DNA of 64,000 nucleotides. Source: an uncultured Methanosarcinales archaeon. GTDB lineage: Archaea; Nanobdellota; Nanobdellia; Woesearchaeales; GW2011-AR9. A model generated the notes under the pieces. The model saw nothing but the letters and a program-made list of their open reading frames with translations, ran no database searches and had not been told where the DNA came from. A program made the position numbers and the translations under genes. This document shows, one piece after another, positions 1 through 64,000 of this stretch. How positions within the stretch are numbered: position 1 is the first letter of the stretch; the number at the start of each line of letters is the position of its first letter. The stretch lies in assembly GCA_964343575.1 (NCBI GenBank), contig CAYFJV010000002.1:69585-133584 (forward strand). The letters run 5' to 3'.

Positions 1-2027
1 TTGAAAAGTGGACAGTCAAGTACTAAAGATTCAAACTCTCCACCTTCTCCTGCAATATTAAAACCATTTTTGTTGTTGATTACTTTGAGCTTTTCTAGAT
101 GTTCTTGCGTGAGCGGAGTGTTGAGCCAAGTTTTATCGATTCCTTCACCTGCAATTGCTGTGAGAATGATAGTGAAGTTGTTGTTGATTACTTCTTGCAT
201 GTGCTGTACTTGCGGCTTATGCCAAAGTGGAGAGAATATTTTGAGTCCTAATTTGTCACAGATCTTTTCGATGCGTTCTCGTTGGTATCGTGAGAAAAGT
301 GCTCCCGAAACAATGCCATCGATCTTATGTTTCTCTTTTGCTCGTTTGATTGCCTTTTCTAGGTCTTTAAGCTCTTCTTCTTTCTCTCCTTGTGTTTCCT
401 GAATGATGATGGGTAATTCCATGGCTTTTGCTTGGAGCTCGACAAGTTCGGTTCCTGCGGATTGAAACATGTAAGAATGTGGGTTTTTGCTTTTGAGGGT
501 GATGAGACAAGAAAGCTCATAATTTTGCCTTTGCATAATCAGTGCTGCGCTGGTGCTATCTTTTCCTGAGCTGAACAATACTCCAAGTTTGAGATTATGT
601 TCGGGATAGAAAGTTCGAAGGTAAGCAGACTTTCCTTTGAACTTGTTTTTCTTTGCAAGCTTGCCAAGAGCACTATCAATTCTACTCCCGTACTGCGCTG
701 CTTTCTTTTTTCGTAAGGAGAACTCTTCTGAGATGCCTTTTTCTAGTGCGATTTCTCTTAAAATGTATTTTCCATAGCCTTCTGCGATCTTGTACTCTTC
801 AGGTATTTTGAGAGCGTAGTTGACTAGATCCTTGTCAAGGAAGGGAAGTCTGAGCTCAATGTTATTATCCATGGTGAGGACATCGTCACGGTAAAGGTCT
901 CGCTCATAGATTTTTCTCAGGCCCGCTAAGCATTCTTCATTGATGTGCTTTGCTTGCTTGTGCCTTTCATAGCCGGCAAAGATCTCTTCTGATCCTAAGC
1001 CAGAGAAGATCACTTTACAGCCATCCTTTTTGGCTGCTGCTGCTGCGAGGTAGAAAGTTAATGCTACTCCAACTTTTATCACATTGGAGTCTTCAATAAG
1101 CGGCACTAAGTGCTTGAGTTTAGCTGGAATTTCTTCTTCTTTGATTTTGATAACTTTATGTTTGAGCTTGAGTTCCTGTGCAACTTTAAGGGCTGCTGTG
1201 AGATCTTGCGGGACAGTTGTTTCTGAGTCCAAAGCTGCCGTGTAACAAGTGAAGTCGACATTTTTTTCCTTAAGGGTCTTTGCAATGAAGGTTGAGTCGA
1301 TCCCTCCTGAAAAAAGGAGTGCCACTTTTTTTTGAGGAAGGCGTTTTTCTATGGCTAAATCTAGAAGGGAGGCTAATTTTTGCTTTATTCCTTCCTTGCT
1401 TTCCTTATGTTCTGGTGTAATTGTGAAGAATTTTCTTTGAATTTGCTTGGTCTTCTTTGTCACAGTATCGTATACTAGTATCTGACGAGGGTTAAGCTCT
1501 TGGATGTCAATGTGGCCTAGTTTCTCGAGAGCTTTTGCTTCGGAAGTGAAGGTGAAGGCATCTGTGTTCCACGTGAAATGAAGGGGTTTCACGCCGAGAA
1601 GATCTCTAGCAATAATGATCTGATTTTTGCTCCAATAAGCAAAAGCGTAAACACCATCAAGTTCGTCTATCTTTTTGAGTTGGAATTTGTCGAGGAAGGC
1701 GTGGAGAAGCTCTGCATCGTTGTTTGCTTCTAGCTGATATTTTTCTTTGAGTTCTTGCCAGTTATAGATTTCACAGTTGGCTGTGAGCATGGTGTTTTCG
1801 TTTGATTTGAGTGGTTGTGGAATGTGGCCTACGATGGCATGCAGGGTGTGTCCAAGGATGGTGTCTCCCTTGATTGGTTTGAGTTCTTTTGCTGTTTTTT
1901 TGAGTTGAGTTGTGGTTTTGTTGGTGATTCCACAACCATCTTTTCCTCTGTTTTGGAGTGTTGTGAGGGCTTGGATAGCTTGCGCTGCTGCATTTTCTTG
2001 TCCACTGATTCCTATGATGCCACACAT
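1..2027 (-). CDS. Partial CDS running off the window start: asparagine-synthetase-like glutamine amidotransferase fused to a C-terminal DUF71/Dph6-type PP-loop ATPase domain
   Basis: Hand translation of the minus strand from the ATG at 2027 is uninterrupted to position 1. The N-terminus reads MCGIIGISGQ...NRGKDGCGI...CEIYNWQEL, a class II Ntn amidotransferase like AsnB. The AsnB synthetase PP-loop (LLFSGGIDSTFIA) and GSEEIFAGYERH...RLPFLDKDLV follow. A second PP-loop domain then reads LGVLFSSGKDSTSAALIM and ends with GEGGEFESLVLDCPLF, the hallmark MJ0570/Dph6 C-terminal motif. The ORF track shows nothing here because the ORF has no stop within the window. Confidence 0.7.
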   Translation of the reverse strand, partial: MCGIIGISGQENAAAQAIQALTTLQNRGKDGCGITNKTTTQLKKTAKELKPIKGDTILGHTLHAIVGHIPQPLKSNENTMLTANCEIYNWQELKEKYQLEANNDAELLHAFLDKFQLKKIDELDGVYAFAYWSKNQIIIARDLLGVKPLHFTWNTDAFTFTSEAKALEKLGHIDIQELNPRQILVYDTVTKKTKQIQRKFFTITPEHKESKEGIKQKLASLLDLAIEKRLPQKKVALLFSGGIDSTFIAKTLKEKNVDFTCYTAALDSETTVPQDLTAALKVAQELKLKHKVIKIKEEEIPAKLKHLVPLIEDSNVIKVGVALTFYLAAAAAKKDGCKVIFSGLGSEEIFAGYERHKQAKHINEECLAGLRKIYERDLYRDDVLTMDNNIELRLPFLDKDLVNYALKIPEEYKIAEGYGKYILREIALEKGISEEFSLRKKKAAQYGSRIDSALGKLAKKNKFKGKSAYLRTFYPEHNLKLGVLFSSGKDSTSAALIMQRQNYELSCLITLKSKNPHSYMFQSAGTELVELQAKAMELPIIIQETQGEKEEELKDLEKAIKRAKEKHKIDGIVSGALFSRYQRERIEKICDKLGLKIFSPLWHKPQVQHMQEVINNNFTIILTAIAGEGIDKTWLNTPLTQEHLEKLKVINNKNGFNIAGEGGEFESLVLDCPLF

Positions 2028-2079
2028 GATATGTGTACTGGAGAAGTGGTTTTATAAGGGTTTTGGGGGAATGTTAATC

Positions 2080-2814
2080 TTAACTAAAGTTTTCATTCAA
2101 TTTAAAAAGAAATAAATGAAAGATGGCATTTACTAAAATGGGATAAGATGCAATTTGTGGTTCAAAGATATTCTTGTAATCTTCATTAGTTAATCTCATT
2201 TCTTTGTAGATCTTTCCTTTATTGAAGATTAACAACTTGATTATCCCTTCATCACTCACGAATTCAAAATTGAAATGGGCTAAGGAATTTCTAATCTTAT
2301 GATCTACAAACTTCAAAATAATTGGATCAGCAACTTGGTTTTTCTTAAAGACTTCCTGGATTAGTACAATTCTTGCTCCATTTGTGTCAAGATGACTTAA
2401 GGTTGAGTCTTGGAGATAAAGTTCCTTGGCCTTCTCCTTATCAAGAAAATAACTTAAAAGATCCAAGATTGATTCAAAGTGAAAAATAGTTGTGGAGATA
2501 TAAGAGTATAGTGCCGAGCTACCATCAAGAAAATAATTCTTCTTTTTCTCTCCAAGATTATCTCTGTGGTACCTTGTTATTTCTGCAACGGATCTTTCTA
2601 ATTTCTGTATGACCCTGGCCCTCTCATTTCTCTCAATTATCTTTGGGTCTTTGGGAGGACATTTTTTTAAAAGTTCATCAATAATTAGCTGGATTTCCTG
2701 GTTTATCTTTTGAACAAACATATCCCCTTGTTCTCCGAGTATGTCTGTTAGGTAAGCAGCAACATCTTCAGAATTTCTTACATTCAAAACCGCCATTTTT
2801 TTGATAAACCTCAA
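2080..2814 (-). CDS. Hypothetical protein, very AT-rich; C-terminal R-x4-H (RNSLAH) motif is reminiscent of HEPN
   Basis: 244-aa ORF with no recognisable family. It contains IRNSLAHFNFEF near the C-terminus. The stop overlaps the start of the downstream DRG GTPase gene. Confidence 0.35.
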   Translation of the reverse strand: MRFIKKMAVLNVRNSEDVAAYLTDILGEQGDMFVQKINQEIQLIIDELLKKCPPKDPKIIERNERARVIQKLERSVAEITRYHRDNLGEKKKNYFLDGSSALYSYISTTIFHFESILDLLSYFLDKEKAKELYLQDSTLSHLDTNGARIVLIQEVFKKNQVADPIILKFVDHKIRNSLAHFNFEFVSDEGIIKLLIFNKGKIYKEMRLTNEDYKNIFEPQIASYPILVNAIFHLFLFKLNENFS

Positions 2815-3908
2815 TCTAAATGAATCTCTAAGATATCTTCATCTGCTAACTTATGATGTAACATCACACGCTGCGCATCAAACTTTGCACTCTTTCCCCA
2901 GACTCTTGCGAATCTGAAACGCTTTGGAAAGTCTCGATGGAGTTTGTTACAAACGTCTCGAATAGTAGCAGGTGATTGAATGATAAGCGGCTCTTTCATA
3001 TCAGCTTCTTTTCTTGGCTCTTTGAGATAGATACGCATGAACTGTAGCTTGTCAAAAATCATATCTTTGAGTTTATTGATATTCTTCCCAGTATGCGCAG
3101 AAAAGGCAATGTCTGCGCCAATTTCCTTTTTTACTTTAGCAAGTTCTTTTCTTCCAACTAAATCTTCTTTGCTTATACTGATGATTGCTGGCAAATATTT
3201 TTTGTGCCCCTCAATACAATCAATAAAATCGTCAATGTCTATTTTGCTTCGAATAAGAATCTCTGCATTATTGATCTTAAATTCTCTGAGGATTCTCTTA
3301 AGAGTTTCATCGGGCACATCAAGTTTGACCGTCTTTCCGATTTGCAATCCACCTTTAGCAGTCTTTTTGATGTAAACTTCTGGTTTTGTTTTATTGATAC
3401 GAATGCCCGAATCTTTGATCTCTTTGAGCAATGCTTTGTGATGCTTTGGTGTGGTAACATCAACCACCATAAGAACAAGATCTGCATTTCGAATTACTGC
3501 CAGCACTTCTTTTCCTCTTCCTTTCCCACTTGCTGCTCCTTCTACAATACCAGGAACGTCTAGAATTTGAATCTTAGATTGCTTATAGTTCATCATCCCT
3601 GGGACAACACTGAGTGTAGTAAAAGCATAAGCTCCCACTTCTGATTTTGAGCCAGTAAGTTTGTTGAGAAGCGTAGATTTTCCTGCACTTGGAAATCCTA
3701 GTAAGAGAACACTCGCATCCCCAGATTTTCTCACCGAATATCCGTGATCAGATTTTCCGGTTTTTTTAGAAGATCTGCCCGCTTCTTTTTCTTTAAGAAT
3801 GGCAATTTTAGCTTTAACAAGACCAATATGGTGCTGAGTTGCCTTATTGTATTTAGTCTTCTTAATTTCGTCCTCGAGTTCTTTGATCTTCTCTCGATAG
3901 CTGGCCAT
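2811..3908 (-). CDS. DRG/Obg-family GTP-binding protein with C-terminal TGS domain
   Basis: G1 P-loop GFPSAGKSTLLNKLTG, G3 DVPGIVEGA and G4-like motifs are present. An N-terminal coiled-coil region and a C-terminal TGS-like region (KEPLIIQSPATIRDVCNKLH) match the archaeal DRG architecture. Confidence 0.8.
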   Translation of the reverse strand: MASYREKIKELEDEIKKTKYNKATQHHIGLVKAKIAILKEKEAGRSSKKTGKSDHGYSVRKSGDASVLLLGFPSAGKSTLLNKLTGSKSEVGAYAFTTLSVVPGMMNYKQSKIQILDVPGIVEGAASGKGRGKEVLAVIRNADLVLMVVDVTTPKHHKALLKEIKDSGIRINKTKPEVYIKKTAKGGLQIGKTVKLDVPDETLKRILREFKINNAEILIRSKIDIDDFIDCIEGHKKYLPAIISISKEDLVGRKELAKVKKEIGADIAFSAHTGKNINKLKDMIFDKLQFMRIYLKEPRKEADMKEPLIIQSPATIRDVCNKLHRDFPKRFRFARVWGKSAKFDAQRVMLHHKLADEDILEIHLD

Positions 3909-3928
3909 GGGTACTTGAAGAAGGCCCT

Positions 3929-3946
3929 ACTCTTAAAAAGCTTTAG
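3929..3946 (-). promoter_or_regulatory. BRE/TATA-like motif (AAAGCTTTTTAAGA on the minus strand) about 27 nt upstream of the DRG GTPase start
   Basis: Matches the recurrent AAAGCTTT + A/T-rich motif seen upstream of many genes in this window. The spacing fits an archaeal leaderless promoter. Confidence 0.45.
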
Positions 3947-4314
3947 TTGGGGAAGGTTTGGAAAGAAAGATCTTTATGTGAAGCACCGTAACCAACCAAG
4001 ATTATATAGGCTTCATAAAGGGCAGGCTCTGCAGGCCCAAGGCAATTTGCAATCCCAACTTTTAATTTTCGAGCTTTAAAACCTTCATATTGAGCTTTTG
4101 CTCTGGCAACTTCTCCTCTTACTCTTGCAACAAGAGCAGGGTGCTCTCGATAAAGTCTTGCTCTATGGGGGTCGTCTGCGCAGACATCATCCCACTTTTC
4201 ATCAAAACGAGTCCAAAAGTTATTGTACCTTGGAACTCCGTTATGGTGTGGATTTCCTTTTGCATCCAACCTTTGTTTAAATTTTTCATACTCTAAGATG
4301 GTATCAAGTGTCAT
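3943..4314 (-). CDS. Hypothetical protein
   Basis: 123-aa ORF with a BRE/TATA-like motif about 25 nt upstream on the minus strand. No family recognised. Confidence 0.35.
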   Translation of the reverse strand: MTLDTILEYEKFKQRLDAKGNPHHNGVPRYNNFWTRFDEKWDDVCADDPHRARLYREHPALVARVRGEVARAKAQYEGFKARKLKVGIANCLGPAEPALYEAYIILVGYGASHKDLSFQTFPN

Positions 4315-4332
4315 CGAGAGCCCGGCTTCAGC

Positions 4333-4352
4333 CTTTTTTATAAAGCTTTAGC
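4333..4352 (-). promoter_or_regulatory. BRE/TATA-like motif (AAAGCTTTATAAAAAA on the minus strand) about 25 nt upstream of the ORF starting at 4314
   Basis: Same recurrent motif; spacing fits a leaderless transcript. Confidence 0.45.
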
Positions 4353-4552
4353 TATTATTTAGCTGCATACTTCTTAACGACTTAGCAGAAAAAGTCTTTT
4401 CCCCTGGCCGAGTCTAGAGCAAAAGGCTCTTTTCACGCTTTCGTTTTTCTGTGTAAAACAGAAAAACCGTTCAAAGAGAACTGCTTCCCTAGCATCGCTT
4501 GCCGACAAGAGGCAGGCGGGGTGACTTTTTCTACAGAGCTCTTCTTAACAGA

Positions 4553-4573
4553 AACTATTTAAAGCTAAAAATT
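4553..4573 (+). promoter_or_regulatory. BRE/TATA-like motif (TATTTAAAGCTAAAAATT) 15-30 nt upstream of the antiporter ATG at 4586
   Basis: Shares the AAAGCT core with an adjacent A/T-rich box. Confidence 0.4.
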
Positions 4574-4585
4574 GTTCTTTAGGGT

Positions 4586-5926
4586 ATGGATTTTGTAACT
4601 CTGGCACTCTTGTCCATTAGTTTTATCCTATTCTTTGGCTTTTTCTCAGAATTTATTTTCCGAAGATTCAACATTCCAGATGTTCTGTTCTTGATCATTT
4701 TAGGTTTTATTTTGGGACCACATGTCTTAGGTTACTTAGATCCAAGCTTCTTTGTTGATATCGCTCCAATATTCACGACCTTCGCCTTGCTCTTTTTGCT
4801 TTTTGATGGTGCCTTCAACATTAATCTCTCTTCGTTGATACGAGAGTTCTCACAAAGTTTTGTGCTTACCACCTACAACTTTTTCATCTCCTCTGCGGTG
4901 ATAACTGGAGTACTTTTCTTGTTCAAGTTTGATATCACCACCTCCTTATTAGTTGGTTTTGCTCTTGGTGGCGTTTCTTCAGCCTTTGTTATCCCTGTTT
5001 TGCAAGAAATGAAAGTTGGACAGAAAGTTTATTCTTTACTTGCTTTAGAATCTGCTCTTACGGATGTGTTTTGTATCGTTTTCTCCTTGACTGTTTTAGA
5101 AGTCATGAGCTTGGGAGGATTTGGTGTCCAAAAGATTTTGACGCAGCTCAGTTCTCTTTTTGCGGTTGCTGCAATGGTTGGGATCATTGGGGGGATTGTT
5201 TGGATTTTTTTAGTTCTGAAATTCTTTAGAGAACACAATTATATGATGGCTATTGCTTATCTTATCTTCATTTATGTTGCTGCTGATTTCTTGAATGGGA
5301 ATGGTGCAATTGCAACTTTGTTCTTTGGTCTTGTTTTGAATAACTCAAAGCAATTGTCCTCTATCATTAAAGGAATCACTACCAAAAATACTTCTCTCAA
5401 GAAAAGAAAGGATATTATCGCAGGAGATCTTGGTGTTTCTATCACTACGCCTTCCGAAGAATATTTTTATCACCAAATTTCCTTCTTTTTGAAAACCTTC
5501 TTTTTTGTGTACATTGGTATTCTTATTGATTTGAGTGATTGGAAAGCGCTTCTTATTGGGATTATTTTATCATTTCTACTTTGGGCTGCTCGTTGCGCAT
5601 CATCGCTGCTTACCAAACGTTATAGTAGTTGGGATAGAAAATTGATTAATGTCATTTTTGCCCGGGGTCTTGCTGCAGCAGCAATCGCACAAATTGCAAT
5701 CTCCCAAGGAGTTATGCATGCAGAGTTTTTGGCTAAGGTGATCTATGTGGTTATCACTGGAACCATTTTACTCAGCTCTTTGAGTGTCTTTGTCTTTCGT
5801 ATACAAAAGAAAAGGCAAGATGCTGTTTTGGAGACAACTAAAGCTGTTAAAAAGACAAAAAGAAGTAGCCAGAAGAAAGCAGCAGGCAAGACACAGAAAG
5901 CAAGGAGAAAAAAGAAGCGTTCTTAG
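4586..5926 (+). CDS. Na+/H+ (cation:proton) antiporter, CPA1/NhaP family, with a Lys-rich C-terminal tail
   Basis: About 11 predicted TM helices. The N-terminus FSEFIFRRFNIPDVLFLIILGFILGP is typical of NhaP. The C-terminal tail is KKTKRSSQKKAAGKTQKARRKKKRS. Confidence 0.75.
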   Translation: MDFVTLALLSISFILFFGFFSEFIFRRFNIPDVLFLIILGFILGPHVLGYLDPSFFVDIAPIFTTFALLFLLFDGAFNINLSSLIREFSQSFVLTTYNFFISSAVITGVLFLFKFDITTSLLVGFALGGVSSAFVIPVLQEMKVGQKVYSLLALESALTDVFCIVFSLTVLEVMSLGGFGVQKILTQLSSLFAVAAMVGIIGGIVWIFLVLKFFREHNYMMAIAYLIFIYVAADFLNGNGAIATLFFGLVLNNSKQLSSIIKGITTKNTSLKKRKDIIAGDLGVSITTPSEEYFYHQISFFLKTFFFVYIGILIDLSDWKALLIGIILSFLLWAARCASSLLTKRYSSWDRKLINVIFARGLAAAAIAQIAISQGVMHAEFLAKVIYVVITGTILLSSLSVFVFRIQKKRQDAVLETTKAVKKTKRSSQKKAAGKTQKARRKKKRS

Positions 5927-5964
5927 AGGAAATATTTAAAAGTTGGAAGAAAGAATCAATCCTT

Positions 5965-6507
5965 ATGTTTGAAAATCTTTGGCAGGGCCTTGCTGATTAC
6001 TTCTACCAGATCATTGCTGGCTTTATTATGCTCTTGGTTGGTTTCGGTTTGGGTGTGCTTGCAAAGCGCTTTAGCAGAAAGGGGCTCCAAGAAATTGGTT
6101 TTAACCGCATTTTGCGCATCATTAATGTTCCTTACAATGGAGAAGAGATTGTAAGTTCACTTCTTTCTTACATTATTTACTTAGTAACTATCATCTTTTT
6201 TTTACAGCAATTGGGAATAACAAGTATTGTACTGTATTTATTGCTTGGAGCAGTGCTTATGATCATTATTCTTAGCTTCGTAGTTGGTCTTAAAGATGTG
6301 ATTCCTAATTTTATTGCAGGTCTTTTCTTGCGAGGGAAAAACTCTTTGCATGTTGGTATGCGAGTGCAAGTAAAAGAAATTAGCGGGAAAATTGATAAAA
6401 TTGGACACCTTGAAACAGAAATTGAAACGGAGCAAGGAGATATCCTTTACGTGCCAAACAATTTGTTCTTGCGCTCTAAAGTGCTTGTTAAGAAGAAGAG
6501 AAAGTAG
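5965..6507 (+). CDS. Small MscS-like mechanosensitive channel protein
   Basis: Three N-terminal TM helices are followed by an MscS beta-domain-like region (MRVQVKEISGKIDKIGHLETEIETEQGDILYVPNNLFL). Confidence 0.55.
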   Translation: MFENLWQGLADYFYQIIAGFIMLLVGFGLGVLAKRFSRKGLQEIGFNRILRIINVPYNGEEIVSSLLSYIIYLVTIIFFLQQLGITSIVLYLLLGAVLMIIILSFVVGLKDVIPNFIAGLFLRGKNSLHVGMRVQVKEISGKIDKIGHLETEIETEQGDILYVPNNLFLRSKVLVKKKRK

Positions 6508-6540
6508 GTTAGTCCTTTGTATAAGATGCAAAGGGGTTTT

Positions 6541-6798
6541 TTAAGAAGAAGCATTTATACTTTCTAACTTAGAAATAAGGTCCCAAAGTTGTGTTCTGAT
6601 ATAAGAAGAAACTCCTTGTGAATTGATCTCTTCAAGCTCAAGCACAGCTTTTTCTACCTTTAAGGAATCGTCTGCTTTGAGAAGGCTAGCAATTCGATCA
6701 AGACTTTCTTTGAGTTTTTTACTCGCATCTTGGTCCTCTTTAATCATTTCAATTGCTTCTAAAATTTCTTCTTGATCCTCAGGTATCATTGTCATCAC
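6541..6798 (-). CDS. Small all-helical acidic protein (UPF0147-like)
   Basis: 85-aa helical, acidic protein encoded just downstream of prefoldin beta. The family assignment is from memory only. Confidence 0.35.
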   Translation of the reverse strand: MMTMIPEDQEEILEAIEMIKEDQDASKKLKESLDRIASLLKADDSLKVEKAVLELEEINSQGVSSYIRTQLWDLISKLESINASS

Positions 6799-6823
6799 CG
6801 TTTTTATCTCTGTTTTTTCGATC

Positions 6824-7144
6824 CTAACTTTTCATCTCTTCAATAAGTTTCTCTTGAGCTTGCTTAATGGACTCTTTAATCTTTTCTTCTTGTTCTTCTA
6901 CCGTTTTCAAACGAAGTTGCATGAGCTTTTTCTTCTCTTCAAGCTCAGAGAGAAGTTCTTCTTTTTTCTTGGCAAGCATAAGTTTTCCCACTATTTTGTA
7001 GACTTGCTCGCTGGAAGGAAGTTCTTTGAGTGCAGATTCAAATTCAAGAAGTTGTTGCTGGATCTGTCCTTTCTGCAAAAGATGTTGCTGTAAGTTTTGT
7101 TGTAACAATTGCAACTGCATTGCATGTGTTGAACTCATTTTCAT
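6824..7144 (-). CDS. pfdB: Prefoldin beta subunit
   Basis: Q/L-rich coiled coil, beta-hairpin segment (SEQVYKIVGKLMLA), then a second coiled coil, at the typical length. Confidence 0.75.
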   Translation of the reverse strand: MKMSSTHAMQLQLLQQNLQQHLLQKGQIQQQLLEFESALKELPSSEQVYKIVGKLMLAKKKEELLSELEEKKKLMQLRLKTVEEQEEKIKESIKQAQEKLIEEMKS

Positions 7145-7174
7145 GCCTCTTTGGCAGTGGGCTTTTAGGAAGAA

Positions 7175-7309
7175 TTATCTTGCTTTCACAGTAGTTGTAA
7201 CACTTCTTCCCTTAACTACTGCACGATATCCGCAATAAGGGCAACGAACCCTTGCTGCAGTGTACTCATCAGCAACTTCTTTCCCACATTCACCACAAGT
7301 ATATTCCAT
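7175..7309 (-). CDS. rpoP: DNA-directed RNA polymerase subunit P (Rpo12/RpoP), 44 aa; absent from the ORF track because it is under 60 aa
   Basis: Hand translation gives MEYTCGECGKEVADEYTAARVRCPYCGYRAVVKGRSVTTTVKAR, the zinc ribbon C-x2-C...C-x2-C characteristic of RpoP. It sits immediately downstream of the L37ae gene, the conserved archaeal gene pair. Confidence 0.7.
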   Translation of the reverse strand: MEYTCGECGKEVADEYTAARVRCPYCGYRAVVKGRSVTTTVKAR

Positions 7310-7310
7310 T

Positions 7311-7517
7311 TTAATGTGTTGTATACGCTTTTCCAGCGAATTTTGAGCCGCAGCTCGGTTTTGTACATTGCCAGATTCCTACTGCTTGACGCTTCACAGA
7401 AGTTGCGTTACAGTAAGGACATTTGTGTTTCTTTCTTTGGTTAGCTTCAATGCGCGCGAAGACTTTTTTTGTTCTTCTCCCGTAACGAGCTCCAAATCTT
7501 TTTGTTGATAATGACAT
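7311..7517 (-). CDS. rpl37ae: Ribosomal protein L37ae (eL43)
   Basis: C4 zinc ribbon CPYCNATSVKRQAVGIWQCTKPSCGSKFAGKAYTT. Confidence 0.85.
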   Translation of the reverse strand: MSLSTKRFGARYGRRTKKVFARIEANQRKKHKCPYCNATSVKRQAVGIWQCTKPSCGSKFAGKAYTTH

Positions 7518-7548
7518 TTCTTTTACCTACTCTCTTGAACGTAAAAAG

Positions 7549-7623
7549 TGGGGCTGCCCGGATTTGAACCGGGGTTCAGCGGTCCCAAACCGCTAGTGAT
7601 AGACCAAGCTACACTACAGCTCC
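7549..7623 (-). tRNA. tRNA-Pro (anticodon UGG)
   Basis: The minus-strand sequence GGAGCTGTAGTGTAGCTTGGTCTATCACTAGCGGTTTGGGACCGCTGAACCCCGGTTCAAATCCGGGCAGCCCCA folds as a cloverleaf. The anticodon stem AGCGG/CCGCT closes the loop TTTGGGA (anticodon TGG, G37). The T-arm is CCCGG-TTCAAAT-CCGGG. The acceptor stem GGAGCTG/CAGCCCC has one A3:C70 mismatch. No CCA is encoded; the gene is followed by a T-run. Confidence 0.65.
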
Positions 7624-7722
7624 ATCCCCTGTGGCTCTTTATAAAGGTTTTGTAGTGTTTGGCTGAAAGGAAGGGGGTTTAAAAGGTTTATGGTCCGAGG
7701 AGAATGGCCAATCCTAGCCTGT

Positions 7723-8769
7723 TTAGGAGAGAAAAAGAAGCTCTCGAGGAAACTTAGTGATTTCCCTTGCTTTTTTGTTTTTGAAAAGTAAGGTGTCTTC
7801 AAGTCTAAGGCCGAACTTGTTTTTGTAGTAGAGTCCAGGCTCTATGGTAAAAAGTTGATTCTCTTTGACTGTTTGCTGGGGATCTGCTTTTATGGAAACT
7901 CTTGGATTTTCATGGACTTCAATTCCTATCCCGTGGCCAAGCGAGTGGGTGAAGAATTTTTTGTCTTTTTTGAGAATGGATCTACAATGCTTCGCGATCT
8001 CTTTGAATGATCTGTTTGTTGTTGCTTGTTGTTTTGCTTCATATTGTGCCTCTTGAAGAAGTAAGAATTTTTCTTTTTCTTCTTTTGTTGGTCTGCCGAG
8101 ATAGAACATGCGCGTCATATCTGAATTGTAAAGGGTGTACCTTGCTCCCATATCTATGAGTAGAAATCCTTTTTTGAGTTTAGTTTTACTGGTGATGTGA
8201 TGTGGCACTGTTGCGTTTGCTTGATTGGCAACAATTGTTGGGAAAGCAACTTGCGCCCCTTGTTTTCTCATGTGGTTTTCAAGGAAAAGGGCGATGGAAA
8301 GCTCTGTTGGAAAACGCTTTCTTGTAAAGTTCTCTGTGAGTTCTTGAAGCGCCTTATCGGCGATACTTGCTGCTTTCTTGAGCTTGGAGATCTCTGTCTC
8401 TGTCTTTGTTTCTCTTAAATCGCTAAGTTCTTTTGAAAAGTCAATTATTTTTGCTTTGGGGTAGATCTTTTTGAGCGTCTCTTGGAAGGAAACAGTGAGT
8501 TTGCTTTTATTGACTGCAAGACGCTTGATTTTAGTTGACGTGAAGGCCTTTTGCCATTCTTTTTTTAGCTGCCTAATTTCTAGGCCCTTCTTTCTGGGAA
8601 CATGGTCTAATTTGGTGATGTGTAGTGTTGCTTTATTTGGGGTTATTTGTAGCAAGGCATAACTGAGGTCTTCTTGCGCTAAATAAGTAATGTTTGGATC
8701 CGGGAGGGTGAGAAAGAGAAGATCAATCTTTTTGTCTTTGAGTTGCTTTTGGAGAAGTTTGAGTTTCAT
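7723..8769 (-). CDS. M24 family peptidase (Xaa-Pro aminopeptidase-like)
   Basis: Pita-bread fold motifs are present (DMGARYTLYNSDMTRMF, HSLGHGIGIEVHE, and E...E ligands in the C-terminal part). Confidence 0.8.
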   Translation of the reverse strand: MKLKLLQKQLKDKKIDLLFLTLPDPNITYLAQEDLSYALLQITPNKATLHITKLDHVPRKKGLEIRQLKKEWQKAFTSTKIKRLAVNKSKLTVSFQETLKKIYPKAKIIDFSKELSDLRETKTETEISKLKKAASIADKALQELTENFTRKRFPTELSIALFLENHMRKQGAQVAFPTIVANQANATVPHHITSKTKLKKGFLLIDMGARYTLYNSDMTRMFYLGRPTKEEKEKFLLLQEAQYEAKQQATTNRSFKEIAKHCRSILKKDKKFFTHSLGHGIGIEVHENPRVSIKADPQQTVKENQLFTIEPGLYYKNKFGLRLEDTLLFKNKKAREITKFPRELLFLS

Positions 8770-8920
8770 AATGTTGGAAAGAAGGGGGCTTTGCGTATTT
8801 AAAGGTAGCTTTGTGGGGGGGCCCTAAGTAGATTAAGAGATTTGAAGTTTTATTTTTGGCTTTTGTAGACGATCAGAAAGGATTATAAAGCCAAAAATAA
8901 TGGTTTTCCTTGAGGGATTG

Positions 8921-10147
8921 ATGAAAAAACTAGTTCTTCCAAACGGCTTAACAGTACTTTATCAAAAAAAGAAAAGCAAGACCGTTGTAGTGCAAGCGCT
9001 TGTTAAGGCAGGAAGCAATCATGAGCCCGAAGGGGAGCGTGGTGTTGCGCACATGATGGAGCATTTGCTTTTTGAGGGGACTTTCAAGAGGCCAAGCGGA
9101 AAGTTGATTGCAAATGAAATTGAGAAGCTTGGTGGAGATTTTAACGCTTATACGAGCTTTAATCGAACAAGCTATTATATCAAGGTTTTGAACAAACATT
9201 TTTCTATTGCTATGGATGTACTTGGAGATGTTTTACAAAATCCCTTATTCCAGAAAAAAGATTTTGAACGCGAACGAGGGGTTGTGCTAAAAGAGATCAA
9301 CATGATCTACGATGATCCCCGTTCTTATCAGTGGGTATTAATGCAAGGAAAGTTGTATCGTGAACATCCTGCTAGGTTTCCGAGTTACGGTAGCGTTGCG
9401 GATTTAAAGGAGATGAAAGTGCGCACCGTTCGCTCTTTTTTTGAGAAACAGTACGTGGCGAACAACATGATCCTTTGTATCGTCGGGAACGTACGTGATT
9501 GGAAAAAAGTGGTCAAACGTGAGTTTGGCATGATGCGTTCTGGTCCTGTGAAAGCTTTGCGCTATAAGAAGGAGAAACCTTTGCGTAAGAAGCAAAGCGT
9601 TGTTGAGATTCGTAAAACCTTCAATAGCCATTTAGCGATGGGTTTTCGCACAGTTACTCGTGAGCATAAGGATAGTTATGTGCTTGATGTGATTCAAGGG
9701 ATTTTAGGTCGTGGACAAAGTGGAAGGGTGTTTGCTGAGCTTCGTGGGAAGCACGGGCTTGCTTATGATGTGGGAACCGAACACATTGCAGAAGAAGATC
9801 ACGGCTATTTTGCGCTTTATGCAAGTTTTAGTAAGGAGAATAAAGCTAAGGCTGAACGCTTAATGCGCGGCGAGATTAAGAAGTTGCTTTCGGTAACTGA
9901 AGATGATATTAAAGAGGCTAAAACCTACCTCGAGGGAGAATATTATTTAGGTTTAGAAGAGCCGCAGCAGCTTGCAGACACCATGTTATTCTGGGAGCAG
10001 GTAGGCAATGCACACTGGCTTGAGAAATATTTGAAAGAGATTGAAAAAGTGACTGTTGCTGATGTTCGTCGTGTGGTTCGTAAGTATTTGCAGTATCCTA
10101 CTGTTGCTTTTATTACCGGGAATGGTTCTGGGAGGAAGAAGAAGTGA
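8921..10147 (+). CDS. M16 (pitrilysin/insulinase) family zinc peptidase
   Basis: Inverted zinc motif HMMEHLLFEG. The track ORF starts at 8900, but a TATA box at 8881-8890 favours the ATG at 8921 (MKKLVLPNGL). Confidence 0.75.
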   Translation: MKKLVLPNGLTVLYQKKKSKTVVVQALVKAGSNHEPEGERGVAHMMEHLLFEGTFKRPSGKLIANEIEKLGGDFNAYTSFNRTSYYIKVLNKHFSIAMDVLGDVLQNPLFQKKDFERERGVVLKEINMIYDDPRSYQWVLMQGKLYREHPARFPSYGSVADLKEMKVRTVRSFFEKQYVANNMILCIVGNVRDWKKVVKREFGMMRSGPVKALRYKKEKPLRKKQSVVEIRKTFNSHLAMGFRTVTREHKDSYVLDVIQGILGRGQSGRVFAELRGKHGLAYDVGTEHIAEEDHGYFALYASFSKENKAKAERLMRGEIKKLLSVTEDDIKEAKTYLEGEYYLGLEEPQQLADTMLFWEQVGNAHWLEKYLKEIEKVTVADVRRVVRKYLQYPTVAFITGNGSGRKKK

Positions 10148-10638
10148 AGGAAAAACAAGTTTTAATTCTCATTCGTGGCCCAGCAGGAGTTGGGAAAAGT
10201 ACTATCTCTAAAGCATTGAAAAGAAAAAAGGAAGGGTTAGTACATCTTGATGTGGATAGTTTTAAACACCTTATCTCTAAAGAGTCAAGTAAGACCCGTA
10301 CAGAGATTGCGCATGAGGTAGGAAGTCTCTTCCTGCAAAAATTGTTGGAAAAAGGATATAGTGTTGTTATCGAAGAACTTTTTAGAGAAAAGGAATACAA
10401 AGAGATCTTGAAAAAAGTCAAGAAATTTAAAATTCTGGTTTTGAAAGTTTTTCTTAAGGCTCCGAAAAAAGTGTTGTATCTTAGAGATGCAAATCGTGGA
10501 AAAAATAAAGGAAAGGCAGTTATTTCTAAATTACATGGAATTGTTAAAGAAAGTGGTGAAGACATTGTAATTGATACTAGCAAAGTTTCTGTTGCTGAAG
10601 CCGTAAAAAAAATTCTTTTGGAAATAGAAAAAAAATAA
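10144..10638 (+). CDS. P-loop nucleotide/nucleoside kinase-like ATPase
   Basis: Walker A motif GPAGVGKST at the N-terminus. The 164-aa size and layout resemble AAA_33/adenylate-kinase-like proteins. Confidence 0.5.
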   Translation: MKEKQVLILIRGPAGVGKSTISKALKRKKEGLVHLDVDSFKHLISKESSKTRTEIAHEVGSLFLQKLLEKGYSVVIEELFREKEYKEILKKVKKFKILVLKVFLKAPKKVLYLRDANRGKNKGKAVISKLHGIVKESGEDIVIDTSKVSVAEAVKKILLEIEKK

Positions 10639-11721
10639 TTATCTTGTCACTTGAAAGGCCTGCACTTTTTCCAAAAGTTCTTTTGCCTTTTTATCTTCTT
10701 TAAAGTGTTTTCTTGTCGGCTCTAAAAGAAAGTTGATTGCAGCAGCGACCCCGGTTTTGAGATCAATGGATTTGAGCTCTCCTTTCTTGAAAGCAGCTTC
10801 AAGTTCTTGATAGCTTGAGAAGGAAAGGTTGCCCCCATACTTTTCTGGTCTTTCGATGTCTAACTTATCCATAAGCTGGAAAACTATGTACTTTGCATAC
10901 TCTAATACTGGATTGTCTTCCACTTCTCCATCAACACAGTGCGCTTTTTTGAACTTTCTTTGCACATCTTCTTTGGAGTCAGTCATAAAAATAGCAGTAT
11001 CGGGCTTTGACTTAGACATTTTCATTGCAATCTTCCTATCGATTCCTGTTGCGTCAGATTGTTTAAACTGTAAGCCTAAAAGCATATGGTGATGTAATGC
11101 CACTGGTTTCTGTAAACCAATTTTAGGGAAGACGTCACGAGCGAGCATATTTACTTTTCTTTGATCTAGGCCTAATTGCGCGATGTCTGCATTAAGGTGA
11201 TGAATGTCTGCTGCTTGCATCAGAGGATAAAGCACTTGCGCTGCAGGGTTAGAAGTTGATTCTTCTCTTCCCATAATTTGTCCGCACTTTAAGACTCTTG
11301 ATACAGTTGCGTTCATTGCAAGTTTCATTACTGTTTCCCAATACTCGGGATGTTCTTCATAGAATTTTGAAGTCCAAACAAACTCAACGTTTTTAAGATC
11401 CATGCCGCAAGATTTCCACACTTCGATTGCATACTCTCCGACAGTTTGAATCTTTTCTAAGTCTCCTCCATACTTATTATTAAGCATGCCAAAGTAATCA
11501 GCAACCCAGAACTTGAATTTTATCCCAAGTGAAGTTAACTTGTTGACAGTGATAGCTCGAAGGAGGCCTTGCGCAATGTGAATTTGCCCGGAAGGTTCGA
11601 AACCATCATAGGCGATTGGGTGCTCTTTTTCTTGGAAAAGTTTGAGTAAGTCTTCTTTGGTGATCAATTCTTCAAAAAGAGGATCATTTTCAATTGTTGC
11701 TACTTTTTGCTCTGGATTCAT
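10639..11721 (-). CDS. tyrS: Class I aminoacyl-tRNA synthetase, most likely tyrosyl-tRNA synthetase
   Basis: FEPSGQIHIAQG is a HIGH-motif variant, and the KMSKS motif is present. The roughly 360-aa length fits archaeal TyrRS; TrpRS is not fully excluded. Confidence 0.6.
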   Translation of the reverse strand: MNPEQKVATIENDPLFEELITKEDLLKLFQEKEHPIAYDGFEPSGQIHIAQGLLRAITVNKLTSLGIKFKFWVADYFGMLNNKYGGDLEKIQTVGEYAIEVWKSCGMDLKNVEFVWTSKFYEEHPEYWETVMKLAMNATVSRVLKCGQIMGREESTSNPAAQVLYPLMQAADIHHLNADIAQLGLDQRKVNMLARDVFPKIGLQKPVALHHHMLLGLQFKQSDATGIDRKIAMKMSKSKPDTAIFMTDSKEDVQRKFKKAHCVDGEVEDNPVLEYAKYIVFQLMDKLDIERPEKYGGNLSFSSYQELEAAFKKGELKSIDLKTGVAAAINFLLEPTRKHFKEDKKAKELLEKVQAFQVTR

Positions 11722-11743
11722 AGTTTGTTTTAAGGGCCTTAAC

Positions 11744-11761
11744 AGTTATTTAAAGCTTTTT
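11744..11761 (-). promoter_or_regulatory. BRE/TATA-like motif (AAAGCTTTAAATAA on the minus strand) about 25-30 nt upstream of the tyrS ATG
   Basis: Recurrent AAAGCTTT + A/T-rich motif. Confidence 0.45.
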
Positions 11762-11869
11762 GGAATGAACCATAATAGTTTGGGAAAAGGGATGCTTGTG
11801 CTGTGGTGTGGAAAAGTATAAATAGCAAGATAGGAGGTGTCCTGATTGGGTGTTGGGGGGATTAGACTA

Positions 11870-12514
11870 ATGAAAAAAATACTCTTGTTTGATTTCTGGG
11901 GAACGCTCGCTGAAAACGGAGTTTGGAGCCCAACAAAACAAATTCGAAACATTCTTGGTATCCGTTTGCCTTTCTCTGAGTACGTTAACCGTATGCAAGG
12001 AGCCATGATGACAAAAAAGCATGAAGATTTAGAAGCTGCTTTTCGTTCGGTGTGTTCAGAATTTGCCCTTGATTGTGATGATGCTAAAATTGAAGAACTG
12101 ATTGGCATGTGGAACAAAAATTGGATGCTTGCAAAACCTTACGAGGAGGTTGCTGATGAATTGGCCAAACTTAAAGAGAAAGGGTTTACTTTAGTGCTTG
12201 TTGCTAACACAGATCAATTTTCTATTCAAAATGTTTTAGAAAAGTTTTCTTTAACTGGTCTGTTTGATAAGTTGTACTTTAGTTGCGATGTTGGGCTTAT
12301 CAAAAATGATGAAGCTTTCTTTCCTGGACTTTGTTCTGAGCTTGGAGTGGGGGTTGGAGATTGTGTCATGATAGGCGATAGCATTCAAAGTGATGTGATT
12401 GCAGCAAAGGCTGTTGGGCTTTCTGCTGTGCTTGTTGATCGTAAGAATACTCGAGATTATCATCCTAAGATTCAGTCACTTAAGGAGTTAGAAGCAGTGC
12501 TTGAGAGTTTGTAA
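11870..12514 (+). CDS. HAD-superfamily hydrolase
   Basis: Motif I FDFWGTL (DxD variant), motif II and motif IV (GDSIQSDV) are present. The start is reassigned to MKKILLFDF at 11870. Confidence 0.7.
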   Translation: MKKILLFDFWGTLAENGVWSPTKQIRNILGIRLPFSEYVNRMQGAMMTKKHEDLEAAFRSVCSEFALDCDDAKIEELIGMWNKNWMLAKPYEEVADELAKLKEKGFTLVLVANTDQFSIQNVLEKFSLTGLFDKLYFSCDVGLIKNDEAFFPGLCSELGVGVGDCVMIGDSIQSDVIAAKAVGLSAVLVDRKNTRDYHPKIQSLKELEAVLESL

Positions 12515-12555
12515 TTTGGGGAATATTTAAGTAAGCATTTTGTTTTTATTGCCTT

Positions 12556-13455
12556 ATGGTCAAAGTAGTCTTTCTCGGCACCACATGTATGCAGCCTACC
12601 AAGGATCGTAACCATAGTGGTATCTATCTCAAATTTAAAGAGCAAGAAATTCTTTTTGACTGTGGTGAGGGGATTCAGCGGCAGATGCGCATTGCGGGAT
12701 TAAAGCCAACAAAGCTAAAGCATATTTGTATCTCTCATTGGCACGGTGATCACGTGCTTGGTTTGCCTGGGCTTTTGAGTACCATGGCAGCAAATCAATA
12801 TTCTGGGACTTTGCATATTTATGGTCCTAAGGGTTCTCGGAAAAGGTTCTTGGCTATGCAAAAAGCCTTCTCTTGTGGTCTTGATCAATTGGATGTGCAG
12901 TTGCATGAGTTAGGATCTTCGGGGCTTGTCTTTGAAGGAAAGGATTTTGAGTTGCATGCGCAGTCGCTCGAGCATTGCATGCCTTGTTTTGGCTATTCTT
13001 TTGTTGAAAAAGATCGCAGGCGTATCAAAGTTGCTCTTGCTAAAAAGTTGGGGCTGGCTGGTCCGGTTTTAGGTAAGTTGCAGCAAGGAAAGAATGTTGT
13101 GCATAAAGGTAAGAAGGTTAAGTGCGATGATGTAACGACCGTTGTTAAAGGTAAAAAAATTGCTTACGTTGCTGATACCAAGATGTGTCAAAGCGCCGTT
13201 GTACTTGCAATGGATGCCGATTTGTTAATTTCAGAGAGTACCTTTCATAGTGAAGATGCAAAGAAGGCTTTGGAGTTTCATCATATGACTTCGGCTGATG
13301 CTGGAAAATTGGCTGTTCAGGCAGGAGTTGGAAAGTTGGTATTAACTCATCCAAGTTTACGCTATAAGACGACAAGCGCACTGGTTCGTGAAGCAAAGAA
13401 GTACTTTAAGGGGTCCGTGAGCTTTGCTAAGGACTTTATGGAGATTAAGGTTTGA
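12556..13455 (+). CDS. rnz: Ribonuclease Z (tRNA 3' endonuclease), metallo-beta-lactamase fold
   Basis: The HxHxDH motif reads ISHWHGDHVLGLPGLL, with a short-form RNase Z N-terminus. Confidence 0.8.
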   Translation: MVKVVFLGTTCMQPTKDRNHSGIYLKFKEQEILFDCGEGIQRQMRIAGLKPTKLKHICISHWHGDHVLGLPGLLSTMAANQYSGTLHIYGPKGSRKRFLAMQKAFSCGLDQLDVQLHELGSSGLVFEGKDFELHAQSLEHCMPCFGYSFVEKDRRRIKVALAKKLGLAGPVLGKLQQGKNVVHKGKKVKCDDVTTVVKGKKIAYVADTKMCQSAVVLAMDADLLISESTFHSEDAKKALEFHHMTSADAGKLAVQAGVGKLVLTHPSLRYKTTSALVREAKKYFKGSVSFAKDFMEIKV

Positions 13456-13547
13456 GTTCTTGGAGTTTGGTTTGTTCTCTTTTTATTGCACTGGTCAAGT
13501 GCGGTGAGTGTATATAAAGCATTATTGCATTCTTGCTTTTGATATCT

Positions 13548-13937
13548 ATGAACCGCAAAGCTAAGGGGACAAACGCTGAACGTCAGCTAGTGCATGCAAT
13601 CCATTCTTTTGGTTGGTCTTGTTTGCGGGCAGCCGGGAGCGGGTCTTCACGTTATCCTTGCCCAGATATTTTGGCAGGTAATGGAAGCAGACGTCTTGCT
13701 ATCGAGTGTAAAGTTACGAAGGAGAAACGTAAATACTTTAGCGCTGAAGATGTGCAGCAGTTGCGTATTTTTGCTCGCAACTTTGGAGCTGAGTCTTGGC
13801 TGGGGGTGAAGTTTGGCTCTGAGGATTGGTATTTCGTGATGCTTGAAGATCTTATCGAGACCAAAAGTGCTTTTGTCATTTCTTTAGATGTTGCTGAACG
13901 TCGTGGCTTGAGGTTGAAAGAGTTGTTGGAGAGTTAG
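13548..13937 (+). CDS. hjc: Holliday junction resolvase Hjc
   Basis: KGTNAERQLV...GSGSS...PDILA...IECKV matches the Hjc catalytic core (E, D, E-x-K). Start reassigned to MNRKAKG. Confidence 0.75.
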   Translation: MNRKAKGTNAERQLVHAIHSFGWSCLRAAGSGSSRYPCPDILAGNGSRRLAIECKVTKEKRKYFSAEDVQQLRIFARNFGAESWLGVKFGSEDWYFVMLEDLIETKSAFVISLDVAERRGLRLKELLES

Positions 13938-14003
13938 TTTTTTTCTTTTTTAGGTGTTGATTGGCAGCTGCTTGTGAGGTTGGAAAAGTTGTCTTCTTTG
14001 ACG

Positions 14004-14017
14004 AAAGCTTTATAAGT
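14004..14017 (+). promoter_or_regulatory. BRE/TATA-like motif AAAGCTTTATAAG upstream of the TFE gene
   Basis: Recurrent motif about 52 nt upstream of the ATG at 14068, implying a short 5' UTR. Confidence 0.35.
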
Positions 14018-14067
14018 GTCGTCCTTTGTCGTAGAGGACAAGATAGTGGGGTCTGTCCAGTTCTAAG

Positions 14068-15108
14068 ATGCGTCTAACCAAACAAAAAATTGATGGAGTC
14101 ATCATAAAAATCCTTGGAGAACAAGGTTTATCCCTGGTGGAACTTCTTCAGGGGCAAGAAAACGTTTCTGAGTTTGATATTGCAAAAAAGCTCAAGAAAG
14201 ATATCAAAGTTGTTCGTAAGATGCTCTATTTGCTTTACAATCACAATTTAGTTTCTTTCACACGAAAAAAAGACAAGCAAAAAGGATGGTATATTTACTA
14301 TTGGACCCTTATGCTCGAATCTTTACGCTTTCAATACCTTAAACAGAAAAAGGAGACTCTTGCTCGGCTTGAAAAGATGCTTGAGCGAGAGAGAAAAGAG
14401 ATTTTCTTTGTCTCTCCAGATGGAAGCACTCGTTTAAGTTTTGATGAAGCAATGGAGTTTGACTTTCACTGCCCTGAGACGGGAGCGCTTCTTGAGCAAG
14501 AAGATAATGCTGAGCGTATAACTTTGCTTGAAAAGCGAATCACCGAACTTCGCAAAGAGATTGAAGCTGAACAAAAGTTCCGTGATGCTCAACGCAAGAA
14601 GAGAAGAGAAGAAGCGAAGAAAAAAGCAGCAAAAGAAAAAGCTCGAGAAGAGCGCCGACTTGCAAAAGAGAAGGCTGACAAGGAAAAAGCAAAAGAGGCT
14701 AAACGAAAAGCTAAGGAGCTTGAGAAGAAGAGGGCTGCTCGTGAGCGAGCAAAGGTTCGTGAGGCTAAGAGAAAGGCAAAAGAAGCTGCGAAAAAGAAAG
14801 CAGCAAAAGAAAAAGCTTTGAAGAAAAAGGAAGCTGAGCGTAAGAAAAAAGAGGCTGCAAAGAAGAAGAAGCAAAAGGCAGCAAAAAGAAAAGCAAGCAA
14901 ACGCAAGGTTGCTCGTAAAAAAGCGAGTAAAGCAAAAAAAGCAGTTAAGAAGAAAGTTGCTAAAAAGAAAAAAGTGGTGAAAAAGAAAGCCACAAAGAAG
15001 AAAGCTGCTAGAACAAAATCAAAAGCTTCTAAGAAAAAAACAGTTAAGAGAGTGAAGGTTCCTGCTAAAAAGAAAACTGTAAAAAGAAAGAGCGGGAGAA
15101 AAAAATAA
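14068..15108 (+). CDS. tfe: Transcription factor E alpha (TFIIE-alpha homolog) with an unusual ~190-aa Lys/Ala/Glu-rich C-terminal extension
   Basis: N-terminal winged helix with the GWYIYYWTL motif. The zinc-ribbon region is degenerate (a single Cys, FHCPETG). It is followed by a histone H1-like low-complexity tail (AKKKAAKEKAREE...KKKVAKKKKVVKKKATKKK). Confidence 0.7.
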   Translation: MRLTKQKIDGVIIKILGEQGLSLVELLQGQENVSEFDIAKKLKKDIKVVRKMLYLLYNHNLVSFTRKKDKQKGWYIYYWTLMLESLRFQYLKQKKETLARLEKMLERERKEIFFVSPDGSTRLSFDEAMEFDFHCPETGALLEQEDNAERITLLEKRITELRKEIEAEQKFRDAQRKKRREEAKKKAAKEKAREERRLAKEKADKEKAKEAKRKAKELEKKRAARERAKVREAKRKAKEAAKKKAAKEKALKKKEAERKKKEAAKKKKQKAAKRKASKRKVARKKASKAKKAVKKKVAKKKKVVKKKATKKKAARTKSKASKKKTVKRVKVPAKKKTVKRKSGRKK

Positions 15109-15152
15109 ACTGTTTTATCTTCTAAAATTAAAATTTAAGAAAAAAAGAAGAT

Positions 15153-15422
15153 TTATCTTCGTCTTCTAGTTGTTCTTCGAGAAGTTGTTTTCTTACGAGC
15201 AGGACTTTTTTTCTTCTTTGCTGGAGACTTCTTCTTGATACCAAGAGCTCTCTCAATTACTGCTTCCTCTCGCAAAACTCGCATGGTCATTCTTTGAATG
15301 TTGGACTCCATTCCTGCAACACGTCGCTCAAGCATGATAAGCACACGCAAACTGTAAACAATTGCAGCTAAGGTTCCAATGATGGTTGCGAGAATAACTT
15401 GTAGTAAGGATAATTCTGCCAT
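15153..15422 (-). CDS. Small membrane protein with a basic C-terminal tail
   Basis: One N-terminal TM helix, then a K/R-rich tail. Confidence 0.35.
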   Translation of the reverse strand: MAELSLLQVILATIIGTLAAIVYSLRVLIMLERRVAGMESNIQRMTMRVLREEAVIERALGIKKKSPAKKKKSPARKKTTSRRTTRRRR

Positions 15423-15543
15423 TTGTGCACCTCTTTTGATTGCTAAATTGCTTTGGAAAAAGTGTTTTGAGCTATATAAATGTTTGCTTAGCTAGTTTCA
15501 AGAAGAGGAAAGGTTAACAAAAAGAAAATTTCTGTGTGCGTGC

Positions 15544-15771
15544 ATGAGAAAAACGTATCGTGGAAGTGAAGCACCTGGTTTTCCAATGCTCACTTATGGG
15601 CTAGTTTTTGGAACTGTTTTATTGGCCTCTTTAGGAAGTTATGGCATATTCTCTTTGTCCGATGCTGCCAATGCCTCTCCAGAAATTGGTGGAATGGAAA
15701 GAATACTTGGGTCTGATCCTCTTTATGAAGATACTGCTGGGAGGTACTTTTCTTTAGAGAGAGAACCCTAA
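15544..15771 (+). CDS. Hypothetical small membrane protein
   Basis: 75-aa ORF with one hydrophobic segment; weak support. Confidence 0.25.
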   Translation: MRKTYRGSEAPGFPMLTYGLVFGTVLLASLGSYGIFSLSDAANASPEIGGMERILGSDPLYEDTAGRYFSLEREP

Positions 15772-15775
15772 GCCA

Positions 15776-15790
15776 AAGCTTTATAAAAAT
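15776..15790 (+). promoter_or_regulatory. BRE/TATA motif AAAGCTTTATAAAAA, 20-30 nt upstream of the aIF2-beta ATG (leaderless)
   Basis: Best example of the recurrent motif. Confidence 0.5.
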
Positions 15791-15809
15791 GACCTAGCTT
15801 TGCCTCTTT

Positions 15810-16220
15810 ATGGATGATTATGAAGCTTTACTCAAAAAGGCTCTTGAAGAACTGCCAGAACACTCGGTTGCAGCAGAGCGTTTTACTATTGAGAAAGTGA
15901 AAGGCCACATTGAAGGAAGTAAGACTATTATTTCTAACCTTAAACAGATTGCTAAAGACCTTGGTCGAGATGCTGATCATCTTTTGAAATATCTTCTTCG
16001 TGAGACTGCAACTGCAGGAAAGTTTTCTAGAGGGCGCGTTATCTTCGCATCCAAGATTTCGGCGAAACGTTTGAATGATAAAATTCGAAAGTACGCTAGT
16101 GAGTTTGTTTTTTGTAGCGAGTGTGGTAAGCCTGAAACTCAACTTATCGAAGAAAAGGGGATTGCTTATTTGCGTTGTCAAGCTTGCGGTGCAAAAAAGC
16201 CGGTAAAAACAATCAAATAA
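15810..16220 (+). CDS. eif2b: Translation initiation factor 2 beta subunit (aIF2-beta)
   Basis: C-terminal C4 zinc ribbon CSECGKPET...CQACGAKK with a conserved N-terminal helix. Confidence 0.85.
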   Translation: MDDYEALLKKALEELPEHSVAAERFTIEKVKGHIEGSKTIISNLKQIAKDLGRDADHLLKYLLRETATAGKFSRGRVIFASKISAKRLNDKIRKYASEFVFCSECGKPETQLIEEKGIAYLRCQACGAKKPVKTIK

Positions 16221-16238
16221 TTTTGTGGGTTTCGTGCG

Positions 16239-16544
16239 ATGGGATCAGATGTCTTTATTCTTGCCGAACATAATTCTCCAGAAGGTATTGTTATGGTACT
16301 CACTGATGCAGAGATCATTGGTCAAAAGTTTGAAACGGAGAAACTGCAACTTGATTTGTCCGGAAAGTTTTATGCTGGGGAAGAGAAGAGTCGTGAAGAA
16401 GTTTTGAAACGTTTGCAGAAGGCCTACATTGTGAACTTTACTGGAGAGCGAAGCGTTGCTCTTGGTCTAGAGTTAGGTATTCTTGATTCAGAGCGTGTGC
16501 TTGTGATTGGCGGCGTTGAGCATGCACAAGCTTGGCTTGGGTAA
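16239..16544 (+). CDS. Hypothetical conserved small protein
   Basis: 101-aa ORF directly downstream of aIF2-beta. Confidence 0.35.
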   Translation: MGSDVFILAEHNSPEGIVMVLTDAEIIGQKFETEKLQLDLSGKFYAGEEKSREEVLKRLQKAYIVNFTGERSVALGLELGILDSERVLVIGGVEHAQAWLG

Positions 16545-16549
16545 AAAGA

Positions 16550-17527
16550 CTACCAAACTGCAAGAGTCCTTGAAGATCTTCTTGGTTGAGCCCTTGGCAT
16601 CTCTGAGAGTGGGATGTGATGTTGAGAGTATAGAGTTTTCAAATCATGTGGATCTTCGTATTGCCCCACCCCTTCTAAATTATAATTGCTACAACCAGTT
16701 TTTACTTGGTCAGCACTAAGTCCTAATTGTCCCGTTAACTCTCTTGTTGCTCTGTCAACTGAAAAAGCAAGAGTTTCTCCTCGAATGTATGTTATCCTGG
16801 TCCCAACTCCCGGAGGACAGATACTGCTTGTATGCGCTCCTTCAACTCTAAGCTCCAAATTTGGAGCACCGGGCCCATCATGTACCAGAAGAATTCTGTT
16901 ATCTCCTGCAAAGAGATATTTTACTCTAGACCCATCTAGTTGGATTGGTCTGCTTGGTGTGGCCATAGAGGATCTTGATCTCCCTCTCCTATACTCAAAG
17001 GGTAGGCCTGCAGATTCATATAGCTCTGCAAGAGAACTAAGATCTCCACTTCTCGTAACTCTTTGCATCTTAGGTCCCTTCCCATAAAGGTTTGCTTGGT
17101 GGGAAGGATTCAAGACATCCAGTACCTGATAGCCCTCAAGCCCCCTTGGGAGAACAACAGTCGTGATTCTTCTACCACGAAGAGTATGTTCTCCTCCAAG
17201 GGTTCTAGCTCTTCTTCCTGTGGCCTTAGACAGGCCCGGAGTTCTAGGATAATGAACGAGAAGAAGTGTTCTTGAACAGTCATCATAAAGAGCAGTTTCA
17301 ACTTCTACCCCTGCAAGCATATCAATAAAAGACCTTTCTGGTTCTGGTGCTCTCACTCCTTCAGCTTGCGTAGAGCCCTGAGATTCTTCTCTTGCGTGTT
17401 GAAAGTTTGGGTTTTTAGGCTTTGGGCCCTTATTTGCTTTCCCTCCCCGACTAGGGTGGTGCGCATTTTTAGCAGCTATTCTTGCTCTTGTCTTTTCTCT
17501 TGCTCTTAATCTTGATTTCCTTGACAT
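16550..17527 (-). CDS. Arg/Gly/Pro-rich ORFan with a highly basic N-terminal arm; compositionally atypical (about 48% GC)
   Basis: 325 codons with no stop. The first 45 aa are R/K-rich (MSRKSRLRAREKTRARIAAKNAHHPSRGGKANKGPKPKNPNF) and the rest looks globular. GC is clearly higher than in flanking genes. A TATA-like box lies 30-40 nt upstream. Confidence 0.45.
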   Translation of the reverse strand: MSRKSRLRAREKTRARIAAKNAHHPSRGGKANKGPKPKNPNFQHAREESQGSTQAEGVRAPEPERSFIDMLAGVEVETALYDDCSRTLLLVHYPRTPGLSKATGRRARTLGGEHTLRGRRITTVVLPRGLEGYQVLDVLNPSHQANLYGKGPKMQRVTRSGDLSSLAELYESAGLPFEYRRGRSRSSMATPSRPIQLDGSRVKYLFAGDNRILLVHDGPGAPNLELRVEGAHTSSICPPGVGTRITYIRGETLAFSVDRATRELTGQLGLSADQVKTGCSNYNLEGVGQYEDPHDLKTLYSQHHIPLSEMPRAQPRRSSRTLAVW

Positions 17528-17645
17528 TTATTTCTTCACTTTTTCTTGGAAATCTAAATTTTATATAAAATCTTAGATATTAAAAAAGAATATTCTCTTG
17601 TTTTGTGTTTTTTTAGGGCTGTTTTTTGGTTTTTTGTGAAAAAAG

Positions 17646-20600
17646 TTACTTCCCCATAAACGCGCCCAGACCCACTTGCTTATCTTTGGCTTTACCAAAG
17701 ACGGTGTCAATGTTATGTTTAAGCAGATTAATGGTTTGCTTCAAGTAGGGAGAAAAATCGTATTTCTGCGCAAGCTCAAGGCTTGGTTCAAGATACTTCA
17801 CTACCGATCCTTCAGAGATGGTAAAAATTATCTTTCCTGTTTTACAAGTATGGCACTTATTGCTTATCGGTGGGCGACGATATTTCGTGTTACATTTCCC
17901 GCAACGAAAGCCTTGCATAGAAAACTTTCTAAAATTCCCTTTGATATCCGCTAAAAAGTGTCGCTGGATTACCATTCGAGCAACATCATCCATATCAACT
18001 GCGCGCACTTTTCTTGCGATTTCCATTTGACCGAATAATTTTTCTTTCATACTCGGCAAAATTTTGTAGGCTGAGCAGTTTACTCCTTTGTTAAAGTTGT
18101 CAACATGGTGTGTAAAACCAAAACCTTCATACTGTTCTGGAGTATCAAGCTTGTGATCAAGCTGTACGATTTTCTTTTTTTCTTTACCATAACGCACTTC
18201 CCAAGGAGCTTTCATTTCCAACGCTGCTTCATAAAGTTCTAAAGGATAACGCCATTCCATATCAACTCCTAAGACTTGGTCGTCAACCTCACTTGGAGAA
18301 AGTACTGGGGTGAGTACCAGCGCAGCATCCATGGTTGATCCCCTACTACTTGGAAGATATCTCTTGGAGAAATTAAGTAAACCATCAAGAAGGAGCATTA
18401 CTGCTGCTTCGTCACCATCGCAGTCCCTTCGCAGTCCCGCATGGTACATTGGGTGCGTAATAAGCCCTTGCGTGTGTGCAAAACCAATAATTCTCCCCAC
18501 CGTTCCTGCAGAAATGTGCGGAGCTAAACCAATTACTAAATGACCCACAAGATCTTTTTCATTTTTTACTTTATAGAAGGGTTTGAGACCATAGTGGTTG
18601 ACCAGCATATCATCAATAAACTGCGCTACCCTTGTGAGCACTTGCGCAGCTGATTCTTCAAGCACATCAACGGCAGGCAAGATGACATCTTGTGGCCTCA
18701 TTTCCAAAATTTGGTCGTCATTTTCAAGGTATTTTCCATGAATGTCTCTTTCATAACCAAGTTCTTTGAGTCTTTCAATACTTGTTCCAATCTCTTTTGG
18801 CTTGAAATGGGTAAGAGGTAGTTCAGTACAATCGTAGCGCGTGGTGCCATCTTTATTTACGGCAACGTTGTGTTTTGCTCGCAAGATGCCTTTCATTAAG
18901 TGTTCAGCAATTTTTTCTCTGTTGCTTGTCCCACGGACCCCTTTGATAAGATCGGGAATGATTTTGGTATTGAGTTTCTTTTTGAGAGCATCTACAATTT
19001 CGATAATCTCAATCTTTTGTAAGAGTTTTTCTTGCTCAAACTCTTCTGTTGGTTCTCCTGTTTGATGGCAACAACGAAAAGGACTAAGCTTACCTTCTTT
19101 GGTCTTGAACATTTTAATGGGAGCGTTAATCTCTCCCTCTTCAAGAGCTGCTTGAATGCTTCGCATTCTTCCTCCTTCTTCTCCAACTGGAAAAAGTACG
19201 TGAGGAGAGCCCGTCATTTTGCGCATCTTGGCTTTTTCTGGTCTTCCCATTCGCGCGCCGATAAAAGTTCCTGCCTTATCACGCTGTTTTATGGGCGCGT
19301 GCTGATTAAGGTATCTAAGAGGATTTTTGTAGCTTCCTTCTTTGAGAGTTTTGAGAGAGAGAGAAAGATTTTTGATCTCTTCTAGCGTTGAAAAATTGAG
19401 TAAGAAAGAGAGTACTTGACTCTCTGTTTTCTCAAGTACAATATTTTCTTTATTGATTAATTGATGAGGGATCCCTAGCAATTCGAGTGCTTGCTTTGCT
19501 TCTTGGCAAGCTTGCTCTTTTTTGTCAAAAGGAATGATGATTTTTTTGATCTCTTCGCTCTTTTCTTCCTTCTTTAGTTTTGAAGAGGAGAGAATAGATA
19601 TAAGAGTTTGAAATTGTCGCATAGCCAGTAGTTTCCAAAAGTAAGTAAAGTCAGAGTGTAATGGTACTTGAAGCTGCTTGCTAATCGTCTTTGCTTCTTG
19701 AAATGTTGGTGAGAAGAAAAGTGGCTTTTGGATGTATTTGAGAAAATTTTCTGTATCTATTTTGAAATCACTTGCAGCCTTGCTTAAATGCTCTTTAGTT
19801 GGAATCTCTACTTCGATTGCATATTTTTCTCTTATTGTTTTTTCTACTTCTTGCGCCCACCATTCTGGACAATACCCCGCGGGGACCAGTTTGTGTCCAT
19901 TCTCAGAAAAATCTCCATAATTAAACAAGATATCTCCAAGGTAAAGTACTTCCTCAACCTCGTTAGCATGTTGTTTTGCTAGCTCTTGGGTAGGAAGTTG
20001 TAACACATTTCCATTATTGAGCCGTACAATCGGTCCTTCAAGCGTGTCGCAAACAGTTACCGTCGCTGCTTTTCCGGGTCGCTCTACTTTCATTTGCGTT
20101 CCGATGGCAATGAACTTGTCAAGCACCACAAGCGTCGCTGGGTGTAAAGCTGCTGCAGAAAACCCAGAGGTTCTTCCTCTTCCGTAACGAAGACGAAATC
20201 CTCCCTCTCTTACTGGATGTGTAAGTACGGGTCTTCCTGCAACCATATCTGAAATAAAGGTATTGTTTGCCTTTACCTTTACTTCTTCCTCTTTTCCCTT
20301 TGCATTTTTGTCTTTTGGTCCTGCTTTTTTTTCCTTCTTCTGACCGTGCTGCGCATGAATCTTATCTTTAAGATCAATAAATTCTTTGATGAACTCCCAC
20401 TCTAAATCAAAATCCTTTCCCCACTTGCTTAGTCGTTTCCATAGTTTTGGTGCCTTTTGACAAAGTCCTTCTGCTACTACCAAACACATTCCTCCACGAA
20501 TGAGGTTTGTAGCAATTCTTGGAAGGTCTTTATAATTAGAAACCTCAATTTTTTCAGTTGGATCCCCGTCAACTTCAACAGGCAAATGAGAGAGCATAAA

Positions 20601-21251
20601 GTTTAACTCTTCATCACTTGGATGGTATTGGAGGTTGGTTACCCGATCATGATAATCATGCACTTCTGCAGTGTAACGTTTTACTTCGGTTTCATTCGGA
20701 TCGTAAGGAGCATAACCCATCTTTACTCGAACATAATCAGCAAGAATAACACTTGTGGAGGAAGCGGTACCCCCTGCTCCTCGAATTGGTCCAGCGTATC
20801 TTAGCGCAAGGTATTCTTTTCCATCCTTTCTTTTCTTTACTTCAATACCGATGAAGCCCTCCAAAGGTGCTGCCACAATCCCAAGTGTGAGGTAGGCAAA
20901 GCCTGTTCTGATTCCCACTTCAATTGCTTCTTTTTTGTTTTTGAATTTACAAAATTTTTCTTTGGCAACTTCTTCGGCGATTTTGAAACCGACGCGCCAA
21001 TCAAGCGTTCCGTATTCTTTTTCTAACTCTTGAACACGCTCAGGAATATTTGTTTCTAGAATTTGGGGGGCCACAATGCTCACAAGTCCAAGCACCCGAT
21101 CTGCCATGGTGTTTGCCAAGATGATTTCTGGTTTGTCTTCGGGATCGAGTTGTTTTGCTCTTGCTTGGTTAGCGATGGTGTAGCAGATGTCGACATCCTT
21201 TCGTAAATTTTCGAAGTATTTACTAATGGTTGGGGAAGCGACTATTGCCAT
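17646..21251 (-). CDS. polC: DNA polymerase D large subunit (DP2)
   Basis: 1201 aa with conserved DP2 segments throughout, including the catalytic region (GDEAAVMLLLD) and C-terminal Zn fingers (CGKCNTKYRRPPISNKCHTCK). Length is typical; no intein is apparent. Confidence 0.95.
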   Translation of the reverse strand: MAIVASPTISKYFENLRKDVDICYTIANQARAKQLDPEDKPEIILANTMADRVLGLVSIVAPQILETNIPERVQELEKEYGTLDWRVGFKIAEEVAKEKFCKFKNKKEAIEVGIRTGFAYLTLGIVAAPLEGFIGIEVKKRKDGKEYLALRYAGPIRGAGGTASSTSVILADYVRVKMGYAPYDPNETEVKRYTAEVHDYHDRVTNLQYHPSDEELNFMLSHLPVEVDGDPTEKIEVSNYKDLPRIATNLIRGGMCLVVAEGLCQKAPKLWKRLSKWGKDFDLEWEFIKEFIDLKDKIHAQHGQKKEKKAGPKDKNAKGKEEEVKVKANNTFISDMVAGRPVLTHPVREGGFRLRYGRGRTSGFSAAALHPATLVVLDKFIAIGTQMKVERPGKAATVTVCDTLEGPIVRLNNGNVLQLPTQELAKQHANEVEEVLYLGDILFNYGDFSENGHKLVPAGYCPEWWAQEVEKTIREKYAIEVEIPTKEHLSKAASDFKIDTENFLKYIQKPLFFSPTFQEAKTISKQLQVPLHSDFTYFWKLLAMRQFQTLISILSSSKLKKEEKSEEIKKIIIPFDKKEQACQEAKQALELLGIPHQLINKENIVLEKTESQVLSFLLNFSTLEEIKNLSLSLKTLKEGSYKNPLRYLNQHAPIKQRDKAGTFIGARMGRPEKAKMRKMTGSPHVLFPVGEEGGRMRSIQAALEEGEINAPIKMFKTKEGKLSPFRCCHQTGEPTEEFEQEKLLQKIEIIEIVDALKKKLNTKIIPDLIKGVRGTSNREKIAEHLMKGILRAKHNVAVNKDGTTRYDCTELPLTHFKPKEIGTSIERLKELGYERDIHGKYLENDDQILEMRPQDVILPAVDVLEESAAQVLTRVAQFIDDMLVNHYGLKPFYKVKNEKDLVGHLVIGLAPHISAGTVGRIIGFAHTQGLITHPMYHAGLRRDCDGDEAAVMLLLDGLLNFSKRYLPSSRGSTMDAALVLTPVLSPSEVDDQVLGVDMEWRYPLELYEAALEMKAPWEVRYGKEKKKIVQLDHKLDTPEQYEGFGFTHHVDNFNKGVNCSAYKILPSMKEKLFGQMEIARKVRAVDMDDVARMVIQRHFLADIKGNFRKFSMQGFRCGKCNTKYRRPPISNKCHTCKTGKIIFTISEGSVVKYLEPSLELAQKYDFSPYLKQTINLLKHNIDTVFGKAKDKQVGLGAFMGK

Positions 21252-21425
21252 AACAATTTTTAGGGATTTTCTGCTTTATATTTCTTGTTCTTGTCCAATG
21301 GTCCAGTGCAGATAGTGAGGATGGAATATAGTCTTGCCTGGTCTTACTATTGTTCTTTCTAGGCTAAAGGAGATGAGGAGAGAATGCGAGAAGGGAAAAA
21401 GAAAATGAAAAAAAAGGATATGAAA

Positions 21426-21833
21426 CTATACCCAAGATACTAAAATTGCTGCAGCAACTAAAACAGTTACTAACCAATACGCTCCATTAAGGAAAAAGAG
21501 CTTAACATCTTTTCTCTCCCAAAGCACAGGGCCCAAAGCAAGCGGCATCATAAACCCTAACCAAAGCCAAAAACCAAGCATGAGCCCTTGTGGAACTGTT
21601 GCTGCTCCTGTAAGATTTACAAAACGGTCAAGCACATAGACCATAACTAAGGTTGCTAGAAAGCCAATGAACATGTGCCCAGCCATACCTTCTTTTTGCG
21701 CCTTTTGCATATCTTTTTTCTTGAGGCCGGTTAGTTTCATCCACATTGATCCAAAGACTTTTGGGTGATACCAGACCATTCCAAGTACCATTGCAGCAAG
21801 CGCTGCTACTAAAACAGAGACATAGTTTACCAT
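21426..21833 (-). CDS. Hypothetical integral membrane protein (4 TM)
   Basis: Hydrophobic 135-aa core from MVNYVSVLVAALAAMVLG. The upstream Lys/Asn-rich extension in the track ORF is probably not translated. Confidence 0.45.
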   Translation of the reverse strand: MVNYVSVLVAALAAMVLGMVWYHPKVFGSMWMKLTGLKKKDMQKAQKEGMAGHMFIGFLATLVMVYVLDRFVNLTGAATVPQGLMLGFWLWLGFMMPLALGPVLWERKDVKLFFLNGAYWLVTVLVAAAILVSWV

Positions 21834-21925
21834 TGTATTTACCTCTTTTTGTTTATTCTTTTGTTTGTTTTTTAGATTTGTTTTGCTACTTATCTTATTG
21901 AGATAGTTAGAAGAAAGAATTTGCA

Positions 21926-23716
21926 CTATATAAATTTCATTACTTTTACTTCTCTCGTCTTTAAGTTAATTACTGGTACCCTCCCTGGCTGCGGATCATG
22001 GCCTAACTTTTCTTGAAACTTTGTTCTTGCTTGCCAACAACTGCCACTCATCATGGTAATTCCCTTATAATTTGCAATGGCAGAATAATGGATGTGGCCA
22101 GTAATCATAATATCTGGAACTTTTTTGATAAGGAGCGGATCTTCGTTGTGAGAAGGTAAGTAAGGAGTTGATTTGAATGCAGGTGCGAGATGTCTTCGCT
22201 TGAGTAAGTATTTCATAATGAGGTCTGCTCGATGATAGCCACCGTTGTTTCGAATGCTATCAACATTTGCTACATAAAAATCAAAACTATAACCATGGTA
22301 CATGAGCACATTAATGCCAGGGAAATCCTCGGTTTTAGCAATGTTAATCATAGAAGGGTTGCTGACAAGCTCAACGTTTTCCATCTCGTGAAGATCTTCG
22401 GTGTATTCTTTATAGAAAACTGGCTGGGGTTCTGCTAAGTGCACAACGTCGTGGTTTCCTGGACAAATAAAGATCTTTTTATCTTTAGGAATCTCTTTGA
22501 TGAGGTCAGCAAAAGCCTTGTACTGTCCTTCAATGGTTTGAATAGTAAGCTCATCTGGTTGTTTGGGATAGATTCCTACACCATCAACCACATCTCCAGC
22601 AATGAAGATGTACTTTACTTTTCTAGCAATATTTTTTTGATCTTCTGATCCGACTTCTGCTCTTGCCCAAGAGATGAACTTTTTGAAGGCATCTTCCATG
22701 AAATAGCTCGATCCCACATGGATGTCTGAGAGAAAAATCGCATATTCTTCTTTAGGCGCCTTTCGCATTTCTTTGGTGCTTGGTACATCTGGCCAAACTA
22801 TTTGATCAGCAAAAATAATATCTCCGCCACTCACTCCCGTTATCCCAATTACTTCATCAAAAGTAAGTTCTTTTCCTTGTTCTAAAAGATCGGGCTTGTT
22901 CTTACTGATGAGAATTTTGATATCTCCTGTAATATCTTCAACGGTGAGCAAAAGATTTCCATTTTTAGTTTCAGCAATTTCGCTTACAAGGCCAATGACA
23001 GCAATGGTTTCTCTCTCTCTTTTCTGCCTTACTCTACTAATGCTGGTGACATTTTTCATTTCTGGGTGTTGGCGAATTACTTTCTCTAGGAAGTAATAAC
23101 GGGTTTTGAAAATGTTGGCAAAATCTTTTACAGCGTATTTCTTAGAAATGGTTTCAAAAGAATAGACGACCTCATATTGGTACTCTTGCTGAATTTTTTC
23201 AAGAACTGCAAGGTCCTCTTGGGCATCAATAGTAGTTACTGTTTCTTTGAGTTGAATGCTCTGGCCATCAAGAGCTTTTTCTAAGCTGCTCTTTTCTACT
23301 TCTGTTTCAAGACTAGAAAACACTTCTTCATGACTGCTCGCTGCACTGCTTGCAAGGTTAGAGCCTTGGGAGCTTGCTGCTGCTTGTGGAACTTGAAGAG
23401 AAGAAGAGCGTAAATCTTGAAGTTGCGCCTCGTAACGGTCAAAATCTCCTTGACGCTCAAAATCAACTCGATATTTATCTGCTTCATACCAATCAACAAA
23501 GCTTTCCTCTTTTCCCACAATGTCAGCATAATCTGGAGTGAGCACCAACATGTCTTGCTCTGCTTCTAACTTAGCAATAAGCTCAGCTTCAATCCCTTGC
23601 TCAAGCTGTTCTTTGCTTAAAAGTACACCCTTTTCGAAGAGTTTTTTGATTAAATCTTCTTTGCTTTGCGTCATTTTATTTGATTCTGCAGTTGCAGAGA
23701 TGTGGGAATCTCCCAC
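21926..23716 (-). CDS. polB: DNA polymerase D small subunit (DP1), 3'-5' exonuclease of the calcineurin/Mre11 phosphoesterase type
   Basis: Metallophosphatase motifs (GDVVDG, ICPGNHD, GHIH) sit in the C-terminal half; the N-terminal OB-like region is typical of DP1. Confidence 0.9.
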   Translation of the reverse strand: MGDSHISATAESNKMTQSKEDLIKKLFEKGVLLSKEQLEQGIEAELIAKLEAEQDMLVLTPDYADIVGKEESFVDWYEADKYRVDFERQGDFDRYEAQLQDLRSSSLQVPQAAASSQGSNLASSAASSHEEVFSSLETEVEKSSLEKALDGQSIQLKETVTTIDAQEDLAVLEKIQQEYQYEVVYSFETISKKYAVKDFANIFKTRYYFLEKVIRQHPEMKNVTSISRVRQKRERETIAVIGLVSEIAETKNGNLLLTVEDITGDIKILISKNKPDLLEQGKELTFDEVIGITGVSGGDIIFADQIVWPDVPSTKEMRKAPKEEYAIFLSDIHVGSSYFMEDAFKKFISWARAEVGSEDQKNIARKVKYIFIAGDVVDGVGIYPKQPDELTIQTIEGQYKAFADLIKEIPKDKKIFICPGNHDVVHLAEPQPVFYKEYTEDLHEMENVELVSNPSMINIAKTEDFPGINVLMYHGYSFDFYVANVDSIRNNGGYHRADLIMKYLLKRRHLAPAFKSTPYLPSHNEDPLLIKKVPDIMITGHIHYSAIANYKGITMMSGSCWQARTKFQEKLGHDPQPGRVPVINLKTREVKVMKFI

Positions 23717-23788
23717 AAGAACATCTAAGACTTTCTCACTCTTTTTAGTAAGCTACACCACCCCTAGCGCAACCCTTGAGCTAATGTT

Positions 23789-24991
23789 TTAATCCTTTAA
23801 TTGAATGGAACGTTCAATAAGTTCTTTAAGTTTTGCTTTAATACCTTCTTCTAAGGACATAGAGATCTCTCTTGTTCGCCCATACCTTCCTTTGGAAACG
23901 ATTTTTGCATTGATGATCCCCAGCATATCAAACTCGGCTAGAATATCAGAGACTCTTCTTTGGGTAAGCACATTGAAACGTACTTTCTTACAAAGTGTTT
24001 GATACACATCATAAATCTCTCCAGTGTAGATGGTCTTTTTCTTTGGTGCAAGTAGGAGGATTGCGTAGAGGACGGCTTGAAATTGCTTTGGTTGGCTTAC
24101 TACGGCATTAATGATCTTATCTGATTCAATTTTTTTCTCTGCTTCATCAAGGTGCTCTATCTCAATTGTTTTAGAAGTGCTTCTCTCTGCTAATTCTCCT
24201 GCAACTCTGAGAAGATCAATTGCTCTTCTTGCATCGCCATGTTCTCTAGCGGCGTAGGCAGCACATTTTTCGATAACTCCGGGTTTGACAACCTCTGGTC
24301 GAAAAGCACTTTGCGCCCTTTTTCTTAAGATGTCCTGGATCTGTAAGGCATTATAAGGAGGAAAGATAAGTTCTTCTTCGCTCAGAGAAGATTTTACTCT
24401 GGGATCTAAGTTCTCTGCAAAAATAAGATTGTTAGAGATTCCAATAAGACAAATTTGTGCATTTTTGAGCTCTGAATTAATCCTTGTAAGATTATAGAGA
24501 ATCTCATCTCCTATTTTTTTAGTAAGCTGATCTATTTCATCAAGGACAAGCAAAATAAGCTTCTTTTCTTTGTCAACAAGAGAATAGAATATATTGTAGA
24601 CTTCATCTGTTGGAAGACCGGTGGCAGGAACTTCTTTACCAAACTCCTTAATGAGCTGGGCTATGAGCCGATACTCAGTATCTGCTATCCTTTTTAATTT
24701 ACAATTTACATAGATGCTTTGCAAAGGAACTTCGTTTTTCTTTGCAATCTCTTCCATTGACTGTAAGATGTATTTTATAGAGAGTGTTTTCCCGGTTCCT
24801 GTTTTTCCATAAATAAGAAGGCTAGAGGGTTTTTCTAAACGCAGAGCGGGAGCTAAGATGTTTGCAACCTCTTGAATAAGTTCCTCACGAAATAAGACTT
24901 CTGATGGAACATAGGCAGAGAGAAGATACTCTTTACTTAAAAAGATTGAATCTTTCTTAAGAAAGTTTTCGAAAAAATCTGTAATCCCCAT
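23789..24991 (-). CDS. cdc6: Orc1/Cdc6 replication initiator (AAA+ ATPase with C-terminal winged helix)
   Basis: Walker A motif GKTGTGKT, Walker B motif LVLDEID, sensor motifs and a C-terminal wH domain. Confidence 0.95.
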   Translation of the reverse strand: MGITDFFENFLKKDSIFLSKEYLLSAYVPSEVLFREELIQEVANILAPALRLEKPSSLLIYGKTGTGKTLSIKYILQSMEEIAKKNEVPLQSIYVNCKLKRIADTEYRLIAQLIKEFGKEVPATGLPTDEVYNIFYSLVDKEKKLILLVLDEIDQLTKKIGDEILYNLTRINSELKNAQICLIGISNNLIFAENLDPRVKSSLSEEELIFPPYNALQIQDILRKRAQSAFRPEVVKPGVIEKCAAYAAREHGDARRAIDLLRVAGELAERSTSKTIEIEHLDEAEKKIESDKIINAVVSQPKQFQAVLYAILLLAPKKKTIYTGEIYDVYQTLCKKVRFNVLTQRRVSDILAEFDMLGIINAKIVSKGRYGRTREISMSLEEGIKAKLKELIERSIQLKD

Positions 24992-25790
24992 TGGAAATGC
25001 CCCACCCCTTAGTTTCTTCTGGAAAGCCTTTTTTGAGAAAATATTCTCTTTGGCTTGAATTGTTGAAGTGGTTTGTTTCCTTTAAATCTTTTTTGTTCAT
25101 TGAAGAATGAAGTAGAAAAGAAGTATATTCTGTTCTCTTTACTTGAATGGTTGTTTCGTAGTTGTTTTATCATTGTTCTTTTGCGTTGGGAGGAGAGATG
25201 AACTACACGAGTTAAATGCACTCTTTTTCTTTTCCTTTTTCTTCTCATTTTTTCTTTTATTTGTTTCTCTCTTGTTTGTTTTCTATTTATATTATTTATT
25301 TCAATATTGTAAATAATAATAATAATAATAAGCTTAGCTAAAAAAGAAGATTTAGAAAAAGCATTTGCGATTTGAGAACTGCGCTTAACTTTTCAGAGAG
25401 CAGTGTTTCTTTTTTTAGGTTTTTTTCTTTTTTCTTCTAACTCTAAAAATTTCTTTTTCTTTTCTAAACAAAGAGAAGATTTCTTTTCCTTTCTTACTTT
25501 TCTTTGTTTTCCTTTTTTTTTTGGTTTTTTGAAAAAGAGTTTTCCATGAGAAGAGAGGGGGATGGTGCGTTTGTGCTTGTTAGTGTTTGGAGAAAAGAAT
25601 ATTGGTTTCTTAGTTTTCTTCTTTTTGTGTTGTTTTTGACTATTCTTTGAAAGAATTTGAATGAATTGTATCGAAGGCGAGCCAAGTTTTTAACAAGTTT
25701 TTCTCTTCTTTTTTCTTTTTCTGACAATTTTTCCTCTTTTCCGGAAACATTTAAATAATAGTTTTGGCTGTTTTTTGCTAATGGTTCTTG
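24992..25790. other. Candidate chromosomal replication origin (oriC)
   Basis: An ~800-bp non-coding region lies immediately upstream of orc1/cdc6 and just beyond the orc1-DP1-DP2 gene array, the conserved Pyrococcus-type arrangement. It is extremely A/T-rich with long T/A tracts and an (AAT)6 microsatellite. It also contains GGAAA-type elements (CTTCTGGAAAG at about 25016 and the palindrome TTTCCGGAAAC at about 25738) reminiscent of mini-ORB cores. Confidence 0.45.
25312..25331. repeat. (AAT)6 microsatellite inside the putative origin region
   Basis: Directly visible as aataataataataataat. Confidence 0.9.
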
Positions 25791-26626
25791 AGGCATTGCT
25801 GAATCCATTTTCTGTTAAGAAAAAACCCTGGGAAATGTTTTTTGCGGGAATGCTCTATGCCATTGTGGGAATGCTTCTTTCTTACTTTGTCTTTCGACAG
25901 CTTTCTGGCTTTCTCATGGTCTTTCTTATATCAATAGCAGCTATGCCTTTGGTCTATAATGCTATTAAGAGAGAAGAAGAGATTGATGTTCAAGTTAAAG
26001 GAGAGTGGCGTATTCTCAAAGAGCACAGTAGAGTTATCTTTTTTCTCCTCTACTTTTTCTTAGGAATAGTTATTAGTTTAACCATTGCTTACGTTGTTTT
26101 ACCTTCGGCGATGGTGAGTGAAATCTTTTACATTCAAGCAAATGCGATTCAAGATGTTAATAACAGTGTTTCAGGAAATCTGGCTTTGTTTGGTTTGTTT
26201 AAGGCAATCTTTTTGAATAACCTCAAGGTACTTTTCTTTTGCCTTGTCTTTTCTTTCCTTTATGGGATGGGAGCTATCTTTATTCTTACTTGGAATGCTT
26301 CAGTTGTAGCGGCAGCAATTGGTAATTTGATAAAGACAAGCCTTGCAGATGCTGGTGCGAATTTAGGTATGCAAAATATTGCTTTATACTTTAATGTAGG
26401 AGCGTTTAGCTTTATGAGGTACATGACCCACGGTCTTCTGGAGATTACTGCCTATTTTGTTGCTGGTTTGGCAGGAAGTATCATTTCTATTGCCGTAATT
26501 CGGCATAATCTTGAGAATGAAGCAGTACTTTATGATGCGCTTGATTTAATCTTCATTAGTTTAGGTATTTTGCTTATTGCTGCAATTGTAGAAGTCTATG
26601 TAACACCACAGTTCTTCCACGCTTGA
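25775..26626 (+). CDS. Polytopic membrane protein, DUF95/SpoIIM-like
   Basis: 283 aa with about 6 TM helices and no soluble domains. The family assignment is from memory. Confidence 0.4.
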   Translation: MLMVLEALLNPFSVKKKPWEMFFAGMLYAIVGMLLSYFVFRQLSGFLMVFLISIAAMPLVYNAIKREEEIDVQVKGEWRILKEHSRVIFFLLYFFLGIVISLTIAYVVLPSAMVSEIFYIQANAIQDVNNSVSGNLALFGLFKAIFLNNLKVLFFCLVFSFLYGMGAIFILTWNASVVAAAIGNLIKTSLADAGANLGMQNIALYFNVGAFSFMRYMTHGLLEITAYFVAGLAGSIISIAVIRHNLENEAVLYDALDLIFISLGILLIAAIVEVYVTPQFFHA

Positions 26627-26654
26627 AGTTTAGTTTATAGCTTGTTTGTTTTTT

Positions 26655-27440
26655 CTAAAGAATTTTTACTTTCCCTGGAAGATTTTGAAAGATTTCTCCC
26701 ATCTCAAGCATACGCTCAATTGCTTTTTCTGTTTCAGAATTGTTAAGGAGATCAATAAGCTCCTCAATAGCAACACCATTTCCTTGATCTAATTCTTTTA
26801 TTTTCTCTCTAATGAGCTCATTGAGTTGTACTTTTTGCCCTAAGTTTTCAAGGCTTTGATTGATTTCTTCTTTGACTTCACTTATTTCGTCCTTATTTTC
26901 TATCTCAATGGTTTCTACTGTAATCTTTTCATCCTCTTTTTTCGCTTCTTGTTCTGTATGCAATTGCTCTGAGTGTAAAGCTGGCTCTTGAACTGCTGCT
27001 TGGTGTTTTTCTTTATCTACTTGGATCTCTTCTTCTTTTTGTTCTTCCTTATCCTGTTTAAGTTCAAGGGCCCTTAGCTCAAGCCACTCTTTTTCAACTA
27101 CTTTTAGAATTTCAGGTGCTAAATATTTTTCCTGGTTAAAGACCCGCACTCTTGCGATGCAAAGGGCAATGTCACCAACGTTGAGCTCTTCAAGACGTTT
27201 GTGCTCTTCAAAAACTCGAGCTAGAATTTGGCCTGAACCATCGTCGAGAAGCACAGAAGTAGTTGAACCATTTTTGGCAATAGAAAGAATAATGGCAATA
27301 ATGTTTACTCGGTAGAGTTTTTCTTGCTTTGTTGTGAGCAAAAAGTTGGCTTGTCCTTCCTCTTCTGTAATATATTCTCCAGAAATGATAGCCCCAATGG
27401 TGGTCTTTCTTGCTGTGTGTCTGGTGTAAGAGGCTTGCAT
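26655..27440 (-). CDS. OB-fold plus C-terminal winged-helix protein (RPA32/Stn1-like architecture), acidic linker
   Basis: The N-terminal ~110 aa have a beta-rich OB-like pattern (LYRVNIIAIILS...VLLDDGSGQILARVFEE...VGDIALCIARVRVF). A Glu/Lys-rich linker follows. The C-terminal ~50 aa are wH-like (VAIEELIDLLNNSETEKAIERMLEMGEIFQ). The gene is adjacent to MCM. Confidence 0.35.
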   Translation of the reverse strand: MQASYTRHTARKTTIGAIISGEYITEEEGQANFLLTTKQEKLYRVNIIAIILSIAKNGSTTSVLLDDGSGQILARVFEEHKRLEELNVGDIALCIARVRVFNQEKYLAPEILKVVEKEWLELRALELKQDKEEQKEEEIQVDKEKHQAAVQEPALHSEQLHTEQEAKKEDEKITVETIEIENKDEISEVKEEINQSLENLGQKVQLNELIREKIKELDQGNGVAIEELIDLLNNSETEKAIERMLEMGEIFQNLPGKVKIL

Positions 27441-27479
27441 AATCCTTTGGAACTTTTTGTGGTTTTAATCTTTGTTTTT

Positions 27480-27625
27480 GTAGAGAATATAGGTTCTTTT
27501 TAGGTGGCACTTGCCAAGCGGGGCCGGAAAGACCCTTGTCCGCCTGGTGCTTTTTCTTTCCTGGAAAAAGGGCTCCCAAGGAATTCGCTTCTTTATTCTG
27601 ATTTTCCCAGCAACCAGGCAAGTGC
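27480..27625. ncRNA. Candidate structured small RNA (class unknown) in a GC-rich island between MCM and the OB/wH gene
   Basis: GC is about 60% in an otherwise AT-rich intergenic region. The 5' segment GGTGGCACTTGCC (about 27508) is complementary to GGCAAGTGCGCC (about 27608), forming a long terminal helix. Internal hairpins include GGGCC-GGAAA-GACCC and AGGCGG...CCGCTT. The two overlapping minus-strand ORFs in the track are low-complexity and are rejected as coding. Confidence 0.35.
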
Positions 27626-27636
27626 GCCGCCTTTGC

Positions 27637-29670
27637 CTATAATCTTTGCACAAAGCCCTTTTTTGGCTCAAAGATGTCTCCTGACCTTCTTAATTTGGTA
27701 AGTACCTCATCAACATCATCTTCAGAAATATTCTTCTCTTTAGCCGCTTGCATAATCATTTCAATTGGAATGATTTTTTCTCCAACTTCTTTCTCTACTT
27801 TGCTAACTAGATCTTTAATAATGCTGATTTTGCTTCGTTGTGTTGCCGTAATCTTACTGCTAATACGGTCAATGTCAATCTTTCCAGTCTCACTGTCTTT
27901 TGCAATTTGGTTAAGGCTATAATCAAGTAGCTCAATTGCTTTTTGCGCGTCTTTTTTGGTAACTTTTTTTGCCAGGCGCAACTTTGCTGAACCTTCAGCT
28001 AAACGCACCAGAGCTTCAAGCTGCCGAGCCGAAATGGGGATGGAGCGAACTCCTCCTTCTTCAACATTGCCAAAGTTTCTCATATTTACATAATATTCTT
28101 GAATCTCTTGAATTGCGGCGTCTGTAAGTTCTGGGTTTGCAGTATTTCTCACATACATGAAATATTTTTTTAAGACGTCAGTTGGAATATCTGATTTTGC
28201 TCTTTCCGGATTTTGATGAAGTTTAAGGATAAAGGAAGCCATGATTTTGTCTTTCTCTTTGCTTGGTAAATCCTTTACTGGAAAAATAAGATCAAATCTG
28301 TTGATGAGTGCCGGTGGGAGGTTGATTTGATTTGCTATTAAGTCGTAGGGATCGAATCTTCCAAACTTTGGGTTTGCTGCTGCCAGAAGAGTGGTTTCAC
28401 AGCGGAGTGTTGCTTGAATGTTTGCTTTACTCACACTTACTGTTTGCTGTTCCATCGCCTCGTGCAAGGCAGATCTATCTTCCTTGGTCATCTTATCCAT
28501 CTCATCAATAATTGCAAAACCACGGTTAGCAAGGACTAATGTTCCTGCTTCTAAGCTCCATCCGCCAAGAAATTCATCCTTAACAACACTTGCCGTAAGA
28601 CCTGCCGCGCTTGCCCCTTTACCGCTAGTAAAACGAGATTTTGGTGCAACCTTGGTTATCCTCTTAAGCAGCTGAGATTTTCCTGCTCCGGGATCTCCTA
28701 TTAAGAGCATGTGCATATCTCCTCTTGTTTTTACACCATCAGGTCTTGCTTTTTTACAACCGCCAGCGAGTTGAAGCACAAGCGCTTCTTTGATTTTATC
28801 ATGCCCATAAATGGATGGGGCGATATTTTCGGAAAGATAACCATGTACTTGAGGATGTTTAGCAATATCTTTTATCTGTTCAAGTTCGTCTTCAGTAATT
28901 TTCATCTCGGAAGGATCATTTTCCATCGGTTCAATGAAGTTCGCTTCTAAGATAAGATCATATTTAGTTGACTTTCCTCCGCTTCGTAAGGTGATTGGTA
29001 CTTCGCTTACCCAACCGTAGAGCTTTACGCGCGCCCCTGGGCTGCTTTTTCTCTCTGGGATGGGACTCACCAAGTCTCCTTTAAGAAAAACGTTCATACG
29101 CTTTGGTTGCGCGCCGTCAAGATCATCTGGTGATTCTTCAAGTACCAATGCTTGTCCATCGATGAGCTCTTTGCTCATCTCTTTGAATTTTCCCTTTCTT
29201 CCGCAAGAGCATCTGCTTGGCTCTTTGAATTTTTGATCAAGCTGCAGTACCTTGAGAATGTTCCCGCAAGATGGGCATTCAAAAGTTGCACGTGCTACAT
29301 GGGGACGCACATCACTTTTTTGTCTAACAATTCCATCACACCATAGAAATTTTCCAAGGTGTTTGCTTCGAATTTCACTTACTCTCACTTTAAGAGATTC
29401 AGGAAAGTTTTTGAGACGTACATTGAACTTGTCTAATTTTTTGGGAAGATCAAACTCTTTGATAGCTAACTCTGCAGCTTTGAGAAGGTTCTCTGGGTCT
29501 TCAATAATTTCTTCAGTAAGCTCGGTGTTAAATTTTAGGAGAGCAGAAAAGTCGAGCACCATAGAATTTTGTCCTTTTCGCACTGCTTCAAGAAGTTGCG
29601 CGTGATAGTGCTGTTCAATAAACTCTCTAAAAAGAGTAATTTGTTTGTCTACTTCCAATGTCCACCCCAA
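27637..29670 (-). CDS. mcm: MCM replicative helicase
   Basis: N-terminal Zn finger (CPSCGN...CSCG), Walker A GDPGAGKSQLL, Walker B IDEMDKM, arginine finger and C-terminal wH domain. 677 aa with no intein. Confidence 0.95.
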   Translation of the reverse strand: MGWTLEVDKQITLFREFIEQHYHAQLLEAVRKGQNSMVLDFSALLKFNTELTEEIIEDPENLLKAAELAIKEFDLPKKLDKFNVRLKNFPESLKVRVSEIRSKHLGKFLWCDGIVRQKSDVRPHVARATFECPSCGNILKVLQLDQKFKEPSRCSCGRKGKFKEMSKELIDGQALVLEESPDDLDGAQPKRMNVFLKGDLVSPIPERKSSPGARVKLYGWVSEVPITLRSGGKSTKYDLILEANFIEPMENDPSEMKITEDELEQIKDIAKHPQVHGYLSENIAPSIYGHDKIKEALVLQLAGGCKKARPDGVKTRGDMHMLLIGDPGAGKSQLLKRITKVAPKSRFTSGKGASAAGLTASVVKDEFLGGWSLEAGTLVLANRGFAIIDEMDKMTKEDRSALHEAMEQQTVSVSKANIQATLRCETTLLAAANPKFGRFDPYDLIANQINLPPALINRFDLIFPVKDLPSKEKDKIMASFILKLHQNPERAKSDIPTDVLKKYFMYVRNTANPELTDAAIQEIQEYYVNMRNFGNVEEGGVRSIPISARQLEALVRLAEGSAKLRLAKKVTKKDAQKAIELLDYSLNQIAKDSETGKIDIDRISSKITATQRSKISIIKDLVSKVEKEVGEKIIPIEMIMQAAKEKNISEDDVDEVLTKLRRSGDIFEPKKGFVQRL

Positions 29671-29820
29671 GTAAGCTTCCTTTTGTTGTTTAGCTCAAGT
29701 AATCTTAGCAGCCTTGCTCATTAAAAAGCTTTGCTCCATACCAAATATGTCTTTTTGAAAATGTGTTTTAGAATGTCAAGAAGAGAATAAGACAGAAATA
29801 AAGGGAGAAAAATAAGAAAA

Positions 29821-30384
29821 TTAAGCGTTAAGTAACTTTTCTAAGTTTTGGATTAACTTATCTGTTGCTTCATGCACTTCTTCTTCGGTTCGACAACCAG
29901 TACACACAATTTTCCCGTTACTGAAAAGCAAGAAGGTTGCTCGTGTTCCTTTTAGTTTGTGTACAAGACCTGGAAACTGCTCAGGCTCGTATTCTGTGTT
30001 AGGCAATTTAAGTCCTAAGAAGTTCAAATTAAGTGCCATACCAATGGATCCAGCAGCTACAATGTTCTGCACATTGATCTCAGGTTTAATGGTAACGTGA
30101 ATGTCAAGCTTTTTAAGGCTCTTAATAATGCTTTGAATACTCTTTTCTACTTCACCAAGATTTTTTGCTCCAGTACATACAATTTTTCCACTAGAGAAGA
30201 TAAGTGCTGAAGTCTTTGGATTTTTGATTCGAAGAACAAGTCCAGGAAATTGCTCTGGATTGTATTCAGTGTTTGGCAGAGTTGCTGCCATTTTCTCTAA
30301 AGGAATATCTTTTTCTAAGGAGCTGGACACAACAATGTTTACGATAGTGATTTCTTTTTTTCCTGTTTTTTTCTTTGTTGCCAT
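29821..30384 (-). CDS. tbp: TATA-box binding protein (TBP)
   Basis: Two direct TBP repeats: NIVVSSSL...GKIVCTGAKN and NIVAAGSI...GKIVCTGCRT. Confidence 0.9.
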   Translation of the reverse strand: MATKKKTGKKEITIVNIVVSSSLEKDIPLEKMAATLPNTEYNPEQFPGLVLRIKNPKTSALIFSSGKIVCTGAKNLGEVEKSIQSIIKSLKKLDIHVTIKPEINVQNIVAAGSIGMALNLNFLGLKLPNTEYEPEQFPGLVHKLKGTRATFLLFSNGKIVCTGCRTEEEVHEATDKLIQNLEKLLNA

Positions 30385-30691
30385 GAATTAACGCCTCCGG
30401 AAGTGATTTGAGTGTTTTATTCTCTTCTTTCTCGGACTTTTAAGGAATTCTTTACAGACTATTTAAATATTCCCTTTATAAATGGTTTCTTTACCTTTTT
30501 AAAGGAGAAGGAGAGTCTTCCCTTCTCAGTAAAAAAGACCCCCTCATTTCCGATGGAAAGAGCCTAAAAACAAGTAATTTTTGTATTTTGGCTGTTTTAT
30601 TTTAGGCAGCTTTGCTTTTTTTGGCCTTTGTTTGAGATTGAAGCCTTTCTTCGAGAAAGTATTTTAAAATGGACATTTTCTTTGTTTCTCT

Positions 30692-31579
30692 ATGGTTAGT
30701 GCTACTTTTACTCATATTCTTCTCTCTTATGGGGAGATTTTTTTGAAAGGAAAAAATAAGGGTAGTTTTGAGCAGAAGTTGCTTTCTAATATTCGAAAAC
30801 AGTGCGGTTTTGGACAAGGTAGGTTGGACTTTGAGCGAGCGGGAAGCCGTTTTCTTTTACCTTATTTCGAAGAGCATGAAAAGCTGCAAAGAGTATTTGG
30901 TTTGAGTAATTATGCTCTAGCAGTTCGAGTTGAGAAAGAAATTGAGCAAATTAAACAAGTTGCTCTTAAGTTTATGTCTGAAAAGAAAGGAACTTATCGC
31001 GTGATGGCTAAGCGAGCCGATAAACGTTTTGCTTTGACTTCTCCAGAGATTAATGTTGCGGTAGGTAGTTTTTTGGGAGAGCAGTTGGGGGAATTAGAAT
31101 TTTCTTTGAAGGGTGCAGAACATGTTTTGCATGTTGAAATTAATGAAAAGGGAGCTTTTGTGTTTTTAGAAGTTGTTTCTTGCTTTGGTGGTCTTCCAGT
31201 TGGCACCGGAGGTAAAGTTGGTGCTTTACTTGATGGGAGCGAGCAGAGTTTGCTTGCTTGTTTGCTTATGATGAAACGAGGCGTGGTTCCTATACTCTTT
31301 TCTTCTGGTCTTGTTGCTGATAAGGATTTGAAGTTGCTTCGTAGCTATTCTCCAAAGAATTTGTCGGTAGTGCAGTTTGCCGATGAAAAAGAGTTGATTG
31401 CTAAGATGTCTGCGAAGAGACTTTCTGTTTTGGTTGTTGGGCAGCAGTTTTCCACTTTTGAAGAGTTTTCTTTTGAGAAGAGAGGGGACTTGCTTGTCTT
31501 TCGTCCTTTGATTGCTTTTAGTTCTGCAGAAGTTGAGGGGAAGTTTTGTAACTTTTCTCAAGCAATTGGAAAGGAATAA
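30692..31579 (+). CDS. ThiI-like THUMP-domain protein with a degenerate PP-loop (possible pseudo-enzyme or tRNA-binding partner)
   Basis: The N-terminus (ILLSYGEIFLKGKNKGSFEQKL) matches the ThiI ferredoxin-like and THUMP domains. Where ThiI has LLSGGIDS, this protein has LLDGSEQS. At 295 aa it is about 100 aa shorter than ThiI. Confidence 0.6.
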   Translation: MVSATFTHILLSYGEIFLKGKNKGSFEQKLLSNIRKQCGFGQGRLDFERAGSRFLLPYFEEHEKLQRVFGLSNYALAVRVEKEIEQIKQVALKFMSEKKGTYRVMAKRADKRFALTSPEINVAVGSFLGEQLGELEFSLKGAEHVLHVEINEKGAFVFLEVVSCFGGLPVGTGGKVGALLDGSEQSLLACLLMMKRGVVPILFSSGLVADKDLKLLRSYSPKNLSVVQFADEKELIAKMSAKRLSVLVVGQQFSTFEEFSFEKRGDLLVFRPLIAFSSAEVEGKFCNFSQAIGKE

Positions 31580-31596
31580 AAGGAATAAGCTTTTTC

Positions 31597-31797
31597 TTGT
31601 CTCTTATGGGGATTTGGGATGGGTTTTCTAGAAGTGCTGCTGTTGCAGAAGTGGAAGAGGAGCTTACCGAGGAAGAGTTTCTTGCCTTTTCTGATTCTAT
31701 CCGTAACACTGTAACTAGTTTGCGTGGTTCTTTGCACAATTATACTAAGATTTTTAGAGAGTTTGCAGTTGAGTTGGAAGCGGCTGCGCAGAATTAA
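31597..31797 (+). CDS. Hypothetical small acidic protein
   Basis: 66-aa ORF; weak support. Confidence 0.25.
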   Translation: MSLMGIWDGFSRSAAVAEVEEELTEEEFLAFSDSIRNTVTSLRGSLHNYTKIFREFAVELEAAAQN

Positions 31798-31847
31798 TTC
31801 TTGTTCTTTTTGGAAAAATATAAGAGGAAAGATCTTTCTCTTCTTGT

Positions 31848-32397
31848 TATGGTTATTAAGTTTCTGCTTGGTTTGATCCCTTTTATTAGAAGAGAAGCTG
31901 AAGAGGAAAAAATTGCTGGTCATATTGAAAATCATGCCGAGGAGTCTGATGCTTTGGCTCGTCTTCTCATGAAACGCTTACGAGAGGTTTTCGTTGCTAA
32001 TGACTCTTTTTTCCCAAATGGTGTTCAATATGAACTTGTTACCGTAAATGGGACTGCCCCTGTGGGTAAAGTTCTTCATAGGAAGAAGAGAACCTACTTT
32101 GCAAACTTGGCGCTTGCCGAGAGAATTGTGGAAGAACTGTTTAGAAGAAATCTTATCCCGGCAGAAGACCAAGATTACTTCAAAAAATATAAGAAAGACC
32201 TTCTTGACCTTCTTGCACTTAAAGACCAAGTTGACTTTTATCGGCGTGAAGTGTTTCACAGAGCCTTGGGTCGCAAAATTTCTCTTTATATTTTTGTCTT
32301 TTACAGCCAAGGGGCTATTTCCATCTATCAAGACAAAATTTTTGCTGTCAAAGAACCTTTTGGCTTACTTGGTGGTGAAGATGATGAAGAAACTTAG
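31848..32397 (+). CDS. Hypothetical protein
   Basis: The track ORF starts at a TTG at 31801; the first ATG (MVIKFLLG) is at 31848. No family recognised. Confidence 0.35.
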
Positions 32398-32420
32398 TTC
32401 TCTTTGTTTGTTATTGTTAA

Positions 32421-34754
32421 TTACATAACTCCTTTATTGAAGTTACCAATGGTGGTTCCTTTCTTGAGCAGAGAGATGTCTCCTGGATCTTCTCCATCGA
32501 GGATTTTTTTGTAGGCTTGCACTTCTTCTTTTGCTTTTTCTAGAAGCTTGTTGCTGCAATAATCTTCTCTGAGAAATTCAAGGTAGAAATGTTTGATGCC
32601 TTGTTCTTTGAATACTTTTATTTTGTCAAGAAGAGCAACCTTTCTTGAGTAACGCATTTCTGTGTTTTGATTTGGTGTGATTAAGAGCGGGAAAGTAATT
32701 TTCTTCTCATCAGTGAGCTTCTTTTCTTCTCTTGCTCCTTTGAAATTCATTACCACTGGGCGCCCATGAGCAAAAACCATGAAGTCTTTATCTTTGAATT
32801 GAGCTAGTTCTTTGGCGTTAAGTTCGATTGAGACGATAGGGCTTGCGTTTTCTTTTTTGACTTCTTGTAGATCAATATCATTGAAGACGTTCATGGTATA
32901 GAAAAGGTGTTTTTTGAGCTTTGGAAGCCCTTTTGTGCCTTCTGAGCGTTTTAGCTCCTTGTCCACTCTGTAGAGCCCGTGGTTTGCAATCATAATTCCA
33001 CCTGGCTTTTCCTTTTCTAGAAGAATGAGTATCTTTTTGATATCTGCATCACTCAGTGTTAAGTGAGTAAAAGCAAAGAACTCTGCTTTAGGATTAAGTT
33101 TTTTGGTAAGTTGTTTTGCCTTTGCAAACCCAGGAGAGAAGATATCATAGTAGATGGTGTTTGCCTTCTTTGCAACTATTTTGAGCAGCTCTAGGGAATT
33201 CACCCTAATGTTAAGGCTTTCCTGTGTCTTTTTTTCTCCTTTGTTTTTTGTTTTGCTCCCTTTTTCTAAAATTTCTTCTGCCCTGAGCATTCCAGGAGAA
33301 GTTCTCGCTACTTTTGGTAGGAAAACTGAGTTTAGTTCCTCTTTGATTTGAGTTATGCTTGAGGAAGGTAGGAAAAGATTCTTTGGAAGTTTTCCTTCTA
33401 GCGTGATTGTAAAGAAGTTGTTTTTGTTTAGTTTCTCTTCAATAGTTTCTTTGTTAAGTGCGCTTGTCTTTGCCTGTTGTAAAAGATCTTTGCTGGCGAA
33501 AATATGTTCTTTTCCTTTCCAGTTTGTGTTGAGCTCTAGGGCTTTTCCAATCTCCGCTTGGCTAATGCTGAGGGCGAGCGGATATCTTTTATTCTTCCCA
33601 GCCAGGGGTTTTCCTTTGCTTTGTGAAGTAAGATAAACTCTTGCCCCTTCTCTGAATGAAGGGTTTGGAATTTGTACCTCTTGGCCTTTTATAGCATGTT
33701 TGATTATTTTTCCATTCTTGTCCAAGAGTTTTTGTACAAACTCTCCTTTCATTTCTCCTTTTCTTTTATCCCAAAAACCAATGCCATCATGGATATAAAG
33801 CTCGTGAAGCAACTTTATCTTTTTGTTATGCACTTCTCCTAAGAAAATTCCCCTATGGGTGGGGAGTGTTGTGCTGAGTACTTCTTTATACTCATTTTTG
33901 AGGAAGAAGCCAGTAGTAAAGTCTCGATTGAAACTCATTCTGATGCGATCAAAATCTTCTTGGGTAAATTTTTTCCAGTTTCCAGAGTAGTACCTATCAA
34001 TTGCTTCTCGATAACATTTGGTGACTACCCCAACATACTCTGGAGATTTCATTCTCCCTTCAATCTTGATGGTGTGAACCCCACTTTCGATAATTTTTGG
34101 AATTTGATTGAGCAGCGCAAGATCTTTTGGACTGAGTAAGAAGCCTTCTTTGTTGTACTCTTTACGACAACTAGAAGCGCAAAGTCCTCGATTCCCTGAA
34201 CGTTTTCCGATGAGAGATGAGATGAGGCATTGTCCTGAATAAGAAATGCAAAGATGTCCATGACAGAAAATTTCTATAGGAAATTGTGATCGCTCTGAGA
34301 TGTATCTTAGCTCGTTAAAGTCAAGTTCTCTAGCAACTACTGCCAAGTCTGCGTATTGTTGCCAATTTTTGAGGCCCGCGTAGTTCATAATGCTTGCCTG
34401 CGTTGAGATGTGTACTTTGAGATCCGGATAGCGTTCTTTAATGAATGGAAGAAGATAGATGTCTTGTACAATTACTGCATCAACACCAGCTTCGTAGGCT
34501 TTGTCAAGCGCTTTGAACCATAGATTTAATTCATTGTTTTTTATGAGCGTGTTTAATGTGAGGTTAATCTCTACTCCATGAAAGTGGGCAAGCTGTATTG
34601 CAGCTGGGAGCGTTTCAAAAGTTAAATTTCCTTTGTTTTTTCTTCTGGCGTTGAAGTTCTTCACCCCAAGATAAACTACATCAGCACCATTATTGATAGC
34701 TGCTTGCAGAGCTTCTAGTGAACCTGCCGGAGAGAGGAGTTTGAGTTTTTTCAT
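32421..34754 (-). CDS. Peptidase U32 family protein (RlhA/TrhP-type; possible RNA 5-hydroxylation factor) with a long C-terminal extension
   Basis: N-terminal U32 TIM-barrel core with the signature EIFCHGHLCISYSGQC...GNRGLCASSCR. At 777 aa it is roughly twice the length of the minimal U32. Confidence 0.8.
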   Translation of the reverse strand: MKKLKLLSPAGSLEALQAAINNGADVVYLGVKNFNARRKNKGNLTFETLPAAIQLAHFHGVEINLTLNTLIKNNELNLWFKALDKAYEAGVDAVIVQDIYLLPFIKERYPDLKVHISTQASIMNYAGLKNWQQYADLAVVARELDFNELRYISERSQFPIEIFCHGHLCISYSGQCLISSLIGKRSGNRGLCASSCRKEYNKEGFLLSPKDLALLNQIPKIIESGVHTIKIEGRMKSPEYVGVVTKCYREAIDRYYSGNWKKFTQEDFDRIRMSFNRDFTTGFFLKNEYKEVLSTTLPTHRGIFLGEVHNKKIKLLHELYIHDGIGFWDKRKGEMKGEFVQKLLDKNGKIIKHAIKGQEVQIPNPSFREGARVYLTSQSKGKPLAGKNKRYPLALSISQAEIGKALELNTNWKGKEHIFASKDLLQQAKTSALNKETIEEKLNKNNFFTITLEGKLPKNLFLPSSSITQIKEELNSVFLPKVARTSPGMLRAEEILEKGSKTKNKGEKKTQESLNIRVNSLELLKIVAKKANTIYYDIFSPGFAKAKQLTKKLNPKAEFFAFTHLTLSDADIKKILILLEKEKPGGIMIANHGLYRVDKELKRSEGTKGLPKLKKHLFYTMNVFNDIDLQEVKKENASPIVSIELNAKELAQFKDKDFMVFAHGRPVVMNFKGAREEKKLTDEKKITFPLLITPNQNTEMRYSRKVALLDKIKVFKEQGIKHFYLEFLREDYCSNKLLEKAKEEVQAYKKILDGEDPGDISLLKKGTTIGNFNKGVM

Positions 34755-34788
34755 TTTGTTTTATTTTTCTGTTTCTTGTTTATTCCAG

Positions 34789-35823
34789 TTAATTACCCAC
34801 ATATTTTGAATAAAGGGCTTGCGCTTCTTTTTCTTTCTTTGCTTTTATGAGTGCTCTTCCATCTTTGAAGATGAGAAGGTTGAAGGAGTTGTCTTTTGCT
34901 TTTATGGCGAGTGCAGTGTTGTCATAGATAGTTGTGATGTTTTCTTCTTTGTTTAGTTTTTCTTCTAGCTCTTTGAGATCGATAGCTTTATTTCCTAGGA
35001 TTTGGAAGTTTCCAGAGGAACAGAAGCGTTTAGTCCTTTCCTCCTCTCTTTCTGGGTTGAGGTGGGTGAAGTTTCCCTGACAAGTAGGACAGTTTTCTCT
35101 TCTTTTTGCTTTGAGTTTTCTCAGATCATTGTTCCAGATGTTGAAAGTGATAAGTTCTCCTTGATCTACTGTTTTGCCTAGAATTATTTTGAGGGCCAGA
35201 GTTACTTGCATGCTTGCTATGATATGTGTTGTGCTGTTCAAAACTCCAGCAGAAGCGCAGGTCTCCCCTCGCGCATTGTTTGGCAGTGCGCAGTTAAGGC
35301 AAGAGATGTTCTCTTTACCTTCTTCTTGGGTTATTGCCATAAGCATACCCTCTTTTTGGATAGCTCCAGCATAGATCCAAGGAATCTTTTCTTTTGCACA
35401 AAAGTCGTTGATGAGCAGTTTTGTTTGAAAGTTGTCTGTGCAGTCGAGTAGAAGAGAATACTCTTTTAGTTTGAGAGAAAGGATGTTTTTTGCATTAAGA
35501 TGCATGTTTTCAGTTTCTATCTTTACTTGAGAGTTAATCTGTAACAATTTTTCCTTGCAGACTTCTGCTTTGTTCTTTCCAATGTCTTTTTCTGTAAAAA
35601 GCGCTTGTCTTTGTAGATTAGAAAGCTCGATTGTGTCTCGATCAATAAGCAAGAGTTCTTGCACACCTGCTCGAACTAGAAGTTCTGCTGCCACAGTTCC
35701 AAGGGCTCCGCAGCCAATTATTGCTATTCTTGCAGCACAGATTTTTTCTTGCCCTTCTTCTTGGATGTCTGGGATGAGCATTTGTCTTGAGTACAGCTCC
35801 TTTTGTTTGTTTGTGAGTTTCAT
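34789..35823 (-). CDS. E1-like MoeB/ThiF/UbaA adenylyltransferase for ubiquitin-like sulfur carriers, with a ~90-aa C-terminal extension
   Basis: Rossmann motif IIGCGALGTVAAELLVRAGV and two CxxC pairs (CLNC...CPTC). An uncharacterised C-terminal domain follows. Confidence 0.85.
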   Translation of the reverse strand: MKLTNKQKELYSRQMLIPDIQEEGQEKICAARIAIIGCGALGTVAAELLVRAGVQELLLIDRDTIELSNLQRQALFTEKDIGKNKAEVCKEKLLQINSQVKIETENMHLNAKNILSLKLKEYSLLLDCTDNFQTKLLINDFCAKEKIPWIYAGAIQKEGMLMAITQEEGKENISCLNCALPNNARGETCASAGVLNSTTHIIASMQVTLALKIILGKTVDQGELITFNIWNNDLRKLKAKRRENCPTCQGNFTHLNPEREEERTKRFCSSGNFQILGNKAIDLKELEEKLNKEENITTIYDNTALAIKAKDNSFNLLIFKDGRALIKAKKEKEAQALYSKYVGN

Positions 35824-35826
35824 CTT

Positions 35827-36816
35827 TTATTGCGTTTCTTCTGCTTTTTGTAGCACTGCTTTGAGCTTACAAGCATTACAAACTTTTCCGTTACTTGGCT
35901 CGCCGCAGCTTTGGCAGGATTGGATGCCTTTTTTTGAACTTGTGTTTCTTGCACTGGCCATTTCTCTTTCTTTGAGTAAAGGGAGCATGTCTAGGAAAGA
36001 ATTAATGATCCCTGTTTTGGTCCCAGGGAATTTTTCTTCAAAAGTATTGAGCAAATCACGTACTTCTGCGCGGTAGCTTTGGGTTACATTTGGACACTCA
36101 GTGTATTCTACTTTGAATCCTTTGAGAAAAGTGTAGAGCCTGGTTTCTTTCTCTGAGCAAAAATAAAGTGGCTTTACTCTACGAACAAAGTCTTGGTGCG
36201 CCTCAACCCCACTTATAGGGCCGAGTTTTGCTGCAAGCTTGGTATTTGCCTTGAACAGGTTCATAAGCACAGCTTGGGACTCATCATCAAGGTTGTGTCC
36301 AGTTACTAGTTTTGTTGCCTTTAGTTCCTTTGCATATTTGTTGAGAAGGTACCTTCGCCACACACCACAGATGTTACAGGGCTTTTTTTTTGTCTCTTTG
36401 TTGATGATAGGGAATGCTTGGTCAAGTGTTTTCCCAAAGTCTTCTTCAAAAGAAGCAATTTTGAGTGGGACATCATGTTGTTTACAGAAAGTTTTGAGAT
36501 CGTCAAGTGTTTTTTCTCTGTAGTCTGCAATCCCTTCATTGATAATGAGCGCATGCAAATTGTCTCTTGGAAAGTTGTTTTTTTCCATGTACTTTTTGAC
36601 TAGATAGAGAACGGTTAGAGAATCTTTCCCTCCAGAAGCTGCAACACAAACCTTATCGTTTCTCCCGATAAGCTGAAAGCGATTAATTGTTTTGATAACC
36701 TTCTCTTCAAAATAAGAAATGAAATGTTTTTTACAAAGTTTCCCGTGCTGTAATTCGATTACTGCCTTTTCCTCGCATTTGATGCAAGAGTTTGTTTTGT
36801 TTCTTGTTTCTTGCAT
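35827..36816 (-). CDS. ncsA: tRNA 2-thiouridine synthetase, NcsA/TtuA/Ncs6 family (PP-loop ATPase with Zn fingers)
   Basis: N-terminal CxxC...C zinc finger, PP-loop AASGGKDS, central CNICG and C-terminal CQSCG...CNAC motifs. Confidence 0.85.
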   Translation of the reverse strand: MQETRNKTNSCIKCEEKAVIELQHGKLCKKHFISYFEEKVIKTINRFQLIGRNDKVCVAASGGKDSLTVLYLVKKYMEKNNFPRDNLHALIINEGIADYREKTLDDLKTFCKQHDVPLKIASFEEDFGKTLDQAFPIINKETKKKPCNICGVWRRYLLNKYAKELKATKLVTGHNLDDESQAVLMNLFKANTKLAAKLGPISGVEAHQDFVRRVKPLYFCSEKETRLYTFLKGFKVEYTECPNVTQSYRAEVRDLLNTFEEKFPGTKTGIINSFLDMLPLLKEREMASARNTSSKKGIQSCQSCGEPSNGKVCNACKLKAVLQKAEETQ

Positions 36817-36818
36817 TG

Positions 36819-37046
36819 CTAGCCCCCAGAGATGACGCTCAGGAGCAAAATGTTATCATTGTCTTGGAGAAGATCGTCAGTAGTAAGCACTTCATTGCCT
36901 CTAGTGACAAGAACGGTTTGCGCATTGACTTGAATCTCTTGAAGAAGTTCTTTGACAGTGCTGCCTTCAAAGCCTTCTAGCTTGAATGTTTGGCCCGTCT
37001 TTTCATTATGTACTTCAATGCTTTTACTTGTGCTGTTTGTGTTCAT
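36819..37046 (-). CDS. SAMP/TtuB/Urm1-type ubiquitin-like small sulfur carrier protein ending in Gly-Gly
   Basis: 75 aa with a beta-grasp-like pattern and the C-terminus ...LLSVISGG followed by the stop. It lies 3 nt upstream of ncsA in the same orientation. Confidence 0.7.
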   Translation of the reverse strand: MNTNSTSKSIEVHNEKTGQTFKLEGFEGSTVKELLQEIQVNAQTVLVTRGNEVLTTDDLLQDNDNILLLSVISGG

Positions 37047-37149
37047 TTTCCCTCCTAGACTGCTTCTAATAAGCAGAATGCTTAGGCGTTTTTTTCAGTA
37101 TTCCTTTTTCCTGAGTCCTTTTATAAGTTTTACCTGCTTATTTGCGGGC

Positions 37150-37161
37150 AAAGCTTTATAA
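37150..37161 (+). promoter_or_regulatory. BRE/TATA motif AAAGCTTTATAA about 25 nt upstream of the lipoprotein ATG at 37185
   Basis: The TATA box overlaps the ATG at 37161 used by the track ORF, which argues that the real start is the downstream ATG. Confidence 0.5.
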
Positions 37162-37184
37162 TGGCCCCCCAAACTTGGAAAAGC

Positions 37185-37772
37185 ATGAAAACTTACACAC
37201 TACCTCTTGCTTTTCTGCTTGCCTGTTCAACAGGGGAAAAAGCAGAAGAACCTGACGCAGATTCATTAGGAGAAGCAGTTTATACTGCGGATTCTGGTCA
37301 AGTGGATAGCAAAGGAGCAGACTCGGGTGTTGTGGATGAGGAGGTTGAGCCACTTTTACCAGACTTAGTTATTTTAGGTTATACTGTCGATGATACCCAA
37401 CTTACTTCTGGTAGTGTGGGCTATTCTCTTGAAATAGTAAACCAAGGAGAAGGTCAAGCGCCAAACTCAGTAATTTATACAAGTGTTAGACTTGTTAGCT
37501 CAAACGTTTGTAACGGTTCTGGTTCTGGGGGGGCTGGCCCAGCAGTTGAGGAATATACTCCAATAGAGGCATTGGCTTCTGGAGCAAGTGATACTCTTGA
37601 AGGAAGTAGAAGCTTTGGTCCAAGTGGAGAGGGTTGTCAAAAGCGAATAACTTTGGAAGTTTTGGCAACAGCAGACTGTCCAGAAGATGGTTGTCTTGGA
37701 GCAATTGTTGAGTTTGATGAGACAAACAACTCTCTTGAGTTTGTTTACGAATCTGGTCTTTTTGATTATTAA
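37185..37772 (+). CDS. Predicted lipobox-containing secreted protein with a CARDB-like domain
   Basis: Signal peptide MKTYTLPLAFLLAC|S with the lipobox LLAC. The C-terminal part is Ig-like and ends with the E-x-x-E-T-N-N motif (IVEFDETNNSLEF) typical of CARDB domains. Confidence 0.55.
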   Translation: MKTYTLPLAFLLACSTGEKAEEPDADSLGEAVYTADSGQVDSKGADSGVVDEEVEPLLPDLVILGYTVDDTQLTSGSVGYSLEIVNQGEGQAPNSVIYTSVRLVSSNVCNGSGSGGAGPAVEEYTPIEALASGASDTLEGSRSFGPSGEGCQKRITLEVLATADCPEDGCLGAIVEFDETNNSLEFVYESGLFDY

Positions 37773-37789
37773 TTCTGCTTTTTCTCTTT

Positions 37790-38539
37790 TTATTTATTCT
37801 TCTTTTTAAGCTGCCAAAGTTGCCACCCCGAAATTAAAGCAAAGACAAGGCACAAATATTGCCCCATAGTAAGCCCTTGGCTAAGAATGAGGTATTCTTT
37901 GAAGAATTCTAAAAAGAAACGAATAGTAGAGAAAAGAAAGATGAAGAGCCAAAAGATGAAGCTTTCTGGAAGTTTGTTTTCCTTTTTTTGATGAAGTGTA
38001 ATGAGGGCAATAAAGATGAAGGTGTTTTGCAGCGCTTCGTAGAGCTGCACGGGGTGGCGTTTACCTTCGTATCCTTCAAAGAGAACTCCAAAAGAAGAGT
38101 TTGTTGCTCTTCCTACAATTTCTTGGTTGAGGAAATTACCGAATCTCACAAAAATAGCCCCAAGGGCTACTACAATCATACTTAAATCGGCTAGCTTCCA
38201 AAAGTTAAGTTGCTTTTTCTTCGCGTAAAGGTAGGCTCCAAGACTTCCTCCAACAATTGCTCCATGGGATGAGAGACCTCCTTCCCAGAAGAAAAGAATT
38301 TGTATGGGGTTGTAAAGAAAATGTGTTGGACTGTAGAAAATTGCGTGAAAGATTCTTGCTCCGATGAAAAGACTGATAACTGTTACAAGATAGTACTCCA
38401 TAGCAATCTCTTCTTTGATGCCTTCTTGTTTTGCTAGATATTTGAACAGGAAAAAAGAGCAGAGTAGAGCTAGCATAATCATAACGCCGTACCAGCGAAT
38501 GCTTAGAGTTCCGATTTGAAGCGCGATAGGATCTATCAT
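37790..38539 (-). CDS. lgt: Prolipoprotein diacylglyceryl transferase (Lgt) homolog, a bacterial-type lipoprotein biogenesis enzyme
   Basis: Starting from MIDPIALQIGTLSIRWYGVMIMLALLCSFF, the protein follows the Lgt N-terminal consensus (IDPVAFxIGPLxIHWYG) with about 7 TM helices. It carries the Lgt signature region GGLSSHGAIVGGSLGAY and a C-terminal basic stretch. The track ORF extends 38 codons upstream into a GC-rich intergenic region and is trimmed here. Confidence 0.6.
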   Translation of the reverse strand: MIDPIALQIGTLSIRWYGVMIMLALLCSFFLFKYLAKQEGIKEEIAMEYYLVTVISLFIGARIFHAIFYSPTHFLYNPIQILFFWEGGLSSHGAIVGGSLGAYLYAKKKQLNFWKLADLSMIVVALGAIFVRFGNFLNQEIVGRATNSSFGVLFEGYEGKRHPVQLYEALQNTFIFIALITLHQKKENKLPESFIFWLFIFLFSTIRFFLEFFKEYLILSQGLTMGQYLCLVFALISGWQLWQLKKKNK

Positions 38540-38758
38540 TTTTTGTTTTAGCTTTGGAGAAAATCTCGCTACGCTCGTGTTGGGCCGGGCAAAACATCTG
38601 CTTCTTTTTTTGATTGTGCTACGTCCCCGGATGGGGCCACCCCCGTAACGCACTCGCTTGTTTCTTCTATGATGTTTTGCGAATTGACCCCAACAACATT
38701 TCCTCCAAATCCAGTAGTTAAGCTAAGTATTTTAAAGTTGCTCGGCTTTCTCTTCTTT

Positions 38759-39334
38759 ATGCCTAGACAGAAGAAATTGAGAGCAGGTTTTGAAGGAGTA
38801 TTTCTTCGTTTTACTCCATCGGAAGCAGAGCTCTCCTTGGTAAAAGAACTTGGTTTTTCTAGCTCTAGCGTTCTTGTTGCGGGCAAAGATTTTGTGTTTT
38901 TAGAAGAGAAACAGAAGAAAAAAGTTTTGAGTGAAGCCCGAAAGGCAAAGAAAAAAGGAAAATTTCTTGTTGCTCGAGTTTTTGATGAAGATCATTTGCG
39001 TTTTGTGGTAGAGCATAGCCCAGTTGATATGGTTTTAGGAATGGAAAAGATCAACCCCAAAGATAGCATGCATTATCCAAGATCAGGAGTTGATCAAGTG
39101 ATCGCAAAGATTGCTGCTAAGAAAGGAAAAACTCTTGCTTTTTCTTTTCAAGACATTTTGGCTGCTAGGCCAGGAAAGGAGCGAGCGCAGCTTTTACATC
39201 GTATGCGTTTTACTTTGAAGTTTTGTAAGAAGTATGGCGTTAAAGTTTTCTTTGGAAATTTTGCGCTTAGGAGAATGGAACTTCGAGCCCAAAAAGATCT
39301 TATGGCTTTTTTTAGATTGTTGCAGAAGAAATAG
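38759..39334 (+). CDS. rnp3: RNase P protein subunit Rpp30 (Rnp3)
   Basis: GVDQVIAKIAAKKGKTLAFSFQDIL...RAQLLHRMRFTLKFCKKYGVKVFFGNFA matches the Rpp30 TIM-barrel C-terminal half. A TATA-like TTTTAAAG lies at 38731-38738. Start assigned to MPRQKK. Confidence 0.55.
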   Translation: MPRQKKLRAGFEGVFLRFTPSEAELSLVKELGFSSSSVLVAGKDFVFLEEKQKKKVLSEARKAKKKGKFLVARVFDEDHLRFVVEHSPVDMVLGMEKINPKDSMHYPRSGVDQVIAKIAAKKGKTLAFSFQDILAARPGKERAQLLHRMRFTLKFCKKYGVKVFFGNFALRRMELRAQKDLMAFFRLLQKK

Positions 39335-39350
39335 TAACAATAAGGTGAAG

Positions 39351-39359
39351 ATTTATAAG
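39351..39359 (+). promoter_or_regulatory. TATA-like box ATTTATAAG 21-29 nt upstream of the first gene of the pilin-like cluster
   Basis: Position and A/T composition are typical of an archaeal TATA box. Confidence 0.4.
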
Positions 39360-39379
39360 GAAAAATTTCTTGTTTTCTT

Positions 39380-41809
39380 GTGATGTTAGCGTCAGCTCAA
39401 AAAAGAGGACATTGTAGGGATAGCAAGCGTGGGCAAGTTACCCTGTTCATAATTCTAGGAATGGTTATTCTTATCTCCGTTGGTTTCATGCTAGCGCTTA
39501 CTGCCATGATTCAGAAAGGACAATTGCAAGTTGCTGAAGAAGATGTAGTTTCCAATTTATTTCAAACCGAGAGTTTGCGTTTGTTTATAGATGATTGTTT
39601 GTATGATGCCCTTGAGGAGGGTTTAGTTCAAATTGGAGAGCAAGGGCGTTTGTGGAAAGAGCAGGATGGTGGCACTGTTCCTTTTGTTGCAGGAGAGACC
39701 GGAACCTTTCATTTTGGAAAACAGGTTTATTATGCAATCAGTTATGATAACAACAGTAATCATAGCGAGGCTTACCCTTGTTCCAATTCCACAGATCTTT
39801 CTCCTGATTATTGTCGCTACAGTTTTCCTGAGGAAGGAAAATTTGGTGAGAAGGAGCATTTGAGTGCAAGTGCAATTGAAGGAGATTTGCTCCGATACAT
39901 TACTCAGGAAGCAGCTCTTTGTATGGAAGAAGTGCTTCAAAGTAATTATTCTTTGTTCGTCCCGGTTGTTGCTGAAGAAATTGATCTTTCTTTAGATATT
40001 GCTACAAATGGCATTGCTGTAGAAGCAAGCTATCCTTTACATCTTGAGCAAGGGGGAGAAGAATACACCCAACTTACCGAGTTTGATTTTTTTTACTCTA
40101 GCTCTTTGAGCTCTTTTTTACTTCAAGCAGTAACACGCCCTATTAATGAAGAGCAAAGTGATCCAACTTATCTTTTTTCAGAAGCTGATTTGCAAAGTTC
40201 GGAGCCCTATCAACTTTTAGATCCCACTTTTACAAAAACAGAGGCGAGCAGTGGGGATACTATCATTCAATATAACTTGAACCCGGGAGTGATTCTTGAG
40301 AACCAAGATTATTTCTTTCAATTTGCTTTAGAAAATCGCCCTCCTGCACTTGACTACATTGAGCGTAATGCTTGTTTAAGTTATGATTATTTGGTTTTAG
40401 AGGGAGAGCAAGGAGATATGGGAAAATTACTTTTAGATGCATCAGCTAGTGACCCTGAGGAGGATAGCGTTACTTTTTCTTTGCTTGACGATCATTTGCC
40501 AGTGCCACTTAGTTCGGTAGATTCTGATTCTTGGAGTGCAGACTTACAAGGTGCGGCTCCAGGTTATTATAACTTCACTCTTTTAGCGGCAGATGAACAT
40601 GGTAGGACTGATTTGCAAAATGTTCGCGTCCTTCTTGATCGAGAAATCACCGCTGAATTTTCGGTCGCTTCCCCTTATTGTACTTTTGCAGGAGACCATA
40701 GTTGTTTACTCTCTACCGAAGATCCTTTTTTTGTAACACTTACTAACCCAGGAGAATCGTTAGCAGCAGACGTTGATGAAGTGCTTGAGCTTAGTTACGA
40801 TGGTTTTAATGGAGAGAGCTTTGTTTCAGGAGCTTTGTATCCTTCCTTACTTGGTGCAGAGAGTTGTATTGGTCTTCCAATGGAAACTGAGACTAGCCCA
40901 GCATCTTGTAACATTAGTGCTTACGACCCATTCATTGAAAGTTGGAAAGATTCTTTGTTGGGCCCGAGCAGTACGCACCCCTACTTAAGCCAAACGACGC
41001 CAGATGGCGAACTTAGTGTGGCCTTTTTTACAGGTTATTGCGGCGCCTGGGAGTATGAAAATAAGGAGTTCTTACATTTTGAAGTTGCAGAGTGTATCCC
41101 TCATGAAAATCTTGAGAATCCCTTCGCTTACCCTTACCACCACCAAACTTTTGATCCGATCAGCGGAGAATATCTTGGTCTTGATGAGGAAATTAGTCCT
41201 TTCTTGGCGGCCCACAGTTGTTGTAATATGAATGGAACTTACAAGGCAGCAGGCTCAAGTTGTTATGAAAGTGCTCCTGGTTGTTATGGAGGTATTGTTG
41301 GTTGGACTTCTAGCGCTCCCGGTCTTGTCTTGGAGCAGGAAAGCGATACTTGTAGTGGGCTTCGTGGGAATGTTTGTGGGACTGGAAGTTCTAAAATAAG
41401 CGAATTGTATCAAGGAAACCTTGTTTGTGGAAGCAGTTTTGATGTTTCTTGCTCTTTAGATCAAATCCCAGATGTCTGTGAAGGAAGAGATGCTTGGGGT
41501 TATGTTGATGAGAACTTTGATGGTATTAACGATGCTTGGTGTCACGGGCAAATGGGTTGTAGTGCTCTTTGCTCACTCGGCGATGGCGGGTCAGTAGTTT
41601 ATTCAGGAGGAGGAGTTGCTCCAAGTGGGCCAGAGGGCATTAACCAACAGGCAGTTTTGGGACAGGCAAGTGATGATGCTTTTGCGCCTTTCGATCCTTT
41701 TTTCTCTTTTAGTTGTGGATGTAGTTCTGCTACAGAAGGAAGTGTTTGTGATGCTAACTTTGATGGAGAATTCTTAGGGCAGTGTGTTTCTAGTGTTTGT
41801 GTTGAGTAG
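39380..41809 (+). CDS. Large (809 aa) acidic, Cys-rich extracellular protein with a class III (prepilin-like) signal peptide
   Basis: The N-terminus is ...SKRG|QVTLFIILGMVILISVGFMLALTAM, a basic tract then G|Q then a 22-aa hydrophobic stretch. The mature part is D/E-rich with many paired Cys residues. Confidence 0.6.
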   Translation: MMLASAQKRGHCRDSKRGQVTLFIILGMVILISVGFMLALTAMIQKGQLQVAEEDVVSNLFQTESLRLFIDDCLYDALEEGLVQIGEQGRLWKEQDGGTVPFVAGETGTFHFGKQVYYAISYDNNSNHSEAYPCSNSTDLSPDYCRYSFPEEGKFGEKEHLSASAIEGDLLRYITQEAALCMEEVLQSNYSLFVPVVAEEIDLSLDIATNGIAVEASYPLHLEQGGEEYTQLTEFDFFYSSSLSSFLLQAVTRPINEEQSDPTYLFSEADLQSSEPYQLLDPTFTKTEASSGDTIIQYNLNPGVILENQDYFFQFALENRPPALDYIERNACLSYDYLVLEGEQGDMGKLLLDASASDPEEDSVTFSLLDDHLPVPLSSVDSDSWSADLQGAAPGYYNFTLLAADEHGRTDLQNVRVLLDREITAEFSVASPYCTFAGDHSCLLSTEDPFFVTLTNPGESLAADVDEVLELSYDGFNGESFVSGALYPSLLGAESCIGLPMETETSPASCNISAYDPFIESWKDSLLGPSSTHPYLSQTTPDGELSVAFFTGYCGAWEYENKEFLHFEVAECIPHENLENPFAYPYHHQTFDPISGEYLGLDEEISPFLAAHSCCNMNGTYKAAGSSCYESAPGCYGGIVGWTSSAPGLVLEQESDTCSGLRGNVCGTGSSKISELYQGNLVCGSSFDVSCSLDQIPDVCEGRDAWGYVDENFDGINDAWCHGQMGCSALCSLGDGGSVVYSGGGVAPSGPEGINQQAVLGQASDDAFAPFDPFFSFSCGCSSATEGSVCDANFDGEFLGQCVSSVCVE

Positions 41810-42034
41810 GTTTGGGTTTTGTTTTAGAGATGGTAGAAAAAGTCTTACCTTCTGCCGAAGCTTATTCCTGAAGGACTCTTGTCCGCCTTTGGATTTTCTC
41901 CTTTTGGTAGAAAATGGCTACCAAGAGCATCGCTCATTGGAAGTTTCTTGCCAGCAAAGGGGCAGAGAAGGAGACTTTTTCTACATCTTTTTTGGAGTAG
42001 AAAGTTTTAAGTTTTCTTAGGATTTGTTCTTCTT

Positions 42035-42604
42035 ATGGACCCGGTAAGTTTTTTGCTTCTTCTCGTAGTTCTTTTAGGAGTATTCTTTACTCTTCTCTAT
42101 CTTCTTTTTAAGCAGAAGGAAGAACACTTTGAGTATAGTTTGCCTTTGGAAGATGGGGAAGACGATGAGAAAAAAAGATCTTTTTTTGATCCTTCATTTT
42201 TTGCTAGAATTCAAGAACACCTCTTTTTTTTGCGTAAGAAGCACAAGAGAAAAGTGAGCTCTTACAAGCGTCATGAAGAGTTTGCAACCTTCCCTGAAAC
42301 TAAGGCTGCTTTTGTTGCTGGAAAAGACACTTCACAAAAGACAGGGAAAGGGATTGGAAAGGGTAGACACATGCACCGTCTTGGTAAGCTAGTTGATAAA
42401 CATCAACGAAAAAAAGTAAAAGCGTCTGCAGGAGGTAAGAAGAAGGAAAAAAAGTTTTTTCTGAACAGAGTTTTGGCTAAACGTATTGATTTTTGGAAAG
42501 AGAATACTCCTTTGCATTCTATCGAACGCATTGATGCTCTTGAAAGAGTTCGTTCTGTAGCAAAAGGTGCTGTGAAAAAGAAAGAAATTAAGAAAAAGAA
42601 GTAA
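42035..42604 (+). CDS. Membrane protein with an N-terminal TM helix and a long basic cytoplasmic region
   Basis: MDPVSFLLLLVVLLGVFFTLLYLLF followed by a K/R-rich region. Confidence 0.4.
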   Translation: MDPVSFLLLLVVLLGVFFTLLYLLFKQKEEHFEYSLPLEDGEDDEKKRSFFDPSFFARIQEHLFFLRKKHKRKVSSYKRHEEFATFPETKAAFVAGKDTSQKTGKGIGKGRHMHRLGKLVDKHQRKKVKASAGGKKKEKKFFLNRVLAKRIDFWKENTPLHSIERIDALERVRSVAKGAVKKKEIKKKK

Positions 42605-42714
42605 GGGTGTGTTTCTCTTCTCATTCTTTTCATTCTATTTTTTAAAGGTCTTCGTCGGTTCCTTTAAAACGAAGGTTTATAAAGCAAAATGCTTTCTTCC
42701 CTGAGGTATTTTCC

Positions 42715-45700
42715 ATGGTGGAAACGAGTAAAAAGAGGACCCTTGTAGATGTAATTCTAGCTCGAGCTTTTTTCTTTGGCCTTCTGTTTATTCTTACTGT
42801 GATTTCGCTTAACGGCGCCTTTGCTGTTGGCTTAGAAGGGTGTTACACTTATGCGGGAGGAAGCCCAGACCTTTTTTGTCAAGATGATGTCTTAGAAGAA
42901 GATGCTTTGGCTGACTATGAGCTCTTAGTTGGAGACGGGCTTTTTGATGATTATTTTTTCCCTGGGCAGAGTTGTGATGTTTTTCCTGACCTTTGTGAAG
43001 AAGTGACTTGCTCTTTGGATTGTAGCACGCAGGCGATTGGTTCTTGTGAATTTGAAGGAGGACAAGCAGTTCCAGATGATGAATATGATTTGTGGTGTAG
43101 TTGGGGTTGTTGTCAAATCCCTTCAGGTTATTGTGGTCAAGTAGATCTGCGCTCTGTTTGTGTGGAAGAAGCTTCTTACCAAGGATATTCTATCGATGAA
43201 GTAACTTACATCAGTTCAGCTTACAGTCCGATCACCACAGATGAATGTGTAGATCTTTGTGTTGCAGGATTGGAGGATGCGAGCTTAAGTGGTTACATCT
43301 TTGATGCAGCGGACGGAGTAACTCCAATTGAAGGAGCAACAGTTGAACTTCGATCGGGAGTTACAGCTCAAAGTGATGTGGCAGGATTTTATCAATTTCA
43401 AACAGTGAGCCCTGGAACTTATGTGGTAAGTGTTAGTGCAACTGGCTATTCTGGAGCTTCGCAGACAATAACTTTGGAATCTGGGGAAGTTGAAGAACTT
43501 GATTTCACTTTGAGCGTTGCAGACCAAGTAGCAAGTCTTTCTGGAACTGTGGTGGATGAGTTTGGTGTTGCAGTAGCTGACGTTTCTTTATGTTGGACTG
43601 GCCCAGGGGTTGGTTGTACTACTTCTGCAGTAGATGGTTCTTATTTGGTTAGCGAAATCTTACTTGGAGATTATACTTTTACTCTGAGTAAGTTTGGTTA
43701 TGAGACAAGTAGCGATAGTCTAAGCATTCAATCAGACCTGGTCTATGATTTTGTTCTCTTCTCTCAACCGTTCCAAGGTATTAGTGGAAGCACCTGGATT
43801 GATCCAGAAGGAGATGGTTTGCTTCTTGGCGGAACAGATTACTTGCAGTATGGGGTAAGTATCTTCGTAGATGGGATCTATCGGGGAAGTTCACAATACC
43901 CTGATGGAGATTTTAATATTTATCTTGATGAAGGAGATTATACCATAACAGCGAGCTACCTTGATTTTGTCTCTCCTGAGTACAGTGTTACTGTTCTTGC
44001 TGGACAGTCAAGTTCTGTTGATCCTGTGTTAACACAGTACATTGGAGAGTGTAGTTATGGTCAACCGGACGAGTCAAAACCAGTTGCAGAATTACATGCG
44101 GTCGCGGTTGCTGGTTCTCTTGCTGTAGATTTGAGTTGGGATAAACCTTGTGCTGAGGTGAGTGGTTATAATCTTTATCGTGACGGTGAGCTACACATGC
44201 AACTTTCACCTTTCGCTTTAAGTTTTACCGATTCAATTGATTTGGAATGGGGAATGGGTTATATCTATGGAATCCAAGCGATTTATACTGATGGTCCGAT
44301 GATTGATGACCAACCTCAAACTCGCTTTTCAGAGATTACTGAGACAAGCATCACTCTTGGAAATGCCGCTTGTGAAGGAAAAGAACCCGGAGATCTTTTT
44401 TGTCTGGCTGACGATCTAAAGTCAACTTACACTTGCGATATTTTCAACACTCTTTTGATCAGTACAAGTTGTGCTGCTTTAGATACAAGTACGAGCGATT
44501 ATTATTGTGTAGAATCAAGCCCAGGATTTGCAACCTGTAAAGACGCAGGTATGTGTAACGCCTTTACTCTTGGCGCCGATCCTTTTGGTTTGTACCACAG
44601 CGAAGAAGTTTGTTATGGCCCTTACCTTGGCGCAGAGAGCGGTTATGAGAATTATTGTTACTATGATTACACTTCTGGAGTTGTTGATCAGTGTACGAGT
44701 TGCGTGGAGGTAGAAAGTTGTTTTGATTATGTTAGTGAGGGGGCTTGTGGTATCAACAACTGTTTGGGAGTTGGTTGTCAATGGATCAACGGAAGTTCTT
44801 CTTCTGGAGAAGGAGATATTAGTGCTTATGAAGAAGAGAGCGAACCTTTCTTAGATTATGGTTACCTTTTCCCTGTGAGCGAGGAGACGGGCCATGGTTA
44901 TTGCGCCCCGCTTGAGTATGAAGAGGATGATAATTGCGCCCTTTGTTCTCCTGGAAGCAGTCTTTTTGAAAACAACTTGTGTACTCCTGAAGTTTGTACT
45001 GAATTGGGCGCTTGTTACTCTGATAAGGATTTGCCTTTGAGTACTTGCCATTCCTGTGGCGAAGAAAGTAGTCCCGAGGTGAACTGTTACAGTTATGCTT
45101 CAGAGCTGGAATGTACTGCAGGAAGCCCAACTGTGAACGATAATGGACAAATTTTGCGTTCAGCAGATAGCTGTACTTGGGGTGCTTGCGCTTGGATTGC
45201 CGATGACTTTGATCCTGCCGGTGGTTATTGTATCAAAGATGGGGATGCCAACCGTATTGATGATTGTTCTGAGTTTGTCTCAGGAGATTATTCTTCTTGT
45301 ATTGCAGATACTGCTCCGCCAGTGACTTCTTTGCAAGCAGAGGGCTTTGCAATTGTATCTGAGACATTTTCACAATTAGAATTTGTTGCTGTTGATAACG
45401 AGAGGATGGGGAGTCTGTGGTTCTGTTTGGAAAGCGCTGATGCAAGTGATTGTACTGATTTTGAAGCCGCAGATTATCCTTTCACCTTGCAGGGAGAAGA
45501 AGCTCTTTTGGAACTTAACATGAGTGAGTCAAGTTTTTTACAGTCAGAATTGGTTGATGGCGAGACTTACAAACTTCGCTTCTACTCCGTTGATGAGTTC
45601 TATAACCAAGAATCTGTACAAGAAGCTTTTGTTTTCGTTGATAACAAACTTCCCGATTTTACTGTTGTAACTGAGCCAAGCATAGATGGAGATGTTGTAG

Positions 45701-48700
45701 ATCTCTTAGTCTATCTTACTGATTTGAGCGAGCCAGTGAGTTGTAGTTTTACATTGGAAGAAATTTTGCCTCCTGCTGCAGAGCAAGTTATTGGGTTTGA
45801 ACGTGACGAGGACAAAGAATACACTTTTGTAGGCCTTGGGGCTACTCTTGCCGAGTTGAGTGTTTCTTGTACTGATGATCATGGAAACTCTTTTGTGCAT
45901 GAAGAGACCCTTAGTTTTGATCTAGAACAAGATATTAGTATTGTTTATCCTCCTTTGGGTGGCTCTGTTTCTGAGACCACAATTATTTTTGAGATTGAGA
46001 CCGCAGTGTCTGCAAGTTGTGACTTGTATTACGATAATGATGGCGACCTTATCTTTGATTATCTAAGTAACTTTAACAGTATCGATATTGATAATAAGGT
46101 TCACGAAACTAACCCGATTCCTGGCTTCTTCGAAGGAGAATATGTTGGTAACTTACAGGTGATTTGTCGAGAATCTTTGGATCAGAGCCAAGTGTTAGAA
46201 GATTATTTTGATTTTGTCGTAGATTTTACCGGGCCAGAGACACAGATTATTTTGACTGAAGGGACCAGAGAAGAAACCCCAATTGCTTATGGTTGGGAAG
46301 AATACTTTATCTCTGAAGTGCAGGTGGACTTTAGTTGTGAGGCAGATGGATTTGATTGTGACCAAAGTTTTTATTGTCTTGGAGAAGGTTGTGAATTTGC
46401 AAGTGCCCCGGGTTATGTAGAGTACACTGGAAGCGGCAGTTTGTTTGTAAATGAAACAACAGAAATTTGTTATTACTCTACAGATCTTGGCGGTTCTACT
46501 GTTTATCCTACTTGTGGAACCATCATCGTAGAGGGCTTTGGCATCAATTTAGTTCAACCGGACCCTTATTTCTATCAAGGAGAAGTTTATGGAGTAAGTG
46601 CAGCCGATAGCTTTGATTGGGAAGTTATGAGCAAGATTGATACTCAAGGCTGCGTTTTTGATTTCACTTCAGAATTTGATTATCATGGGGTCCCTCTAAT
46701 CCGAACTTTCTCGGAAAGTCTTAGTGGAGAAAATTACTACCTTTATTCTCCTTTCCCTGGAGATGGGGCGAGCGCTTACGACGCAATTGGCGGGCTTAAA
46801 GTCCTTTATGTGAAATGTGAAGATTACCAAGGAGAGATTGGTCCTGCACAGAAAATGAACCTTGAGTTCGATCCTTCTGCTCCAAGTATTAGTGATGCTT
46901 ACGCTGAGCCAGATTTTATCACCGAAGGAGTTGTTACTCATCTTTATGTGACCACCGATGATCCTACGCTTTGTAGGTACAGTGATAACTCAGATGGGGA
47001 CGGAAGTACTGAATTTGCAACTATGCCATTCAGTTTCCCTGGTTACGATGAAGGAGAATTGCATCTTGCTCATCAAGACGATTTTATTTTCAGTTTTGTT
47101 GGTGCAACAAGAGATTACAGCTTAAATGTACAATGTATGAACGGGGCAGGAGACCTTTCTGAAGTTGAAACCATTGATTTTAGTGTAGATTATACTGTTG
47201 CAGGAAACATTATGAGTGTTGCTCCGAGTGGTTTTATCTCTGGAGAAAACGTTACTTTACTTGTTGAGACTAACAAAAACGGCGTTTGTTCTTACGAAGA
47301 AAATGGCAGTTCAGTTGATTTTGAAGTAACTGGTGGCACAAGTCACAGCCATTTGATTGGGTCTCTTGAAGAAGGAGATTATCAATACCTTGTCACTTGC
47401 CATATCGCAGAAAATGTACGCACTGCCGAGATTATCTTTACTGTAGATCAAACTGCGCCAACTGTGACCATGGTAGAGGATGGTTCTTACTCTTGTAGTT
47501 TGGAGCAAGTGAGCATTTATGTTTACACAGACGAAGAAAACATTAGCACTTATTACTATCAACTCTATCAAGGAGAATCAGATCTTGGAGAATCTTCTTT
47601 GAGTACTTACTTTACTACTACTAATGATACAGCCCCAGATGATGAAGAAGCAGTGCTTATTGGAGAAGGAACCTTGTTAGGGGACAATGGTACTGTGATT
47701 ACTGGACTTAGTTTAGAAGAAAATGAGAGTTACTTTGTGAAGGTTGCAGCAAGCGATGTTGCTGGAAACACTGGCGGATACACTTCAAGTGATGGTTTTA
47801 TTGCAAGTGGTTCTGACCTTACTGTTTGTGCTGCTGATGGTGATGCGCCAAACGTTCGCGTACAAACCAACAGTAGTAGTTGTACTGAAGTCACCGCCGA
47901 AATTATTTGTGAGGATGAACTTGCTTGTAGTAGCATTAGTTATGGACAGAGCACAAGTTCCGAGACCTGCTCTGCCGATTCAAGTTATTATGGACAAAAA
48001 CTTTCCTTCTCAAGCTCTGGGTGGGTTTGTTACTCTGCAAGCGATCCAAGCGATAACCAAGAGAATGGGAGTGCTCAAATAACCTTTAGTGATAATGATG
48101 GAGATGGCATCTCTGATAGTTGTGATCTTTGTAGTGGTACTCTGTCTGGACAAGATGTTGATGCAGAAGGTTGTGGTCTAGGGCAGGTTCCAGATGATGA
48201 GCGAACAAATGATGAAGATAACGATGGTTTGCCAGATCATTGGGAAAGAGTCTATCACAGAGAAGGTGTTTGTCCTTTGTTTGCCGAAGCAATAGACTCG
48301 GACAGTAATGGTATTACTGATACTGATGAAGATTATGATGGGGACGGTTACACTAACTATGAAGAGTACATTGCTGGTTTAGACCCTTGTGTTGCTGATG
48401 CTCCGAGCACCTTTATTGATGACAATGATCTTGACAGCGAACTTCTGGGCCTTCCTGGAAGTGGAGAAGGAAAGGAAGGGGCCGATGTTGTAGCTATTAT
48501 CTTCTTTGTCATTGGCGCACTGTTCATGCTTGGTGGTGCGGGTTATCTTTATTATTATTATAATTACACTCCAGAAGGGAAGGTTCTTTTGAAGCAAGGG
48601 GGGAAAGGGAGTCTGAGAGGAGTCGGTTCTGGCGGCGCTCTTGGAAGTAGCGTTGGTGGCGGCCTATATCGTCAAGGAATTGGTTCTCGATCAGCAGGTG

Positions 48701-49140
48701 CAGGTCTTGGGGGTTCCGGGGCTAGGGCTGGGTTCGGGGCCACGGGAGTTGCAGGCGGAGGACTTTTAGATAGTATGAGACGGAGAGTTTCCTCTCGTAA
48801 GCGATCCCGAGAACGAAAGTTACGATCTTTGCAAAGGCAGAACGTCTTTGGAAGTTTTAGTAAAGAGAGTGGAGAATTCCCCCACTTTAAGGATATTTTG
48901 AGCTCTCGAAAGAGTCATCATGCAAAGGTAGGAGATCTTGTTGAGCGTTACAACGATCACCATGATGTTGTACAACAAGGTTTGAAGAAAGAAGAAAAGG
49001 CTCTTTTTAGGCGCTTAGATAAAATCTCTAGTGAAGCAGAGAAAAAGAAGCAAAGTGTTCGAGCAACAGTTGGTAAAGATGAAGCTAAAGATATTTTTGA
49101 AAAGTTGAAGAAATTGAGCGAGAAGCGTAAGTCAAGCTGA
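42715..49140 (+). CDS. Giant (2141 aa) surface adhesin-like protein: Sec signal peptide, CarboxypepD_reg-like domains, Cys-rich modules, TSP3-type Ca-binding repeats, C-terminal TM anchor and Gly-rich basic tail
   Basis: The signal peptide carries an AFA|VG signal-peptidase site. Two CarboxypepD_reg-like beta-sandwich repeats are present (SGYIFDAADGVTPIEGATVELRSG...GFYQF...PGTYVVSVSATGY, and a second copy). Near the C-terminus are D-x-D-x-D-G motifs (DEDNDGLPDHWE, DTDEDYDGDGYTNYEEYIAGLDPC) typical of thrombospondin type 3-like calcium-binding repeats. The protein ends with a TM helix (VVAIIFFVIGALFMLGGAGYLYYYY) and a Gly/Arg-rich tail. Confidence 0.7.
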   Translation: MVETSKKRTLVDVILARAFFFGLLFILTVISLNGAFAVGLEGCYTYAGGSPDLFCQDDVLEEDALADYELLVGDGLFDDYFFPGQSCDVFPDLCEEVTCSLDCSTQAIGSCEFEGGQAVPDDEYDLWCSWGCCQIPSGYCGQVDLRSVCVEEASYQGYSIDEVTYISSAYSPITTDECVDLCVAGLEDASLSGYIFDAADGVTPIEGATVELRSGVTAQSDVAGFYQFQTVSPGTYVVSVSATGYSGASQTITLESGEVEELDFTLSVADQVASLSGTVVDEFGVAVADVSLCWTGPGVGCTTSAVDGSYLVSEILLGDYTFTLSKFGYETSSDSLSIQSDLVYDFVLFSQPFQGISGSTWIDPEGDGLLLGGTDYLQYGVSIFVDGIYRGSSQYPDGDFNIYLDEGDYTITASYLDFVSPEYSVTVLAGQSSSVDPVLTQYIGECSYGQPDESKPVAELHAVAVAGSLAVDLSWDKPCAEVSGYNLYRDGELHMQLSPFALSFTDSIDLEWGMGYIYGIQAIYTDGPMIDDQPQTRFSEITETSITLGNAACEGKEPGDLFCLADDLKSTYTCDIFNTLLISTSCAALDTSTSDYYCVESSPGFATCKDAGMCNAFTLGADPFGLYHSEEVCYGPYLGAESGYENYCYYDYTSGVVDQCTSCVEVESCFDYVSEGACGINNCLGVGCQWINGSSSSGEGDISAYEEESEPFLDYGYLFPVSEETGHGYCAPLEYEEDDNCALCSPGSSLFENNLCTPEVCTELGACYSDKDLPLSTCHSCGEESSPEVNCYSYASELECTAGSPTVNDNGQILRSADSCTWGACAWIADDFDPAGGYCIKDGDANRIDDCSEFVSGDYSSCIADTAPPVTSLQAEGFAIVSETFSQLEFVAVDNERMGSLWFCLESADASDCTDFEAADYPFTLQGEEALLELNMSESSFLQSELVDGETYKLRFYSVDEFYNQESVQEAFVFVDNKLPDFTVVTEPSIDGDVVDLLVYLTDLSEPVSCSFTLEEILPPAAEQVIGFERDEDKEYTFVGLGATLAELSVSCTDDHGNSFVHEETLSFDLEQDISIVYPPLGGSVSETTIIFEIETAVSASCDLYYDNDGDLIFDYLSNFNSIDIDNKVHETNPIPGFFEGEYVGNLQVICRESLDQSQVLEDYFDFVVDFTGPETQIILTEGTREETPIAYGWEEYFISEVQVDFSCEADGFDCDQSFYCLGEGCEFASAPGYVEYTGSGSLFVNETTEICYYSTDLGGSTVYPTCGTIIVEGFGINLVQPDPYFYQGEVYGVSAADSFDWEVMSKIDTQGCVFDFTSEFDYHGVPLIRTFSESLSGENYYLYSPFPGDGASAYDAIGGLKVLYVKCEDYQGEIGPAQKMNLEFDPSAPSISDAYAEPDFITEGVVTHLYVTTDDPTLCRYSDNSDGDGSTEFATMPFSFPGYDEGELHLAHQDDFIFSFVGATRDYSLNVQCMNGAGDLSEVETIDFSVDYTVAGNIMSVAPSGFISGENVTLLVETNKNGVCSYEENGSSVDFEVTGGTSHSHLIGSLEEGDYQYLVTCHIAENVRTAEIIFTVDQTAPTVTMVEDGSYSCSLEQVSIYVYTDEENISTYYYQLYQGESDLGESSLSTYFTTTNDTAPDDEEAVLIGEGTLLGDNGTVITGLSLEENESYFVKVAASDVAGNTGGYTSSDGFIASGSDLTVCAADGDAPNVRVQTNSSSCTEVTAEIICEDELACSSISYGQSTSSETCSADSSYYGQKLSFSSSGWVCYSASDPSDNQENGSAQITFSDNDGDGISDSCDLCSGTLSGQDVDAEGCGLGQVPDDERTNDEDNDGLPDHWERVYHREGVCPLFAEAIDSDSNGITDTDEDYDGDGYTNYEEYIAGLDPCVADAPSTFIDDNDLDSELLGLPGSGEGKEGADVVAIIFFVIGALFMLGGAGYLYYYYNYTPEGKVLLKQGGKGSLRGVGSGGALGSSVGGGLYRQGIGSRSAGAGLGGSGARAGFGATGVAGGGLLDSMRRRVSSRKRSRERKLRSLQRQNVFGSFSKESGEFPHFKDILSSRKSHHAKVGDLVERYNDHHDVVQQGLKKEEKALFRRLDKISSEAEKKKQSVRATVGKDEAKDIFEKLKKLSEKRKSS

Positions 49141-49183
49141 TCTATAGCTTTGTGGCTCAGATGGGAAGTTGGTTGATAGGAAG

Positions 49184-49717
49184 ATGTTTTGGAACAAAAA
49201 AGGGATGGGCATTCAGCAAGTTTTTGTCTTTATTGTAGCGGCAATAGTTTTTGCTATCATTACTATTTTTGGTTACAGTGCTATTACTGATTTTATTGAT
49301 AAGGGAGAGCAGGTTGAGTTTTATCAGTTTAAGACAGAGATCGAATCAAGTATCAAGAAGATTTATCCTGAGTTTGGAGCAGTGCGCCAAGAAGAATATC
49401 GAGTACCAGTAGAGTATGAACAGATTTGTTTTGTTGATTTGGACGCTCCTTTTGATCCGAGCTCTGAACTTTGCGAGAAAGACCCCATTGCTTGTGATGT
49501 TTGGGAAACTGCGCAAGACCCTTTAGCAGAAATTACTGGTTATGCTGCTGCTGACGAGAATGTGTTTTTGAAACCTCCTGCGCCAATTGCCTTAAAGGTG
49601 TTCACTTTAGATATTGATGGTGGATTCCTTTGTGAAGATATTAATGGGGGGCGCTTCTCACTTCGTTTGGAAGGAAGGGGCTCTTCTGTTGAACTGAGTT
49701 CGGTTGTGTATCAGTAG
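49184..49717 (+). CDS. Type IV pilin-like protein (class III signal peptide)
   Basis: MFWNKKG|MGIQQVFVFIVAAIVFAIITIFGY. An SD-like TAGGAAG precedes the ATG at 49184; the track start is 49169. Confidence 0.5.
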   Translation: MFWNKKGMGIQQVFVFIVAAIVFAIITIFGYSAITDFIDKGEQVEFYQFKTEIESSIKKIYPEFGAVRQEEYRVPVEYEQICFVDLDAPFDPSSELCEKDPIACDVWETAQDPLAEITGYAAADENVFLKPPAPIALKVFTLDIDGGFLCEDINGGRFSLRLEGRGSSVELSSVVYQ

Positions 49718-49782
49718 GGCATGGTTTGGTGAAGGGGTGTGAGCGAGTTTTTTGGTAGCTAAGATACTTGGAATATTGGAAA

Positions 49783-50934
49783 ATGAAATTTTTTGAGAGT
49801 GGCGGAATTTTTGGAAAGAAAGGGCAGTTTACACTTACTTTCAATTGGATTTACGTGCTCATAGTTGGAGCAGTTATCTTGCTTTTTTTTGTTGGTTTGG
49901 CAGTAAAGCAAACTGAAGTTTCTGAGCAACAACTTACTTTTGATGTAACCCAAATTTTAGATTCTATTTTTACGGGAGCCACAGTTTCTGAGAAGACGAA
50001 GAATTTTATAGATACTTCGGCGCTGCTTGATTTTAGTTTGACTTTTGAGTGTGAGTTAGATGCTGGTGGAGGTTTTCGTGATATTTTCTCTGGCTACGGT
50101 TTGGAGGGAACAAGCTCTAGCATCGAAACTCCCATAGAAGCAATTTTTGCTCCAGAAGAGATTCAGTCTAATGAAGTTATTACTTGGAGTTTACCTTATT
50201 ATTTGCCTTTCAAAGTAATGGATGTACTTTTGCTCAGCTCTCGTAACATTCAGTATTATGTGCTTGGTGGAGAAGGAACAGACTTTCGTATTGAGATGGA
50301 GAACATAACTGAAGGCTTTAACATAGCTTTTATCGATTCGCTCGATGAAGTTGAATCTGGAGATAATTTTCATGTGCGTGTAGTTGAATTTTCTTCTGGC
50401 GGAGTTGGTGATTCTCTTGTTTCGGGAGGAGCAGTGCCTGGAAGTTTGCTGATGCTTGCAGATAGTCAAGTCTCTGGTGTTTCTTTAACTCCTTCAAATG
50501 GGGCCTTTTATTTTTCTAAACAAGGTGGCGTATGGCAGAAAGATCATATTGAAGAAGTAGCAATTGTTTCTTTAGATGGTGAGCGTGATGCAGCAAAATA
50601 TGCTGCTTTGTTCTCTGGGTCTGCTGAAACTTACCAATGTAACATGATGAAGGTTTTCAAGCGTTTGGAAATCGTAAGCCAAGTCTATTTGAGCAAGTAT
50701 GAAGAATTGCTTGAGTATTATGATGTTACGGGAACAAGTTTGGTTGATCCTTCTTTGAAATCTTTGTGTTCAAACATCTTGGATGGAGATATTTCTTTAC
50801 AACAACTTTCTTCGGCAGCGACTGTGTGTACAATAAGTGGGTACACAGAATGTGTTGAATTAGAAAACTTTGCTTTTGATTTGGCTGCAATTAACGAGCG
50901 TTTGGACGAACGCGGTTGTGTTACTTTGTATTAG
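49783..50934 (+). CDS. Type IV pilin-like protein (class III signal peptide), 384 aa
   Basis: MKFFESGGIFGKKG|QFTLTFNWIYVLIVGAVILLFFVGLAV. Confidence 0.55.
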   Translation: MKFFESGGIFGKKGQFTLTFNWIYVLIVGAVILLFFVGLAVKQTEVSEQQLTFDVTQILDSIFTGATVSEKTKNFIDTSALLDFSLTFECELDAGGGFRDIFSGYGLEGTSSSIETPIEAIFAPEEIQSNEVITWSLPYYLPFKVMDVLLLSSRNIQYYVLGGEGTDFRIEMENITEGFNIAFIDSLDEVESGDNFHVRVVEFSSGGVGDSLVSGGAVPGSLLMLADSQVSGVSLTPSNGAFYFSKQGGVWQKDHIEEVAIVSLDGERDAAKYAALFSGSAETYQCNMMKVFKRLEIVSQVYLSKYEELLEYYDVTGTSLVDPSLKSLCSNILDGDISLQQLSSAATVCTISGYTECVELENFAFDLAAINERLDERGCVTLY

Positions 50935-50943
50935 CTTTGGTTG

Positions 50944-52539
50944 TTAATCCAATCTGTCAAGACGAACGTACTCTAGTTCCCCGCTGCCTGTGACTTCTAG
51001 GCTTGCTTGCAAGTTTTCGCTTGCTCCTGCAGGAATGCAAGCGCCATCCTCTCCTTGCACACTTACTGCATGACTTCCATTCATGTAAAGAGAAGCCGTA
51101 CCATCTGGAGAGATGCGAATCTCCCCATTAGCAAAAGAATCTTGTGATGCCGTCCCACTATAGCTTTCAGTATCTGGGTAGGAACCGTCAGGGTTTAAAC
51201 AAAGCAATGCAAACCTTCCTCCTTGTCTGTGGACGAAGGCAACTCCTGTCTTTCTCCCGAGCCAGTCCAAATCAGTAAAATCTCTCCCATAAACCCTCAC
51301 TGCAAAGTCTTCTGGATCAGAACTTTCTCTTTTCCATCTGAACTTTACTGAATAATCACTCTGAGGATCATAGGGTAATTCATTAGTTGTGAGACACTCG
51401 TCTCCTTCCAGTGTTGTTTCTAGTGTTTCGCTTGCAGGGTGGACTTGGTAGTTTCCTCCTGCGTGGCTATCGTCCCACTGGTCTACCGCAGTTCCAACAT
51501 CCAAACGGGGCTCAACAAAGCCGTCGCAGAAGACATTTGCATAGCTGTCTTCTTCGCATTCTGGATCAGCTGAATGTGTTGTGTAGTCGGTATCCCAAAG
51601 ACCTGTGTCCTGTTCAGTGAGAGAAAGATCTGTGTCTTGTGTGATTGGGTCGCTAACTATTGTCACGACTGTGCTCACTCCTGTTCCGCCACAAGAAATT
51701 TCATCCCCATCTATAATATCATTACAGTTGTTATCTAAACCATCATGACAAAGTTTTCCTGTTTCTTCTTCAAGACCTTCGAGTCCAGTTGCAAGATACA
51801 AACTTGCAGTTGCAGGGTGGCTGCTTCCATCAACCAAAGCATGATAGTTAAAATGTGTTACTTTGTCCTCGTCTGCCCGAAGACCAACCCCTTTTCTACT
51901 AGCTATCTCAAACAAACTATCTACTGTTTGATCAATCCCTGAGACGACCCCAATGATTGGAAACTTCTTAGTCATGAAAGTGTAAATTGTACTGGATAAG
52001 CCAGGTATTGCTTCATCTTTTTCTTTACAACCAAGATACCCGCTTCCTCCAACACCTTGTGTGGCATCCATTCTTAGGCTATCTGTGGTTCTTCTTGCCT
52101 CCCAGTAGGGATCTTGACCCACTTTGCCCATTCCTTCTTGATAAACAGTAACCCTCAAATCTTCAGTAATTGGGTCAAGCGTTGCGGTGTAAGGACTGAA
52201 ATGCTCGACAAACACTGCATCAGGTAGATAACCGCTTTCCGGCCCAGGGTCAATGAATAGTAATTCTGCTTTATCTCCTTTGGTGTCATGAAAACCTACA
52301 AGAGCATTTGCCATTGGCTCTCTGGTATCTTGAGCAAGAACAGTGATATCTGCTGGATCTCTTGGCTCGCCCGACTTTTTGGTGCCCTTCTCATATTGGG
52401 CCATGCTCACAAAACCATTGTCATTGGTGTGAGCAAACTTAAACATGGGCTTTGCTCCAGGTTGACATGCCCCGGCTAACGCTACTATTGGAAGAATTCT
52501 TGTTACATTTCTTACGATGGTCTCTAAGCCGCCCAACAT
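50944..52539 (-). CDS. Secreted protein, convergent with the cluster; contains a Cys/Asp-rich metal-binding-like motif and a possible C-terminal LamG/concanavalin-like domain
   Basis: The Sec-type signal peptide RILPIVALAGAC has a lipobox-like ending. The motif CHDGLDNNCNDIIDGDE resembles the Cu/Ca-binding C-x-D-G-x-D-N-D-C repeats. The C-terminal ~200 aa are beta-rich. Confidence 0.45.
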   Translation of the reverse strand: MLGGLETIVRNVTRILPIVALAGACQPGAKPMFKFAHTNDNGFVSMAQYEKGTKKSGEPRDPADITVLAQDTREPMANALVGFHDTKGDKAELLFIDPGPESGYLPDAVFVEHFSPYTATLDPITEDLRVTVYQEGMGKVGQDPYWEARRTTDSLRMDATQGVGGSGYLGCKEKDEAIPGLSSTIYTFMTKKFPIIGVVSGIDQTVDSLFEIASRKGVGLRADEDKVTHFNYHALVDGSSHPATASLYLATGLEGLEEETGKLCHDGLDNNCNDIIDGDEISCGGTGVSTVVTIVSDPITQDTDLSLTEQDTGLWDTDYTTHSADPECEEDSYANVFCDGFVEPRLDVGTAVDQWDDSHAGGNYQVHPASETLETTLEGDECLTTNELPYDPQSDYSVKFRWKRESSDPEDFAVRVYGRDFTDLDWLGRKTGVAFVHRQGGRFALLCLNPDGSYPDTESYSGTASQDSFANGEIRISPDGTASLYMNGSHAVSVQGEDGACIPAGASENLQASLEVTGSGELEYVRLDRLD

Positions 52540-52749
52540 TTTGGTTTCACCTTAGTTATACACCCACAAGGACCACTTTTTCTTAACTTATTACTGCAAA
52601 GTGACGGAATTATATAAGAATTTCGTTATATTTTTCGAAAAAACAACAAATTGCTATGCTTTTTTCTCTTGTCTAAGAGGTCTTTTCTGGCAGTTTTTGA
52701 CGGGTTTTGGCCGGAATTTGTTTGAGAAAAGTTTAAGTGGGCTAAAAAA

Positions 52750-53313
52750 ATGATTCTTTTTATGTTTGCTTTCTTTGCTGGTAGAAAAAGAGGACAAATT
52801 CAGATGATGGAAACTATTGCAGTGCTTTTCATCTTCTTTATTTTGCTTGTTTTTGGCCTTCTTTTCTATTTTAAGTTTCAAGATCTTGGCTTTGAACAAC
52901 GCCAAGAAGAAGTGCTTGGTGCGCGAGCAATGGATAGCACTTTGCAAGTGCTCTTTTTACCTGAATTGCAATGTAGTAGGGGTGATGCTGAAGCAGAAGA
53001 TAATTGTATTGATCTTGCGAAGCTACGAGCGCTTGAAGAGATTGTGCCAACATACCTTAATGACTATTATTTCAACCTTTTTTCTTTTGCAACAGTTACT
53101 GTTCAAGAGACCTACCCTGGGGATGAGACTTGGGTAATTTACGATCGACCAAAAGTAATTGATGATGGTCAAGGGGGAGAGATTGCTAACTGGCAGAGAA
53201 AGGAGCCGAGTTATTTTGTGGTTGCTTTGAAAGACGAGTTGGCTGAAGAATATGGTGCGATTGGAAAAGATAAGTACAGTTATGGGTATTTGGTAGTTGA
53301 GGTGTACTCATGA
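52750..53313 (+). CDS. Type IV pilin-like protein (class III signal peptide)
   Basis: ...GRKRG|QIQMMETIAVLFIFFILLVFGLLFYF. The stop overlaps the next gene's ATG (ATGA). Confidence 0.5.
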   Translation: MILFMFAFFAGRKRGQIQMMETIAVLFIFFILLVFGLLFYFKFQDLGFEQRQEEVLGARAMDSTLQVLFLPELQCSRGDAEAEDNCIDLAKLRALEEIVPTYLNDYYFNLFSFATVTVQETYPGDETWVIYDRPKVIDDGQGGEIANWQRKEPSYFVVALKDELAEEYGAIGKDKYSYGYLVVEVYS

Positions 53314-53858
53314 AGCTTTGGAAGAAAATATCTCGTAAAGGTCAAGCAGAAATCATTGGTTTGGTAATTATAGTTATTATGCTTAGTTTGGGTTTTTTGT
53401 TTTTAGCGCAGTTTGCTGTGCAAGAACAACCTGAAAAAACAGTATTTACTCGAAAAGGTTTAGCTTACAGTAGTATGAGCGCAGTACTTAAGACAACTTT
53501 AGAATGTGATATGACAAGTCGTGTTGAATACTTAAGTGTTGGTGACGATCTGTTTGAAGATTGTGCTAAAAACCGTTGCGTTCCAGGACTTCCTTGCGGC
53601 GCATCAAATTTTATGTGTTCAGACATGCACAGTTGCGAGTATTTAGAGCAAGAAGTTGGTCTAATGCTTGATGAATCTCTTGGACTTTGGAATAAAGAGT
53701 ATGAATTTCGCTCAACTCTTGTCTCTGGAACTGATGAGTATGAATTGTTTTTGATTCAAGAAGGCGACTGTGGCGGCGAGCGCGACAGTTCGGGATTGTT
53801 CCCCACTTACATTACTGGTTTGGGTTTAGTGCAGAACACTTTGTATCTTTGTAATTGA
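53310..53858 (+). CDS. Type IV pilin-like protein (class III signal peptide), Cys-rich
   Basis: MKLWKKISRKG|QAEIIGLVIIVIMLSLGFLFLAQF, matching the archaeal KGQAAIE-type prepilin N-terminus. An SD-like GAGGTG sits 7 nt upstream. Confidence 0.6.
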   Translation: MKLWKKISRKGQAEIIGLVIIVIMLSLGFLFLAQFAVQEQPEKTVFTRKGLAYSSMSAVLKTTLECDMTSRVEYLSVGDDLFEDCAKNRCVPGLPCGASNFMCSDMHSCEYLEQEVGLMLDESLGLWNKEYEFRSTLVSGTDEYELFLIQEGDCGGERDSSGLFPTYITGLGLVQNTLYLCN

Positions 53859-54075
53859 TTTTTTTGTTTCTTGTTTTATTTTTCTGTTTCATTGTGCTTG
53901 GCTTCGTTTAGTTTATTTTGTTCTTTTCTTGTTCATTTAGTTCTCTGTTAACGCAATCTTTATATATGCAAAATGGTTTTTGCTTTATTAATTTACAGTC
54001 GTAAAAACTCATTACAACTTGCTTGTAGCAATCTAGTTGCTTGCAAATGTTGTTGTGGGATCACAAAGAGGTGTA

Positions 54076-54458
54076 TGATGATGAACTTGTTTGCAAACAA
54101 AAAAGGACAAGGACTTTCTTTAACTGTTATAATTGTTGCAGCGCTTGCTTTGATTGTTTTAGTTGTTTTAGTTGCTATCTTTTTAGGAAGGATTGGTACT
54201 TTCGGAGAGGGAGTGAGTAAAGCGGGACAAGCAGATTTGTTGGAACTTAAGGTAAGTTATGGAACTTGTCATCCTGCAAAAGCGCAGGAAACAGTGTTTT
54301 TGAATGCTTATGCTGCTGCTGAAGGACTTGATGATTTAACAGCTCAGCAAGAAGAAAAAGATGCAGCCTATCAAGATCTAAGTAGTGAGATTAGCAGATG
54401 TAAGTCTGCTGCTAGTGATGAAGCAAATTGCCTATCCTTTGGCTGTGCTTGGGGATAA
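54076..54458 (+). CDS. Type IV pilin-like protein (class III signal peptide)
   Basis: MMMNLFANKKG|QGLSLTVIIVAALALIVLVVLVAIF. The track ORF begins at 53973 with an unlikely Cys-rich leader. Confidence 0.55.
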
Positions 54459-54470
54459 GAGGTTAGATAG

Positions 54471-54740
54471 ATGAGTGCCAGAAAGGGACAAGCGAACACC
54501 TTTTGGATTATCATTGGAGCAGTTATTGCTTTGGTGGTGATGGTTGTTTTGCTCTTGATGTTTACCACAAAGGGGAACATTTTAGAACAAGGGGTGAGCA
54601 GCTGCGAAGGTAAGGCCGGGAAATGTGAACTTGGTACGACTTGTCCCACTGGCACGCTGAAATCTCCTTTTGAGTGCGGCAGCCCCGATGAAGTTTGTTG
54701 TATCGGCGATATTGGCGGCGACGACGATGACGAAAGCTAA
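54471..54740 (+). CDS. Small type IV pilin-like protein (89 aa)
   Basis: MSARKG|QANTFWIIIGAVIALVVMVVLLLMF followed by a Cys-containing C-terminal knob. SD GAGGT lies 8 nt upstream. Confidence 0.55.
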   Translation: MSARKGQANTFWIIIGAVIALVVMVVLLLMFTTKGNILEQGVSSCEGKAGKCELGTTCPTGTLKSPFECGSPDEVCCIGDIGGDDDDES

Positions 54741-54855
54741 ACTAGTTGGTCGTCGTGGACAAGCCATGCCCTCGGTTGTTGTCATTGTTTTGGCAATCGT
54801 CTTTTTTGTGGTTGCCTTGCTTATTGTTGCTAAGATCCTCGGGTATTTAGAATAG
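54727..54855 (+). CDS. Mini-pilin (42 aa): class III signal peptide plus hydrophobic helix only; absent from the ORF track
   Basis: MTKAKLVGRRG|QAMPSVVVIVLAIVFFVVALLIVAKILGYLE. The start overlaps the stop of the preceding gene. Confidence 0.45.
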   Translation: MTKAKLVGRRGQAMPSVVVIVLAIVFFVVALLIVAKILGYLE

Positions 54856-54891
54856 AGCCGGCTTTGGTTTGTTAGTTGAGGTGTTGCCAAG

Positions 54892-55026
54892 ATGTGGAAC
54901 AAGAAAGGGATGGAATTTTGGCAATTGGTGTTGATTGTTCTTGCAGTGCTTATCATGCTTTTCTTTATTGTCTTTTACAACCAATTAGGAGATAAGTTGC
55001 GTGAAATTATAGGGGGCTTTTTTTAG
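54892..55026 (+). CDS. Mini-pilin (44 aa), not in the ORF track
   Basis: MWNKKG|MEFWQLVLIVLAVLIMLFFIVFYNQLGDKLREIIGGFF. SD-like GAGGTG lies 9 nt upstream. The stop is 1 nt before the next ATG. Confidence 0.45.
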   Translation: MWNKKGMEFWQLVLIVLAVLIMLFFIVFYNQLGDKLREIIGGFF

Positions 55027-55027
55027 G

Positions 55028-55813
55028 ATGGAGTTTACTTTTGCTAAACTTGGCTCTGGTATTTTGGCGGTGATTGCTCTTTTTTTTCTAGCAGCTTGGT
55101 TCTGGAGTAGTTCTGCTGAGGCAAAGGAATCAGTTTTTGAAGGGATTGATAACACACTCCCAGATATTGGTGCTGCCGAAGTTGATGGCGTTGATAAGAT
55201 TGTTCTGAGTGAAGAGCATCAAGCAGCAGTTGATGAACTTGTCTTTATGATGGAATTTATGGCGGTCAGCGAAGAGGCTTGTTTTTCTCAGTATAATGGC
55301 CTGGCAAGTTATGGAGAGAATGGTTTTCCTGCCCTTGGAACTGCAACGGGCGGAACTGCTTTGAGTTTTGTTTACAGTGCTGAGAAAGAGGAGACCGCAA
55401 TTACCATCTCTGGAGGTGCCCAAAGTCAGCTTATTCAGAGAATAGAAATTCCAGAAGTACGCCCTTGTATTATCGCAGGTAGTGAGGAAGTTTCTGGACT
55501 TTTACTTGCGCTTTGGCATAACATTGATGAAAAAAGAATCAGTGATGACCACCACATTCCTGTTGAGTCTCTTATTATCTCGGATGATGGGGGGGAGAAT
55601 ACAATAAATTATGGTTTTGGCCCCCAAGAATTTTTGGACTCTGGCTATCTTTATACCCCTGGGAATGGAAATGTTTGTTTCTTCCCAACAGTAGAAGATG
55701 AGGGAGATGTTTGTACTGCTACAAGAGAAGGGCTGGAAGAAAGTTGTTTTGATGAAGGCATGGAGAATGGTATCCCAGCATTGCTTGATGAAGGTTATTT
55801 GTTAGAATGCTAG
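55028..55813 (+). CDS. Secreted acidic Cys-containing protein (Sec-type signal, AEA|KE site)
   Basis: MEFTFAKLGSGILAVIALFFLAAWFWSSSAEA|KE. The post-signal AEAKE motif is shared with the next gene, which suggests paralogs. Confidence 0.5.
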   Translation: MEFTFAKLGSGILAVIALFFLAAWFWSSSAEAKESVFEGIDNTLPDIGAAEVDGVDKIVLSEEHQAAVDELVFMMEFMAVSEEACFSQYNGLASYGENGFPALGTATGGTALSFVYSAEKEETAITISGGAQSQLIQRIEIPEVRPCIIAGSEEVSGLLLALWHNIDEKRISDDHHIPVESLIISDDGGENTINYGFGPQEFLDSGYLYTPGNGNVCFFPTVEDEGDVCTATREGLEESCFDEGMENGIPALLDEGYLLEC

Positions 55814-55838
55814 TATTTTTTGAGTAGAGAAAAGGAAA

Positions 55839-56828
55839 ATGGTGAGAATGGAAAAAAAAGGCCAAATGCAGTTTGATCTGACCAGAATGATTGTTGTCGT
55901 CGTTGGTTTTCTTGTGATTGTTGGCCTTATCTTTTTTACAACTAGTAATGCTGAAGCAAAAGAGCCAGAACTTATCTGTGAAGAAAGTGTTGCCTTTCGT
56001 GCAGCGAGCGCCGTAGAATTTGCTGGGCAAGACATTAAGTACGCGCCAATTCTTTGTAAAACTGAGGATGAAGTTGTTTCTGGAAGTCAAGAAGAAGTCT
56101 TGGAAGAGTTTGCAGATTCCATGGCGAGTTGTTGGCAGATGTTCGGTGAAGGAAGATACAAAAATGATGTCTTTAGTAGCATGAGCATCTTCCAGCAAAA
56201 TAGTTGTTTTGTTTGTAATACTCTTTTAATTGAAGATATTAAGGCAGATGATGGTGATGAGCCTCTTGCTGGGGCTGCGTTTAGTTTTCCATTTGGGGTT
56301 GAAGAAGAAGGTGGTTCAATCTCTACGGACGAATTCCTTGAGTATATCATTGAAGAAGAACACCCTAAATTAGATGAAGTTAGCTATTTAGATTATTTTC
56401 AGAGTTATGCTGGAGATGGGAGGATTGTTCCTATCTTTAGTGGAGAAGAGGTTGACGGGGCTGTTGAAGTAGTTGGTATTGAAGAAGACCGAGCTTATGC
56501 TATTGCATTTGGTTCGCGAACAAGTTCTTGTGATTTTTGTGATACGCTCTTTGGTGGTGGAGTTGCCACCACTGCCTTAGGAGTTGCAGCTTTTGCTTAC
56601 TTGCCAGTTGGAGGAACACTTGCTTTGTACACTATTGGTGCAGGGGGGGTTGCTACTGTGGTTGGTGGAACCGGTGTGTTTAGTGATGTTTTTGGTGATG
56701 TTTTGTACGCTGATGATTTTGTTGAAAGTAGAGATGTAAGTACTGTTTATGTGGTTGATATTACCAACAGTGCTGCGCTGGAAGATTTTGGAAATAGTTG
56801 CGCCATTGTGCCGGAGTATATAAGATGA
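55839..56828 (+). CDS. Type IV pilin-like protein (class III signal peptide)
   Basis: MVRMEKKG|QMQFDLTRMIVVVVGFLVIVGLIFF, followed by TTSNAEAKEP. The mature part is acidic and Cys-rich. Confidence 0.55.
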   Translation: MVRMEKKGQMQFDLTRMIVVVVGFLVIVGLIFFTTSNAEAKEPELICEESVAFRAASAVEFAGQDIKYAPILCKTEDEVVSGSQEEVLEEFADSMASCWQMFGEGRYKNDVFSSMSIFQQNSCFVCNTLLIEDIKADDGDEPLAGAAFSFPFGVEEEGGSISTDEFLEYIIEEEHPKLDEVSYLDYFQSYAGDGRIVPIFSGEEVDGAVEVVGIEEDRAYAIAFGSRTSSCDFCDTLFGGGVATTALGVAAFAYLPVGGTLALYTIGAGGVATVVGGTGVFSDVFGDVLYADDFVESRDVSTVYVVDITNSAALEDFGNSCAIVPEYIR

Positions 56829-57223
56829 TTAATTTGGGTACTAGTGGGACTCTCTTTGGAAAGAAGGGACAAGGTTCACGAACCATTGTGGTCCTTATTG
56901 CTGCAGTATTGGTACTTGTTGTTGTTATTCTTCTTATTGCCATGTTCTCTCGAGGGGGAAGTACCGCTTTTGGAGGTATTAGTGATACCATTAGCTCTCT
57001 TGGTGATTGTGATGAAGATCTTGTTGCTAATTTGCAAGATAAATGTCCTTGTCTTGCTGGAGATCCTGCCAGTGAATTTGCAGGTTGTCCCTCCTCAGTT
57101 CGAGAAGAAGCAGATCTAGAAAATTATCAATGTAGTGAAGAAGAGCTTGCTGCTTGCGCTGCTGAAGAAGAAGAAGAGGATCCAAGAGGAGGAGATGGAG
57201 AAGAAGCGGGTGATGAAGTATGA
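56825..57223 (+). CDS. Type IV pilin-like protein (class III signal peptide)
   Basis: MINLGTSGTLFGKKG|QGSRTIVVLIAAVLVLVVVILLIAMF. The ATGA overlaps the upstream gene. The acidic C-terminus has Cys pairs. Confidence 0.5.
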   Translation: MINLGTSGTLFGKKGQGSRTIVVLIAAVLVLVVVILLIAMFSRGGSTAFGGISDTISSLGDCDEDLVANLQDKCPCLAGDPASEFAGCPSSVREEADLENYQCSEEELAACAAEEEEEDPRGGDGEEAGDEV

Positions 57224-58002
57224 GCTCTGTTTTTAGAAGTAGAAAGGGGTCTACGGTGATGCTTCCTTTTGTAGTTTCTATTCTTATTGGATTATTGTTA
57301 GTTGGATCCATTACTGGGATTGGCTATCGGCTTTTTGCAGAGAACGATCAAGCAGAAGAGAGTTTCGTAGAGTTTGCTGAGAAAATTAATGAAGCATCTC
57401 TCGCTGGCGAGGGAACTTCAAGCATTGTTCATTTAGATAGAGATAGTTTCATTATTGCTTACAATGCAGGCAAAGATACTTCTATCTGTACGGGGGGAGT
57501 AGATGGCTCGGTTTATGCTTGTGGGCCAAGTAATTATCCTTCTTCTGATGAAAATTGTGCGGGGGACGCTTGTATCTGTCTTTGTAGTGATTATTATACT
57601 CGCTCGGTGGTGGAAGGAGATAGTGATGATGAAGTGCTTGTTTGTGAGCAGCGTCAGTGTCTTGGAACTCCAGGTGTTATCTATACTGATAATTTGGCGC
57701 TTGAAAACTTTTATCTTGATGAAAGCGTTGTGGTTCCCAATATTGCTACTGGTCATTTCGATCAAGGATTTATTATTACTCGAGATGTTTTGAATCCAAG
57801 TTTTTTTGCATTTCCTTTCATGGATTTTGGCAGACAATTTTTTACTATTACTTACGTAGAGGGGGTTGAAGGCGGAGCAGAAATTGCTGTGTGTAGAAAC
57901 GATCCTTGTGTCATTTTTGGAGAAGAAACAGTTTTTGAAGAGGAGCAAGAGGAAAGAATTTTGGAGGGGGAGCAGGAGGAAGAAGCTGCACTGCTTTCTT
58001 AG
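57220..58002 (+). CDS. Type IV pilin-like protein (class III signal peptide), Cys-rich
   Basis: MSSVFRSRKG|STVMLPFVVSILIGLLLVGSITGIGY. The ATGA overlaps the upstream gene. Confidence 0.55.
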   Translation: MSSVFRSRKGSTVMLPFVVSILIGLLLVGSITGIGYRLFAENDQAEESFVEFAEKINEASLAGEGTSSIVHLDRDSFIIAYNAGKDTSICTGGVDGSVYACGPSNYPSSDENCAGDACICLCSDYYTRSVVEGDSDDEVLVCEQRQCLGTPGVIYTDNLALENFYLDESVVVPNIATGHFDQGFIITRDVLNPSFFAFPFMDFGRQFFTITYVEGVEGGAEIAVCRNDPCVIFGEETVFEEEQEERILEGEQEEEAALLS

Positions 58003-58005
58003 AAC

Positions 58006-58485
58006 ATGTATTCGCTTTTCTCCAACAAAAAAGCAAGCACTATTATGATTTTTATCATTCAGCTAGTTTTAGTTGTCTTGATTGTTGGAAGCATTTCTGT
58101 GTATATGAAAGATTCCGCTACTGGTGAGCGCGTGAATAAAATTTTACTTGCTGATGAGCTTGCAGGAGCAGTGCAGTTGTTGGTTGCGCAGCCAGGAGAT
58201 GCTGTGTTAGAATTCCCTTTGCAAGAAGGCCAAGACCTTTCTTTGTATGTGATTACTTTGTCTGGAGGAGAGGTATCTGTCTTTTTGGAAGATGAAGGTT
58301 CTTTGACTGCAATTACTCGTGATCTTTTATTGCCAAAAGAGTATGATGCTGTTGGTGCATCTAACCAGTTAGCATATTTTTGTTTGAGGAAAGAGGGAAG
58401 GAGTGTTTTCTTAGAGTCTTGTGTTTCTGAGGAAGTCCTTGAAGAAGAAAGTGAGATGGAAGAAGAGGTCTTTGCAAATGTTTAG
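58006..58485 (+). CDS. Type IV pilin-like protein (class III-like signal, Ala at position -1)
   Basis: MYSLFSNKKA|STIMIFIIQLVLVVLIVGSISVYM. Confidence 0.45.
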   Translation: MYSLFSNKKASTIMIFIIQLVLVVLIVGSISVYMKDSATGERVNKILLADELAGAVQLLVAQPGDAVLEFPLQEGQDLSLYVITLSGGEVSVFLEDEGSLTAITRDLLLPKEYDAVGASNQLAYFCLRKEGRSVFLESCVSEEVLEEESEMEEEVFANV

Positions 58486-59008
58486 CATTATGTTTAGAGG
58501 CATGCTTGAGAATAGAAAAGGAGAGTCTTCTGCTCCCATCGCTTGGACTTTTATCTTTTTTATGGCGCTTATCCCATTAATAATTGTACTTGCTTTTGTT
58601 ACTTTGTTTACTATTGGTACTTTTCAAGGGAATGTTACTGAGCAGCCCCTGGCTTTACAGGCAGATTCTTTGGCAGAACGCTTCTTTTCTAGTTCAGAGT
58701 GTTTTGCTTACGAAGATCCTTTTACTGGGGAGTTTGTAAAAAATAGCATTGATTTGGAAAAGTTTACTGCAGAGCAGTTTGAGCGGTGTTATTTTACAGG
58801 AGAAGGTGGTTTTGAAGATGTTAATTTTGCCATTGTTTTGCCGGCCTATGAGGGTGTTGGTTTAACAAGTGATAATTATTACAATGTTTATGGAACTATT
58901 TTTGAGCAGTTAGTATTGGTGTATGAGGAGAGAGAAGAAGGGCAGGAAGGAGAGAGAAGGAGACCTGTTTTGAGTCAGATTGAAATTCATGTGCAAGGAG
59001 AAGTATGA
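58478..59008 (+). CDS. Type IV pilin-like protein (class III-like signal)
   Basis: MFSIMFRGMLENRKG|ESSAPIAWTFIFFMALIPLIIVLAFVTLF. The start is reassigned from the track's 58421 and overlaps the upstream gene by 8 nt. Confidence 0.45.
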   Translation: MFSIMFRGMLENRKGESSAPIAWTFIFFMALIPLIIVLAFVTLFTIGTFQGNVTEQPLALQADSLAERFFSSSECFAYEDPFTGEFVKNSIDLEKFTAEQFERCYFTGEGGFEDVNFAIVLPAYEGVGLTSDNYYNVYGTIFEQLVLVYEEREEGQEGERRRPVLSQIEIHVQGEV

Positions 59009-59523
59009 TGTTGTTATTAAAAAACAAAAAGGGAGCATTTGCGGGGGCAGCAGACATAATTCTTTTTGCTGGCCTTGTACTTATTTTGCTTGTACTTGTT
59101 GGTATCTTTAACACAGCTGCTGCTGCTGAAAATGTTGGGGCAACAACTTCTGTCTTACAGCTCGATGCCAACGAAGATGTACTTACTTTGCTTCGCAGTA
59201 CAGTGAACTATGATGATCAGGAGATTAGCTTTGGGCACTTGGTGGAGTTGTCTCAAAACCAAGGCCAAGAAGAACTTGAGCGAGGTATTCTGAAGGAGAG
59301 TCATGAGCTTTTAGATCCTGTTGTTGGTGAGAATAATTGGGCAATAAACATTTGTTATGAAGATAAAGGAAGCCATGATAGCAAGTGTTGGTTGTATTTG
59401 AACTCTAATCGTTGGAGTGCTACGGTTAAAGGACCAAAAGGCAATTTAGAAAGTGAAGGAAGTATTACTTTTATTGATCAGAAAAGCGAGCGTGTGACAG
59501 TTACTTTGCGCTTGCTGAAATAG
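59005..59523 (+). CDS. Type IV pilin-like protein (class III signal peptide)
   Basis: MMLLLKNKKG|AFAGAADIILFAGLVLILLVLVGIF. The ATGA overlaps the upstream gene. Confidence 0.55.
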   Translation: MMLLLKNKKGAFAGAADIILFAGLVLILLVLVGIFNTAAAAENVGATTSVLQLDANEDVLTLLRSTVNYDDQEISFGHLVELSQNQGQEELERGILKESHELLDPVVGENNWAINICYEDKGSHDSKCWLYLNSNRWSATVKGPKGNLESEGSITFIDQKSERVTVTLRLLK

Positions 59524-59543
59524 ACGAGAAGTTATTAATTTAG

Positions 59544-60908
59544 GTGTTAAGGATGTTGTTTGAAAACAAGAGAGGAGAAATTATGCATTGGGCAGTCATT
59601 GGTGTGATTTTAGCTCTTGGCATGTTTTTTGTTTATTCTTACGGAACAACCCTTGATTTTGGCGGTAAGGATTTTACTGCTCTTGAGGTTGGTAATGTTT
59701 TTGAGCAAGCAGAGATTGATAAGTATTATCTTGAGAGGAGCATGCAACATTTGGCTTGGGAGACTGTTCTGGATTTAGCTGCGGTTGGTGGTATGCCTGA
59801 TCAATACTGTGGAGAATATTTGGGTTATACTTTGTGGAACAATAAAGTTGAGAGTTGTTATGTAGAAGAGGGAGATGGTTTTGTTGAGTTATTTGCAAGC
59901 AATTTTGCTTTAGAATCTAACTCTTTGTTTTATGAAAATGAAGTGGTACTCGGGGGCGACTATTCTTCAGAAGATGAGCTTGGGGATGTTGTTTTGCGTG
60001 AAGTTGAGACTACTTTTCCCGAGGATTTTGCTTATGAGTTTAGTTATGAAGGAGGGCGTTTTTCTGGAAAAAGTTCTGAAGAAGTGTTTATTAGTGATGA
60101 TCGAGAAAAAATAAGTTACTCTTTTTCACCTTCCTTTAGTGTTGACCTTGGTTACGGTTTAAGCTCTGAGTATGCTGTTTTGAAAGAAGAATCTGCATTG
60201 CTTCTTGCTTCTTGTAGCTCAAGTTTACTCTTGCGTGAATGTTTAGAGAGAGAAATGAAAGATCGTTGGCACTTTATGCACTGTGATTTGCCAGCTTATC
60301 AAGAAGAGCGTCGTCAAGTTGCCTTTTGTGTAGAGAGTCCTGGCGAAGAGAAGGTGTTTAAAGGCGTTAGTGAGTTAGTTCCTGTGCAGTATAAGTTTGC
60401 CTTAGATTTTAGTTCTCCTGGCGCTTTTCCAGTGCAAGATCTTATCGTGGGGTATGATGCAGCTTTTGATCTTTATGAGATTAGCTTTGTTGGCGGGGAT
60501 GTGGGGCTTGCTGCTGATTGGTATCATATTTACCTGACAACTTATGATGATAGTATGTACGTTGGCCCTATTGAAGATTTTTTGGGCTATCAATTTTCAG
60601 GAATTTATTTTGAAGAGTTTGCTTTCTCTTCTGAGGATGTTAGCTTGGAATGTCCTTTGACAAATCCAGTTGCGGTTGCTGGCGGAGCTTTTGCTTGTGG
60701 TGATAGGGTGTATTATTACCTTGCTCCAGAAGATTTGCCGAGTTTGCCTTTATTTGAGGAGTATTTTGTAGGGGTTGGTGCTTGGGAAGGTGGTGAAGAG
60801 TCGGTAGTCAATGGTTTTGTCGCTTTGCCTGAACATCCTCTTAGTTTAGATATTGGCTCGGGTCCTGGTCTAGAAGAATCCTTGGAAGAAGAGATGGCAA
60901 CTATCTAG
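59544..60908 (+). CDS. Type IV pilin-like protein (class III signal peptide), 454 aa, acidic
   Basis: MLRMLFENKRG|EIMHWAVIGVILALGMFFVYSYG. SD-like AGGTG lies upstream. Confidence 0.55.
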   Translation: MLRMLFENKRGEIMHWAVIGVILALGMFFVYSYGTTLDFGGKDFTALEVGNVFEQAEIDKYYLERSMQHLAWETVLDLAAVGGMPDQYCGEYLGYTLWNNKVESCYVEEGDGFVELFASNFALESNSLFYENEVVLGGDYSSEDELGDVVLREVETTFPEDFAYEFSYEGGRFSGKSSEEVFISDDREKISYSFSPSFSVDLGYGLSSEYAVLKEESALLLASCSSSLLLRECLEREMKDRWHFMHCDLPAYQEERRQVAFCVESPGEEKVFKGVSELVPVQYKFALDFSSPGAFPVQDLIVGYDAAFDLYEISFVGGDVGLAADWYHIYLTTYDDSMYVGPIEDFLGYQFSGIYFEEFAFSSEDVSLECPLTNPVAVAGGAFACGDRVYYYLAPEDLPSLPLFEEYFVGVGAWEGGEESVVNGFVALPEHPLSLDIGSGPGLEESLEEEMATI

Positions 60909-60983
60909 ATTGTATGAGCAAAATGCTTATAAAGCATTTTTCTTGTGTTTTCTTCATTATTTTGATCTTTCGGGGTGGTCATT

Positions 60984-62003
60984 ATGTATAAGATTCCTTT
61001 AGCTGAATTAAAAGAAAAAATTGTGGCTTCTGGCAAGCTTGACGCTGCTGGACTTGATGAGCGTATTCGCTCTAAAATAAATGAACTTTCTGGGCTTATT
61101 AGTGAGGAGGGTGCAACACACATCATTGCTAACGAACTTGGTGTTGAAGTTGTTGCTCCAGATAAGGATCGTTTGAAAGTAAAAGAGATCTATGCTGGTA
61201 TGGCAAAGGTGAACACACTTGTTAAAGTAATTCAAAAGTATGAAGTGCGCGAATTTAACAGCAATGGGCGTGCAGGAAAGGTTTGTTCTTTATTCGTAGG
61301 AGATGATACGGGGGTTACTCGCCTTGTTTTTTGGAACGATCAAGTTGATCAGTTAGGAGAAGTTGTTGAAGGAAGCATTTTGCTTGTTAAAGAAGCTTAT
61401 GCTCGTGATAATCGTGGGAGGGTAGAAGTGCACATGGGAAGAAATGGTACTTTTACTCTGAATCCAGAAGGAGAGAGTGTTGAAGTGATCGCCCGTGCTG
61501 CTTCTGGAGATGGTGGTGCTGGTGGCGCAGATTACTCTCGTAAAAGTATTGGTGAACTTGGTGGTGGCGAAGAAGGTGTTGAACTCTTAGGCACCATAGT
61601 ACAAGTTTTTGATCCTCGCTTTTTCTTCTTGTGTCCTGAATGTAACAAACGAGCAAGTGAAGGTGGCGAAGGCGGAGCTTATACTTGCGCTGCTCATGGT
61701 GCAGTTAGTCCTGTCTTGTCTTACGTCCTTAATGCTATCGTTGATGATGGTTCTGGAAACATTCGTGGCGTTTTTTGGAAAAACCAGACAAACAATTTGT
61801 TGAAGATGACTGAAGAAGATTTGAGCTCTTATCGAGATAATCCTGCCTCTTTTGAGGATATAAAGACTGAGCTGCTTGGCGAGCAAGTTTTACTTATGGG
61901 GCGTGTTAAGAAAAATGAGATGTTTAATCGTCTTGAGTTTAGTGTGCAGCGGGTTGCTAAGGCAGATGCTGGAGCTGAGCTTGCCCGTGCTCGTGGAGAA
62001 TAG
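60984..62003 (+). CDS. rpa: Replication protein A (RPA), OB-folds plus zinc ribbon
   Basis: The N-terminus MYKIPLAELKEKI...ISEEGATHIIANELGV is typical of archaeal RPA. The protein contains OB-folds and a C4-type Zn motif (CPECNKR...C..H). Confidence 0.8.
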   Translation: MYKIPLAELKEKIVASGKLDAAGLDERIRSKINELSGLISEEGATHIIANELGVEVVAPDKDRLKVKEIYAGMAKVNTLVKVIQKYEVREFNSNGRAGKVCSLFVGDDTGVTRLVFWNDQVDQLGEVVEGSILLVKEAYARDNRGRVEVHMGRNGTFTLNPEGESVEVIARAASGDGGAGGADYSRKSIGELGGGEEGVELLGTIVQVFDPRFFFLCPECNKRASEGGEGGAYTCAAHGAVSPVLSYVLNAIVDDGSGNIRGVFWKNQTNNLLKMTEEDLSSYRDNPASFEDIKTELLGEQVLLMGRVKKNEMFNRLEFSVQRVAKADAGAELARARGE

Positions 62004-62053
62004 TTATGATAAATAGAATGATTGAAATAACTAGTTTTTTATAGCTTTCTTTT

Positions 62054-62521
62054 TTGTTCTTTTTGATGTTATTTGTTGGGCATGTGTTATTGGGCTTAGT
62101 TGTGTATCTTATCTTTAGTCCTTTTTTCTCTGCAGGTAACGAGCTGATTTTTTTTCTTGTGCTTATGTTGGGCTCTTTGCTCCCAGATATCGATGAAGAA
62201 CACAGCAAAATTAACCAATGGAGTGGTATTGTTGGGAAAGTTGTTGCTAAAATTTTTCCTCACCGTGGCTTTTTGCACTCACTCTTATTTTTTGGAATCC
62301 TTGCAGGGCTTATCTCTTATTTTTGGCAAAGCGCTTATGCGGTTGCTTTGTTGCTTGGTTACCTTGCTCACATTATTGGGGATGGTATTTCTTTGTCTGG
62401 GGTGCGGGTGTTTTTCCCTTTTCGAGTTAAGATTAGGGGGCCTTTGCGAGTTGGAAGTCATGCAGAGATGGCAATAACTCTTCTTTTGTTTATTCTGGTG
62501 CTCAAGCTTCTTTTCTTCTGA
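62054..62521 (+). CDS. Membrane-bound metal-dependent hydrolase (YdjM/DUF457-like)
   Basis: Four TM helices with conserved His/Asp residues (LLPDIDEEHS, HRGFLHS, HIIGD). Confidence 0.5.
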   Translation: MFFLMLFVGHVLLGLVVYLIFSPFFSAGNELIFFLVLMLGSLLPDIDEEHSKINQWSGIVGKVVAKIFPHRGFLHSLLFFGILAGLISYFWQSAYAVALLLGYLAHIIGDGISLSGVRVFFPFRVKIRGPLRVGSHAEMAITLLLFILVLKLLFF

Positions 62522-62560
62522 AGATTTTTTCTAAATTCCTTATTGATAATCATTTTCACC

Positions 62561-62574
62561 AAAGCTTATAAAAG
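62561..62574 (+). promoter_or_regulatory. BRE/TATA motif AAAGCTTATAAAAG about 25-30 nt upstream of the ZIP transporter ATG at 62597
   Basis: The motif lies inside the N-terminal extension of the track ORF (62543), which argues for the downstream start. Confidence 0.5.
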
Positions 62575-62596
62575 GGAGTTTTGTTTTCTTGGAACT

Positions 62597-63364
62597 ATGT
62601 ACGTTGTTTATGCAATTTTGGCATCAGCTTTGGTATCTTTAGTTTCTATTCTGGTTGCCATTCCTTTTCTTTTTAGGAAAGAAATTCCGCAGAAGACGCT
62701 TTTGGTTCTTTTGGCGGTTTCAGTTGGAACCTTGCTCGGAGTTGTATTTTTAGATTTTTTACCTGAAGCTACATCCCATGGTTATACTCTTGGAATGGTT
62801 TTTACACTCTTGTTTGGTTTTTTGTTTATGCTCTTGGTTGAAAAGTTGGTGCATTTTGAGCATGAAGAACACCACTCTAAGCATCAGGGGCACAGGCATG
62901 CTTACGCTTTAGCTCCGGTAAATTTAATTGGAGAAGCAGTGCACAATTTTGTTGACGGCTTAGTTATTGCGGGAAGTTTTGCAGTTGACATTGGTTTAGG
63001 AATAGCGGCTACTGTTTCCATTGCTTTGCATGAGATTCCACAGGAAATTGCGGATTTGGGCGTATTGCTTTATGCTGGGCTTTCTCGTAAGCGGGCATTG
63101 TTGTTTAACTTCATTTCTGCCCTCACTGCAATGTTGGGAACGGTTGTAGGTCTTGTGCTTGTTGGAAAACTCAGCGGTTTTACTACGTTTATCTTACCTT
63201 TTGCTGCCGGAAATTTTTTGTATATCGCGGCTTCTAATTTGACACCCCAACTCCACAAAGAATGTGATTTGAAACAAACTTTCTTACACTTGTTTGCTAT
63301 TTGTGTAGGGGTAGGAATAATTGTTTTGATTGTTCTTTATGGTCCTGGACATGTCCATGGTTAA
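62597..63364 (+). CDS. zupT: ZIP family (ZupT-like) zinc/metal transporter
   Basis: His-rich loop HEHEEHHSKHQGHRH and the conserved TM4/TM5 motifs HNFVDGLVIAG and HEIPQEIADLG. Confidence 0.8.
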   Translation: MYVVYAILASALVSLVSILVAIPFLFRKEIPQKTLLVLLAVSVGTLLGVVFLDFLPEATSHGYTLGMVFTLLFGFLFMLLVEKLVHFEHEEHHSKHQGHRHAYALAPVNLIGEAVHNFVDGLVIAGSFAVDIGLGIAATVSIALHEIPQEIADLGVLLYAGLSRKRALLFNFISALTAMLGTVVGLVLVGKLSGFTTFILPFAAGNFLYIAASNLTPQLHKECDLKQTFLHLFAICVGVGIIVLIVLYGPGHVHG

Positions 63365-63398
63365 TTTGTTAGATGTTTAAATTCGAGGTATTTGAAAA

Positions 63399-63623
63399 AT
63401 GATAAAGAAAAGTTTACTTGTAGTTTTGTTAGTTATTTTGGCTCTTGGCTTGCTTGCTTGCTCTACTGAGCTTGGGCACAGTGATGATGGAGATCATGAC
63501 CACGATGGTGATGGTGTGCAAGATCATGCTGCTGAAGATCATGATGATGATCACGAAGAGGAAGCTCATGAAGATGATGAAGAGCACGATGATGAGCACT
63601 CTGAAGAAGAGGAAGGGGAGTAA
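63399..63623 (+). CDS. His/Asp/Glu-rich putative metal-binding lipobox protein
   Basis: Signal peptide MIKKSLLVVLLVILALGLLAC|S with the lipobox LLAC. The mature 50 aa are almost entirely H/D/E (HSDDGDHDHDGDG...HDDDHEEEAHEDDEEHDDEHSEEEEGE). Confidence 0.55.
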   Translation: MIKKSLLVVLLVILALGLLACSTELGHSDDGDHDHDGDGVQDHAAEDHDDDHEEEAHEDDEEHDDEHSEEEEGE

Positions 63624-63644
63624 AGTTCCCTTCTTGTTTCATCA

Positions 63645-64000
63645 TTAAAATCTTCTTTCTGTTATGGCTCCTTTGATTCTTTGTCCATCATTTAGATAGA
63701 GAGTTAATCTTACATTGCTATAGGGCGTTTCTTCTGCACCAGATTTCGGAGGATTAGCCGGGGTAGAAAGTCCTACTTTCATCAGCACCATTGGATCTGC
63801 ACTTACTCTGTCAGAAAGAATGCCTCCAAGTCTTTTGGTTCTTGTTTCACTTCTCACAAGATTACAATCCGTAACCCTTGCACCACTATGGCCTGCTTCC
63901 TCAAGAAATTTAGGTAGTCCGTACTCTTCAGGATCTGCTGCAGTGTAACGAGAAACTCTTTGATGGTTGGGTGTACTATCTATAGTTCTTCTTGACTCAA
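63645..64000 (-). CDS. Partial CDS (C-terminal end), unknown function; continues beyond the window end
   Basis: The open frame on the minus strand runs to the window edge. No family recognised. Confidence 0.25.
   Translation of the reverse strand, partial: ESRRTIDSTPNHQRVSRYTAADPEEYGLPKFLEEAGHSGARVTDCNLVRSETRTKRLGGILSDRVSADPMVLMKVGLSTPANPPKSGAEETPYSNVRLTLYLNDGQRIKGAITERRF

What the first reader, a model, noticed from the sequence alone, without database searches (positions are those of the whole stretch)
42715..49140. 2141-aa Sec-secreted, C-terminally anchored giant adhesin-like protein with bacterial-type TSP3 Ca-binding repeats
The protein has an AFA|VG signal-peptidase site. Two CarboxypepD_reg-like beta-sandwich repeats sit at about nt 43285-43770. 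Numerous Cys-rich modules follow, each with even Cys counts. Near the C-terminus (about nt 48110-48400) are DEDNDGLPDHWE and DTDEDYDGDGYTNYEEYIAGLDPC motifs. These are the D-x-D-x-D-G...G-T/L-D-P thrombospondin type 3 calcium-binding repeats common in bacterial cell-surface proteins. The protein ends with a TM helix and a Gly/Arg-rich cytoplasmic tail. It is embedded in the pilin-like locus. This fits a calcium-stabilised surface fibre or adhesin, and it looks partly bacterial in domain composition.
Basis: partly seen in the sequence, partly recalled or inferred. Interest (0 to 1): 0.6.

Follow-up and report, generated by a model that had tools for sequence, protein, structure and literature searches.

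The report
Giant membrane-anchored archaeal surface stalk protein
This gene encodes a real 2141-residue cell-surface protein of an uncultured marine Woesearchaeota archaeon: a disulfide-rich stalk with a calcium-binding base, one membrane anchor and a conserved cytoplasmic tail. It always heads a block of pilin-like genes, but its function (probably cell-to-cell contact) has not been tested.

Summary
The ORF (42715-49140, +) is intact, non-repetitive and not a misassembly. Colinear relatives occur in at least 12 independent assemblies. An exhaustive profile search found 834 cluster representatives; every named one is Woesearchaeota/Nanoarchaeota and carries only a generic annotation.

- An AxA-type signal peptide, conserved in 12/12 orthologs.
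- CarboxypepD_reg domains, but three of them, not two.
- An FN3-like domain.
- 78 ectodomain cysteines, 75 invariant in 12 orthologs.
- Four DxDxDG loops just before the single C-terminal TM helix.
- A basic, Cys-free tail.

TSP3_bac fails Pfam's cut-off on the whole protein (11.3 bits) but passes on the fragment (26.7-28.7 bits). A profile of that region retrieves bacterial OmpA/TSP3 proteins.

New findings:
- The module order is fixed across the family. The TSP3 base is the best-conserved module. The N-terminal Cys-rich tip is the most divergent apart from its cysteines.
- The giant gene heads the same pilin-like gene array in 10 other genomes.
- A short paralogue (tip + TM + tail) lies immediately upstream in four of those genomes. 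The window keeps only its TM + tail half.

Best reading: a Ca2+- and disulfide-stiffened type I stalk that displays a recognition tip and works with a type-IV-filament-like surface apparatus. S-layer or filament-accessory roles are not excluded. Structure models were of low confidence.

The parts
42676..42707 (+). Putative archaeal promoter and ribosome-binding region of the giant gene: TATA-like TTTATAAA at 42676-42683 and GAGGT at 42703-42707
   Evidence: Read directly from the sequence. The function is inferred.
42715..42825 (+). Signal peptide, aa 1-37: KKR n-region, hydrophobic core, AFA|VG cleavage site
   Evidence: Hydropathy. Ala at -1 before (E/Q/T)GCY in 12/12 orthologs. An N-terminal hydrophobic segment belongs to the shared topology seen in 71 of 76 full-length family representatives. 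Cleavage itself was not tested.
42826..43278 (+). N-terminal Cys-rich module ('tip'), aa 38-188, 14 Cys. No Pfam match.
   Evidence: The Cys positions are 88-99% conserved over 84 relatives, but non-Cys positions are only 23% identical, the lowest of the structured modules. The same module occurs in short paralogues in L001, L005, L008 and L012.
43279..44040 (+). Three CarboxypepD_reg-like beta-sandwich domains: aa 189-270, 271-352, 353-442
   Evidence: PF13620 E=1.9e-27, or 1.4e-30 on the fragment. hhalign copy 1 vs copy 2 98.8%, copy 1 vs copy 3 90.9%. AF2 pLDDT 75-89 for copies 1-2. PDB profile hits NOMO2 and carboxypeptidase D.
44041..44358 (+). FN3-like domain, aa 443-548, with the C446/C479 pair
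   Evidence: Weak Pfam fn3 match, E=0.045. The family profile hits the NagJ FN3 domain (2w1n), E=3e-4. AF2 pLDDT ~66-86. C446 and C479 are conserved in 84/84 relatives.
44359..45318 (+). Two Cys-rich regions, aa 549-868, 30 Cys. No family match.
   Evidence: Nearly all Cys are 94-100% conserved in 84 relatives. AF2 pLDDT below 50, so the fold is unknown.
45319..48084 (+). About nine beta-rich modules, aa 869-1790, mostly one Cys pair each; two modules have six Cys. These form the presumed stalk.
   Evidence: All-beta in the AF2 model, but pLDDT is mostly below 50. Foldseek gives only generic tandem FnIII/Ig chains, TM below 0.12. Sub-threshold Big_3_3 and Big_13 matches. The modules are not detectably related to one another. 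Their order is fixed across the family. The module boundaries are my own estimate.
48085..48405 (+). TSP3-type calcium-loop region, aa 1791-1897: four DxDxDG loops starting at aa 1793, 1833, 1861, 1873; 5 Cys
   Evidence: TSP3_bac scores 26.7 and 28.7 bits on fragments against a cut-off of 25, but 11.3 bits on the whole protein. Four loops are observed against ~0.03 expected. The loop Asp residues are conserved in 81-84 of 84 relatives, except D1863, which is Asp in 63 and Asn in 18. This is the best-conserved module, at 50% identity. Its profile retrieves OmpA/TSP_3 and TSP3_bac proteins.
48406..48555 (+). Acidic, Ser-rich variable linker (aa 1898-1918) and single transmembrane helix (aa 1919-1947)
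   Evidence: Hydropathy. AF2 helix at aa ~1925-1951. The linker is 13-16% identical between relatives and the TM helix 39%.
48556..49140 (+). Cytoplasmic tail: Gly-rich low-complexity stretch (aa 1948-2029), then a conserved basic helical domain (aa 2030-2141), then the stop codon
   Evidence: pI 10.3 and no Cys. Invariant R2041, F2045, F2048, F2098, L2101, A2124, F2128, K2130, L2131, S2135 in 12 orthologs. Helices at pLDDT 59-70. Specific to this family in a profile search. A related domain occurs in ORF 42035-42604.
42035..42604 (+). 189-aa ORF with an N-terminal TM helix and a basic tail. It is homologous to the C-terminal half of the short paralogues and, more weakly, to the giant protein's tail.
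   Evidence: hmmsearch with the tail profile E=1.7e-6; hhalign 77.8%, E=1.9e-5. BLASTP against aa 297-425 of the L005 436-aa protein E=3e-7. No remnant of the tip module lies upstream of it in the window.
39380..41809 (+). 809-aa protein with a class-III-like N-terminus (KRG|QVTLFIILG...) and 29 Cys. It is a conserved upstream neighbour.
   Evidence: Homologues lie upstream of the giant gene in L001, L005, L011 and L012. No Pfam match.
49169..60908 (+). Array of 13 small or mid-sized + strand ORFs. Twelve have a [KR][GA] + hydrophobic N-terminus (class-III-signal / pilin-like). The array is interrupted by a window-specific minus-strand gene at 50944-52539.
   Evidence: Motif scan. The same gene order follows the giant gene in 10 other genomes. 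Gaps between + strand neighbours are mostly short (-65 to +50 nt), with larger gaps of 219 and 569 nt and 1815 nt across the inserted gene. No Pfam families match.

Best explanation
The gene encodes a type I membrane protein of a marine Woesearchaeota (DPANN) archaeon.

Proposed mechanism:
1. A Sec-type signal peptide is removed.
2. The ~1880-residue, very acidic ectodomain folds outside the cell into a chain of beta-sandwich and Cys-rich modules held by about 39 disulfides.
3. A cluster of four TSP3-type DxDxDG loops next to the membrane binds Ca2+ and stiffens the base.
4. One TM helix anchors the protein. A conserved basic helical domain stays in the cytoplasm, where it could dock a partner.
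5. The membrane-distal Cys-rich module acts as the recognition tip, displayed far from the membrane. If all ~13 beta modules are extended, the reach would be tens of nanometres.

The gene is probably co-expressed with the pilin-like genes that follow it. The most likely role is contact with another cell or surface, in concert with a type-IV-filament-like apparatus.

Shown here: the sequence features, their conservation, and the gene linkage. Inferred: topology, disulfides, Ca2+ binding, extension, co-transcription and the contact function.
For: Topology:
- Only two hydrophobic segments exist.
- Ectodomain pI is 4.05 with 78 Cys; tail pI is 10.3 with no Cys.
- The same layout occurs in 71 of 76 full-length family representatives, and 69 of those 71 tails are Cys-free.

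Disulfides:
- 75/78 Cys are invariant in 12 orthologs, and most are at least 95% conserved over 84 relatives at 27-51% identity.
- Cys are gained or lost in pairs: C293/C301 and C1208/C1215 have Jaccard 1.0; C1723/C1803 has 0.96.

Ca2+ base:
- Four DxDxDG loops against 0.03 expected.
- TSP3_bac passes its cut-off on the fragment.
- The region's profile finds OmpA/TSP_3 proteins.
- It is the best-conserved module, with the loop Asp residues conserved in 81-84 of 84 relatives apart from D1863 (Asp in 63, Asn in 18).

Stalk and tip:
- The module order is fixed in at least 45 clusters.
- The tip keeps its cysteines but is the most divergent module elsewhere (23% identity at non-Cys positions).
- A short paralogue joins the same tip directly to a TM helix and basic tail in L001, L005, L008 and L012. 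The central ~1700 residues therefore behave as a spacer.

Linkage:
- The same array of class-III-signal proteins follows the gene in 10 other genomes.
- The gap to the next gene is 28 nt.

Precedent:
- Archaeal type-IV-filament loci often encode large Ig-rich adhesin-like proteins (bioRxiv 10.64898/2026.04.22.720090).
Against: - No experiment or expression data bear on function.
- Structure models are of low confidence (mean pLDDT 46 and 41). The 'beta-sandwich chain' is solid only for the CarboxypepD_reg and FN3-like domains.
- Among the 12 close orthologs, conservation is nearly uniform along the ectodomain (36-62%), and the architecture is rigidly fixed. Known adhesins usually vary in repeat number and have fast-evolving tips.
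- No filament ATPase, platform protein or prepilin peptidase was seen among the window ORFs scanned, or in the precomputed Pfam annotation of the flanks of L001-L004.
- The paired Cys loss could partly reflect shared ancestry or errors in a fast alignment.
- TSP3_bac is below its cut-off on the whole protein.
Confidence: 0.5

Rival explanations
1. It is the S-layer or main envelope protein of these archaea, or its membrane-anchoring subunit. In this reading it forms a Ca2+-dependent lattice, anchored by the C-terminal TM helix, rather than acting as an adhesin.
For: - Sec signal, beta-sandwich array, variable Ser/acid-rich stalk and C-terminal TM helix match the layout of archaeal S-layer glycoproteins and of proposed DPANN S-layer anchors. 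[quoted passage not shown]
- One colinear orthologue was found in each genome locus fetched, with a rigidly fixed architecture and uniform conservation.
- The ectodomain is very acidic and the divalent-cation sites are strongly conserved.
- No S-layer protein has been determined for any DPANN archaeon, so the role is open.
Against: - N-glycosylation sequons are not enriched: 11 observed against 9.4 +/- 2.8 expected. The proposed DPANN and archaeal S-layer proteins carry many.
- A ~196-residue tail with a conserved cytoplasmic domain, and a tip-plus-anchor short paralogue, are not known S-layer features (my own knowledge).
- The only S-layer model hit, Kustd1514, covers just the CarboxypepD_reg part at 69.9 bits against a cut-off of 1400.
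- The tight linkage to pilin-like genes is unexplained.
- Abundance and lattice formation cannot be tested here.
Confidence: 0.22
2. It is a dedicated structural part of the filament apparatus encoded downstream. It could be a membrane-spanning anchor or guide that links a pilus-like filament (or lets it cross the envelope) to a cytoplasmic partner through the conserved tail. It would not itself be a binding protein.
For: - The giant gene is linked to the pilin-like array in 10 other genomes and always sits at the head of the block.
- The tail domain is conserved and family-specific. It is also found alone on a TM helix in ORF 42035-42604.
- The immediately downstream 182-aa pilin-like protein is more conserved (47-65% identity) than the giant protein itself.
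- The literature proposes that S-layer-like Ig-rich proteins in filament loci help filaments traverse the envelope.
Against: - No assembly ATPase or platform gene lies in the conserved block.
- No interaction evidence exists.
- The pilin-like status of the neighbours rests on N-terminal motifs only, with no Pfam pilin match.
- A 1900-residue ectodomain is very large for an accessory part.
Confidence: 0.2
3. It is an artefact: a misassembled chain of repeats, a pseudogene, or a recently transferred bacterial RTX/Bap-type giant adhesin.
For: - Giant ORFs in metagenome assemblies are sometimes chimeric.
- The domain names (CarboxypepD_reg, 'bacterial' TSP3) and the best non-family hits are bacterial.
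Against: - The ORF has no internal DNA repeats. The only tandem repeat is 2 copies of 21 nt.
- The modules are not related to each other.
- Full-length colinear relatives occur in at least 12 independent assemblies and in 76 cluster representatives.
- GC content matches the surrounding chromosome.
- There are no RTX GGxGxD motifs, no LPxTG and no C-terminal secretion signal.
- All named relatives are Woesearchaeota/Nanoarchaeota.
- The window carries archaeal core genes: PolD, Cdc6, MCM, TBP, TFE.
Confidence: 0.02

Closest known systems
Large Ig-fold-rich 'adhesin-like' or S-layer-like proteins encoded in archaeal type-IV-filament (TFF) loci, e.g. arCOG05616, arCOG07037, arCOG05057 (bioRxiv 10.64898/2026.04.22.720090)
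   Same: A large, beta-sandwich-rich surface protein encoded next to several class-III-signal (pilin-like) genes in an archaeon. Function is untested in both cases. Adhesion or helping a filament pass the envelope has been proposed.
   Different: - Sequence membership in those arCOGs was not tested, because no arCOG library was available.
- This family is confined, among named sequences, to Woesearchaeota/Nanoarchaeota.
- It has ~78 conserved cysteines, a TSP3 base and a conserved cytoplasmic tail.
- Its conserved block contains no ATPase or platform gene.
[quoted passage not shown] Nanobdella aerobiophila MJ1_0299/0309/0707 (bioRxiv 10.1101/2023.10.27.564410)
   Same: The same overall topology in a DPANN archaeon. 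They are likewise discussed as S-layer anchors or host-contact proteins.
   Different: - Those proteins have 4-7 Ig-like folds and carry 13-49 N-glycosylation sites.
- This one is 2141 aa, is not enriched in sequons, is rich in disulfides, and has a long conserved tail.
- No sequence relationship was tested.
Bacterial giant Ca2+-binding adhesins (SiiE, LapA/LapF, MpIBP)
   Same: A very long, acidic chain of beta-sandwich domains thought to be stiffened by Ca2+ and to project a binding region from the cell. Foldseek lists SiiE (2yn3) and a large adhesin extender (6xi3) among generic hits.
   Different: - Those adhesins are exported by type I secretion, carry RTX repeats and have many near-identical tandem BIg repeats.
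- Here there is a Sec signal, no RTX motif and no repeated modules.
- Ca2+ loops occur only at the base, and the protein has an integral TM anchor.
TSP3-repeat-containing proteins: Pfam TSP3_bac PF18884 and TSP_3 PF02412, as in bacterial OmpA-family proteins and thrombospondin/COMP
   Same: DxDxDG(L/V)xD loops, including a D-x-D-G-D-G-x-x-D-x-C-D-x-C...VD..GC unit and a DxDGDGY.NYEEY..G.DPC unit. A profile of the region retrieves OmpA + TSP_3 proteins at E down to ~4e-16.
   Different: - Only about four loops, lying between a beta-rich stalk and a TM helix in an archaeal protein.
- Below the Pfam cut-off on the full-length protein.
- Ca2+ binding has not been measured.
Haloarchaeal S-layer glycoprotein type (Sec signal, Ig-like domains, Ser/Thr-rich stalk, C-terminal anchor)
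   Same: The same order of features from N-terminus to membrane, a very acidic ectodomain, and dependence of such layers on divalent cations (my own knowledge).
   Different: - No PGF-CTERM or archaeosortase signal at the C-terminus.
- A 196-residue cytoplasmic tail.
- No sequon enrichment.
- Many cysteines.

Membership tests
Pfam CarboxypepD_reg (PF13620) | Score at or above the gathering cut-off (32.3 bits) | tested here: met
   95.9 bits, E=1.9e-27, 3 stretches on the whole protein. 105.9 bits on the aa 181-462 fragment. The third copy is supported by hhalign at 90.9%.
Pfam TSP3_bac (PF18884), bacterial TSP3 repeat | Score at or above the gathering cut-off (25 bits) | tested here: inconclusive
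   The whole protein scores 11.3 bits, E=0.32, which fails. The excised fragments score 26.7 bits (aa 1696-1915) and 28.7 bits (aa 1780-1920), which pass. 6 of 11 orthologous fragments match at E<=0.01, and 2 match TSP_3 PF02412.
TSP3-type calcium-binding repeats | Clustered, conserved DxDxDGxxD loops | tested here: met
   Four loops lie within 90 residues, against 0.03 expected; 0 of 2000 shuffles reach four. The loop Asp residues are conserved in 81-84 of 84 relatives, except D1863 (Asp in 63, Asn in 18). The reciprocal profile search returns TSP_3 and TSP3_bac proteins.
TSP3-type calcium-binding repeats | Actual Ca2+ binding | not testable with these tools
   This needs ITC, 45Ca overlay or a structure of the aa ~1780-1900 fragment.
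Sec-dependent type I membrane protein | Cleavable N-terminal signal peptide, one C-terminal TM helix, positive-inside tail | tested here: met
   Tested by sequence criteria only. Two hydrophobic segments; an AxA-type site conserved in 12/12 orthologs; tail pI 10.3 against ectodomain pI 4.05; every Cys on the predicted outside. No SignalP-type predictor was available and cleavage was not shown.
Archaeal type IV pilins / class III signal peptide proteins | Conserved [KR][GA] cleavage motif directly before the N-terminal hydrophobic helix | tested here: not met
   The window protein has an incidental 'RA' before its hydrophobic core. The motif is not conserved in the orthologs, which instead share an AxA site after the core. 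The neighbouring genes do carry the motif.
RTX / type I-secreted giant adhesins (SiiE, LapA, MpIBP) | GGxGxD nonapeptide repeats, a C-terminal T1SS signal, and tandem near-identical Ig repeats | tested here: not met
   No GGxGxD motif. No tandem or dispersed DNA repeats. Modules are unrelated by hhalign. The C-terminus is a TM helix plus a basic tail.
Archaeal S-layer glycoproteins | Enrichment of N-glycosylation sequons | tested here: not met
   11 sequons in the ectodomain against 9.4 +/- 2.8 in composition-preserving shuffles.
Archaeal S-layer glycoproteins | Very high abundance and 2-D lattice formation | not testable with these tools
   This needs metaproteomics or metatranscriptomics and cryo-electron tomography. 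The NCBIfam Kustd1514 S-layer model matched only through the CarboxypepD_reg region (69.9 bits against a cut-off of 1400).
PGF-CTERM / archaeosortase substrates | PGF motif + TM helix + short basic stretch at the extreme C-terminus | tested here: not met
   PGF occurs only at aa 603 and 1136. About 196 residues follow the TM helix.
TFF-locus adhesin-like proteins (arCOG05616, arCOG07037, arCOG05057) | Genomic association with pilin genes | tested here: met
   The giant gene heads the same array of class-III-signal ORFs in 10 other genomes.
TFF-locus adhesin-like proteins (arCOG05616, arCOG07037, arCOG05057) | Sequence membership in those arCOGs; presence of ATPase and platform genes in the locus | not tested
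   No arCOG profiles were available. No T2SSE/T2SSF-type gene was seen among the window ORFs scanned or in the annotated flanks of L001-L004. Whole genomes could not be inspected.

The most novel reading that the evidence does not exclude
The giant protein, its short tip-plus-anchor paralogue, the 809-aa class-III-signal protein and the ~13 pilin-like proteins could together form an undescribed surface organelle specific to Woesearchaeota. In this reading, a transmembrane stalk with a dedicated cytoplasmic domain couples an extracellular filament and recognition tip to the cell interior. That would make it the host-attachment or host-access device of these uncultured DPANN episymbionts.
Probability: 0.15. 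Interest if true: 0.75.

Novelty: new variant of a known kind. Interest (0 to 1): 0.45.

Why it matters
Woesearchaeota are among the most widespread uncultured archaea. They are thought to depend on other cells, yet no molecule that mediates their contact with a partner, and no DPANN S-layer protein, has been identified.

This gene belongs to a large, lineage-restricted family with a rigidly conserved layout, fixed at the head of a pilin-like gene block. That makes it a concrete, easily recognised candidate for the main surface structure of these cells. It could serve as a marker and antigen for imaging, as bait for finding hosts, and as a target for metaproteomics.

The tip-plus-anchor short paralogue and the conserved cytoplasmic domain suggest which parts to test first. 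Nothing here shows a new biochemical principle; the interest lies in the biology of the lineage.

Tried and rejected
- **AlphaFold2.** Two halves were modelled (aa 38-1000 and aa 960-2141) with 5-sequence alignments. Mean pLDDT was 46 and 41. Only CarboxypepD_reg copies 1-2, the FN3-like domain and, partly, the tail helices are usable.
- **Foldseek against the PDB.** The second model returned only generic multi-FnIII/Ig chains with TM below 0.12. I do not treat these as evidence of a specific fold.
- **PDB sequence and profile searches.** They recognised only the CarboxypepD_reg and FN3-like parts.
- **NCBIfam.** Only a partial S-layer model hit through CarboxypepD_reg, plus a weak PA1041 anchor hit over the first TSP3 loop.
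- **First word-indexed homologue search.** It found only 4 full-length relatives and badly underestimated the family; the exhaustive profile search found 834.
- **Tail comparison.** BLASTP of the tail against ORF 42035-42604 found nothing. The relationship appeared only with profiles.
- **Tail profile against the 5.8-billion-sequence set.** It returned only four short fragments.
- **hhalign among the nine presumed beta modules.** It showed no convincing relationship, so the idea of a repeat array was dropped.
- **Literature.** Six full-text searches found no description of this family. Two Woesearchaeota papers that I checked do not mention it.
- **mafft --auto** on 84 full-length proteins timed out. 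A faster, less accurate mode was used, so the Cys co-loss results carry that caveat.
- **Rejected readings.** The protein is not itself a pilin (no conserved class III motif). It is not a PGF-CTERM, LPxTG or RTX protein.

Full report

The ORF at 42715..49140 (+) starts with ATG, has no internal stop and encodes 2141 residues. A TATA-like TTTATAAA lies 39 nt upstream of the ATG. GAGGT lies 12 nt upstream.

GC content matches the rest of the window. The window is an archaeal chromosome segment carrying PolD DP1/DP2, Cdc6, MCM, TBP, TFE and RNase P p30.

The ORF contains no meaningful tandem or dispersed DNA repeats. Its modules are not related to one another apart from the CarboxypepD_reg copies. 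Together with the colinear relatives described in section 3, this rules out a repeat misassembly.

**2. Anatomy**

*Topology.* Hydropathy finds only two hydrophobic segments, at aa ~8-43 and aa ~1919-1947.
- The N-terminus has a KKR n-region, a hydrophobic core and an AFA|VG site.
- All 12 orthologs examined have Ala at -1, two to three residues before a conserved (E/Q/T)GCY. No signal-peptide predictor was available, so cleavage is inferred.
- The ectodomain (aa 38-1917) has pI 4.05 and holds all 78 cysteines.
- The tail (aa 1946-2141) has pI 10.3 and no cysteine.

*Domains recognised.*
- Pfam gives CarboxypepD_reg at E=1.9e-27 with three stretches.
- An FN3-like domain follows at aa 443-548. 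Its support is a weak Pfam match, a family-profile hit to the NagJ FN3 domain at E=3e-4, and a confident region in the model.
- The N-terminal Cys-rich module (aa 38-188, 14 Cys) matches no Pfam or NCBIfam model.
- The two Cys-rich regions (aa 549-868, 30 Cys) also match no Pfam or NCBIfam model.
- Roughly nine beta-rich modules at aa 869-1790 match no Pfam model above its cut-off.

*Structure prediction.* The AlphaFold2 models were poor, with mean pLDDT 46 and 41 from 5-sequence alignments. They support 'all-beta ectodomain, TM helix, disordered Gly-rich stretch, helical C-terminal domain' only loosely. Foldseek returned only generic multi-FnIII/Ig chains. The boundaries of the nine modules are my estimate.

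*The TSP3 claim.*
- Four D-x-[DN]-x-[DN]-G-x-x-[DN] loops start at aa 1793, 1833, 1861 and 1873, within 90 residues of one another. Their last residue lies about 40 residues before the TM helix.
- Shuffles of the ectodomain or of the local region give about 0.03 such loops and never four.
- Pfam TSP3_bac is below its cut-off on the whole protein (11.3 bits against 25). It passes on excised fragments (26.7 and 28.7 bits).
- Six of 11 orthologous fragments match TSP3_bac, and two match TSP_3.
- A profile of the region retrieves proteins carrying OmpA + TSP_3 or TSP3_bac, at E down to about 4e-16. Those with names are bacterial.
- The motif type is therefore confirmed. Calcium binding itself remains an inference.

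- a variable Gly-rich stretch at aa 1948-2029;
- a conserved basic domain at aa 2030-2141, predicted helical (pLDDT 59-70), with ten invariant residues in 12 orthologs.

A profile of the tail found only four short fragments in 5.8 billion sequences, so the domain is specific to this family.

**3. The family**

*Size.*
- The word-indexed search found four full-length relatives at 44-49% identity.
- A scan of species-representative genomes found nine loci.
- An exhaustive profile search with aa 545-1700 found 834 cluster representatives at E<=1e-3 and 217 at E<=1e-30.

*Shared layout.* Among the best 150 hits, 76 are 1900-2400 aa long.
- 71 of the 76 share the same layout: an N-terminal hydrophobic segment, one TM helix near the C-terminus and at least two DxDxDG loops just before it.
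- The most common Cys count is exactly 78, found in 27 of 76.
- 69 of the 71 tails are Cys-free.
- Searching these proteins with profiles of my module slices shows the same order in at least 45 clusters. That order is tip, three CarboxypepD_reg copies, FN3, two Cys-rich regions, nine beta modules, TSP3, TM helix, tail.
- Longer variants of 3000-6300 aa also exist.

*Taxonomy.* Named members are 'hypothetical protein' or 'carboxypeptidase regulatory-like domain-containing protein' from Candidatus Woesearchaeota or Nanoarchaeota. One is a marine single-cell genome, AG-343-C14. Two MAGs are labelled Methanosarcinales, which I suspect is a binning or labelling error.

*Conservation pattern over 84 relatives (27-51% identity to the window protein).*
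- Most cysteines are at least 95% conserved.
- Cysteines appear and disappear in pairs. C293/C301 are present together in 10 sequences and absent together in 74. C1208/C1215 are always lost together. C1723/C1803 are lost together in 23 of 24 cases. This is the pattern expected of disulfide partners. Shared ancestry and the fast alignment mode are caveats.
- The TSP3 region is the best-conserved module, at 50% identity. Its loop Asp residues are conserved in 81-84 of 84 sequences, except D1863, which is Asp in 63 and Asn in 18.
- The N-terminal tip is the most divergent structured module at non-Cys positions, at 23% identity, although its cysteines are kept.
- Among the 12 close orthologs, conservation is fairly even along the ectodomain, at 36-62%.

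**4. Neighbourhood**

*Downstream.*
- The giant gene is followed after 28 nt by a 182-aa ORF, and then by further + strand ORFs up to 60908. Most of the gaps between them are short.
- Of the 14 other + strand ORFs checked between 39380 and 60908, 13 have a [KR][GA] motif followed by a hydrophobic helix. That is a class-III-signal-like, pilin-like N-terminus. None of them matches a Pfam pilin family.
- The same gene order follows the giant gene in 10 other genomes.
- The first downstream protein is more conserved (47-65% identity) than the giant protein itself.

*Upstream.* The 809-aa class-III-signal protein with 29 cysteines (39380-41809) is present upstream of the giant gene in four other genomes.

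*What is missing.* No filament ATPase, platform protein or prepilin peptidase was seen in the window ORFs scanned, or in the annotated flanks of L001-L004. The minus-strand gene at 50944-52539 is specific to this window.

**5. A short paralogue**

In L001, L005, L008 and L012, the ORF directly upstream of the giant gene is 307-436 aa long. It consists of a signal peptide, the same Cys-rich tip module, a TM helix and a basic tail.
- The tip profile matches the L005 and L008 ORFs at E=1.7e-16 and 1.5e-12.
- BLASTP of the giant protein's tip against the L005 protein gives E=2e-9, with the cysteines aligned.

In the window, the corresponding ORF (42035-42604, 189 aa) has only the TM helix and tail.
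- It matches aa 297-425 of the L005 protein at E=3e-7.
- It matches the giant protein's tail profile at E=1.7e-6, with hhalign 77.8%.
- No remnant of the tip module lies upstream of it.

So the two ends of the giant protein exist as a separate, directly joined unit. This suggests that the central ~1700 residues act as a spacer.

**6. What it most likely does**

I favour a type I membrane-anchored stalk (confidence 0.5):
- it is stiffened by about 39 disulfides and by Ca2+ at its base;
- it displays a Cys-rich recognition tip tens of nanometres from the cell;
- it is expressed with, and works alongside, a type-IV-filament-like surface apparatus;
- its probable role is contact with another cell or surface, in line with the presumed partner-dependent lifestyle of DPANN archaea.

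The sequence features, their conservation and the gene linkage are shown. The topology, disulfides, Ca2+ binding, extended shape, co-transcription and contact role are inferred.

The main rivals are:
- an S-layer or envelope-anchor role (0.22);
- a dedicated filament-accessory or anchor role through the cytoplasmic domain (0.20).

The rigid architecture and even conservation favour these two more than a classical adhesin. The lack of sequon enrichment, the long conserved tail and the tip-plus-anchor paralogue argue against a typical S-layer protein. The artefact and bacterial-RTX-adhesin readings are contradicted (0.02).

**7. Comparison with what is known**

The closest described things are:
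- large Ig-rich adhesin-like or S-layer-like proteins in archaeal type-IV-filament loci;

The protein works like bacterial giant Ca2+-dependent adhesins in outline, but it fails their defining features: no RTX motif, no type I secretion signal, no tandem repeats. I found no paper describing this family. The library searched is incomplete, so this is not proof of absence.

**8. Verdict**

This is a new, lineage-restricted variant of a known kind of archaeal surface protein. It is of moderate interest, mainly as a concrete candidate for the unknown contact or envelope structure of Woesearchaeota.

Noticed in passing
window 37790-38653 (-): A full-length prolipoprotein diacylglyceryl transferase (Lgt, PF01790, E=1.7e-63), normally a bacterial enzyme, sits in this archaeal chromosome next to RNase P p30. 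The same pairing is conserved in L003 and L008.
   Followed up: partly
window 50944-52539 (-): A 531-aa minus-strand gene is inserted inside the pilin-like array and absent from all 10 related loci. Its N-terminus (ILPIVALAGAC) resembles a lipobox, which is notable given the Lgt gene nearby. It also carries a Cys-rich CHDGLDNNCNDIIDGDEISC motif and has no Pfam match.
   Followed up: partly
window 42035-42604 (+): A 189-aa ORF made of a TM helix plus a basic tail. It is homologous to the C-terminal half of the short tip-plus-anchor paralogues in other genomes and, more weakly, to the giant protein's own tail. It may be a truncated paralogue or a stand-alone tail module.
   Followed up: yes
L001 8765-9934; L005 9818-11128; L008 9896-11086; L012 2166-3089: Short paralogues (307-436 aa) lie immediately upstream of the giant gene. 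Each has a signal peptide, the same N-terminal Cys-rich module, a TM helix and a basic tail.
   Followed up: yes
window 39380-41809 (+): An 809-aa protein with a class-III-signal-like N-terminus and a Cys-rich C-terminal half (29 Cys). It is conserved upstream of the giant gene in L001, L005, L011 and L012 and has no Pfam match.
   Followed up: partly
window 56798-57223 (+): A 141-aa pilin-like ORF with a weak thrombospondin type 3 match (PF02412, E=0.0088, aa 70-85) and an acidic C-terminus.
   Followed up: no
window 49169-49717 (+): The first gene after the giant gene (182 aa, pilin-like) is the most conserved protein of the block, at 47-65% identity across 10 genomes. That is higher than the giant protein itself.
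   Followed up: partly
L006 and L013 (contigs CAYTOG010000006.1, CAZGQD010000011.1): Two MAGs that carry the family and the same gene order are labelled 'uncultured Methanosarcinales archaeon'. All other named members are Woesearchaeota/Nanoarchaeota, so this is probably a binning or labelling error.
   Followed up: no
proteins P0071, P0133, P0157, P0170 (search): Much longer relatives of 3268-6316 aa exist. They share parts of the module set. P0071 duplicates the distal beta-module-to-TSP3 segment.
   Followed up: no
window ~48760 (aa ~2016 of the giant protein): The ENA copy of the protein (P0001) has Cys where the window has Phe, in the Gly-rich tail. An NCBI copy in the same 90% cluster (P0172) lies on a 485,513-bp contig.
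   Followed up: no
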